A stretch of 63,438 bases of DNA, the filler included. It is 10 parts of 10 records of this genome, joined end to end, with 100 filler letters (N's around TTAATTAATTAA, not from the genome) between each part and the next. Parts side by side here need not be neighbours in the genome. Positions count along the whole stretch, not along the records: positions 37,317 to 45,433 come from SRR9670534_257; 9 more parts are not named here. The stretch is one strand, 5' to 3'. Position numbers and translations under genes: made by a program. The notes beneath the pieces were generated by a model. It had not been told where the DNA came from. It was given only the letters and a program-made list of their open reading frames with translations, and ran no database searches. Positions 1 to 63,438 of the stretch are shown here, in pieces (position 1 is the stretch's first letter; the number at the start of each line of letters is the position of its first letter).

Positions 1-281
1 CATAATAAATGTTGTTATTACCACAAAAATCTTATACCTATTAAACAATAATATTTCAAAAATTATGAAATTATAATATTACTATAACTACAATTTATAA
101 CACAGTTTCAATAGTAATGGCTAAAAATGATTCACAGTGTGAATCATTTTTAGCCAAGGATATTACACACATTACAGTGTGTAATATCCTTGTTTTTAGC
201 CATTACTAAATTTTCACACTATTAATACATTATTAATAACTATATAGATCTGAAAAATCAATATTCAATATTGTAGACTAC

Positions 282-466
282 CTGAAAAAGGCCAAAAGAG
301 TTAATAAAATAATCCCAGCCAACCATCCAGAAATGGTGAATGAATATGGTAAAGTTAGAGCTCCTGTACCAACAATCAAATTAAACAGAAACAGACAGCC
401 AACTTTTAGGGAATATGTCGAAGTTGGTTGGGTAAGGGGTGGTACATCTCCTAGCGTTTCGCTCAT
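282..466 (-). CDS. TMEM104: TMEM104-like amino-acid-transporter-family membrane protein, first coding exon; gene continues off the left end
   Basis: MSETLGD...LFNLIVGTGALTLPYSFTISGWLAG matches the TMEM104 N-terminal motif FNLIVGTGALT.P; ATG at 466, GT donor at 281. Confidence 0.85.
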
Positions 467-902
467 TTTCAGCTTTCTAGAAAAAGAAAAAGCATAAACA
501 TAAGATATATCTAGCATTAAAAAGATTTTAAAAACCTTACTATGAAACATCAACTAGGTATATTAATAAGTAAACAGAAAAAGCCAGGCTATATGACAGA
601 ATTATTTATTTGCGAAAATATGAATTGTTTTCAATGCATACAGCACAGAAAAGCAAAAGTTATTATTAAAAATGCTCGCCGCGTAAACGTTAAATTACTA
701 ATTTAAAATTAGTTATTTTAGTATTATATTGTGTACTCATGTATGCATCTATTTACATACTTAATATTAATGTCTCAGTTGTTGTTATATGTGATAATGT
801 TACACTAAAAATAAGTTATTATATAAATTTAATTCAACTAGGCAGATAGACTTAGTACATGTACAATGAAATACGGTAACTGTAATGTCATCAATCGAAT
901 GA

Positions 903-3718
903 TCATTGAAGTCTTGTTTGCCTTTGGACCTGAGGTCTTGCCTGATCCCTAGCAGGAACCGTCACTCTAGCTACCGCTTGTTTTGGGGGAGGAGCTGCCA
1001 TCCTACTGCCTCCTCCTACACTTCCTTGTCCAGGAGCTACCATTCTAGAAGCATGCGCCTGAGGTCTTGCCTGAGTTGTAACTTGTGCAGGAACTGTCGC
1101 TCTAGCTACAGCTTGTTTGGGAGGCGGAGCGGCAGGCATTCCTTTTAAGACCAACCATTTCTTAGTCTCTGTGGTAACTTTTTGACCCTTCAAAGCTTGT
1201 CTAATCCGAACAACAACTTCCAAGTTTCCACCAATGTCCTTCCTGCCATTTTCATCTTTCAAGTCATACATTTTCGCTACTGTTGCACAATCATTTAATT
1301 CCTCCAAATTAATAGGAAATGTTGACAATATTTTGTCTCCTTTAAAAAAACCAGCTTTATAATAGATCAAAATTTTCAAACCTTTCTTCAAAGCTCTTGA
1401 AAATGCTCTCTTTTTGGTATCAATTTTTAACTTAAAAATACTATCATACACAGGACAATTAGTATTTTTGCTATGTTCGGTAGCATTTTGCTGAGGCTCT
1501 TCATTACTGGGAAACAAAAACTCATATCTTGCATAAGTTTTCAAATCGTCCTTGTCATAACCAGATGGACATGGAAAATCATAACCTTTCCCAATTTTTA
1601 ATTCCATAACATCTTCTGCAAGATCTGGATTGCTTTGGATCATTTCAAATTTAATGGTATCATAACAAAAATAAGGTACAGGTAATTTATTCTTAAAACA
1701 GCTTCTTAAAGTCATTAGGTCTTTCTTGCTATCCTCAGCCAACTTCTCATATTTTTTAACCAGACTTAAGTCACCAAGTCTCTGAAACTGCTGACAGGCT
1801 GCAGCTGCAAACTTGGTTTGTGTTACTAACTCTTCTTCGAGGGTTTTAAAAGTGCCTTCTCTGGTCTCACCCATTTCAAAAGGCACGGAAGGTAGAAGGG
1901 TTTTTTCCTTCAATTCACCCTCAATACTTGGTGGTGGCGGGACAGTTTTGATGTCAACAGGTAAACCCTGTTCTGATCTTTTTATCATCGGTTCCATTCC
2001 TTTCATATTTCTAACATATTGTAATGCTTTTGTTTGATCGCCGCGTTTTTTAGCCTGCATTGCTGCCGCCTTAAATTGCTGGTACCTCTCAATGAGAAAG
2101 CTAAGCTGTTTGGAATTTCTTGAAGCGCTCATAGATTGCTGTTTAACCAATTTTGGTCCTGATGGGTTTGAAACAGTTCCAGTAGGTAAAGGTCCAAAAT
2201 TTGGAGGATTTGGAAGTGATGAATAGTCAAAACCTCTGCCTGCTCTACATTCTCTAATAGCGCTCTCAAATTGCTTAGCAATTCTGCCCATTCGACGTGC
2301 CTTACCCTCGTCTTGTCCAGGTTTTTTGGCGATATCTGAAAAAAATTTATGTCTATCAATGAGTGCTTGCAACAAAGTTGATGGTCCAGAGGGTGCAGCA
2401 CTGCTGCGGCTGACTGGAGCGGGCTTAGGTGGTTCAGGTTCTGGTTCAGGATCCTCTTCTTCTTCGTCATCTTCAAACATCGCCATATCCAAATCCTTAG
2501 GATGGGGTGGTATTTCCTCTACCTCATCTCCATTTAAGTAATCATGTTTAACACGTTCAAATTCTCTATAAACTATTAAATAGTTCATCGTAAACTTCAT
2601 GTTGCCATCTTTCTTTGCTTGTAAAGCAGCTTGTCTGTATTCGCGTTCTCGTTGATCTAGCAATTTATAAGTGTTAGTATTCCTTCGATCAACTGGCTGA
2701 ATAGGATGATGAGCTACGATTTTTGGAGGACTTGGCTGTTTTGGAATTGGTTGGTGTGGAGCTTGTGCAGATTGTTGGGGCTGTGGTGGACTTCTAGGAG
2801 CAGCCTGTTTCTTTGGTGGCGGACTGGGTTCTTTAGGAATTTGTGGTTTTGGTTGAGCTGCTGGCACTACAATAGCTGGTGGCAACTCATCTTCAGAAAT
2901 AGGTTTACCAGTATTAAACGAACGTTCCAATGAACGCAAGGTATCCAAACCACGTCCAAATCTCCTAGCTTTTGAAATATCACCAGAAGACTGTGCACCT
3001 TGTACAGCTGCTTGGTACATAGCAATTCTCTCCTTTAAAATTTTTCCTACATTAGCATCAACTTTTTGGGGTTGAGGAACAGCAGTAGGTTGCGGTGTTC
3101 CCCCATCTTGAAGAAGGAAATTTAATTCGCTATTTAAAGTCGGATCGTCCAAATCTTCATCGTCGAGATCGACGTCATCATCGTCACCATCAAATCCACC
3201 AGCAGTGCTCATCACAACCATGTTAGCAGGTCCTCTAGCTAAAATCATGGGTAAAATGGAATAATTACATTGCAAGTCCAAGCATATGGTTATCATAATA
3301 TCAACATAAGTACATTATTGTAATTATTAGTAAACATTTTGTAAACATATCTATGCATAAAATGGTTATAATTAAATTTCAAATTATTATGACAGATTTT
3401 GTTTTGGCAAATTCATTACAACTTGTGATGTGAATCATGTGATAAATTATCACTGATAATCCTTGTCAATAACTACTAAAAACTTTATTAATATTCGTAA
3501 ATATGCTTAAATATCCGAATAATTCTATATTTAAATATGAGTTAAAATAAATATTTAATACTTGGTGCTGCTCTGGAGCTTCTCAATGGAGGTGAATTAA
3601 CCTTAGGTTTAGATTTTTCTCTAACAACTTCACCCTGCAATTCCGCTAATTCCGCAAGAAGTTCTTCATCATTTTCAACGTCACCGTACAAATCTTTTTC
3701 GAAAGCACTTAAATCCAT
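903..3718 (-). CDS. CC2D1A: Coiled-coil and C2 domain-containing protein 1 (Lgd/Freud-1 family)
   Basis: Exon 3718-3562 (MDLSAFEKDLYGDVENDEELLAELAEL) splices in phase 1 to exon 3238-903; four DM14-like repeats (e.g. LKERIAMYQAA...GDISKARRFGR) followed by a C2 domain; A/B orthology not resolvable. Confidence 0.9.
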
Positions 3719-3814
3719 CACTTGCTAAAAAGAGTCTATGTCATCAAAGGTCATCTTACGCTCATAACATTTTAAAAAACTTAAAAGACAATAAACAAAA
3801 ACTAATAATAATGA

Positions 3815-4921
3815 TTAAAAATCGCTAAGAATTGAAGATGCTAAATTTCCTAGTAATTCTGAGTTTTGCAGCATCGGTGGTGTAAAGTCTTCTTTCTTCT
3901 CATCTACTGAATGTTCTAGGGCAACTCCCATTAGGTCGTATGTAATTTCAGTACTGGCTGGTACTTCACCACGTGACCTGATGGAAGCGTGGACGCTTCT
4001 AAGCAACGGGACAATCTTTTTCAACAAGATCATTCGAAAACTAAAAAAATTATTTTATTTTTCCTGAACAAATGAACACTTACTATAAATTGAAATTCGA
4101 ACCTCGTCTTAGCTACAGGAGATCTAATTAGAGATTGTAATTTATCAGCAGCGTTAACAAATGACTTCGCCTTGATAAGCTTTAGCATTTCCGAATATTC
4201 ATACAAAAATGCCATTTCCTCACTCAAAAGACACTCACTAGCTAAAAGTTCATTAACAATGCCTATAGAACCAATAATTTCATTATCTTCCATAACATCG
4301 TCATTTTCAGTGTAGGCTTTTGAATACATTGTTAATGCCCTTTGACCAATTTTGCTAATTAATTTTTTATCTTTAGCTTCAATCGCAAATTTTAACGTCA
4401 AATTCAAATCTTCATCATTTTTCAAAAATCGCATACTGGCTGACTTTGAAAGCGACATGGCTAATTAAAGGAAAACTCGTTAATAATAATTATAACTTCA
4501 AATTAAGTTTTTTTTTATAATAGTTTAATAAATTATACTGCACTTATGCAACGGCTATAAGTAACTAAATCATATAAAAAAATAAGCAAACCAAGTTCAG
4601 TCAAGTTTTTTGTTTTACAAAATGTCACTAATTCACTTATTTCTGCAAAGTTTTTATCTTGTACAGGAATTCGATCCACGATTAACTCTGCAGCGTCTCT
4701 AAAATAGTATTTTAAAATACATTTTATTAATGAAACTGAATTTGAGTATCCTTACGTTCCTCGAACAGGACAAAATTCCAAGTAATGAAGACCAATTGTT
4801 CTAAATTGAAGTTATGCAAAATACTACGCACTATAGTACTACGCAATATATATATATATATTATTATACAATGGAGATTGGGGCACTCTGTAGTAGGTTT
4901 TATCAGGATTGTTGATGTAAC
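3815..4921 (-). CDS. NUP85: Nucleoporin Nup85, 3' portion; 5' end lost in the gap at 4935
   Basis: Hand-joined exons give TIGLHYLEFCPVRGTDAAELIVDRIP...LKFAIEAKD...LLSEEMAFLYEY...FVNAADKLQSLIRS...SFRMILLKKIVPLL...TYDLM, collinear with recalled human Nup85 (GVDYFDYCPELG...HIERIP...SIRAKD...MLSDRLTFLGKY...FADAASLLLSL...SFWMTLLTDALPLL...TYELM). Confidence 0.8.
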
Positions 4922-4934
4922 CTTATGTCAATAA

Positions 4935-5034
4935 NNNNNNNNNNNNNNNNNNNNNNNNNNNNNNNNNNNNNNNNNNNNTTAATTAATTAANNNNNNNNNN
5001 NNNNNNNNNNNNNNNNNNNNNNNNNNNNNNNNNN
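4935..5034. other. Artificial assembly gap with a six-frame stop linker (also at 17926, 23346, 34057, 37217, 45434, 54244, 56405 and 59579)
   Basis: Identical 100-nt N44-TTAATTAATTAA-N44 pattern at all nine sites. Confidence 0.97.
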
Positions 5035-5071
5035 ACACTTTTTAATGGGAAGAGTTCAATTAATACACAAA

Positions 5072-5136
5072 AATTATGTGCAATTTTCAGTTATATGCAA
5101 ATATCAGTTATATGCAAATAACCAGTTTTCACTGTA
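5072..5136 (-). mobile_element. Terminus of a pogo/Tigger-like MITE with subterminal repeats
   Basis: Minus strand reads TA|CAGTGAAAACTGGTTATTTGCATATAACTGATATTTGCATATAACTG; the same 22-mer recurs with 1 mismatch at 54080; next to a gap. Confidence 0.55.
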
Positions 5137-5342
5137 CTACCTATTTGGTAACTGTACATAATATTTATTAATATTATGTAGTTGCCAAATAGTATTATGT
5201 ATTTACCGTATAGTATCTTAATAGTATAGTATAATGGTATACACTATGTACATTGTACAGAAAACATACATGTACATATCATATACGTTAGTGTAGTTAC
5301 TGTTTAGTAAAGTAGTTGCTTTAATTATTAAATTATTTTTAG

Positions 5343-6746
5343 ATACGTTTCCTTCTGAGTATGTACCTACAGTTTTCGAAAATTATTCGGCAGATCTGAT
5401 AGTCGATAATACAAGAGTAACCTTACAACTTTGGGATACAGCAGGTAGTGTAGTACATATCTAATATTATGTAAGTCATTTGAAAGAAAAGACATTGAGA
5501 ACTTTACGTATTTCATTTTCGCATCATATACTCTATATGTACATATAGTACTCTATATGTACATACCGGTAGTATGTACTGCATACCTATGTGAAAGCAT
5601 AGCATACTTGATATCATATCAATGATATGTAGCTACTATGTATTGTAGTTAATACATATATGCAACCTAGTTTAATTAAAATTAGTAATTATGATTGAGA
5701 TTTCTCGGGCCAATTTGAAGACAGTGATGGTTATATATTATAGAATTTATAATTTATAATTTTTAAAATTTACACTATGATAAGTTGCGATTGATATCGT
5801 TGTTAGTAACTTGTTATGTACACATAACACACATACCACGTTCTTACAACTTGTTACCATGGATAGTTTCGAAGTAAAACTTAGGTGACTACAGGATTTA
5901 CCATTTGTGTAGCAACCCGAATCGGGTTACCCGATATTCGTTGATTATTTTAATAACATATCTTAATATTTTTCTTTGCCTCGACTATTGGACAACTCGT
6001 TCACGAAGACGTCTCGAATCGAGATAAGTAGATACTCGATTCAACACTTTGAAGTATCAGGTCGCATGGATTACCATAAAATACAACTTATATTGAGTAC
6101 GTATTATGTATGTATTATACTGTATAACATACAGTACAGTGTGTATTATACAGCATACAGTGTATAATTTACGGATCGTAACATCATGTTACTAACATGT
6201 ATCAATATACATTACAATATGTACGATATACTGTATATTATATACGGTAAGTACAGCATGTACAATATACAGTAAGTACAGCATGTACAACAGTACGCAA
6301 ATGTCACTTACTTACGATATGTGCTTATTATTGTTATGCCATGGTTAATAATAAAATTCATAGGACAAGAAGATTATGATAGACTTAGGCCGCTTTCCTA
6401 TCCTCAAACTGATGTGTTTATACTTTGCTACGGTATCAACTCCAAAACGTCTTACAATAACATAACCGCCAAATGGGTTCCAGAACTTAGGCATCATTGC
6501 CCAACTGTACCTATTATACTGGTAGGTACAAAGTTAGATCTTCGCGATGACCCAGACGAACAACCAAGATGTCTTAAAAAGGATCAAGGAGCAAAGCTTG
6601 CTGCAAGGATTGGTGCTGTCAAATTTTTAGAGTGTTCGGCCCTTGCCCAAAGGGGTCTGAAACAAGTGTTTGAAGATTCTGTTAGGGTTGTTATTAATCC
6701 TGGAAGAAATAAGCAAAGGAGGAACCGTATTTGCACTACCTTATGA
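5343..6746 (+). CDS. Rho-family small GTPase (Rac/RhoG-like); P-loop exon missing, probably in the upstream gap
   Basis: Exon 5343-5444 ([13 protein letters not shown]...LWDTA) joins in phase 1 to 6364-6746 ([19 protein letters not shown]...GTKLDLR...ECSA); polybasic tail and CAAX box CTTL. Confidence 0.9.
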
Positions 6747-7855
6747 GATGATTAATGATCATCAAAGTACTTTTATTCTTTTCATTATTACGTACTGCAT
6801 GTAGGTACATCTTGCTGATGCTATTAGTAATAACTAATGGCCTATTATGTATTAGCGTTTTCAATTCTGCAGTGTCTATCAGGTACTTTTATTATTAATT
6901 AAAGATCATGTTTAGTATTCGTCTTCGATGATGCTTCTTGCTATGAATATACAAATTACATAGTACATTATTTATATACTATCTACAGTTACATTATTAA
7001 AACTTGAACGTTGTCATATTTTTTAAAGAAATTAATTATTATTAAAACTTTTATAATCAAATCATTGGAAACCTGCTATTAGATACTACGTACATTGTAA
7101 TAACGGTTATAGTAAGTAAGGTATTAAAGATAATATGCCTACTTTCATGCTGCTATTACGATACTTTAAATCGGTTTTACCTAATAATAATCATGTAGCA
7201 TAAAATTAATGATTATTGCAATAGCAATTTTTCAAAGAATCCATAGAAACATGTCTTGTTTTAGCGATTTTTAAAATACACTTCGTACATAAATAAAGTT
7301 TCTTCTGCCTGTTTGCCTATTGTATGTATTTATTTCTCGAAACATAAACCATTTCGGCTGTACAAACTTATCGAGATGTTTCTGGTCCACGTTAAGTGCT
7401 GTATTTCCATTGTATTTTGAATCTGCACAAATCTATGTGTTCTTCCATTGATTCTTAATAATGCTGTAATAATTGCTCTATTTGCAATCATAATTTTATT
7501 TGTGCATATATATATTCATACTGTTTTGCCATGCAAATAACACTAGATTAATCATAATAGCTATAGTCTCACAGGAATATCTAATATACACACATGCATG
7601 ATATTATCGTACTTATTTACTTCTAGAACTAATAACGGCTTTTCTGGCTTTTTCCATATATTCAGTGTCCTTCCTATTTCTTAGCACCAAGCTTTTGTCG
7701 TAATTATTATCACAAATAATTCATTATTAATTATTATTTTAAGCTAGGTCAATTAACTAGCATTTCTTTATTAATTTCCTAGTATTTATAATAAAGATGA
7801 ATTTCATTGTCGGATATCATATCAGTATTATATTTTACTGAACAATGAGGTAATT

Positions 7856-7869
7856 GTTACCATGGTAAC
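7856..7869. promoter_or_regulatory. RFX X-box of CLUAP1
   Basis: Perfect palindrome GTTACCATGGTAAC ending 44 nt before the ATG of a ciliary IFT gene. Confidence 0.85.
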
Positions 7870-7912
7870 GCATACTATTCAATATGGCACGTTTCACTGT
7901 GTTCGCATAACA

Positions 7913-9939
7913 ATGTCGTACCGTGACCTCAAAAGTAAGTCGTAGATATAGTAATAATAATACAGCTATCACTTTATTAATCGATGGTCTTCATTTAGCA
8001 TTCATTGAACACATGAGAGGCCTTGGTTATGTAAGGCTGATTTCCATGGAAAATTTCAGAACTCCAAATTTCAAACTTGTAGCTGAAATTCTTCAATGGC
8101 TAGTCGATAGGTAAATTTGAAATTTAAATTTGTTCCGTCGAACCTTATTGTTATGTATTAATTGAAGTTATGAGTCAAAAAATGACATACCAAGAGACAT
8201 TGATACCGAACAAGATAGGGTGATATTCATCAGATCCGTTGCTCAGTTCATGGTATATATGATGCAATAACTAAATTTGCATTTTATTATAATCCCTTAT
8301 TATCCCGTAGGCAACAAATGCGCATATTAAGCTGAATACGAAAAAGTTATATACGGCTGACGGGTATGCAGTTAGAGAACTTCTCAAAATTACCAATGTT
8401 CTTTATGGAGCTATGAAAAGGAAAATTAGTGCAAATGATGAAGAAGAAGATTCTGGTACAAGCTCGTATAACTTATCAATGATGTTTGACATTGGTTCAA
8501 AAATTAATGATTTAAAGAAAATACGTCAATTATCTTCAGAAATTACAGAAAAAGGTGCTATATTTTTAAAGTATTATTTTAAAATTATCTTGATATTATA
8601 GGAGCTAATCTGCATCAGCTGTTGGGAAAAGAGGTTGATCTTCGAGAAGTCAGAGCAAATATTATTGCTAAACATCTGGATATAAATGAAGTAGAACAGG
8701 GTCTAAAAGCTTCCATAAAGGCTGTTCATGTTAGTATATACTACTCTAGTCATCAAATTTTTTGTTAATTATAAATTTAAATATAGGATGGGATTCAGAA
8801 AATCCACACCAATTTGAACACAGTCGCTGAAGATGAAGCTAATCTTGATGCTAAAATTCAAAAAAAGAAAAATGATCTGGAACGGTATCAAAAGCGTCTC
8901 AAGACGCTTCAGGCTGTTAGGCCTGCATATATGGATGAGTATGAAAAACTAGAACAAGACCTTGAGAAATTGTATGAAGACTATGTATCGAAGTTTAGAA
9001 ATCTTCAGTACTGTGAAGGACTCTTAGAGGAGTACAACAAAGTTGAACAAGAGAGAAATGAAGTATTTAGAATTGATTTTAATAATAAGTTCTTGGGATG
9101 TAGAATATTCCTCATTATTACATTATTACCATAATAATTAATAATAATAATTATAATATAATTTAATGATTAGATCCAATAATTATTATATCTAAGCGTG
9201 TTTCTTCAGGAGACCGATAGACAACTACGAGAACTTTCAGCCAAAATTAAGGAAACTCAAAATAGAATTCGAGCTAATAAAATGGATGACGACGAGGACC
9301 TTGAAGGTAATTTTAGCATTCCGTATTTCAGATTCTTACATATGTTTTGCTATAAATAGCGGCTTTTCAATCTACCAATATACACAAGGTTGACTTGGAA
9401 GGTAAGTGATTTACCTGCAAGCGTGAATGTGCAAATTTAGCGTGTGCCACATAACTTTTAAATTATTGTATATCATTTCTTGGGTTGTCACAACGGTTGC
9501 CTGAATTTAGCAAATACGTAGTATGTCGCATAATTATTCCCAAATGCCTTTATTTTAGGTATCATCAAAGAAGACGATGGTGATGATAGCATGTCCGATA
9601 CTGATATACCAAATGACATACCTGAAGAGGTGCAGACCAGAAGACAGGACTCTGGCAGGCCAGAAAACAGAAGGGGTGGTGGTCATCCTATTGCTCGTCC
9701 AGGGATTGAACCGAAAGTGCAGGGATCTATGATGGGAGGAGATGAAGACGAGGATGAAGACGAAGTACAATGTTGTTTTTTGTCCATTATAATTATTAAT
9801 AATTCAATTATAGGATGAAGAAGTCAGTGATGTATCTGATGATGAACTTATGGATGACGATGAAGAAGAAGATGTAATGGGTGGGAGAACTAATAATGCA
9901 CGAGCAAGAGTTGATGAGGATGATGATGATGACTTTTAA
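7913..9939 (+). CDS. CLUAP1: Clusterin-associated protein 1 / IFT38
   Basis: [39 protein letters not shown], then [30 protein letters not shown] and [16 protein letters not shown], with an acidic tail ending DDDF*; about 10 GT-AG exons. Confidence 0.95.
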
Positions 9940-10524
9940 GTTTTAAAATATCACTCCACTGTTAATATCTTGATATTTTTATTATTAATAATAGTAATAG
10001 AAATAATAACAACAACATGATTATAATCGTTGTTTTTATTACATGGTATTATTAATGTCAATAAAATAACATAGTAATGGATGAAATTTTCATTAACAGT
10101 ATCAATGTATTGGGATGAAACACCCATTGCATTCCTAAATAATAAGACACAGATGAGACACTATGATGTCATTGACATGAAATGAACAATTGCTAATTAA
10201 ACTACTGACAGATGGCGCTATTAATATGCATATTTTTCATAAGCAGTATCAGTATTGCTATATTTATATTGCATTGATGAAATTTAGCTGAATTTATGTT
10301 TTTTAGCTTTTCAGTTTTTTATTTTAATTTTTTGAACATAGTTTTAAAAGACGTGTTAAATTATTGCAATATTATATTACTTCATATAACAATTATAATA
10401 TCTTTTAAATACATATAACATGCCTTTTAAAAATATGTTCAAAAAATTCAAATTCAAATAATAATTCAATAAAAATTAAAATAATAATTGAATTATTATT
10501 ACTTGTAATAGTTTTTGTTATAAT

Positions 10525-13500
10525 TTAGCTTTTAAACTTCTTACCATGATTGCAAGGAACCATAACCTCTGGAACACATCTTTTGAATTTTTCATGAAAC
10601 CTGTATCCTTTTGTGCATCTTCTCACCACCACAGTCCTTTCATCTTTACATATGAAATGCCAAGTACAACCACTTCTAGATGCATCAGGATAAATGCCAT
10701 TTACTTTCTTCTCACAGCTTGGTTTTAATTTGCATGATGGACTTTGGTCATAATCACCTTATCAAAAGAAAATCCTGATTAATAAGAAGTACTGTGTATA
10801 TTACCAAATGCTATTTATTATATGAATACAATACGATATTGTGACATTATAAATACAAATACAATACAAATAAAATATTGTGACATTATTACTATTGTTA
10901 TGTAGGAATTGTAATGCAATAATTTTATTATAAATTTTTATTATTAAATTATAAAATTTTTATTATTTTATTTTATTATATAATTATATTTTATTATATT
11001 TTGTTATTATATTACATCTTATTATATTTTATTATATAATTCTAATATATAATTTTATTATAAAATTTTTATATCATGTATAATGTTATATAAATATTAT
11101 AATAATAACAGCAATTATGTTTATTATTATAATTACTGTTAGTATATCAGATTATTTTCAATATACAAATTAAGATTACTGAAATGGGTATACAGGGGGT
11201 TTTCATAAGCTCTCTAGATCCACACTCAACCACAGTATAATTAAGACATCTTTTTGATTTACCAGAAAAGAAGAGTGGATATTGGCATGTTCTTCTGACC
11301 TGTGTACCATCTGGTTGGCATTCATAATATTTACCACATTTATCAGTATCTATGAATCTTAACAACAAACTGTTTGCATCAGCCAAACGCATATCCAATT
11401 TTGAAGGGCATTTGTTGTGACCTTACATGTAAGTGAAGTAACGCATGTTATTATACTTTTGTCATATATGATATTTATATATTACACATAACGCAAGTTT
11501 CTGATCCATGTGTATTATAAATATTAATAAAGGTTAATTTTACATTTGTAAAAGTTGTCTCCAGGCCAAACACATCTTTCAGTTATTGGATTATAATGTA
11601 AACCTGGAGTACAGGAGAGTATTGTATCCGCACCATCCAAGCAGAAATGGTACACAGAGCAATCATATGGATCAGGAAAATAGCCTTTAGTATGTTTAGG
11701 GCATGAAATTGATGATTTGTGAGGTCCATCAATTTCTTTATTAGTCTTCGTATCTTCTAAATTGTATAGTATGATTAATAATAATATTGTAATAGTGTAA
11801 ATACCATTACAATCAGTTTTCAAAAAATTTTGAAATGAAAATTTTCATTATTTTGAAATTTTGATTTGAAATTTTGAAATTTTTGATTTCAAAAAAATCA
11901 GTTTTCAAAAAATTAACGCCATATTAGTAATATGATATTACCCGCAATAGGTGTCATTGTTGTCTTTTTCCCATGTGTATTGCCTATAATAGCATTATAC
12001 TATAGTTATTTATAGTATAATATATTATAATACCATGCTATATACCATATTATAATAAGTAGAAAATACTATTTTTAATAAGGTAGGGTTGAACAACTTC
12101 AATTTGTATGTATTTTGTACAATTATATTAATATAATATAAGATAATATTATCATAATAGAATATAATGATTACCTAATTTATTAAGTATCATTTATAGG
12201 GTCACACCATAACGGTATATTATTTCATATAAAACATAGCTTTTCTACTTTAAAACTTATTATAGCATTGTATTATTGTATTGCTACATACACTCCTTTA
12301 CTTCTGATGCCCACACGCACATCTTTTTTTCATTTGACCAATATAGGCCTTCATAACAGGTAAACGTTTTTTGTATGTCACCAAAACAATGATGGAAGAT
12401 GGAACAATTATATGGATCAGCAAAAAAACCATCATTAGTAGTATAACTTCGTGGACAGGACCATTTGCTATTACCAGCCATGGTGACAATATCATTTGAC
12501 CCCACAGATTTAGCTAAATACAATAATACTAATAACTGTAAATTTTAATAGTTATTTATTAAAATTTAATTAAAAAACTTGAATTTTAGTAAAGTGTATT
12601 GTAAATTCAAAAAATAGAAAATAGTTGGTCCATCCTTTTCATATTTTTACATAGATATATTTCAATATTGTTTCTATGCTCACATTTGTAGATGTCGTTG
12701 GTGTCTTGGTTGCATTGTACATTATCCTGCCAATCACATTTATTAGTAAATTTGTTGAATTTTAATGAACCATAGCATTCCTTCAGAACAGGTTTTCCAT
12801 CTGTACATATATAATAAGATGAACAGTCATCTTCATAGTTAGGAAAAAGAATATCTGTACTGTTATTATTAGCCATAGTTGAACATTGGGGTGTGGCAAA
12901 AAATGTTGAAATTTAATTAAATTTTAATTTTAATTAATAAATTTAAATTTTAGTTCTAAATTTAAATTAAATTTAAATTTTTAATAATTAAACTTAATTA
13001 AATTAATTATTAATAAATACGAGATTTTGAAAAGAGTTAGCTAACTCTAGAGTTTCTCTAGAAAACAACCCACATAAATTTAGCTATAGCTTATAAGCTT
13101 ATTATTAACCTCCCAATTCAACAACCATAGAGATCAGATGGAGACTTACACTGTGGCAACTGTTGGCCTTATTGTTATCAATAAACTATTTAGAAATTTA
13201 TTAAAATGAAGATGTCTCTATAACACTATGCCTGGAGTTATAGGCGACATCTGCATCTTATATTCTAAATAGTTCAGGGGGAAATTCAGAAAGTGTACTA
13301 CACTATTAGTAATTCACTATAGGGTCTTTCTATAAAACTTCAGGTTAAATGGGACTCCCAATTAGACCATTCAACACGTTTTTGAGAAGACTTTCTTAAG
13401 AAAACAACCCATAAAAGTTGGAAGTGATTGGTAAACTAAATGTCAAATTCCCATCATGTTTTTTGGTCAAATTTCAAGATTTTGGCACACCCTATTGAAC

Positions 13501-13839
13501 ATTTAATTTTTATTTCTGATAAATTAATAACAGGAATATCATTCTTGCTGTTGGTAGTAAAAGTGACAATATTTGGGCTGTCATCTACTAGAGTCACCAA
13601 GGATACTGGCAGATAATCTGGCTTTTCCATTGTCACACCATTGTTACTATCATTGGCAGTTACTAAAAAGCAGTTACATTGTATTTCTTACTATAGTAAT
13701 ATACAATATTAATAATATAAATAAGTCATATCAAAGTTAACAAATTGCTGATAACAAGTTTACCCGATTGAGTTGCCACATTTTCCGGCAATAATGAAGT
13801 ACAAGTTATTATTATTATTAAAAATGGAACATAATACAT
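10525..13839 (-). CDS. Secreted protein with five chitin-binding peritrophin-A (CBM14) domains
   Basis: Six-Cys domains such as CPKHTKGYFPDPYDCSVYHFC...CTPGLHYNPITERCVW in exons at about 12905-12684, 12513-12292, 11756-11544, 11421-11194 and 10757-10525, joined by phase-1 introns; putative signal-peptide exon 13839-13764 (MYYVPFLIIIITCTSLL); 5' structure uncertain. Confidence 0.8.
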
Positions 13840-14268
13840 GAAATTATAAATAAAAATGGCTACCGCAATGACCATAACAGGCATGATATAAGCAGTACAA
13901 ATGGTATAATCAACAGGAAAACTTTCAGAAATGTTTATATTGGTAGATATTATTGCTACTGCTCTACTAATACTAATGTACTTGTGTCCACTGCAGTGCC
14001 CATCACACCAACTTCTAAAGCAAATGTCAGCTAGCTTTGCCATAACTTTCTCAGCGGTAATAAAGCTAAATAATCAGGACAACTGTAATTGAAACTCTAG
14101 CAAACATTAAGAAAAATTACCTTCAAACCATTATAAAGTTTATAAATATATTGTTGATAATAGTAGTATTGTATAATAACATTTTTACGCATACTATTTT
14201 TCCGAACTTCGGAACCTTATATGTAATCCATGAATCATTAATAATAATAAATACTGATGAGTCACTTT

Positions 14269-14282
14269 GTTTTTATAGCAAC
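14269..14282. promoter_or_regulatory. X-box-like element upstream of CCDC13
   Basis: GTTTTTATAGCAAC about 70 nt upstream of the ATG of a centriolar-satellite/cilia gene; left half-site imperfect. Confidence 0.5.
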
Positions 14283-14350
14283 GTAAGGAAATTCAAGATG
14301 GGGTCGTCCATATTTTAATTATTTACTAGCCTATACATAGCAACACAACG

Positions 14351-17300
14351 ATGATCTCGAATATAGAGGATAAAACTAAGCAGAAGTATTTAATGCGAAA
14401 ACAGCAATCATCCAAAACTTCTGAAGAAAAGACAGATTTTGGTGTATCTGACGAACTTAACCTTACTGTTCCAGAGAGTACTGATGAACATGACAGCACC
14501 ATAGATCCCGAAATCGAACTGATGACAGATCAGATAAGAGAACTTCGAGATGAAAACGCCAGAGTTTATAAATTGTTAAGTGAAAAAGATTTTGAAATCC
14601 GATTGATGAAAAAGAATATGGAAGACATGAAACTATTAGAAGATGAGGGTGTTCTTTCAAAAGGACAAGATGCTACTACAACCAAAATAGTTGAACTATC
14701 TAAAAGAATAAGAACAATAAAAGGTGAACTTTATACAGAGCAAGACAAGAGAAAACAAATGGAGAAGAAGTGCCAAGACTTACAAAATGAGCGAAGTAAG
14801 GTTTCCGATTCCAATAAACAGAAATCTAGGTCAAAACATGAAGATAACGCTGTGGAGGTATTCTAAATATTTAATGTTGTCAAAAAGTTATTATTAATAT
14901 TGTAATATCATTAAAATTAAACAAGTATTGAATGAATGTTGCAACATGTATCATAATATTTGATAATTAATTAATTTTATATATATTATTTGATATTATT
15001 AATAATATTATTAATATTATATACTTCAAATATTAAAAATTTACTCTATTCTATTATGAATAACTATATATAACTTATTAATAATTATAATTATAGTATA
15101 CTATAATAATAATAACTATATATAATTATTAATAATAACAATATATAATTATATATAATTTCTTAATAATAATTACTCAATATTCTATTATTATAAATAA
15201 TAAGTTATTTATATAATAAGGGCGTGATTTTTTAAAAGGACCTTGATGGAAAACTAAAGCAATCTGACGAAAAATTAAAAGATGCAAACTTAAAGGCTGC
15301 TGAATATCGAAATCAAATGACATCGCTGAAGCATGAGCTACAAATGACACAAAAAGCACTTCAAAAAGAGGTCGGTGAGAATTATTCCTTACGTGAAATT
15401 TTAAGTGGAGATTCTGGATGGAAAGGAAGGCACGAACAGCTCCTACAGTTACAAACAAAACTGAATACTCTTTCAGTGCAAGGTCAGAGCAAAAATGAGT
15501 CTGAATCCAGTATGTCTCGTAGAAGTGGAGGAATAGATGTCGATGAAAATGAGGAAGATGAAATGGAGGCAAAAATATTTGGAAAATCAATTGCTCAAGT
15601 TGGTCGTCAAATGAAGCCATCTGAAAAGAATAAGGAAATTATTAAAAGACTAGATAAGGAGAAAAAAGAAGCTCAAGAGGTACCGTATTACAAATTATTG
15701 CCATATTATAAATTATTATAATACATATATGAAATTATTATCATACCATATTATATTATAATAAATTATTATATATAATAACAACAAATCCTAAGTAAGG
15801 TAATAATTATTATTAATAATTGTACCTTACAGTGGCAAAAGTTATTAATAACAGATATTATCAATAGTAACATTTAGTCGTATATCAACATACTTTCTTA
15901 CTATTTTATTATCATTGCTATTAATAATAGGCAGCAGCTAAACAGTTAAAGAACTTGGAAGAGGAGTTTAATTCCACAAGAATGAAATATGATTCAGCTA
16001 AAACCAGAAACAAAAGTATGCAAAATGAAATTAAAGTTTTAAAGGATAATATTGCAACATTGATTGCTAAGGGAAAACATGATGATGAACTCATTGAAAC
16101 AATGATGGTAATTTAATTGACCATGTTAAAAACTCTCAATGTTTTATTATTAATGAGCTGAAATGTAATTACCTAATATATTTGGATTATACATAATCCT
16201 ATAATATATTATTAAAAAAACTAAGATAAATTGTTAATAATCAGTAACGTATTATGATATATAAGTATAGTATAATTAAATTATATTAGTTATAACATAT
16301 TACAATATTAAATTTACTATATCATTATTACTGAATGTCTATGGAGCTTCTTATGTCCATGGATGGAGTTAATAAGTGCGACATCTTTTTGTTGTTGGTA
16401 AATGTATAATTATGATGTTATCTAAGTTTGTATCAATAGAAGCAACATGAACAAATGAAACGCATGATAGAAAAAAGCGGAGCTAAGACTCAAGTGCCCA
16501 GTGATGAAAAACTACTCAGTGATAACCAAAAAGACAAAGCAACCATTAAAACACTTCAAACAATATTGTCCCAAAAGGAAACACGAATTCGCTCACTAGA
16601 AAATGAAATTAAAAAGGTGACTATATTTATTAATAGTATTATTATTAATTAAGCATGGATTTTAAAAAACAAAATATTGATATGATTTATGAATTCATGT
16701 AATAAATCATTTTAGCAATTTGGTGATGAGTATCTCAAGACAAGGTTAAGGTAAGGAAACTATACTTTAGTTTTACTATGAAAGCTATATTGGTTTAGCT
16801 AAATTCTCAAATAAGCAATACCCAATAGGGTGTACCATTTTTAGTGAACAAGTCCATGTGGCAACAAATACTGAGGAACATACTCATTCACCTGCGAATA
16901 ATAATGAAAAGCACATCAATGTTCAATCAAAACAAAATAGTTTGCAAATAGATGTTGTTCAGTTTCAAACTATGTACCAAACAGTTAAAACTGAGAAGGA
17001 AAAGCTGTTTGAATTAGTCAGCCTATTAGAGAAAAGGCTAGATGAAGCTAATACACAAGAAATAACACTTCAGCAACAATTAGGAGAACTAAAAAGAAAT
17101 AATGTACAACTTGAAAAGGAACGTGAAAAACTCAAATTAATGTTAGGAAGAAAAGGCTCAGAAGGTAACCATTACCTATACATTATTTAAGTAACTTATA
17201 TAATTTATATAAATTACATACTATAATAGCTATGTATTATATAACAATTAGTAATAATTTACTATATACTAAATGTATCATATTTGAATACTTTTCTAAT

Positions 17301-17677
17301 AAATAGTTTTGACTAATTTCAGTCATCTCACGTGGTGAAATGTCCACTCATTCTCAGTTTTCAAAAATGTCTAAAGAAGAATTAATAACCAAGTAAATAG
17401 TATTACTTGAATACTAACAACGAAATACAATAGTAATAATGAAATACAATAGTACAGATAGTTGCCTAGCAATGGTTATTGCTAAAACTTGCATTTTTTC
17501 TATAATTTTAGTTTTGAAATACTACTTGATGAAAATAAGACCATAAAGAACTCTTTAACTCTAACATTGAAAGCAAAAGAAGATGATATTCAAGCACTAA
17601 TGAAGTTATTTAATCAATCAAAAGAAAGTTTTGCTAATGCTATCATCTCATTAAAGAAAAGTTATATTAACAAATAA
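14351..17677 (+). CDS. CCDC13: Coiled-coil domain-containing protein 13
   Basis: Motifs LRDENARVYKLLSEKDFEI, TKIVELSKRIR, KALQKEVGE, GWKGRHEQLLQLQTK and KGKHDDELIE across about 9 exons. Confidence 0.85.
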
Positions 17678-18487
17678 TAGTACATTTTTGTTATTTGATG
17701 TCTGATTTTCAGATATCAAAGAATCCTTAAAATAAAGGTCAATGTGAAAATCTATATAGGATGATTCTAGATTAGAGTATATTCAAATCTATATAGGATG
17801 GTTCTAGATTAGAACTTTCAGTATTTTTTTTTTCATTAAAATCATACATATATTATACCTAAGCAAAAGTTGATAAAATGTTTATTATAAATGCTTTATT
17901 AAAAGATAAAAGTTTCAACATACTTNNNNNNNNNNNNNNNNNNNNNNNNNNNNNNNNNNNNNNNNNNNNTTAATTAATTAANNNNNNNNNNNNNNNNNNN
18001 NNNNNNNNNNNNNNNNNNNNNNNNNATATATATATATATATATATTTATATTGTATACTATATATATATATATATATTAATAAGTATATGATATAGTATA
18101 CAATATAGTATATACATACATAAAGTGGTTTTTTGTGTAAATAAATTAGTGATTATATCATAGTTATTCAATAGGTAAGTTACTTCAGTATACTGAAATT
18201 TATATTTTACTTATTAAACTAAACATCAAACATACTTTACAAAAGATGTAATTTTAATTACACAATTGTATATAAACTGTATAGATATATGTTATAAAAA
18301 TCAAGTAGTAAGATCAAGAAGCTGCATTTCCAAGTGAAGGTAAGAAGACTACCTATAAGTAATTGTAAAACAACCAATGGTTTTTTTAATGTAATATTCA
18401 GTAGTAGTACATAGGTCAATACTTTTGTATATAGGTTAATATTATTGTAATAAATAACCAATGATAAAACTATATGGAGATCCAGCC

Positions 18488-20023
18488 CTACTCAGCTGCA
18501 GAAGTAGTTCTTGGGGGTATTGGCAGACCCAGCATCAATTTTATAAAATCTAAATTGAAACAAATAAAACATACAATAATAAAAGAACTATATATTATTA
18601 GTGTGCCTTTATAATAATAACAGTACCTTCATAATTCACAGTTCCATTTCCTAAAATTTAAGATATTATATAGCTATACCCAGGCATAACAAATTTAGGT
18701 GAAATATTTACTATCTTGAAATATTTATAAATAAGGTATGATGTTAATAAATAATTTTGAAATGCAATAAAAATTGTATATTAACATGTTGAATTGATTT
18801 ATGTTATATAATAATATGTTATTTATTAATAACAATTATTATATATTATTAATAAAGACATATTAATAGTGATTTACTAAATATTATTCAATAATATGAT
18901 AAGATATGACTATTAATACTTATTCACTAAATATTATTCAATAATAAAATATGATATTAAATAATTTTTATATATAATAAACATTGTATGTGATTAATAT
19001 GTTAATTTTACAAATATAATATTGATTTATGTTATATATTAATATTTAAATATTAATGTTTATTTAATAAATATCATATATGTATATTAATATCCATTAT
19101 ATTATATAATATTATAACTTATATATAGGTATGATATTGCAAAAAATATTCAAAAAATATTATCTCTATTATTAATAAAGATATATCTCTAATTATAATT
19201 AAGGTATATTTCTATATAAAAATAATAACATAAAATTTGTCTCATATATCAATACCCTGATTATCAGCTGTTCTAACCATCTCTTCCATTTCTTCATCAG
19301 AAGGTCTTTCTCCCAAGGTTGTCATTAAATATTTTAATTCTTCTATTGAAATATATCCATTGGCTTCTCTGTCAAAGAGACCAAAGGCTTCCTTCAATAA
19401 TTCCTCCTCATTTTCAGAAGTTCCTTCTACACCAAGTTCTCTTCTTTTTTGTACACACTTTACAAAATCATCAAATTCAACAGGATCATTGTCTACAACA
19501 AAATAGAATATTTAATTAATTTAATAATAACTTTTTATATATAAAAAATTTGATATAGCATGTGCTTAATTTTTTAATTTAGTTAAATACATATTTTTAC
19601 ATTATTAATAATAAATATTTATGCTTATAAATAAACTTTTTATATAAAATCAAAATTATTGATTAGAAATTATAATTAATAATAAAAGTAATTATTACCA
19701 TTCAAAAACAATTCTTTCTTCATTTCTTCAACTTCATGTTGTGTAGGATTTTCTCCAATCATTCTTAAAACAGTCCCTAGGTCCTTTCCAAGAATAGTGC
19801 CATCTCTTTCTCGATCAAAGACAGTGAAACAATTTTTTAATTCTACAAAATAAATCAAGTTTAAAATGCAAATATTTCTACAAATAAACAAATTACCTGT
19901 TATATCAACAAGACTTTCATTATTATTATTTTCTGTTGATTGATCCTGTTAAAAAATACCAATATTATTTATAAAATATTAATATTACCATTATTTTCAA
20001 TATATAAATTTTCTTACCATCAT
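18488..20023 (-). CDS. Calmodulin-like / EF-hand light-chain protein
   Basis: Six exons (20023-20018, 19945-19897, about 19842-19699, 19492-19256, 18651-18628, 18549-18488) encode ELKNCFTVFDRERDGTI...LGTVLRMIGENPT...LKEAFGLFDREANGYISIEELKYLMTTLGERPSDEEMEEM...ADNQGNGTVNYEDFIKLM. Confidence 0.85.
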
Positions 20024-20142
20024 TTCCAAATATTGAAACTTTTTCAATGACTATTGTTATTTTTGTGGGCAATGCAGGTGATTTGCATCTGATTAAGATA
20101 ATGCATGTTGGCTTTAGGCACCTGTAAAGATACAAACATCAT

Positions 20143-20156
20143 GCTGTCATGGAAAC
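20143..20156 (-). promoter_or_regulatory. X-box-like element upstream of the calmodulin-like gene
   Basis: GTTTCCATGACAGC on the minus strand, 120 nt upstream of the ATG. Confidence 0.55.
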
Positions 20157-22309
20157 CTAATAATAGAACAATAGGCGATAAATCACAACACTTGACGGAA
20201 AAGCACCTACTATTGTTGTGATGTTATCAAGGCCTTTGTATATTTGCACACATTATTATTATTAATAATATATATATGAAATATGTAAGGCCGCCAGATA
20301 GATGCTGAAAAGCTGATGATAAGTAATACAATACATATTGTTCAATGGCTAGCTGCTAATACATATTACCTGTATAAGATATAATTTATGGCTAAAATAT
20401 GTTAGGATATCGTAAAATTTTGTATAATTAATTTTATATTGTGGCGCATATACTTCAACAACATTAAATTAAATTTTATAAACATAATTAGCTAAAATGT
20501 CATGTATGTATAATCATTGATGCTAAACATATATGTTCATTTATGATAAAGGTATATACTATTAATATGGTTATTATTATAGTTGTAATTTTTAAAAGAT
20601 ATATATTATTATAATTAGTAATAAGTATTTTTAAAATTCAAAAAAGTTTTAAACTCTATTTATCTTAAATTTAGTTATGACTTATTAAGTAAATTTATTT
20701 AAGTTTATTTTAAAATAATTTATTTTAATAGGTTTACTTTAAATCTATTTTTATCATAAAAATACGGTGTATAATAACTCATGATAGTTTTAGTAATATT
20801 TAGCTGTCTAGTGTTATTAGTATTATCAGAAGGTACATTATTACGTAATACTATTACGTAATACTCATAGTATGCAAATTTATAAGATAATTGCTGCTTT
20901 CTTTATTAAGTACTTTGAGACTCTCAATTTGAGAATATTAAATCATTATTTATGCTACATTATGCAATGCATTACATTATTATGCAGTAATACCATTATT
21001 ATAGTAATAATACATACAATAGTATTATAATACTATGCATACCAATACATATTAGTATATATTACATGTTAGTATAGTATTAGTATTCTACATTATACTA
21101 TACTGTATATAGTATACATACTAACTTAGTATTGGATACATATTAGTATACTATAGTACACAGTATAGTACATATTAGTATAATACAGTACAGAATATAT
21201 GGTATTCTATGTACTACATACCATGTGTACTAATATTACTAATATGTACTGGTATGCTTAGCAGTAGATATCAGTACATATTAGTATTATATAGTATACC
21301 ATAGTACAATGTACTGTACTAATGTATTAGTACATACTATGTGTACTAATATGTACTGATATGCATAGCAATAGATATCAGTACATATTAGTACATACTA
21401 TATCATATTCGTATAGTAATACATTTTAATATATGGTAGATGAATGAAAACGTAAATACATACTACATATTATGTCAATTATACTATTGTATTATTTTTA
21501 CTATAGTACATTAGTAGAAATAGTACAGTAGTGTAATTGACAAACCATTGTACTATTTTTACTATAGCATTTACATTGCAATATTACTATGCTATTTATA
21601 GTACATACTATGATGGTACTCCTATCCCAGAAAATATACCATTTAACATAACTTATGTAAACTAAATAGTATTATTCTATTGATATTTTAGCATCATATT
21701 ATTGTACCACTATTATTATGGTACTCCTATCCCAGAACTAGAAGTCTTATCCTTCGGACAAAACTTCACACAACTTCGTAAAATAAATTATAATTTATAA
21801 TATTACAGTATTATAGCATTAGACTCTATTATAATACCTTTATCAACAAATTATTCCATTATAACACTTCTTTCTAAACAAGGTCAACAATGATAAGGAA
21901 CTTTTAATCCCATGGGAAATTCCCATTGGGAATCCCATGGGAATCCCGTGGGAATGCCATGATGGGATAGGTGGGATAAATATTGCAATAGATAAACCTG
22001 CATTATCTTTATATGTTATTAAATTTAGGTTGAACTCTGGTTGAAAAACAACTTTATCTTGCATTCTAACATTCAGTGTCTAAAAATAAATAATATTAGT
22101 ATCTTAATAATAAGCATAGATAGGCAATAATATATAATAAGAAGACAGATTTGCTCCAAATCATATATTGATCAAATTGACCTTTCATTATTAGCTATTA
22201 TATTAATAATAATAACATTTTTTAATAATAAAAGAAAATATTACGAAAGAACAATTTTGACTTTTCTTCCCTAAGAAACCCATCAATTTTCAAAAATTTT
22301 AAATCCAAA

Positions 22310-22808
22310 ATGAAGTTTTGGCTCCTCAACATTTCCCAAAGTTCTCTTTTATCAACCATACTCCTTTTGGCAATATTTGGTAGTTACATCGAATTTTCAA
22401 ATGGAACACCTTTTCGGATTAGAGCTCTTGATGAAGATAGAGGTACAATAACAATTTATAATAACATATATAAGTTCAATAGTTTCTCTTTCAAATTGTT
22501 TTCAAATATTTAAATTTTATTTTAGCAATTGAAAATATAAAAAATGATCTAGAAGAATTTAGGCAACATTCAAAATCTTCTGAATCTCCTGACCAGGTAA
22601 TAATTATTGATAACTTTAATTAATAATAATAATCATAATAATAAACTATTTGTAGCCAGAAAAGGAACATTCCAACTCAAGAATATATGACTTCCTAAGT
22701 GGAGAAGTACACTCTGTGTATGAAACCTTGAAGAATTTTGAAGAAAGTTCCATGGAAAAGCTGAAAAATTCAATATCCTTTCTAAAGTCTCTCTATAAAG
22801 ATAACTAG
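22310..22808 (+). CDS. Orphan small secreted protein (118 aa, 3 exons)
   Basis: Exons 22310-22442, 22526-22596 and 22656-22808 join in frame through GT-AG introns; N-terminal hydrophobic signal peptide (SLLSTILLLAIFGSY). Confidence 0.7.
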
Positions 22809-22900
22809 GTCAAACAGCCAAACATTCCTAACCCTCCTGATATTTTCTGGAGACTCAGCCTGCATTTATTCTTCTGAGCAACCATGTGCATTTAATGGGC

Positions 22901-23039
22901 TATTCTGCACCAGTCTCGGAAACGTAATTCGTGAACACTTTCGCCTTTTTTCTACAATCTGACTTTTTCTATCTAAGCAACAACACATTCAAAGAATTAT
23001 TCTGCACGAGTTTCGGAAACGGAATTCGTGAACACTTTC
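22901..23039 (+). repeat. Two-copy 42-nt direct repeat downstream of the secreted-protein gene
   Basis: TATTCTGCAC(C/G)AGT(C/T)TCGGAAACG(T/G)AATTCGTGAACACTTTC at 22901 and 22998. Confidence 0.85.
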
Positions 23040-23519
23040 ACGTTATTTCCACACACTGAACCCTATGCAATAAAAACACTCCAACTACGCTTATCATATC
23101 ATTTATGATTTTCATTTTTTTCACAGTCCGATTTCTGCATATGCAATTTTTTGTCATTTTCTTCTCAACTTATTAATTATTATTAAATTATTGCTACTAT
23201 TATTAAAAACTCACTCTATTTATTGGTGCCTGGCAATAAAAGGTTGAAAAAGACTTGTTGTTTACTACTTTTCTATTGATAAGAATTATAATATGTTCAA
23301 CATATGATATGATAAAATAATAATTTTATTATTATTATTAATAATNNNNNNNNNNNNNNNNNNNNNNNNNNNNNNNNNNNNNNNNNNNNTTAATTAATTA
23401 ANNNNNNNNNNNNNNNNNNNNNNNNNNNNNNNNNNNNNNNNNNNNTAATAATAATAATAATAAGGGCTATTCCTAGCCTGACTATTTTCATTACAATGTA
23501 ATCAAGTATAAGTGCTAAC

Positions 23520-27065
<3,546 letters not shown>

Positions 27066-27736
27066 TCACACAATCCACAATAATTTCCACTATAATTACT
27101 ATTTATTATTACAAATATGGTTTTAGTAATATTACGGCACACATGTTACAGTGATGATGCAGTCAGAGCAAACACTATCTGATGGCTAACGACTAACGTA
27201 CATTATTATTAATAATATTGTACATATATAGATAGGTAGATGACTGACTACTGCCTGGTTGGCTGGTTGCTTTGATGGTTGGTTGGGCTAATATTGAATA
27301 CACAGCTCACTTCAAATTGATCTGCCTATGGCTAATATAAATAGGTGGGTAACATCAACATGGTTTTCACGATACCAGGTAAACACCATAATTACGCAGC
27401 ACCACAGGAATCTCGCATATCACAGCCAATAAATCAGGATTTTAGGAGCTGCTATTGCCACCGAAAAACAAGTCGGTAAGCAACCTGGTTAATTATGCTC
27501 TTGCTTAGTATTATAACATTTGTGAAAGAAGGTAACCAGCCATTAACTATACTTATTAGCAAGATGAAAGGTGTGTTTATTTCACTATAGCTTATTACAA
27601 TAAGTGCATTAGTACCTGGTAACCAAGGTATATGGAATATAGGTATGTAGAAATGTCATAAATTAGAACGCTGTACCATTTAATACATTTGACTTTTTAT
27701 TTATTAGAACGCATACTCATAAATGGGCATTATTTA

Positions 27737-30700
27737 TCAACTTTTACCACTAATAAGCCAAGTCAAAAAGAGCAAACAACGATCAACGATTAATGAACCA
27801 ACTAAATCTACAACTAGTACTGTAACAAATAAGTAAGACAAAGTGGATGGCAGGGCTACAAGTTCTAATGATGATGCAATATCAGGCATGAGCCCTGTTG
27901 TCATAGAAATAATAAAAACGATTGAAATAACAATAGAAATCAACATTTGCTTATGTTCCAATAAGGGAATCATAAACGGTTTGCCCTTATAATTAACAGT
28001 AAAGGTGAACACTTCCATTGCGGTGGCAAACAAATAAACCACAGTGTTAATTAAGCTGGGCTTAAATTTGGCATCAAGTATGTCAACTTCCTCTCCACCA
28101 TCCATTGTTCCATTTTGGGTCCCATTGTTGTTAATAAGATCATTGTCAACTTCTTGAGAGGAATTGTTTGGAAAAAGTTCATTTTGTATTACCGTTGTTT
28201 TCTGAACCAAAAATATTAAGCAAGCTATGTGAACGGCAAATTGGCCCAGAACAGTCAATGGATAGTAAAAATTGAAGATGTTTGGAAGTGGTTTAGCCTG
28301 TGATAATTGCGGTAAGGGTTTAGACCAACTTATAAATAGGAAACACCCCGCTAATAAGAGACCTTGTATTGTTGCCTGTGAATCTGAATACTTTAAACCA
28401 TCCAAATAAAGGACTGATTGTGAATATGCCAAAATCAAGGAATTTATTGCCAAAATCTTGAACATTTGTAAAGTGTTAACCAATGTGCACCTACCTTGCT
28501 TAATAATATTACACACTGCCTTTATCGAACTACCCTTGGAGGTAAATGGAGCGGCAATGCTAGCATCACCAAGTCGCACCACAGTTAGTTCCTCTTCCTC
28601 CATTTCCTTCATCAATTCTTGGATTTTGGCATTCATTTGATTATTGCCAGGTCTACCTTGATTTAAAACCGCATTTCTACGAGCCTGTTTAATTTCGTTA
28701 AGTTTTTCATCTCTTTTGGCCACCTTTTCTGCGATTTCTGCAGAGAGTAGAGCAACACCCACATTAGCATGCTTTAACGCCCCCACATCATTAGTACCAT
28801 CTCCAACCATTAAGGTCACGTGGCCTATGAACTTGAATGCATTCACAACTAGTTCCTTTTGCTTTGGAGTAACTCTAGCAAAAACCTTCACACATGGCAA
28901 AATGGCCAAAAAGTGGTTCCAATAATTTTTAGCCAAAAAAGACAATGCGTGTCCTGTTAAACACAAGTTATAGTCCCCGAGCACTTCTCTAATTTGCTTT
29001 GGAGATTTGGAGTCGCCCTGGAAAGGTATGATTGATTTGTTTTGGTGAGGATGATCAATGACTCCAATATTCTCCCAGCACCATAAACCGTCATCATCAT
29101 CCTGTAACAATAAAATGCCAGGGTTCTTTTTCTCCCGCTTCCGTCCAATAAAGCCTAACTCTTTAGCTACATGACACGCTGTAAGGGCGTTGTCACCAGT
29201 AATCATCACAACCGCATGACTAGAGTGGATTATTTCTCTAACGTTAGCCTTAGAATCAACCTTCAGTGGGCAGGAAATAACAAGAAAACCCGCAAAAACA
29301 AGCTCACTTTCTGCTTCCTCCCTGTTCATTACTCTTGCCTCGTTGTGCCCAATGGCACCTAAATTTTTTATGCCCATAGATAAAACTCTTGCTCCTTGTC
29401 TAGAAAAATGCAGGTATGTCTGATCATAATTATCTGGAACTACAACAAATTTAGATTTTAAAACCTCAGGAGCACCCTTTGCTGTTACCAAAAAAGTGGA
29501 ATCAGAAGTTCCCGGAGTATTATAAGTACAAATTGTTGACATGCGTTTAACTGTAGAATTAAAATGAAACCTTTTGATAATTTTCATACCAGGAATCTTA
29601 CCCTTACTTGGAACAACAGCATCATTTTTAGTTACGTTCCATTCAACCGCAGAAATGATAGCCTTTTCCAACGGATCACCAATTAAAATATTTCCACCAC
29701 CTCCCTCTTGATTCAACTGGGCCAAACTATGACAAGAAGCCATTGTTCTTATGGTATTCAAAGGTAGGTCTGACATTGAAACAAGGGAATAAGGTTCTCC
29801 TTCAGAACTAGTAGACTGTGGAAAAGCAACACCCTCAACTTTCAGAGTGTCAAGTGTTAACGTTCCAGTTTTGTCAAAACAGCAAGTTGATAATTTCCCC
29901 GCAAAGGGAATACGGAAAGGTTCTGTGCAAAATATTCCGATTTTAGTCAAGGCTATAAGACTGTTATTCACTGCCAAGGACAGCTCTATTGGTAATTCTG
30001 GGGGAACAACAGATGTGATGATCAAGATACATTCCAGTAAGAGCTTGTATTTGTTTCTGTTGGGATTCTCACCACCTTTGATCCAAACATATGCTGATGC
30101 AGAGAGAGCAAATACAAGCAAGAAGAGAATAACACACCCTGCTTCCAAATTGTTTTCAGTAACCCTTTTGACACCATACAGTATGGTTCTTAACAATTTT
30201 CCCTGCGATGTACGAAAATGAGTTCTCAAAGCATAACCAGTGACACCTCCATCTTTTGCCTTTGGAAATTGCCAGCTTTTATCACTTGAACTTGTCGGTG
30301 AGGTATTAATTTGAACCACTTTGGTGCCACCAAATAAAACATGAAATTTATGATCATTGTCAACATCTAAAACCGCATCTTCAGTTGTGTCAACTTCTGA
30401 TATGGATTCTTTCATTTGCGGAATTGACTCTCCGGTAAGTAGACTTTCATCAACTATGCATTGCCCTTTCAGCAACAAAATATCACATGGAACAAGTCTT
30501 GAATCGTCCACAGCCCTAGTTATTGAAACGATATCTCCTGGTACAATATCTTCAGTTGATAATAACTTCCACTTTTTATTTCTCAAAATGTTAATTTTAT
30601 ACGCTTTGTTTCCCATCTTTTTAATCTCTTGCAAATTCCTAATTTGAGACTTGACCAAGACCACTTCAAAGGTAACCAACATAAACAAGGTGAACATACT

Positions 30701-31327
30701 GTAGTACCAATATTCATCCAAACTCCACAAAAAACAGCATAAGACTTGAAAGACAAAAAAGGGGGCGGTAGCGCGCTCAACGAAAAGTTCCATAAACGGG
30801 GGAATTTCCATGACAATTTGATTCGGACCATGTTCCCGCTGCAAATTATTTACAACAGTGTCATCCAGTGACTTGGCGTTCTTATAAAATGACATTTTTT
30901 CTTTTAAGGGTAATTTTACCGCATGAAAATGGGCTCCGTCGTATAAATACTTAATCTTCTGATAATAAAAGTAAATGTCATCAGTATCTCGAGACTTCTT
31001 GAGATCAACCAAATGAAGCATGTTTGAAGTTGGATCTCGCAACCGTACACGATCAGATGCCGCTATGGTGTCGACCTTACTGCAAGTCAACAAACATTTT
31101 ATTCTTATGCTCCAATAACATGTCAGAACAGTCAGTACTTGAAAGAATCCTATAACTGCCGTTATTATGCATCCTGCTAACCAGTGTTCCGTCAAAAGTT
31201 CGTTAGAATACCAAAAGGCAAACCAAACAGAATATATGATACCAAAAGGCATGGCATAAAAATGCAAATAACCAGCACGAGTACGAAAATATTCAATATC
31301 CTTGAAGCTTTCATCCTTGTCCTCCAT
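27737..31327 (-). CDS. ATP13A1: P5A-type ATPase (ER transmembrane-helix translocase); intronless CDS
   Basis: PFFVFQV, LTGESIPQMKE, PPELPIELS, FDKTGTLT, GDPLEKA, KGAPE, MITGDN and GDGTNDVGALK motifs; likely start MEDKDES at 31327. Confidence 0.95.
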   Translation of the reverse strand: MEDKDESFKDIEYFRTRAGYLHFYAMPFGIIYSVWFAFWYSNELLTEHWLAGCIITAVIGFFQVLTVLTCYWSIRIKCLLTCSKVDTIAASDRVRLRDPTSNMLHLVDLKKSRDTDDIYFYYQKIKYLYDGAHFHAVKLPLKEKMSFYKNAKSLDDTVVNNLQREHGPNQIVMEIPPFMELFVERATAPFFVFQVLCCFLWSLDEYWYYSMFTLFMLVTFEVVLVKSQIRNLQEIKKMGNKAYKINILRNKKWKLLSTEDIVPGDIVSITRAVDDSRLVPCDILLLKGQCIVDESLLTGESIPQMKESISEVDTTEDAVLDVDNDHKFHVLFGGTKVVQINTSPTSSSDKSWQFPKAKDGGVTGYALRTHFRTSQGKLLRTILYGVKRVTENNLEAGCVILFLLVFALSASAYVWIKGGENPNRNKYKLLLECILIITSVVPPELPIELSLAVNNSLIALTKIGIFCTEPFRIPFAGKLSTCCFDKTGTLTLDTLKVEGVAFPQSTSSEGEPYSLVSMSDLPLNTIRTMASCHSLAQLNQEGGGGNILIGDPLEKAIISAVEWNVTKNDAVVPSKGKIPGMKIIKRFHFNSTVKRMSTICTYNTPGTSDSTFLVTAKGAPEVLKSKFVVVPDNYDQTYLHFSRQGARVLSMGIKNLGAIGHNEARVMNREEAESELVFAGFLVISCPLKVDSKANVREIIHSSHAVVMITGDNALTACHVAKELGFIGRKREKKNPGILLLQDDDDGLWCWENIGVIDHPHQNKSIIPFQGDSKSPKQIREVLGDYNLCLTGHALSFLAKNYWNHFLAILPCVKVFARVTPKQKELVVNAFKFIGHVTLMVGDGTNDVGALKHANVGVALLSAEIAEKVAKRDEKLNEIKQARRNAVLNQGRPGNNQMNAKIQELMKEMEEEELTVVRLGDASIAAPFTSKGSSIKAVCNIIKQGRCTLVNTLQMFKILAINSLILAYSQSVLYLDGLKYSDSQATIQGLLLAGCFLFISWSKPLPQLSQAKPLPNIFNFYYPLTVLGQFAVHIACLIFLVQKTTVIQNELFPNNSSQEVDNDLINNNGTQNGTMDGGEEVDILDAKFKPSLINTVVYLFATAMEVFTFTVNYKGKPFMIPLLEHKQMLISIVISIVFIISMTTGLMPDIASSLELVALPSTLSYLFVTVLVVDLVGSLIVDRCLLFLTWLISGKS

Positions 31328-32005
31328 CTCTCTAAACAAATAAATTAAATAAATCAATTTTTTGACAAAACATTTAAACATAATGTGTAAAGCCCATAGA
31401 CAAAGAGGATTGTCTATGTCTATGGTAAAGCCTATCATGATAAAAAACATATACATAATATAGATTTGAAATATTAGTAAAGTTAAATTATTAAAAATAA
31501 CTGATGTCTAAATAATTACTACCGTTCATTAATTATCCTTAGCAGAAAAATATGTATCAAATTCACATACATGAGTAATATCAATAACACTGGAATCTCT
31601 AAAAACACCATAATAATAAGATTGTTATTACATACGCATTGAGGCAGCAGTCATTGATGATAAATAATAAGATGGATGTTTAGAACAAACAGTAGCATGT
31701 ACCTTATTAAAACAAAAAATTCTTAACTATACTATAGTAAGCATTTTAGACCAAAAAGTCCCATTAAAAAACTAATACGTAATGCTTGATTCTAACGAGT
31801 AAACAATATACAAAGTAAACATAATATGCTTATTAATAATAACATACACAAAAGTGACATGTTTTAATTCCAAAAACACAAAATTGACATGTTATAATTC
31901 CAAAAAAGTACTAAACGTACAATGTGTATCAACACATACTTACAGTAACCCGACAAATTGTACATATACGAACATAGTTGAAATAAAAAATAAGTTGAGC
32001 GTGAT

Positions 32006-33842
32006 TCATTCAATCAATTTTCCCGAAAGTGGGGTTACCATGAAAGAAGGAGCCGGTTCAGGATCAAAACGGTTTTCAACTTGCGTTAACATAAGAGTTT
32101 CATTAGCAGATGAAGAGGATCTTGGTTTTTTAATACTGGAAATTGTTGATTTATGTGAAAGGCATTTGAATGCTTGAAAAACAAATATCCCAAGTAGCAA
32201 AGCTCCAGACAGGCCAGCTATGATCCAGAGACTTAGCCAACGTTTAACTAAACGGAAACATTCATAATTAAAAAGAACTCAAGGACGTTTCTCACTTACC
32301 AATACTCTTGTCAGGATTTTTTCCATTCGAATAGTTCTTTGCACTGCTGTTATTGTTGCTACCATGATATACCAATTTACCGGTGCACATGGTGTAAAAT
32401 ATTTCATTCGTACAAGTGCCATCCCCCACACCATGCCCCACGTCTCTAATGAACCATTTCAGCTACAAAAATGTTACAACTGCATTGAATTGTGTGTGTA
32501 TCGTTAATACAATGAATTGTAATTAAGTACTAATTAATTAATTAATACCTAATAGATTGTAGTACAATCATTGTACATATGCATAATAAGACTATGGTTA
32601 GTGGCAAATTGCCACTAGTAACAGTAATCTCGTCAAATGTGTTTGAACATTAATGAGGCCAGATTCCCTATACTATAGTGTGCAGTTAACTAATTAATAA
32701 CGATGTTTTAATTTTTGGCCTTCAGTGGGTTTTCATATGCTGTAATGCAAATAGCATAACATTGCTTCTACATATTTACTTGTTAGTAATGAAGATCTCT
32801 ACTAGAGATTCTCTAAGATGACTTATTTGCACGAAGATTTTAAATATAAATTAAATGAAAAAATATGCTATTATAAAACTAGAAATTAAATAAATATTTA
32901 TAAATATAAATACCTTTTATTACATTGATTTTTTATTAAAATACACAAATTACCAAGTTACACTTACATTTCAATTTCAAATTAACATTGTTATTTAGAA
33001 TGAATTTATTATTAATAAATGATATAGTATTTTGGGCATTTCAAGAACATTTTAAATTTAAAATTTATACTGTAACTAATATTTTTCGAATATTTGACCA
33101 TCGTACTACGATCAAACACATTTTGAAATTACACCTACCAAAAGTATGTACGTCAAATTCCGTTTGTAATTGTTGCTATGAATGGTTCCATTAAGATCAA
33201 AAAACCAATTTCTATTGAGGATATTCTGATCTTTCAATTCGGTTACAATAGTAGTACTTTGAGCAACAATGTCGACATAATCCAAAAAAACTGATTCATT
33301 TTCAGTAACATTGCAGAACTCTCGAGGATGCTCTTCAGAAAAATTATAAAGTAGCAACTCATAAGCACCTATATAAGCCTCCTTTTGGGACTGAATATGC
33401 AGCCAATTATTACGAAAGTCATAAACCACGTCTCCACACTCTAAAAAGCTTGATTTCATTTCATATCACTCAAAAAAGTCTCTGAATACCTGAGAGAGTA
33501 CTCCAATGCTTAGTGACACAAAGAGGTATACTTGTTATATTAGCTAGCCTATTTCTGTTCCACACAATGGGACTCATATTCTTCCTAAGGCAAGAGTAGG
33601 TTGTGGTCTGATTGTACCAGCCTACTGTCGTAAGGTTTTCAGATAAGAAGCAACTGAGGTTCAATGTGAGGAGGTTGCCGAAAGTATTTAGTGACTACAA
33701 TATTTATCAAATATCCTATGTGTTAAGTTAACAGTTAGCGATTAAATCAAACAAATCGTACATATTTTGATTGATTTGAGGTTAAATGGTAATAAATAAG
33801 ATTATCGTCATGGATTAAACCTATTCCAAGGCACATCTCTGA
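32006..33842 (-). CDS. Orphan single-pass (type I) membrane glycoprotein, 5' truncated by the gap
   Basis: Exons at about 33842-33761, 33694-33490, 33440-33138, 32463-32300 and 32247-32006 join in frame; many N-x-S/T sites and scattered Cys, one TM segment (WLSLWIIAGLSGALLLGIFVF) and a short cytoplasmic tail. Confidence 0.6.
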
Positions 33843-36189
33843 TCCTAATTTATCTAAAAGTGTTAGAGAAATGATTAGTTTTATTCAAAATTTAAACTTA
33901 TTAAGTATGGTCATCATTATTATGACATAATTTACACCGCATTATTGTATACTAATAAACATTATTAAACTTCTGCTAATAATGTACTATTATGACATTA
34001 TTATAATCATTATAATATAATGTACTATTATGACATAATAATGTACTATTATGACANNNNNNNNNNNNNNNNNNNNNNNNNNNNNNNNNNNNNNNNNNNN
34101 TTAATTAATTAANNNNNNNNNNNNNNNNNNNNNNNNNNNNNNNNNNNNNNNNNNNNTTTTATTCTTTGCTATGTTTCACCACAGTATATGCATATTCTAT
34201 TAAAATGTATATATGCATACAGAGTATACAGAGATTTTAGCAAAAGAATACAAAGTGTATATAGGGAATAGAAAGTGTCAAAAAAATTGAAATTTTTGCA
34301 TACATACTTTATAGATGCTCTTTAAATGAAATGTTTAGCTGAGTACTAATAGGTACTTAAAAATCTCTTAAAAAGTTTTGAAATTTCTTTTGGTAAAAAT
34401 TCTTTAATTGGTTTAAAATTTTTCTTAGATAATTTGACATTTAGATCTCTAAAAATATATTTATTATTTAATATTATATTATTAATAATTAAATTTAAAA
34501 TATTTACTTCAAAAGTTTAACAGTATTAAGTAGTTAATTTTCTTCTTTCTTCTTTAGATAATACATTAAATTACTTCTTAGTAATTTTAAAAATAAAAAT
34601 TGAATATTTTTACTTATATAAAAAATTTCTAAAAAAACTTATAAGCTAGGTACTTAATAGTAACATGTCTTTTGAATAAGTTCAAAACAAAATCTTTTAA
34701 AGGTTTTTAAGACATTAAATATTTTCTGAAGTATTTTTAATTCTATATCAGATAAATCAAATTTAATCTTTAAATCACTGCAAGAATTTAACATAGTTTT
34801 TAATTTATAAGAATCTTTTAAGCATATTAGCAATTGTATTCCATCTAGTTTTACAATTTAATATAAGATTGAACTTATGTTGAACTTTTTTTGTAATATA
34901 AATTTCTATAATAATTTAACAAATATTATAATTATTAATTTTAAAAAATTAATTATTTAAACAATAATTAATATTATTAAAAACTATTTTACTTTGTAAA
35001 AAATTATTTCTAGCCCTATTAAGCATTAAAAATATTTTCTTTGTTAAATACAATTTTAATAATATCTACCTTCTAACTATTATTTAATATTAATACCAGT
35101 AGTTTGTCAAAAATTTTAATATCAAATTTTTATTTTATGTAAATTTTTTTACTTTCTTATATTAGATTACTACTAATTTTATCTTGCTTAGCTTTGAAAT
35201 CTTTATCTTCTTTAGTTAGATCTTTAGATTCTTTAGAAAAATTTTTAACTTTTTTAACAGTTTTCTTAGTAGCATTAAGTTCTAAAGTAGAATTTATATT
35301 TTCTTCAATAGTTAAATTAGAGAAATTTTTTAATTTTTTATTTCTTTTTAGATTTTAAGCAAAAAATTTTCATAATAGCTAAATGTATAATATGTGTAAA
35401 GTAAATTTAATCTTAGTAAGAAATTTATAATTAATTAATTACATAAGCCTTTATTATTTGAAGATTATTAAAATAGGAAATCATTAACATTAATGCCTAT
35501 ATATAATACTTAAACAGTATATATAGTAAAAAAATAAGTATATATTATTGATAATAATTTATTATATTATTAAATTTATAACATAAAAATATCAATTTTT
35601 TCTATTTTGTTATTATAGAAGCTTTATTAGAAATAATAGTCATTATATTAAATTTTAAAATGTTCATTCAAATTCTTTTGACTTTTTACTGATTGCTTTC
35701 AAAATAATATTAGTTATTATAATTTTTAAAACTTTAATTAAGCTCAGATTAATAATTTAAAACTTTTTATTTCTGCTTGCATAAAGAATGATGTTTATGT
35801 ATCTTCTGTTAGATATAAAAGATATTTATTTATTAACTACTAAACTAAATTTTATCTTTATTTTCTTTTTCTTTAAAATAAATTGTAAATAAACTTTAAT
35901 AATATTTTATATATTTTATTAATAGTATTAATTTAATATTCAAAATATATTTCTTAATTTTCTAAAGCTTTTCATAATAAAAAAAAACTATTTTATTCTT
36001 TACTATTACATAATGTTTGGGAATAATAATTTAAAACTTACTATTATCGCCAACATTCTTTAAGAAATGTCAAAAAATATAGCAACAATGCTAAAACTAA
36101 GACCATATATAGCAATTCGAATTTATTTTTTTTCATATAGGTAAAGCTTTGGTCAGTAAAATGCTAAATCATTTAAAATGGAATTATAA

Positions 36190-37216
36190 CTACATAATGT
36201 TCATGTTGTGGCATTTTTAGGCAAATAGAATGGATTTGCCTCTAAAAAAGATGTAATTTTATTAAGAAAGAAATAGAAAAGAAAATAGTATCAATAAAGA
36301 CAATTAAACATTGATACTGAAAGTACAAAAGGGCAAGACTTGAAAACTTTTAAAATTAACCTTGTTGCCCTATTATGATATCTTCTAAAAAAGCATTAAC
36401 TATTTCAAATTTACTGGAAGAGAACAGAAGTATATTTTTCTGTACAATGTTATTTAAAGAAAGAAGATTATGCTAAAGTTTATTCAACCTGAATTCTATT
36501 ATGAAACCATTTCCATACTTACTGATGAAATGACTTCCATACTTACTGATGAAATGCCACAAACAATCATGGCTAAGTCATGATAGCTTTAGTATGCAAG
36601 AGAAATTTTGTCTCTGAAAGAAAAATTTTTCATTGATAACTTGTTCAAATGTTTTATTATTGTTGATGAGACATACATATATGGCTATGGATAAAAAGAT
36701 TTGAAAAAATAATGCAAAACTTTGGAGACAATTTTCAAAGCCATAAAACATTAGTTGGGAAAACTCCACACATACATGTAACATTGTTAACTTTAATGAA
36801 AAATACCACTTTAAGTTCCTGAATCTAAGATAAACTATGAATGCCAAAGTTTACATGAAATTTATTGAAGAAGTTCTAAGAAAGTTTTGTAGAAAAAAAA
36901 TGGCAAAAGACTAAAGGCAAGACTAGCTTTATTAATGCAAGATAATGGATGTCCAGTGAACATTGTCCACATTGTGCAAAAGTTACCAAACAATTTTTGA
37001 CAAACTAAAATGTCCAATCAATCACCCAGTCTTCATATATGAATTTCTGTAATAACAGGATATTCCTTTTTTCAAAAAAAAATGTCCACATGGAATATTT
37101 TGAAACTATTGAAGACATGGAATACAGTTGCCAACTTTGGTGGAAGCTACTAATGCATAATACAAGCATGGGAGCATTTAATAGCCTCATGCTAAAAACA
37201 TTGTTATAAATAAGAG
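36190..37216 (+). mobile_element. Decayed mariner-family (Tc1/mariner) transposase
   Basis: Ordered remnants with stops and frameshifts: IVDETYIYGY at about 36660 (cf. TGDETWIYGY), TMNAKVYMKFIEEVLRKFCRKK at 36834 (cf. TVNAxYY...LR..RKR), LLMQDNGCP at about 36930 (cf. LLHDNARPH), FETIEDM at 37099. Confidence 0.75.
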
Positions 37217-37335
37217 NNNNNNNNNNNNNNNNNNNNNNNNNNNNNNNNNNNNNNNNNNNNTTAATTAATTAANNNNNNNNNNNNNNNNNNNNNNNNNNNN
37301 NNNNNNNNNNNNNNNNTTATTATTAATTCGCTAAA

Positions 37336-37684
37336 ATGGCTATACCGTGTACGATTTTAATGGGTGCTGGATGGGTTTTGTTCATAGTTAGCTTAATTCA
37401 GCGTAGGTAGGAATGCTTATTATTATGTAATATATGAATTTTAATAAGAAATATGAAAATTTGCCAAGTAGGCAGTCAAAGAAAAAGCAAGATGAAGAAC
37501 GTGAAGATGGATCTTATAATGAATCAAGTACGACTTGGTGTTCAATTTGTTAATTCAATTAAGTTAACCCTTTCTAAAGCTACTTATTGATATTTTAGAT
37601 AACAGAGGATTTTTCTCCACTGTCAAAAGGAAAGTCTTGAACAAAGTACAGTCGCCAGATCCTTTCTTCAGGAACCTTCCATGA
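37336..37684 (+). CDS. Putative 70-aa single-pass membrane microprotein (3 exons)
   Basis: Exons 37336-37406, 37472-37527 and 37599-37684 splice in frame: MAIPCTILMGAGWVLFIVSLIQRRQSKKKQDEERE...DPFFRNLP*; not in the ORF track; close to a gap. Confidence 0.5.
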
Positions 37685-37837
37685 AAAGAAGAAATCCGTA
37701 ACTTTCAATAACTGTTAAAGCGATTTTAACCATTTTGTAGAAGAACATAGTTTTATTAATAACCTTGAATGCAATAAAAGTTTTGCAACCCTATTAAATT
37801 TAATACATATATCCTAATAACAGTTGTTTTATTATTA

Positions 37838-38974
37838 TTAATATTTATGCAGTGCCGTACAGTACAATACATATTCTCTATACAAACGATATAATTTCAT
37901 AGTCATTTCCGCATCTTCGAAAGCATCATGCAATTTCTTTTGAATGTCGCTTTGAAACAACATGGATCCCATATGTTTTAATTTCGCTCCTTCAGAATGC
38001 ACAAATAATGTTTGGTAAAAAAGAAGCTTTCGAATATCTACCGAAACAAATGGAGGAAATTCATCAATTTCCAAAACTTTGATATCTGTGTCGATATCAT
38101 GGCCAACAATACACTCAATCCATCGATCACGGAGTATGCTCAGAAATTTTTCTTTGACAAGGGAATGGTCAATCCCACGTTCTTTCAGAAGCGCCCGATC
38201 TATACCAGTAATTGATGTATAAGTATCTACGATAGGATCTTGCGGATCTTCCTTAACGTATTCGTTCATGAGGATTTTGCCCTCAAAATCTACCACGGCA
38301 ATCTGACTAAGGACCACAGGCCTATTTTCAGTTGAAACATGTTCTGTATCAAATGCAATTATTCTAGATGGTTCCACCTGAAAGTGCTCTTCATCTCTAT
38401 GAATTTTGACAATAAAAGTATATACTTTATGTTATTGAAAATGAGTCATTCATTTGATGATCACATGACATGATGTCACTGACGTGAGTCATGTGATCAA
38501 TAAGGCGGAGCTAAGAGCAGGCGCACTGCTATGCAACATGTTCATAGGGAGCAAAACGTTGTTACTCGAATTTTGACAACATTGTGTTAATTAAGTTATT
38601 GCTTTAAGTTATTCAATTAAGCAATAAGTTATTATTAATAATAATGCAATAAATATTAGAAATAGTGACACCTACAATTTAAGTGCATTCATATCGATGC
38701 GTTTTAGCCGATTAACGTCCAATTTAAATGAAAAGTCTGTAGTATGCTGTCTCAGCCTTGCAGACATATTAGCCAGTTTAATTAATTCTTCTCGATTATC
38801 ACCCGTCAATCCCAAACCAAGTAGATCAACCATTGAATTCAAAGCTACAGAATAGTTCATTTATGTTTGCAATTATTATCTTGCAATGCTACAGATATAA
38901 AAAATTAGCACAAGGTACATACTATTATTTACAGATTCTACTGAGGCCGATAATTTCGGAATTGCTCTTCGCAT
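37838..38974 (-). CDS. REXO4/ISG20-like DEDDh 3'-5' exonuclease, paralog D
   Basis: AFDTEH (ExoI), VGHDIDTD (ExoII), LHDAFEDA (ExoIII); upstream exons at about 38974-38923 and 38847-38676 join via a phase-2 intron to 38396; start uncertain. Confidence 0.85.
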
Positions 38975-39648
38975 ATGTGGAAGTTCCTGAACCTTTAGCT
39001 TGTGAATTCCTGAAATATTAAAAATTTCATGTACAATAACATGTATAATATGCATTTTACACTATAATATAACTATATACTAACACATATATTATATTCT
39101 ATATAATCGATATATATTTTATTAAAAATGCTATTATGTAATATTCTATTTTTTTTGGTTTTTGGTACTGTGATTGACCACAAACAAATACTACTACAAA
39201 TGACAAAATACCAAAACGAATCAAGTTCAAAGTTTCGGGTAACAATTTATTCATGTTTAGAACAAGGACAATGCCAAATTACCTAACGAAAAGGAAAACA
39301 ATCAATATAAATTACGATAGTAGGCTGTAGACCAACATAGTTGTTCTAACATTAAAGTTAAACCAAAGAAAAAAATTCCTAAGGAATGATAATCGTATAT
39401 AACAAAGCACAAATAATCAAAATATCATCATTATTAATATTATTCTCGAATATAAATACATATTTATGAATAAACAAAAACAAACAAAACAAAATTGACT
39501 AAGACATCGAAATTTAAATTTTACATTTTGCAATTCAATATTGCTCATTACATCAATGTTTAAAATTATTACATTTTTTAATAATAAATAGATTTTCAAC
39601 AATAAATTAAAGTGATACGTCTTTACATAAAGGAGATTATGTAGTTTT

Positions 39649-40716
39649 TTATAGGTATTTTTGTAAAAATTGCCGGTAATATTTGTAAACTTTCATTGTC
39701 ATAAGTGCATCTTCAGCCTAAAAATAAAACTTTCATTTAAAATACCCTAACATTTATAAATATTTTACCGAATCATGGGCTAAGCCTTTAATCTGGAAAT
39801 TCCGATGATCCCCGCCAGGTATAATCTCTGACAAAACCTTCAAAGAAGGTAAATTCGCTATACACCCACTCAGCATATGATAAAATGTTAATTTCTGGGT
39901 GTCAATGACTAATTTAATCAAGCTAGAATCAACCATTTTTAAAGCCTTCAAATCGTTATGCACTGCATGTCCAATAACAACCCTTCCAGACAGTACACGT
40001 TGCAAATCTAATCTAACTTTATCAAAAGGAACTCCTTTGCTGCGAATATCATATTCAGTTATGCCTGAATATTTGGTTCTGTAATCAGAAATACAAACGC
40101 CTGATGGAGGATAACAAAACTGGTCAAGGACTAGTTCTTCATAGTAATTGACGACGGATACTCTCGCAATGAGATTTAGCCTTTGCCCACCAGAACCATG
40201 TCTTTTACCTTCAACCATTTCGCAGTCTATAGCATAACAGTCATCCTCATTCAAGGTTATGTATTCCCTATCTTCATCGCTAAATAAAAAAGATGTCGTT
40301 ATGAAAACGTAGAAATTCCGAAACATTTCATTCAAAAAGATGTCACCCAATAAAAGCGGCATAATTTATCTCTTCGGTGGATAGAATAGACGGTGAGAAA
40401 TTGCTCAGTTGATTGCTTAGGTCGTTCAGTCTTTCAAAAATAATGCTTAGTTCGGTTGCTTTTTCACTTTTCAATGACGGTAAAAGTGGTTTAGTGTAAG
40501 ACTCATCAACTATAAAAAGAAAAGCCCTTTTTGCTGCATCAGTATACTGTGAAGTGGAAATATCACTCACCTTTTTCGCATATAGATCGTAGCCTTTTTG
40601 ATAAAACATGTAGGCTGTTATTTATTTCTGCCTAAAAGCAACGAAATAAGCTACATAGAACAAAACGGAAAATTATCTATCACCTCTCTCTTCATACATT
40701 CCTTTGGGAATTCCAT
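39649..40716 (-). CDS. REXO4/ISG20-like DEDDh 3'-5' exonuclease, paralog C
   Basis: Five exons: MEFPKECMKRE|AEINNSLHVLSKRLRSICEKV|DESYTKP...FIG|DEDREY...YAIDCEMV...IGHAVHNDLKAL...AHDS|AEDALMTMKVY. Confidence 0.9.
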
Positions 40717-41063
40717 TACCACCTAAATAGAAAAGCTGTATAGATATAAAAACAGCAAGAAGATATCATCATATTTAATACTTAAAATTATATTTTTGCA
40801 TAAAAAATTTGTTAATTTGAAAAATCATTCAAAAACAATTCAGATATTTGGCATTTGAGAGAGTAATAATAACAGTGTTGTAGTAACCTTGTATAATAAC
40901 ATACCATAAACAAATTCATTTGCATTAAAATAAAGCTAATAGAAGATAAACAAAAATTCAAAATAAAAGTTAAAATTCAAGAATCCTACTAAAAATTGTT
41001 AAACTCAATGAAGCAATAAAAAACTGAGGATGTTGCAAAGTTAAAATGAGTTTCTATTAGATT

Positions 41064-43162
41064 TCAATTGACATTCAGGCAATAACAATAAGGCCTTAAA
41101 TGTGGATACAAAGAAGCCACACAACTTGGATTATTCCCATAAGCATTCGTACGACTAATTTCATTTTTACTAATTTTAATGTTCTCTGTTTGTGGATCAT
41201 ACTGAACAGTAGCTTCAAAATGACCATTACCAGGTTCAATGACTATAGAAACTTGATATACCCTTTCAGCGTCAGCTTCATTCAAGCTCATATCAACTTG
41301 ACTTTCAGCTAAATTCATAACATAGTGAAACTTTAAAACTTCCACATTATGAGGAGCCATTTGATAGGCAGATGAAATATTCTTCAACTTTACTTCGGCA
41401 CAAACATTTCTGTGTTCATAAGTTACCAAATTGATATATTGTACAATACCATCAGCACTAGTTTTAATTTGAGATAAATCAGTTCTAACTTTAACCCAAT
41501 TCAAACAGGAACACCAATGTGGAAGAATTCCAGCATCTTCACAAGTTCTATTTGATGGAATAACACTGGAAAATAAACTTAATCCCCTTCTTCTCAAATT
41601 GTCTGGCAAATCCTTGCTCTTCACAAAAAAATCATTCAGTGTTGCATAAATATCAAAGGGCGTGGTTAACTTATGCTGGTTCTTGAGGAAATTCCTCCAC
41701 TCTTTCGGATATTTCTTCTTAAACCAATCTGGTAATCGAATTGCGTAAAAGGGAAGACGCTCATCCATTTTACCCTGAAGGGACTCTCTATAGCCAGAAA
41801 ATCTGTTGCCATGGTCACTCATCATAATCAGTATGGTATTGTTTAAATAACCTTTTTCGTAAAATTCTTTTAAAAATTCATACAATTCATCATCTGCATA
41901 AACTAGATCTGCTGTACTATCATGAGTATATTTTGAAAAAAATGGAAAGGCAAATTTTGGATAATCTAATGGATACTGAAAAAAGAATTCCCTAACATAA
42001 CCTAGCATAACAGACAATTTCGTCTGATACATTTGACAGTATGGATCATTGTAAATGTGTAGTGCTGCTTCAGCAGATTCACTTTCAGTCAGTAAATAAT
42101 AACTTCGCATGTAATGGTCGACTGGTTTTCGCTTAAAACCAAGATTTCTGAATTGAAATGTACCAGCAACAGAACCATCCTCTCCCCAAAGAATGGCATG
42201 TCCATAGAATTTCTTGAGTTTTTTAAATATCCATGGATATTCATCAACATGAACAGCATTTTCAAAGCCTCTTCTTGTTTCAAAAAGCTCACCATTTTTT
42301 ATGCCAGCTAGCAGTGCCATCAAATTGCTCGTTGTGCCATCACCAACAATATTAAAACCTATAACATCGATATATGAAAAATAATACTTATACTAAAAAA
42401 TAAGAAAGATATTATCAAACCTGTCAAAACTTTTCCGCCTAATTTTCCCAAAAAGAAATTACGGCTTTTTGGTAACTGAGTAAGCCAAAGAAACCTTGAA
42501 GCTGAATCTATACCAATAATTAATACAGACATTGGCGTTCTAATTTTTTTATTTCTCTTTGTAAACTTTCTATGGTTATTGACCACTTTAAATAAAGGCT
42601 TGCTTATACCAGCATAATAATTAATAAACTGTTCACCAAAGGAATTGTGGCAATTAGCACGAAAGAAGTCAAAAGGTACAGGCATTTTATCATAGAAAGT
42701 TATTGAATATTTGTCGACAATCCTTGCTTCATAATCTGAAACGTAAAACACGGGATATAGCCTACATCGAATGTCTTCAACTGAGGTCTGATTTTCTGGA
42801 AAATTAAAGTGAATAGCGCCATCTTTTATCTTTAGCCAGTTAATGTCACCGGGATTGCGACTACAATTAAAAGGCGGGTCGCCATGAGTTCTCATCCAAT
42901 GCAAAGACCAGTGTTCATAATAGTTAATAAGTGGATGTCTACAAGTAATATCAGTAAAATCACTTTTTTCTGGAAATAGTTTATAATGAGAATTGAGACG
43001 CTGAACTTCACTTATATCATTGTAATTTAACGATAGCCATAGGGGCAAAGGAACTTCGTAATCTTCTGAGGTAAACTTTTGGACATTTAAAATGACAAAA
43101 AATGGTACACAGATCATAAGGAAGAATTTCAGTGAACATCTTAGCACAAATGAAACTTTCAT
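41064..43162 (-). CDS. DUF229 family (alkaline phosphatase/sulfatase-like fold) type II membrane protein
   Basis: SVLIIGIDSASR, GFNIVGDGTTSNL (across the intron at about 42421-42359), KPVDHYMRSY, THD, MSDHGNRF, ERLPF, KLTTPFDIYATL, RTCEDAGILPHWCSC. Confidence 0.9.
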
Positions 43163-43398
43163 TCTCCAACGGTTGCAGTCCAGCCTAAAACAAACAAGTT
43201 TAATAAAGCCATGAAATCACAAGTTGTAGACAAAAAGCTAAATATACCTAACTAATATAAGCTAAATTTTTATAAAAATGGTAATGATATGTCATGCAAG
43301 TCATAAAAATGCGTATATTTCAGCAAAATAAATCTTATTTAAAAAAACTTGAATATGCTTATGCAAAAAATAAGTTAACAATCTTCCAAAACCACGAT

Positions 43399-43949
43399 TT
43401 AACCCAAGCCCAAAATGGATACTGGTAACAAAAATAAAGTTCCATACACATCTTTGCTTTTTTATACTAAAATGCATGAATATTATTGATAAAAATTAGT
43501 TGTAAATAAAGCAAAATTACTGAAATTCTTACCAATTTGCCCGAATATTCAATTTCACCATAGTCTTTTGAACTTAGGTCAAAAACCTTTTGCAATTGCT
43601 TTAAACTGTGTGGTTGTTGGTTGCTATTTTTGCTAGTGAAAAACTTTTCTTCAGAAAGATCAAAAAGTTTCTTGGAATAGTTCTCAACGTCAAATCCACA
43701 TCGAGCCAATTTTTCCTTCACTTTAAAACCGATTAAAAGAAAGTTATTCTCTAGACAATAGGATAGGATTCTCCTGGCAATTTCATCGCCTTCCGCCTCG
43801 TGGGCAATGTCTAATTCTTCGTCTACCGTAACAACTGCCAAAATTTCATCATATTCTTCATCTTCTTCGCTTTTTTTCAAAAGAACTTCTACAGCAAGTT
43901 TTTTGGGTCTGGAAGAAAGTTTGGTTAAAAGAGATTCCATGGAAGGCAT
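43399..43949 (-). CDS. Degenerate (pseudo-catalytic) REXO4-like exonuclease, paralog B
   Basis: Exons 43949-43533 and 43466-43399; aligns motif by motif with its neighbours (LAVEV, LLIGFKVKEKL, LFDLSEEKFF, HSLKQL, GKL|YKKAKMCMELY) and shares their final phase-0 intron, but lacks the catalytic residues. Confidence 0.7.
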
Positions 43950-44106
43950 AGTACACTATAGTGTACACATATTATAGCAACGGTTGTACGACAAGTGTTC
44001 GCACGAGAAGTGTTCTGCCTAGAAATTAGATACATTAGCTGTAGTATTAACAAATTAACAAATCTAAACTTATAACAATCCTAATATACAACGAGGTAAT
44101 GATCAG

Positions 44107-45113
44107 TCAAATTTTAATCTTTTCTTTTGAAACTTGCAATTGAACAAATTCTTGTAGTTCTGATAAAGCGCCATGCTTGCTTGAGCATCCTCGACCTGAA
44201 ATTCAGATTTATTGTTTTGTACTTATTACTGTACTACAAGTGACGTAATACATATTACGCAAGCTTATCTGACTTACTGGGTCATGATTTGCTCCTTGTA
44301 TGTCAATGTCCAAAACAATTTTGGAAAGTTTCTTCAAGCTGGGTAGCTTATGGCCAGCAATCTTTTTAAATTCAGGCAATGCTTGCGTATCTCGTATTAA
44401 TTCTTTTGGATGATGCAGTTTTAAAGCTGATAAATCATTATTTACAGCATGTCCTACTAATATTTTGTCTTTAATTAATTCTGCAACTTTCTTTTGTGCA
44501 GTTTCGAATTCCAAAGCACTGGAAGAATAAATGACGTCTTTAGGATGAATTCCAGAAACTTTGGTTCGAAAACTAGTCACAAATTCTGTGGGCTTAACAA
44601 ATTGATCATACAAAACATCACCAGCACTATCGACCAGACATACTCTAGCCAACAAACTTACATTATTCGCACCTCCCACCATTTCGCAATCAATTGCTAT
44701 TTCTTGTGAATCTATCGAACTAAAAATAAATTCAGCTGATACTTTTATAAACGCAATGTCCTAACAACGTACAGTACACGTAATAGTAACTGAAATACTG
44801 TATAATTGTACGGGCCGTACAGTACGGCACAAGTATTGTACAGCAGTACTGGGCCGTACCGTACTGCAGTTTTGTACTGTACAGTACTGCAGTACGGTAC
44901 GCTACGGTACCGTCGGTACGGCACAAGTAATGCTAGTAAAGTATACCTCTTTTTATTGTTAACCATTTTACTCCTATTCTTCATAACCTTTGCAATGATA
45001 GATGTATATCGATCTTTTTCAGAAGTTGATTCTTCTTTACTACGTTTGGAATGCATTCTCTCCATAGGCTCAACTAATTCATCCTCATCGGTAGTTTTTC
45101 TCTTTCGAAACAT
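44107..45113 (-). CDS. REXO4: RNA exonuclease 4-like DEDDh exonuclease, paralog A (most canonical copy)
   Basis: Basic N-terminal exon 45113-44947, then IAIDCEMVG...LARVCLVD...VGHAVNNDLSAL..HPKELIRDTQ...PSLKKL...DIQGANHDP|VEDAQASMALY. Confidence 0.85.
44768..44930. repeat. GTAC-rich quasi-palindromic tract in REXO4 intron 1
   Basis: 16 GTAC tetramers in about 150 nt; GTACGGCACAAGTA and GGGCCGTAC each occur twice. Confidence 0.85.
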
Positions 45114-45194
45114 ATCTTCTATATGGAAAAGAGAGTATCAAGAAATATCTAATAAATGGAACTAGCACAAAGAAGATAATCTTATTATTCATTA

Positions 45195-45433
45195 TTAATC
45201 AATAAATTCAAAGTGGTTGCAACGAGAGTTTGCATCTCCAGGTTTCCCAATGGGTTTTTGACAACAGTAAAATTTTCTTCCTTTGTTTGGGCCATCTTTC
45301 TTGACAATTCTTAAAACACATTCGATTCTATGACCCTTACACAGAGGTACTTTCTTCTTCTTTTCAAATATGGATGACCATTCAGATGACAATTTCTTTC
45401 TTTTAATATTGGCTTGTTCAAAAAATACCGGAA
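45195..45433 (-). CDS. APEX2: AP endonuclease 2, C-terminal zf-GRF domain; the rest of the gene is in or beyond the gap
   Basis: PLCKGHRIECVLRIVKKDGPNKGRKFYCCQKPIGKPGDANSRCNHF matches the APE2-type GRF zinc finger. Confidence 0.8.
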
Positions 45434-45956
45434 NNNNNNNNNNNNNNNNNNNNNNNNNNNNNNNNNNNNNNNNNNNNTTAATTAATTAANNNNNNNNNNN
45501 NNNNNNNNNNNNNNNNNNNNNNNNNNNNNNNNNCATAAGGTGTTTATTGTTCTGTTAGCTAAGTCTAATTATAATTATTATTGATAATAACATTTATAAA
45601 AAAAGGTTATAACAATACATAAAAACAGTATTACGAGATTCAACACGCAGTGCTGTTGTGATTAATTAAAATAATAATTAGTATGAATTTCACTGTTTCA
45701 AAAGCAGGCTTTACTAACATGCTAACATGCTTGCAACATTTCCACGTTTTATGTAATAATAATGTAGCGAAAATTACGGTTAAGAAATGCTGGGTTAATA
45801 GCAACAACTTAGTGAGGAGTTCTCAGGAGTAATTCAAGAAGCTTCATCGATTCCTGCCTGTACAGTTGCTATTTTAATGCTAATTTCATTGCAGGTGGTT
45901 TTTATAATTATCACTTTTGCTAACTGACTTAATAAAAATAGCCAAAGACTGCAAAT

Positions 45957-48342
45957 ATGGCAAATCAGGTCCTGTCTTACCTGAGAGTATTAAAGTATTA
46001 TGCAAAAACCTATAAGGATCAGCTAGAAGAAAATATAGTACTATCTGACAAAGAAGGTCTTGGCCATGCCCGCACCAAAAAATCCAGGCTTCAATTGGTC
46101 AGGCTTAGTGCAAATGTTTGCGGCATTGAATTTTGCTATGCTGCAGAAACGGCCTTTGTCAGTCCAAGATTGCTTGAAATAGGAGTTCCTGTAAATTACA
46201 TGACATTAGGTTTTCTAACTTTTTTAATAATATGTTTTACATAGGCTAATATGAGGGCTTTTAATGAAACCATTTAGTTTGGTGTATGAGCCCACTGTTG
46301 GGCTTCTTCCTTGCACCCCTCCTTGGTTCTATGAGTGATAAATGCAATTCAAGAATGGGTAGAAGAAGACCCTTTATTCTATTGTTCAGCCTATTTATAG
46401 TAATTGGACTTATTTTTGTACCTCATGGTAAAGACATAGGCATATTATTTGGTGATACTTTCCCACAAACTTTTGATGAGATAAATGCTACCAAGAACAG
46501 TAGTTCTATATTTGTAAAGGAACATGCATCACCTGTCAATTATCATATATGGAGTTTGGTACTAACTTGTGTTGGGGTAGTACTTCTTGATTTTAGCTGT
46601 GATGCTTGTCAGTCACCTGCAAGAACATATATGCTAGATGTAACAATACCAGAAGATCATCCTACAGGTATAATCATTATAATTATGTAATTATAGTTAT
46701 TATTATTTATTAATAATGATTAAAAATAACAATTTTACAATTGAAAATAATAAAGATTGTTTCAGGTCTAAGCACATTTACCATATTGGCTGGTTTAGGT
46801 GGTTGTTTGGGTTACATAATAGGTGGAATAGATTGGGATAGAACACCATTTTCTTCCTTACTTGGTAACAGTTATGCAAAGTTTTATTGGAATAATAATA
46901 ATTTTAATAATTTTTTAATTTTAATAATTATCAGGTAGTCATCTTAAAGTGGTTTTCACATTTGTGTTAGTTATTTATATTGTTTGTTTGGTATTAACAA
47001 TTACTGCACAGAAGGAAATTCCGCTATATAAATTGCATGCAGAATCTGGACAGGTAAACTTGAAAAACGCTGAAACGAAAGTCTATAAAAAGCTAAAGCC
47101 TGAACATAGTGAAAGTGAGGATGAAGATGAAAATACCAACGGCGAGAAAAACTCAGAAAATAAAACAGAAGTTACAGAAGAGGAAACAAAATCAATGGAC
47201 GAAGAGAGTCAAGCTTCTAGAAGCAGAACGATATCCCATCAAAAAAGCATACCTGAAGAAATGCAAGAAGATTTAGACCAAAACATAAGTTTAATGGTCT
47301 ACATGAAATCAATCGTTTACATGCCAAAGTCAATGAAAATCCTTTGCGTAACAAATCTCTTTTGTTGGATGTCGTTACTATGTTATTCTTTGTATTTCAC
47401 AAATTTCGTAGGTAAGGTTATTAATAATAAAATAACTTTGCTCTTTGTCATGATGTTTCTAACCATTTGTAGGTGAAAGTGTTTACAATGGAAATCCCAA
47501 AGCTCCAATTGATTCATTAGAATATCAGAAATACCATAAAGGAGTCAAAATCGGTAGTTATGGCATGGCTTTATACTCAATTTCGTGTTCAGCATACAGT
47601 TTTGTCATCGAGAAACTTGTCATAAAGTTTGGTATGTAACCATATAGTATATTTTATAAATTTAAATCCGTACTAACTTTTGGAATATTGAAAATTTCAA
47701 AAATTTCAAAATTTCTAAGCGTTTTAAAATCATGTTTTCATGTTTAAAATTTCACTTGCTCAGAAAATCACCATGAGGTAATCTTCTCATGAGAAAAAGC
47801 ATGACTACATAAAGTAGGTAGTCAATTATTATTGAGAGATAATTAGTGAGTCATATCCATAGAGAAACAACGCCCAATGTTTGTAATGCTGTAATTGGGC
47901 GTTGTTTCTCTATGGTCATATCCAATATTTAGGTGCAAGAAATGTATATGCTTGCAGTCAAGGTGTCTACTGTATTGGTGCTTTAATCATTGGTTTGTTT
48001 CACTACGCGCCTGTGGCAATAATAGGCTCAATTGCAGCAGGAATAATGTATTCTACACTATTCACTATGCCATACTTGCTAATTGCCCATTACCACGACC
48101 GTGGGCAGTTTAGTGAAGAAGATAATCAATTGGTCAACAAAGATTTAGATAATATTCGAGGATTAGGAACAGATTTGGCAGTGGTAAGCAGCATGGTATT
48201 TGTTGGACAATTTTTATTATGCCTCTTCATGGGGTATATTATCAAGGGGGTAGGAAGCAGTGCTGCTGTCATGATTGCAGCTAGCATCTTTAGCTTTTGT
48301 GGCATGGTAAGTTGCACCAGAATTTCCTATTTGAATATGTAA
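45957..48342 (+). CDS. SLC45 family proton-associated sugar transporter (MFS)
   Basis: GIEFCYAAETAFVSP, LGSMSDKC.SRMGRRRPFI, LLDFSCDACQSPARTYMLD, CVTNLFCWMS, GIMYSTLFTMPYLLIAHYH, RGLGTDLA; about 6 exons. Confidence 0.93.
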
Positions 48343-48632
48343 TTTCTGTTTTGTAAACCACAACATGCAATGCATGCTAAAATTATTAAGACACTACTAA
48401 TTATTAATTAATAATTTTACTACATCTTAATAATAAAAATATGTTGTGAATTTATTGATTTTAACAATTTTAACAAATCAATAACAAAGAATATCAACAA
48501 AAAATGCAAACAATAAACTATAAAGTTATGAATTTAAGGGGTTTGTTAAGAGAAAGACATATCAATAATAATAGCTACCATAAATAATACAAAAAATTAT
48601 GACATAATATATAGGTACTAGGGAAACACTTG

Positions 48633-50300
48633 TTAAGCTCTTTTCTGTGTTTTCGAATAATATCTTTGAAAAAGTTCATAAAAAATACAGCATACGCAGT
48701 AAATAGAGATGATTATTGCACCACAGTAATAATTGTTAACAATGGTGCTCTCCACTGGAATCGCGCATCTTTCCACAGCAATTTCAGTTGATCCAATTGT
48801 AACCTACACATGAACATTATTACGTAATATTTAACACAAACGCTGTTTACTTATTCAGCATTGCTTACCAAAAGAAACGTTGGATTATCTTTGTTTCTCC
48901 AATTAAAAGATGACAATGTCCATTCAGAAATATTTTTCCTATGGAATGTACGACAACCATGGTGAATATGACCAGAAAATATCGATCTTGGCCGAATCAT
49001 GTCCAGAATCTATAAAATTGTAAATGACCAACAGCCAAAGCAAAGTTAAAAACAAAAACCAGATACCATTTCAGTACTTTCCGCTGACATGACATCGTGG
49101 TTTATTTTGAATTGATAATCCTTTTCAAGAGGCGGAGCTTCATCATACTCAGAACAGTGTAGATCATTTGGGCGGTATAAAGGAAAATGCTAAAAATATG
49201 GAACAATATTTTACATCCTAAAATTTTATATTTATCAAAATGCTCTTACGGTAATTAATATTGGATTGGGAAAAACATCATCTTCGTTGCTTCTTTTAAT
49301 TATATTAACGGCTTTTTCATGTTCTTTACATTTTGATAGAGACTGTTCCTTCTATTGAACATAAAACAAAAAATCAAATGCACAGTAAAAAAGCTTTATG
49401 AATACAATCTGTATTGTAAATACAAACCCTCAAGCATAGCAAGTACTCTTCCATATGTTTCATCAAGTCCCTTGCTTTACTACATAAATTGCATCTATCA
49501 CCATGAAATGCCATACTATTTATTCGAACAAAATTAACATAAGGAGAATGGTAAATAAAGTCAATTAAGGAAACATCAAAGGTCTTTTCAAATCTGTGTA
49601 CAATTGGAGGGTAACTTTTAATTCTAAAAGCAACAAAAATATGTCATCATTCCAGCAAGGAAAGACGGCGCCATCTATTTTTGACTTACTTATAATGAAA
49701 ACCAATATCATGATTTCCTACCACATAATATATGATAGTGTGAGAATTTATTGGTTCAAATGTATTATAAAAACGCTTTAAATCTGCTTCAAATCTATTA
49801 TCATTGGAAATCTCACCATCATCAAAAAGATCACCCAAAATGGCTATAAATTCTGGATGAAATACTTTTTGAGCAGCTTTAAAGGACACGGCCATCCCAG
49901 CTTCTCTGAAAGAGTGATCTCTATTTGTAATAAAGTTTAAAATGTAAAAACACGTAGACTTAATTAGTAAAAATATATAATATTATTATATTATTTAAAA
50001 ATATTAATATTAATTTATCAATAACTTATTGAACACAAACAACCTTCTCAGCCTGTCAAACCAATGTCCTCTAAATCCAATCATGTGAGTATCACTTAAA
50101 AATAAACCATAAGTAAGATGATCTCCAGGGAGAGTTGGCAGTTGTGGCCATTTGCAGTAGTAGAAAAAGGATATGTAAAAAATCCCAACCTCATTCCACC
50201 ATACTAAAGAGGCAACAGCAATGATAACCAGGAAAATGTTAAACAGTTTCGGGTGACTTTTTATCCTTCTTAACAGCCATTTAAAAATATTCCAAACCAT
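48633..50300 (-). CDS. MPPE1: Metallophosphoesterase 1 (PGAP5)
   Basis: LSDTHMIG..GHWFDRLRRE, ILGDLFDDG, VGNHDIGFHY, INSMAFHGD, THFPLYR, IFSGHIHHGC, SSFNWRN; last exon carries a TM helix; seven exons. Confidence 0.92.
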
Positions 50301-50388
50301 TTAATACCTAAAAACTTGTGTAACAAACAAACAAAAAAACAAAAGTGTAAACAAACAACAAAGCAACAAATGAGCAAAAGAAAGTGAT

Positions 50389-51414
50389 TCATTGGCTAGC
50401 AGGTAAACCTAACTTGCTATTAATTAGCTTCAAATAACTACTAATTAAAAAAGATTTCGCAGATGTTAAACTTAATACCGCAAGATCATCAAGTATAGAT
50501 CGAAAATGAGCAATTTCGTGTTCGTTAAGGGAAAGTTTAGCCACTTCGATTTCCAGTATATTAAGTACGTAATAGCTGTTCTCAACCATGACTAGTTGAT
50601 GAACATCATGTTGTTGTGAATCTTTGTCACAGTAGCGCTTCAAGCGTTTTAGCGCGTCATCCACTATATATTTATGACCTATGATGGTGCTAAGGCACTT
50701 GGTAATCAGATGTACCAGTACGCTCAGAGAGTCCCAACGAAGTAAGCAGGATTCGACTTCGATAAAATTTAAAACGCTGCCATGTAAGTCCTTACTTATG
50801 AGTACTATACCAGCAGCCATCTCACCAAAACCATGTTTTAGCAGCAAATCGAACATTTTTAAAAACGCAGTAAAGGGATGAATAACATTTTCACCAAACA
50901 GACCGAGCTCAGAGATTTTGTTCGAGTTTTCTTCGCAGATATGCTGCCGTAAAAGGCTTTTCAAATGTTCTGCCATGCTTTTCAGAACATCGAGAATTAT
51001 GCCAGATTTGTTGAAGAAAAAAATTTCACAGCCATGCTCTTTTTCAGCTTCTATCGATGACCATAGAAATTTGGACCAAAGAGCAATAACATTTGTTTCA
51101 TAAGCAGCCTTTGACTTTTCGTCTGTAGATGAATCGTCTTCAGGAGTAATCTCCGCCAGATCTGTTACCTTTGGTGGATGCAACAACCATTTGTTTGTAT
51201 CAATTTCTTTGACTTTCAACAGCCATTTTAAATACTTATTCTCCTTCTCCAAGAAAGAGTTTTTTTCGTTCAGGTCAGCTGCATTTTCTCTGTTTGATTC
51301 TATCAAAGTTTTCTTATTTACACCAGAAATGTAAGTTTCGATAGACTGACCAAAAGGCTTAGTAGAAATGGCAGTACAAGCTGCAGCAACTGTATTTAAA
51401 TTTACTTCTTCCAT
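50389..51414 (-). CDS. Intronless 341-aa coiled-coil plus helical-repeat protein; possibly a divergent HSF2BP/MEILB2
   Basis: Long clean ORF; N-terminal coiled coil followed by amphipathic helices; weak recalled similarity only (FLWSS ~ LLWGVSS; IGHKYI ~ KGLKYI). Confidence 0.6.
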   Translation of the reverse strand: MEEVNLNTVAAACTAISTKPFGQSIETYISGVNKKTLIESNRENAADLNEKNSFLEKENKYLKWLLKVKEIDTNKWLLHPPKVTDLAEITPEDDSSTDEKSKAAYETNVIALWSKFLWSSIEAEKEHGCEIFFFNKSGIILDVLKSMAEHLKSLLRQHICEENSNKISELGLFGENVIHPFTAFLKMFDLLLKHGFGEMAAGIVLISKDLHGSVLNFIEVESCLLRWDSLSVLVHLITKCLSTIIGHKYIVDDALKRLKRYCDKDSQQHDVHQLVMVENSYYVLNILEIEVAKLSLNEHEIAHFRSILDDLAVLSLTSAKSFLISSYLKLINSKLGLPASQ

Positions 51415-52091
51415 TCACAAAGCACTATTTATATTCTAGCTCTAAAAGTTGATTCATTTAATGTCATTAATTTTATTAATTAGTACTAAAACTAAAGCTT
51501 ATTAAACAAAGGTGGATAGCAAAAAAATCAGCACAATAGCACTTTGACATGATTATCATGTCAATTGTATGTACTCCAAAAACCGAATTCGTGACCACAG
51601 AAATACTACTTTCAAAATTAAAATAAATCAATAATAGCATGTATAACAATGACTAGGTAGGAATTCTGCGTTGCACTTTTAATTTAACCGAATCATACAA
51701 CGAGCCACGACTGACGAATCATGCATGTCAAGAAAAGGGCCAGAAATAGTTATCTGCAATCCATATTATGGGTGTTTTATACGAATGATAGGAAATTTGA
51801 GTTTTACATATTATTAATAATATGGGTTTTACATAGAAATGATAAAAAATGACAAGCTTCCTTTATTATTATTAATAAAAAAAGATATCACTGGTACTCG
51901 AGTAAATGAAGGAAAAAAGCTAAAAGCAAATATTAATTTCCTATTCTAAAGGAGTTGTCTGACACCATGTCAGTGACCACAGTGCCATTTCGTGTCAAAA
52001 TGTTTATTCTTTCGGATTAAATATTTCTGCATTCAATACAATCCAATAAATAAACGAAGTCATAACGTACTAGGTTTATTAATGTAGGCAT

Positions 52092-53393
52092 TCACTTTGC
52101 TGCACACTGACATTGGAGCTGACGCCGAAACGTAGAAAACCATCCCATGTTAGCTTTAATTTCAGATCTTGCTTTGGATGGTGATGGTTCAGTCTTAATA
52201 CCTGGATGTGCAATGAAGACATCAGGTAGGACATAAAACGAATAACCATAGTGATTTAATAAATAAACTTGAGAATTTTTATCATGGCCCACACCAGCTG
52301 GAAAAGCTGGATATGCTGGTACAGTAGCATAGGAAACATAATACGGCTCAAAGAACTGTTCATAAAAAACTTGATAAATCTTAGTAGATTTAAACCATTG
52401 GTCAAAGTCAGTTCTACGATGTCCAAGCGAGTACGCTTTCAAATGTGCTCCAATTGCCAAATCTTGAGCGTAAAATTTCCTTAATTCATCCTTTGATTTC
52501 GGAATTTCAGTATCTCTTTGAATCTCGAAAGCAGGAACGACAAAGACTGCTTTATCATAGTTTTTCATGAAAGTACCTATGTGTTCAGCTATAGTTTCAT
52601 AAGCATTACTGCAAGGCAAAAATTCAATTTCGACGTAGAAAATGTACTTCGTCAATACGACTTCCCTCGCAGCATTACGTATAGTGTTGAACGGGTATTT
52701 CAAATTAGACTTCCATGAAGCTAAACTACTGAGATTGCTTCCAAAGGTTGACTTTATTAAAGATGGGGTGAAACCAGAAGAGCAATCAGCTTTTGCGAAA
52801 TCATTTTGGTAGGAATAACCATTATTGTTAATAAATGTTGTTCCATCGTGTTGCCAATCCTCTAGAGGAATAACAAAACCAACAGTTAAAGCAGAAAACC
52901 TATCAGGAAAGCAAGCTTGCACATAATCTAAAAGATGAATTGTTGGTTCAATCAATCTCCTAGAATTAAAAATAGAGACTGAAATAGGACCATTCCATTT
53001 TTGCAATAGTTGAAGAAATTTTTCAGAATATTCAAGAGAAAACTGGGAAATCAACGTTACATCATAAAATTTCTTATTGCTAATGTTACCCGGTTGGATA
53101 ATTCGATCAAATATCAGGTATCTATAAGTAGGATCAAATCTCCCAAAAATTCTTTCATTTTTATAGTTAACAAAGAACGCTGTATTTGAAGGTAAGTTGT
53201 TGAATAAGGTGTGATCAGTTAGTGTCTCTGCGATATTATCAGGAAATAAATAACATCGAACAATTTCTATAAGGTAAAATGACAGGTGGTAACACAATAC
53301 TGTCACCAATATCGTTCTGAAGATAGGACTTCTACATAAACTAACAATGAACCAACAGAATGAATTCAGCCTTCTCAAAGATATTATTAACAT
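52092..53393 (-). CDS. GT49 family glycosyltransferase (B4GAT1/LARGE GlcA-transferase-like); intronless
   Basis: N-terminal TM anchor; DVTLISQFS, WNGPISVSIF, YPFNTIRNAAR, VFVVPAFE, IPKSKDEL, GHRRTDFDQW, FEPYY, GHDKNSQ, GYSFYVLPDVFIAH. Confidence 0.88.
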   Translation of the reverse strand: MLIISLRRLNSFCWFIVSLCRSPIFRTILVTVLCYHLSFYLIEIVRCYLFPDNIAETLTDHTLFNNLPSNTAFFVNYKNERIFGRFDPTYRYLIFDRIIQPGNISNKKFYDVTLISQFSLEYSEKFLQLLQKWNGPISVSIFNSRRLIEPTIHLLDYVQACFPDRFSALTVGFVIPLEDWQHDGTTFINNNGYSYQNDFAKADCSSGFTPSLIKSTFGSNLSSLASWKSNLKYPFNTIRNAAREVVLTKYIFYVEIEFLPCSNAYETIAEHIGTFMKNYDKAVFVVPAFEIQRDTEIPKSKDELRKFYAQDLAIGAHLKAYSLGHRRTDFDQWFKSTKIYQVFYEQFFEPYYVSYATVPAYPAFPAGVGHDKNSQVYLLNHYGYSFYVLPDVFIAHPGIKTEPSPSKARSEIKANMGWFSTFRRQLQCQCAAK

Positions 53394-53744
53394 TTCTAGA
53401 TGCCAACAGTTAGGTACGGATCATAGACACTGTCTACTATTAGACAGAGGTTCTCCTTTGTCTATGGTACGGAATCAGTACTAGTAGTGCGGTACTACGG
53501 ATTTACTGTACACCGTACGTAATACCTAACCGTATATGTATACCTAGGTACCGTAAGCTACATTAACACAGGCTACGTACATATGAAGTTATAGCAAAAT
53601 TATAGCGAAAATTAATAATAACTAAATGAGGCAGTAAAAAAAGAAAAAAGGATATATGTATTGCAGCCAAGATTGCATTTCAGGCTTATTATAATTGCTC
53701 GTTATATCGTTATTGAAAAGAGCAGATAGTAAGTAAGTAAGTAA

Positions 53745-53915
53745 AAGTGCCTTTATTATATCAGGGCCGCTGAATGGAATATCACTATATGCTATCTTTG
53801 GTAAAAAATTATATAAGCCGCCCTTAAGTGTTAGCTGCCCCTGATTATTATTAGACACACTTTTTTACCCAAAAATAAAAATATAAGTGCGGCTCTTACT
53901 CAGGAAAATATGGTA
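53745..53915 (-). mobile_element. Tc2/Tigger-like MITE remnant
   Basis: Minus strand begins TA|CCATATTTTCCTGAGTAAGAGCCGCAC, resembling CCGTATTTTC...TAAG.CGCAC termini, with internal GCCGC repeats. Confidence 0.4.
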
Positions 53916-54077
53916 ATTAGTTGCCACACCAAAAAGCCCAGAATTATGTAGGTATTATTAATAAACGCCGCATGTAAACTAAGTAGGTACGTACAGAATT
54001 AAACGATGTACATACATAAACTGTCTGAATGTACTACCTTAAACTTTAATTATTAATAATAGATACATGTATGTAGG

Positions 54078-54101
54078 TACAGTGAAAACTGGATATTTGC
54101 A
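54078..54101 (+). mobile_element. Second copy of the MITE terminus TA|CAGTGAAAACTGG
   Basis: TACAGTGAAAACTGGATATTTGCA matches 5136-5113 on the reverse strand; a related end TA|CAGTGGAACCCGC lies at 54218, just before the gap. Confidence 0.5.
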
Positions 54102-54406
54102 GAAGCTTAGAATTATTAATAGATAATTTAAATTCTATTATTTATTGGCCAAAATATAATAACAATATATTTACAGACAAATATATATAGGTAAACTAAA
54201 ATTTGATTGCTTTTTAATACAGTGGAACCCGCTTAACATCATCNNNNNNNNNNNNNNNNNNNNNNNNNNNNNNNNNNNNNNNNNNNNTTAATTAATTAAN
54301 NNNNNNNNNNNNNNNNNNNNNNNNNNNNNNNNNNNNNNNNNNNTTGACGCAAACATGGCTATTGTAATAATAAGTAACTGTAAACGCTTTTGTTCAAACC
54401 TAACCA

Positions 54407-55829
54407 TTATTCTACTTTTGTAGCCCATGCCATATCATCAGCTCTTGGTGCATACCCAGTTGTCTTCTCAATGCAAATTTCCAAAATTTTCCAGAAATAT
54501 ATCATTTCCAATGGATAATTTAGCCAACCTGTGGTTATACAGTAGTAGGTATCATGTGGTACTGTATGGTGAACCTTATGGTGCTTTCTTGGCAGAATAA
54601 TGTGAAGTTGCTGCAAAGCAGCCACCCACCAAGGCAAACTCACGTGTGTGTGAGACCATTTATGAATCTGTAAAAAGATGTCTATATTTATACTGATTGT
54701 CATGGAAACGATGGCAAAAGAAAATCGTTCGATTTTTGCGGTGATATGATAAATATATAAAATACGTGCCAAATAGCATGATTTACACATGGTATGCTGT
54801 ATGTATAACTGTTACATTGTAACATCACCTGATTAGTCAGCATAACAAATAAGCCCATCAAGAAAAAGAAGCACTGGACATTATACATTTGTAGCATCTC
54901 TTCGTGTGATGAAACAAACCAAAGTTTCAGGCACAAAAAAGACAAAATTGGTAGGCATACCATACAATTATCACCATTCGTTTCAATGAAATCGTGACGA
55001 GTTATAGCAGTTGGATCAATATGGTGTTCTCTAAAAGATCGAATAAACGTTCCAGCTCCCAAAGTATCAATGGAACCCCAAGTATCAGCACCCCAGTGCG
55101 CAATACCACTGGCAAAATCTGCAGCAATTACGCCAAGTACTAAAATTAAAGATATAAATCATCTGATACCAATTTCGTATACGCCATCCCATGTTGTTAC
55201 TCCAATATCATGTACTGTTATTATCATAGAGTAGAGAATAAAATTTGCAGTAATCCATAGAACTTATTACGGTATTATTAATTAATATGCATAACAATAA
55301 TTAACATGTACATCACGGCAAATAATAATATGTATTTATAGCACACAAATTTAGTTTAGATATCACCTTGATAGCATAGGTACCTATGCATATTACAAAC
55401 TTTGTAATATAAAGGTATTATGTACCTATATAACAGTGCCTATAGCGAATACTAACCTGCATAATTCAAGATACTAATCCATTTAGAAGATTCAAAATGC
55501 ATAAATAACATATATCCTATGTACGACATCATTACGCAGTAGACAGCGATCGAAATAATTTCTTGTATTCGCTTTCCTAAACAACTCAACAATAGGATAC
55601 TGGTAGTAGTGTATCAAAGAAATGCGTATTACGTAACATCGTATGTATGTATTGTACCTCTAGTATATTGTTGAGCTAATATTTTGGCTCCAGCATGTTG
55701 AGGTCCCCATCGGGGTTTAGATACTTCACCATCTGAATTGGGATTTGCTTCATTCATACTTGCTTCCCCATTATCAGGTAAAGAATCACCTTCGGATGCG
55801 GATAAGCTTGTGTTATGATCAAGAGGCAT
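54407..55829 (-). CDS. PEDS1: Plasmanylethanolamine desaturase 1 (TMEM189/Kua)
   Basis: [83 protein letters not shown]; four exons. Confidence 0.95.
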
Positions 55830-58575
55830 TTTGAGAGAAAGGAGTTTTTTGTACTATGTACCTATAAAATTTATAGTATAATATTGTAAATAGGTAGTAC
55901 CCAAGGACTCCTTTACACCCTTGGGTACCTACCTACGTGTAGAATCTATGGTATGTAGGTACTACCTACTAGGTAGTATGTAATCTATTTCTCAAATACA
56001 GAAGCTACCAATTAATAAGTACATATGTAGGCACTGCCTACTAGGCAGTACTTATTACTACATTATGTAATAATAAGTACAAAAAAAGAAAAGAGAAAAA
56101 AGATTCTTTTTTAAAAAAGAATTTGTAAATTTTGTTTTTATTTCTTTTTTTAAAAAACTTAAACATTTTACATAACATTCTATATTTTTATTAAATAAAT
56201 TCTTTTAGTATACAAACTTATAAAAATGTATATACATAGAACATAATTTTATTAGTTATTTGTATGATTTTTATAGATACTACTAGTAAGATCCCTTTAA
56301 TTATTTCTTTAAGTAAAGATTTCTTTAATTATTTCTTTATTTTCTTTCTTTCTTTTTTTTATAAAAATAAATAATTTCAACTTTGAATGTTTTAAAATAA
56401 ATTTNNNNNNNNNNNNNNNNNNNNNNNNNNNNNNNNNNNNNNNNNNNNTTAATTAATTAANNNNNNNNNNNNNNNNNNNNNNNNNNNNNNNNNNNNNNNN
56501 NNNNGCTATGGCTAAGCAATATACAAAATAATAATAGAAATAGTAGCCATATCTTTCCACATAGAAATTAATGCAAACCTTAAGCAAAGGCCACATTTGA
56601 GTAGTAGCTGCACTTGTTAATTAGCCATAAATTTTAGACTGCATTTTGAAAAATAACTTATTATAGACTACATTTTGAAAAAATAACTTACTAACCATGG
56701 CCTCTTTATAAAGTATTATGGTAATTATAATTATTTTATTTTATAAATTAGTTTTAGTATATATTTAAAGTAGCTAGAAGTTAATAATTCTAAAAACATA
56801 AATTTTAATCATATTAGTTACAAAACTATTTATCTATTAGTAATATAGTATTATATTTAGTAAATAACTAAAATATATTTAGTAAAAAAGTAAAATATTT
56901 AATAAGTAAATAAAAACAGAATTTTATCTGCTATTTGCTACTAAATATTATAGCTAATATTTTTGATATTTGATTTGTATAAAATATATAATCATTGTTT
57001 CATAACTTAGCAATGAAAATTTGTATTTATCAGCACTTCTAGATATGAAACTATAATTGCAAAAAATCTCTAAAGGTTTATCTAGGCTAGTTAGTACTTA
57101 TGTAAATTAAATTTATAAATTCTAGCCTATATCAAATTCAAAATCAGTTATGATAAATCAGTGATTTAAATGAAATAAATTAAAACTACTTAGTTCTACA
57201 AATTTATCTATAGATTATATAAAAAGTATACTCTTATAACTTCAATTTTATTATATTATATTTTTTATTTTATTTTATTTATTTTAACTAGAATTACAAA
57301 AGATTAGTCTTACATTTTTATAAATTAATATTAGTAAATTAATAAATTACTACATATTTTTACATTAGTAAATTACTGCATATTTTTATATATTAATATT
57401 AGTAAATCTAAATTTATATAAATTTTTACTGAAAAATGATATATTTTACTTTTACAATTAAATTAAAAAAACAATTTGATTTTGCTAAGATTTATAATAT
57501 AAAAATATAATTAGCTATTTTTATTAATTATTATGTTCTATAGAAGTTAAATTTCTTTTTTAAAACAATTGTAATCTTAATTTGTCTTTACTGTTAACAA
57601 GTAAAAGACTTACATTATACATTACATAATATAACATCACTATTACTTATAATTAGCATAATTAAATTATGTAATAATGAAAATTACTTATGATTATATT
57701 ATGATAAAAATCTTTGGTATTATACAAATAGCTTAAATTTGATACTTTTAAGTTTTTTATAAAGTTTTTCCAATTTTGTCCCATAAAAAAGACATCTATT
57801 AACATAGGATACTTAATATAGATGTTAGGTAGTAACAATATAAAATATCCAAAAATCATCAATTAATCATAGACTGTTAATAATAAATTATACCAACTTA
57901 TTTTCAATATTATATAAAATCATTGTCTATGGAAACATCTTTTTTCAACATTCTTCAAGCTAATTTTGAGATTGCATTTTGTGTCTACTTTTACTATCCA
58001 CTTCTACTTATGATTTATTTTTATTTTACAGTATAATAGATCTATATGTTACAAGAACTCATAAACCAACTTTGGTTGATTTAGAAATCCTTGATATGTT
58101 ATAGCTTATTTTAAAGAGAAAAGATAGCCCTATCAGATTCCTATAGGTATATATTTAACTTTCTAACAGAAACTTTTTATAATAATAGTAACAGTAATAT
58201 GGCAATAATTGAATTTATTATAAGGTTTGCTAAAAAGGATCATGCCAATAAGCCAGCCTGTATAAACCCCTATTTCTTAAGAATTATATAAATATTTATG
58301 TAAATAAATACTTAATAATATCTTATAAAATATAATTTGCTTCAAAATAAATCAAACATACATATAATTAATTAACAACTCATCTATAGTATATAGTAGC
58401 TTAAAAAGACAGTACTACATGATAAACTTACATACATCAATACATTTTATTATAAATAAAGCATTTTGTACTAAAAAACAACAATTAATGAAACACATGA
58501 TTATTATGCTTCATAATAATTATTACATTGTATTAATTATTATTAATTAATACATTTTCATAAGTTGGGAGCTAA

Positions 58576-59578
58576 CTACTTCTGAAAATTACTAAAGTCT
58601 GTTTTCAGGGTTATTGAAGGCTTTTGCTCAATTGTTATAGCAGGTTGTTGTTTTTTGTTGCCAGCTGATGACATAGCATATGGTTTGGTCATTGGATTTG
58701 TTGATTCTGAATGTTCTTTCTTGGTCTTGACAGACTGCAAAGCCTTGCTTAGATGTGACTTAAGTGACAAATCTTGCTCAATTATTATCTTAAAATCTTC
58801 AGAATACTTCTGGCTTAGGTGAATTAAGTTTTCCAAACAGTGATTATAAAATTTACTTTGAATCTTAACGTATACAGATGCAGTAGTTGAACTAATGCTA
58901 TCTTCTTTCAAACAGCTTATCAAAACTGGAATGTACAAAGTCATCAAGGGTAGTTCTAAAATTCAAAAGTTTAAAGTCTTACATACCAAGTAATACAAAA
59001 TTTACAACATTTATAGTAAAAATTATGACAATGTCTTAAAGACATAAATATTAAAAATTAAAATTAAAAGTTAAATAAAAGTATTCAAAAATAAAACTAC
59101 ATACAATACAAATACATAATAATGCTCAAGTATGAATAGAAACGTTACTTTTGTCTGCTAGGCTGATTAGGACATCAACTAATCCAAACAATTCAACAGC
59201 AAAGGAAAATGCAGTTTCTGAGTCTACATCATGTTTAGAAATAGATTTCACTGCTTTGAGTACATATGGACAAAATGTCTTGACATAAAGCAAAACCGCG
59301 TCTTGTTCTTCATGACTTAGCAAGGATCTGATTGCTTTAAAACCTTTTGTTTTTATGGCAACATCTTGGCTACACAAAAAGTTACTTCTAATGTGTTCGC
59401 ATGCAATATTAAATATTTTTAGATGCTGGCAGGCTAAAACGGCTAATGGTAAAGACTGCATTAAAAATGTTAAGAGTAAGAGATGATGATTAGGCCAAAG
59501 TCTTTCATATTCCTCATCAGAATGGGTGCAACTAAGGACTACAGTTGAAAAGAGTTTGACCATGGAAACGAGAGCACC
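58576..59578 (-). CDS. HEATR5B: HEAT repeat-containing protein 5, last two exons; the rest is in or beyond the gap
   Basis: LYIPVLISCL...HCLENLIHLSQKYSEDFK...ITLKTDFSNF resembles the HEATR5 C-terminus; A/B not resolvable. Confidence 0.7.
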
Positions 59579-60067
59579 NNNNNNNNNNNNNNNNNNNNNN
59601 NNNNNNNNNNNNNNNNNNNNNNTTAATTAATTAANNNNNNNNNNNNNNNNNNNNNNNNNNNNNNNNNNNNNNNNNNNNCATAAGCTACTACACTAATTGT
59701 AAGTGTAGTATACTTGTATCGTGATTTTGGCCTTTATTATTGTATAGTGGCAATTCGAAGTTTTACTGTCATTATTGATACCCTTAAATTTTACAAATAT
59801 TATCGCTTGGGATAATAACTAACTTGTCAAATAATGGATTCGGTAATTAATTTATAATATCATGTAACGCTTAACACTGTTAGGCTAACTATAGTTATAA
59901 CGCTAATTAGCGTCCATCGTTGAAATAAAGCCGCTTTGGTTGACTATTTTCGAAAAGAGGGTTTTACGATATCAAAAATTGAAGACTTGGCAAATTTATG
60001 ATTAGATTAACACGCAATTTTTAATAATTACTATATATAGTGATCATATGTAAATGGTTTCCATTAG

Positions 60068-63000
60068 ATGGTGAGGGAAGCTAGAGAAGTCTTTGCTTCT
60101 GGAAGAACAAAAGGTTATGATTGGCGCGTGAAACAGTTAAAAGGCCTGATAAAAATGATCGATGAAAATCACGAGGAAATGTTTGCCACATTGCAAAAGG
60201 ACTTCTCAAAGGTTGGTAGTGTGTATTTTCTTAATTAATAATAATCTCATTATCATTATTATCAATACATAATAATGACTCTGGCATTTATTAGCCAAAA
60301 AATGAAGCATACATGACAGAGTTGGATTTCATACGAAACGATGCTTCTGAAATGTTAAAGAATTTGAGAAAATGGATGAAGGTTAAAAAGGTGATTACAT
60401 AATATTTTGCTGGTTTCTTATGCTGAAAAGAATTTATTAAGCAATTTAACAAGTTTATTAAGCAAAATAGTTTTGTTATCAAATTAAATATTCAGGTCAT
60501 TATTAATAATAAACAAAATTATTTTTTCAAATATAAAGTTTCGATTTTAAAAATGATTTAAACTTCAATTGCTAAAGTTTATTATAAATGTTATAATTTT
60601 ATTATCAATGCCGAAGTTATATTATAAATGATATTATTAATAATAATAATGAAGTTTATCATTATGTACATAAAACCAAAAATGACGAGACAGACGAATA
60701 TTATTTTAGGACAATTGTGTCAACTGTTATTAATATTATACTATACAATATAATTATTATTATTACCATATGTTAATAATAATAATAATGCAAATCTTGT
60801 AGGTATCTAAAGATTTGCATAATTTCATGGATTCTTGTTACATTCGAAGTGAACCACTGGGCGTCACGTTAATAATTGGCATGTCTTTATCATTGTACTA
60901 TTATGATTATTATTAATAATAATAACAATATTAATAAGTCTGGTTAAAACATGTCATTTCAATGATCATTAGTAAAGACTTATCAAAACAAATCATATTT
61001 ATACAATAGCATTATTTTATTACTATAGTAATATACTTATACCTAAACCTGAGCATACTTATTATATATAATTAGTATACTAATTATACTTATACCCATA
61101 CCTAAGTATACTTATACCTAAACAATTTACCATAGGAGCTTGGAACTATCCCTATCAACTTTGCCTCTGTCCGTTAGTTGGAGCTATTGGTGCAGGTATG
61201 CAAAGATGCCTTATCATAATTATTTATGTTTTATTCGTAATAGTTATAAATTAATTAGGCATTAGGCCCTAGTAATTAAACTAAAACCATTGTGAAAATA
61301 ATGGCTACGAGAAACAACTTACAACTTTTGTTAGTTTAACAAAAAAATTATTAAACATTTATTATAATAGCATAATATTTAGTCAAAATATCTAATTATT
61401 ACTAATAAGTAGGTATTTAAAAATGGTATTTGAATATTTGAAATTTTTTTATGTATAATGATATGACAAAACCTGGAAAACTGTTTAGGAAATTGTGTTA
61501 TTTTGAAGCCTTCCGAAATATCAGAACATTGTGCTAATTTTATGGCTGAAAACTTGCCAAAATATCTGGATAATGTATACCTACTTATAAGTAACCTATA
61601 TTATAAGTCGCTGTATTGTAGCATGCTGACTACTGATGACTATGAGTCAGCTGACTAATGCTGACTATATTATTATAAGTCGTTGTACTGTACATGCTGA
61701 CTATTGAATAATGCATTACTACATGATGACGTCATCATAGGAATGTATTAAAGTAGTATGTGGTGGCGCTGATGTGGCTCAGGAGTTGCTTGAAGTTAAA
61801 TTTGACAAAATTTTCTATACTGGAAGTGGACGCATTGGTAGGATTATTATGGAAGCTGCGTCAAAGTTTTTGTGCCCAGTTACGCTAGAACTTGGCGGAA
61901 AATCGTATGTTCAAAATGATGAATGTTGGCCAAAAATGTTTATTACTATAAACAGCCGTATATACAATAGTATGAAAACTCACCCCTTTATGATGTACAA
62001 AATTATTAATCAAATATTTGTAATTGCTATTAGAATGTTTAAATTTCGCGTTTTTAAAACTTTTTCAAAAAGTTTCAAAAATTTTTATGTGATTGCTCTT
62101 AGCTGCAGAGTTACAATACTTACTTGCTAGGCTATTGTGTAGTTTATAATTATTGTTATTAATTTGTAGACCATGCTATGTTGATGACACTTGCAATATT
62201 CCAGTGACTTGCAGAAGAATAGCATGGGGAAAATTTACAAATAGCGGGCAAACGTGTATTGCTCCAGATTACATTCTTTGTCCAAGAGGATTTCAAGAAA
62301 GGTTGGTTGATGGTTTTAAAGACATCATTACAGAATTTTATGGAACTGATCCAAAGGAAACTTCTGACTTTGCACGAATTATAAACAAAAGACATTTTGA
62401 GTAAACATTTTTAATTTAATAATAAAATAAACCTTATTTGAAATCATCAAAGATAAATCGCGAAGTTTGATTAAATTACATTTATTTCAGCCGACTTTGC
62501 AACTTGCTAAAGTCTGGTAGAGTTGCAGTAGGCGGAGAAATTGATGAAGAAAACCTTTATATCTCCCCAACTATACTGGCAGATGTCAACCTAGATGACG
62601 CTGTTATGAGTGAGGAAGTATGATTATTTTTTGAAAAGAAAATAATAAGGACTTTACCGTATATGTATAAGGCCTAGAATAGAAATTATGAAATGATACT
62701 TACTCTAACAATTGCTTTGTCAGATCTTTGGACCAATTTTACCCATTATTGAAGTCAAAGACGCCTTTGAAGCTGTTCACTTTATTAATACAAGGTTACA
62801 CTATATTATACTATGGTAAAATAGTAAATTATACTGTAAATAGCAATGGTGCATGTACTATATAGTACTAGATGTACTATATATATTATATAGTACATCT
62901 AGTACATATATTATATAGTACTAGATGTACTATATAATATATATACTATACATGTACTATATAGTATATACTATGTCATACTATATTGTATTATATAGTA

Positions 63001-63438
63001 TATACTATACCTATTGTATATACATAGTATATACATAATAGGGAGTATTGTAAAATGCCATAGTATAAAATATAACACTCTATAATATAGTACAATATAT
63101 AATATTACAAATATTATATAATGCAATATTCTAATATATTATATTTTACTATACTAAAGTACAATATTTGTTTTTTATTTTAATTCTATCACTATTTAAA
63201 ATTTTTATCATTGTTATTATAATATATTCAATAAGTGATAAATTACAAATGCAATTATTAATTTATACCTAGTTTTTGTTAAACTAAACTTAACTTATTG
63301 ATATGTTGCAATAATAACTTATTGACATCGTAATTGTTCAAATTATTTTATTGTCTTAAAAATTGGAATTCAATTCAAGTTGATATTTCTGGGTTAATTT
63401 AAAACGTACATTTTTAGAGAAAAGCCACTTTCACTTTA
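60068..63438 (+). CDS. Aldehyde dehydrogenase family 3; runs off the right end
   Basis: [11 protein letters not shown]...[43 protein letters not shown], catalytic LELGGK and [24 protein letters not shown]. Confidence 0.95.

Follow-up and report, generated by a model that had tools for sequence, protein, structure and literature searches.

Tight same-strand gene junctions and start-proximal acceptor-like sites in AT-rich, gene-dense DNA: candidate operons resolved by spliced-leader trans-splicing

Three same-strand gene pairs in the DNA analyzed here, which comes from a fast-evolving invertebrate, are separated by only 81, 88 and 96 nt from the upstream gene's stop codon to the ATG of the downstream gene, and each of these spacers has a splice acceptor-like site 5–7 nt before the ATG. 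Sites of the same kind stand directly upstream of other start codons. The best single explanation of the junctions and the start-proximal acceptors is, in our judgment, that the genes are organized in operons resolved by spliced-leader (SL) trans-splicing, a reading that we hold with middling confidence and that draws on the DNA sequence itself.

The window, by which we mean the whole stretch of DNA that was analyzed, is 63,438 bases long and is made up of ten contigs (2–13 kb), which are connected by 100-nt linkers, nine in all and identical to one another, with the structure N44-TTAATTAATTAA-N44 (positions 4935–5034, 17926–18025, 23346–23445, 34057–34156, 37217–37316, 45434–45533, 54244–54343, 56405–56504 and 59579–59678). 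The DNA is AT-rich (about 15–39% G+C in 2-kb windows) and gene-dense. Pfam scans, which covered 32, 44 and 10 stop-to-stop ORFs, identified the animal genes CC2D1, Nup85, a Ras-family GTPase (Rho-like by eye), Cluap1, an EF-hand protein and a class C GPCR. Further genes identified in these scans were ATP13A1, three of RNase_T/REXO4 type, DUF229, an MFS transporter, MPPE1, GT49, a gene with five CBM_14 exons, a lipid desaturase (PF10520) and an aldehyde dehydrogenase.

Results

The junction between the APEX2-type exon and REXO4

The reference junction is on the minus strand. Its upstream side is formed by the last exon of an APEX2-type gene (45195–45433), which encodes a C-terminal GRF zinc finger (Pfam PF06839, Zn_ribbon_GRF, E = 5e-12) and ends in a TAA stop at 45197–45195. 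The readable part of this exon amounts to 78 aa; its 5' side is cut by the linker at 45434–45533, and beyond the linker the next contig begins with the plus-strand MFS gene. The longest single PDB alignment of the exon was to the Zf-GRF of Xenopus APE2 (5U6Z; 61 aa, 57.3 bits), while the top PDB row overall was NEIL3 (7OMK), with 58.3 bits summed over two GRF stretches, the better of which scored 43.4. The hallmarks of APEX2 are an exo/endonuclease-phosphatase domain and a single C-terminal Zf-GRF, of which the readable piece covers the Zf-GRF exon only. The nuclease domain and the body of the gene lie outside the readable sequence because the linker at 45434 cuts the exon and is followed by the plus-strand MFS gene. 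Taken from the GRF exon, APEX2 is a likely name for the upstream gene. The original prediction had used this name outright; what was found of the gene is its GRF zinc-finger last exon.

The downstream gene, at 44103–45113 on the minus strand, has three exons (45113–44947, 44719–44278 and 44195–44103) whose frames add up to a protein of 233 aa. Its introns have the boundaries GTATAC...TTTTTAG and GTAAGT...TTTCAG. Exon 2 corresponds to Pfam RNase_T, and a database search, in which 130 of 209 candidate proteins were retained at E ≤ 0.001, returned best matches named RNA exonuclease 4 or Rex4 with 45–57% identity. With its DEDDh RNase_T domain and these best matches, the identification of the predicted protein as REXO4 is well supported. 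There is an in-frame TGA eight codons 5' of the REXO4 ATG.

The spacer between the two genes (45114–45194, minus strand) spans 81 nt, from the TAA at 45197–45195 to the REXO4 ATG at 45113–45111, and is U-rich as had been claimed, with 37 T, 24 A, 11 C and 9 G. The hexamers AATGAA, AATAAT and AATAAG occur directly 3' of the stop. At the other end, the acceptor-like CTCTTTTCCATATAG (45119–45133, minus strand), which is the candidate trans-splice site, has its AG at 45120–45119 and is followed by AAGAT and then the ATG, which places the AG 5 nt before the start codon and 76 nt 3' of the APEX2-type stop. It scored 6.2 bits with the position weight matrix (PWM) described below, higher than 11 of the 32 cis acceptors on which the matrix was trained. 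No donor-like site in this spacer scored as high as the 25th percentile of the donors used for training. The description of this junction in the original prediction (its 81-nt length, its pyrimidine tract and AG, and its lack of a convincing donor) was thus correct.

Two further tight junctions and the spacing of genes

Two more tight same-strand junctions, neither of them picked out in the original prediction, emerged from mapping of ORFs and spacers. The second tight spacer, of 88 nt (50301–50388, minus strand; 52 of 88 bases are T), separates an orphan ORF at 50392–51414 from MPPE1, whose ATG is at 50300, and its acceptor-like AAGTTTTTAG ends 7 nt before that ATG (AG at 50308; 4.7 bits). 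The third, of 96 nt (3719–3814, minus strand), lies between the last-exon stop of Nup85 (3817–3815) and the ATG of CC2D1 (3718), and the acceptor-like CTCTTTTTAG in it stops 6 nt short of that ATG (AG at 3725; PWM score 8.4 bits). The distance from stop codon to acceptor at the three junctions is 76–90 nt. The remaining same-strand spacers measure 153–677 nt, and adjacent genes within contigs were co-oriented in 12 of 15 pairs (P = 0.018).

In none of the three tight spacers does a donor-like site reach the 25th percentile of the donors used for training, against a background in the whole window of 4.9 such sites per kb per strand. The only donor-like candidates lie within the coding regions upstream. 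A cis-spliced 5'-UTR intron would therefore require, at each of the three junctions, that transcription start within the upstream gene. Genes whose upstream regions are long may have a cis donor there, because donors arise by chance about five times per kb. The three spacers had no motif in common beyond their T-richness, and no clear Ur-type element was found in them by eye. Hexamers of the AATGAA/AATAAT type are present at or just 3' of the stop in two of the three, and no AAUAAA-like hexamer was found in the Nup85–CC2D1 spacer. AATGAA-type hexamers are common variants of the polyadenylation signal in nematodes.

The orphan ORF upstream of MPPE1 (minus strand) begins with an ATG, runs uninterrupted for 341 aa and belongs to no Pfam family. 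It had no match among 1.84 billion representative proteins. A language-model search for look-alikes gave a lead to clusters of Mei4 at 0.90, the recognition value being lower than the level stated for known families; the ORF could be an orphan or else a meiotic gene that evolves very fast.

The REXO4 gene is one of three RNase_T/REXO4-type genes (37841–38431, 39757–40365 and 44212–44760) that form a single 7-kb minus-strand cluster, with DUF229 and one gene without a Pfam family between its members. One of them, paralog C, is 33% identical to REXO4 by BLASTP (E = 4e-26). The gene without a Pfam family has two exons (43358–43949, minus strand; ~190 aa) and is directly downstream of REXO4, beyond a spacer of 153 nt. 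By eye it resembled, at 43470–43955, a degenerate REXO4 paralog, a reading that was rejected because BLASTP showed no significant similarity (E = 12). The spacer between REXO4 and this gene has a fourth acceptor-like site, also within the range of 76–90 nt from the stop codon. The regularity of this distance carries little weight, because such motifs are frequent.

Acceptor-like sites at start codons across the window

The acceptor PWM was trained on 32 cis-intron acceptors of the window, seven of them read by hand in the REXO4 cluster and 25 selected from GT..AG candidates that keep the frame between neighboring ORFs of the same gene. A few errors are probable among these 25 and would only weaken the matrix. 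The cis acceptor consensus in this DNA is T-rich, with TAG commoner than CAG, followed by G.

The seven other start-proximal sites listed in the original prediction were all recovered at the distances it gave. In addition to those of CC2D1 (6 nt) and MPPE1 (7 nt) described above, they are, all on the minus strand, the sites of a TMEM104-type gene (477–491; 10 nt before the ATG at 466; 6.4 bits), of ATP13A1 (TTTGTTTAG, 31332–31346; 4 nt before the ATG at 31327, with the best PWM site of the upstream window at 4.1 bits), of REXO4 paralog C (40723–40737; 6 nt before the ATG at 40716; 9.4 bits), of DUF229 (43185–43199; 22 nt before the ATG at 43162; 11.3 bits) and of GT49, where the weak GGCATCTAG (53396–53410; 4.6 bits) ends 2 nt before the ATG at 53393. 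A site absent from that list was found on the plus strand at the aldehyde dehydrogenase gene, where TTTCCATTAG (60053–60067; 5.4 bits) abuts the ATG at 60068. Of the four plus-strand genes, three have no start-proximal acceptor-like site. The base that follows the AG is a purine at most start-proximal sites, as at the cis acceptors here (G at +1 contributes 1.4 bits). Only 4 of 11 acceptor-like sites have a TAG that shares the frame of the ATG, and these TAGs are therefore not the stop codons that bound the ORFs.

The start codons that could be defined numbered 16, comprising the eight of the original prediction and eight more, and were compared with 2621 other ATGs of the same DNA. The best site within 35 nt upstream scored a mean of 5.3 bits at the 16 starts and 2.6 bits at the control ATGs (Mann-Whitney P = 1.7e-4). 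A PWM threshold set at the 25th percentile of the true acceptors was reached at 7 of the 16 starts and at 16.4% of controls (P = 0.009), and a model-free rule (an AG within 12 nt together with 8 or more pyrimidines out of 10) was satisfied at 5 of the 16 and at 4.1% of controls (P = 3e-4), with the enrichment stemming only from the eight genes of the original prediction, as the eight further starts resemble the controls (P = 0.09–0.5). On the antisense strand of the same upstream windows only 2 of 15 reached the PWM threshold. About half of the definable starts have no acceptor-like site, and in T-rich intergenic DNA motifs of at least 4 bits occur roughly once per 50–100 nt.

Search for an SL RNA gene

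An SL RNA gene with an Sm site, for which the original prediction had suggested looking, did not come to light in the Rfam and pattern scans of the 63-kb window. Rfam gave no match of any kind at the gathering threshold, the 22 weak Rfam matches at E ≤ 5 included no SL family, and a strict pattern of donor plus Sm site yielded no candidate in the window. A loose form of the pattern yielded 13 candidates there, which were unconvincing by eye, several of them being inside coding ORFs, and were rejected. The absence of an SL RNA gene from 63 kb says little on the whole genome.

Taxonomic placement

ATP13A1 had no close relative among database proteins: the best 120 matches listed were 39–52% identical and came from arthropods, molluscs, hemichordates and nematodes alike. 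In the ATP13A1 trees a very long branch leads to the query, which groups as the sister of three chromadorean nematodes, with support of 99 in FastTree, 94 in a quick IQ-TREE search under C20 and 94/98 in a careful IQ-TREE search. Forcing the query into the arthropods was not rejected against the quick IQ-TREE tree (p = 0.68), the constrained tree being even better, and was 8.85 log-likelihood units worse than the careful tree (AU p = 0.026). The query and the nematodes have in common a 6-residue insertion, a 1-residue insertion and nine exclusive residues, the loops with the nematode-like insertions being variable; the query has no exclusive residues in common with arthropods, lophotrochozoans or deuterostomes. 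Long-branch attraction in this placement is possible.

The other genes contributed little on this point. A DUF229 search restricted to longer proteins gave 17 matches with no taxon signal, and the tree placed the query in a protostome polytomy. The REXO4 matches came from fungi, a sponge and insects, and the REXO4 tree was uninformative on placement. For GT49 the nearest Atlas clusters were arthropod B4GAT1-like. A Pfam match to DUF1280, which we take to be a C. elegans-specific family, was considered as a taxon marker and set aside, since the match (E = 6e-4) fell below the family cut-off. A search for related loci found a single distant one, 36% identical, among metagenome contigs, while genome contigs yielded none.

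Based on the sequence comparisons, we consider a nematode or nematode-allied origin of the DNA to be somewhat probable. We think it unlikely that the organism is instead a fast-evolving non-nematode, such as a chelicerate or a member of a minor ecdysozoan or protostome phylum, from a lineage for which SL trans-splicing and operons are both undescribed. In that case the three junctions and the start-proximal acceptors would offer a first glimpse of an SL/operon system that had evolved independently and whose intercistronic regions are unusually short.

Discussion

A model of the junctions

If the junctions are SL-resolved operons, the T-rich-(T/C)AG sites 2–22 nt upstream of about half of the starts would be 3' splice acceptors, to which a spliced leader would most likely be joined in trans. 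The pairs APEX2-type/REXO4, orphan ORF/MPPE1 and Nup85/CC2D1 would then be neighbors in polycistronic transcription units. In each, cleavage and polyadenylation of the upstream mRNA would take place no more than some tens of bases 3' of its stop, and the downstream mRNA would obtain its capped 5' end through addition of the SL at the acceptor 76–90 nt after the upstream stop. We infer the use of the acceptor sites, an SL RNA as their 5' partner and polycistronic transcription from the anatomy of the junctions. The original prediction had seen in this region the signature of trans-splicing and operons. The close co-oriented genes, the enriched start-proximal acceptors and the lack of donors in the spacers agree with it, and the half of the starts that have no such site does not.

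Alternative explanations

An alternative that we regard as possible, if doubtful, is that the genome is compact, with a separate promoter for every gene and with transcription units that abut or overlap, and that the sites are either cis 5'-UTR acceptors, with a donor and first exon further upstream, which for the tight pairs would mean within the upstream gene, or T-rich/TAG motifs that go unused in front of genes with very short 5' UTRs. Donor-like sites that reach the threshold do exist within the coding regions upstream; one of them, 17 nt ahead of the orphan ORF's stop, would give an intron of 101 nt, and introns as short as 44–68 nt occur in this genome. Some genes have upstream regions of 347–677 nt that leave ample space for a 5' exon, and half of the starts are without any acceptor-like site. 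A compact animal genome without operons is on record in Dimorphilus (PMC7854359). Against individual promoters stand the start of transcription inside the upstream gene that would be required at all three tight junctions, the lack of a donor-like site in any tight spacer, and the acceptors 2–10 nt from the ATG in eight genes. Acceptors only 2–10 nt before the ATG are typical of taxa that use SLs. We find it improbable that the pattern is a coincidence of composition, in which T-rich DNA with frequent TAG produces look-alikes of acceptors and the short spacing reflects gene density, even though sites of at least 4 bits occur about every 50–100 nt in intergenic DNA, the eight additional starts resemble the controls and the sample is small (16 starts and three junctions). 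The enrichment held across all 16 starts under two scoring schemes (P = 3e-4 to 0.009), with control ATGs that were drawn from the same DNA, and the antisense of the same windows reached the threshold in only 2 of 15 cases.

Dicistronic mature mRNAs have been described for some Drosophila gene pairs, and the tight pairs here could in principle be of this kind, with no trans-splicing and with the second ORF translated through reinitiation, leaky scanning or internal entry. The spacing of 81–96 nt and the lack of a clear AAUAAA in two of the three spacers would fit such mRNAs, as would an arthropod placement of ATP13A1, which was not rejected against the short-search tree (p = 0.68) and only marginally against the careful one (p = 0.026). 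Reinitiation is disfavored by the length of the upstream ORFs (341 aa for the orphan, and larger for Nup85 and the APEX2-type gene), and dicistronic mRNAs would leave unexplained the acceptor-like sites at genes with long upstream regions. We consider this explanation highly improbable, and continue to favor operons resolved by SL trans-splicing.

Comparison with known SL and operon systems

SL trans-splicing is known among animals in nematodes, flatworms, tunicates, cnidarians, ctenophores, chaetognaths, rotifers, copepods and amphipods, and operons are known in a subset of the animals that have it (PMC7986045, PMC7668243, PMC7854359). The distribution of both is patchy, and whether it reflects many origins is treated as an open question in one of these reports (PMC7986045). 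SL trans-splicing and operons in a new lineage would be an extra data point for this patchy distribution, and one from a lineage outside nematodes, flatworms, tunicates, cnidarians, chaetognaths, rotifers and some crustaceans would be especially informative. If the organism is a nematode, operons are textbook knowledge and the finding would be routine. Acceptors directly before start codons also matter for annotating a compact genome, in which the genes of an operon are easily fused or given wrong starts by gene finders.

The original prediction held that operons may be undescribed for the taxon; the one phylogenetic signal obtained points to nematodes, in which both SL trans-splicing and operons are well described (PMC7668243). 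The junctions studied here resemble the operons of C. elegans and Trichinella spiralis (PMC7668243, PMC7986045) in having close co-oriented genes of which only a part has an acceptor, in lacking a cis donor, and in having a U-rich tract and an AG followed by a purine a few nt ahead of the ATG of the downstream gene. They differ in their distances. For T. spiralis operons stop-to-start medians of 250–380 nt are reported (PMC7668243), in contrast to the 81–96 nt from stop to ATG observed here. The medians from poly(A) site to trans-splice site are 129 nt in C. elegans and 124 nt in T. spiralis (PMC7668243, PMC7986045), whereas here at most 76–90 nt in total are available. A nematode SL2-type operon is expected to have the poly(A) signal of its upstream gene, then about 100 nt and a Ur element ahead of the trans-splice site. 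For C. elegans a range of 50–200 nt is quoted, and 76–90 nt would be at the low end of this range (PMC7668243). No SL1 or SL2 gene was found in the 63-kb window, and no clear Ur element in the three spacers. The trans-splice acceptor of C. elegans is UUUUCAG, whereas the acceptors in this DNA are mostly UAG.

Tunicates provide the other point of comparison, as very short intercistronic distance serves as the operon criterion in Ciona intestinalis and Oikopleura dioica (PMC7986045), with an intercistronic distance of 0–60 nt and operon cut-offs of 60–84 bp. Tunicates use one SL for monocistronic and operonic genes alike, which would suit the acceptors at isolated genes here (PMC7986045). The operons of Ciona are described there as mostly without an intercistronic region (median 1 bp) and those of Oikopleura as having a median of about 31–33 bp (PMC7986045), unlike the 76–90 nt from stop to acceptor here, which are thus intermediate between the nematode and tunicate types. 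Also unlike tunicates, the ATP13A1 trees, which contained no tunicate sequence, put the organism among protostomes and not with the deuterostome outgroup. The cis-spliced 5'-UTR introns of ordinary animal genes are similar in that they place a genuine acceptor upstream of the start codon; they differ in needing a genomic donor and a first exon, neither of which is visible in the three tight spacers.

Other features of the window

One linker, other than that which cuts the APEX2-type exon, is flanked on both sides by (TAA)n-type repeats. Intron density is very uneven among the genes of the window: ATP13A1 (27740–31327, minus strand; 1196 aa) is intronless, GT49 (433 aa) and most of CC2D1 are single exons, and Cluap1 and the MFS gene are broken up by numerous short introns (44–150 nt). 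One intron of the MFS gene contains a near-perfect hairpin at 47851–47927 with weak matches to many unrelated miRNA models on both strands. Its assignment as a miRNA (mir-318 or mir-142) was rejected, as the best score was 34.9 bits in comparison to gathering scores of 57–70, and we regard it as a generic hairpin.

The region of REXO4 intron 1 at 44770–44940 is occupied by GTAC-rich, partly palindromic short repeats with strings of the GTACNGTAC type. These repeats recur at 21137–21400 and 62849–62954, and similar strings are found upstream of the GT49 and desaturase starts; they may represent a small repeat or MITE-like family. On the minus strand at 10528–12912 there are five ORF pieces, each with a chitin-binding peritrophin-A (CBM_14) domain, which are probably parts of one multi-domain gene, and their presence suggests a chitin-making animal.
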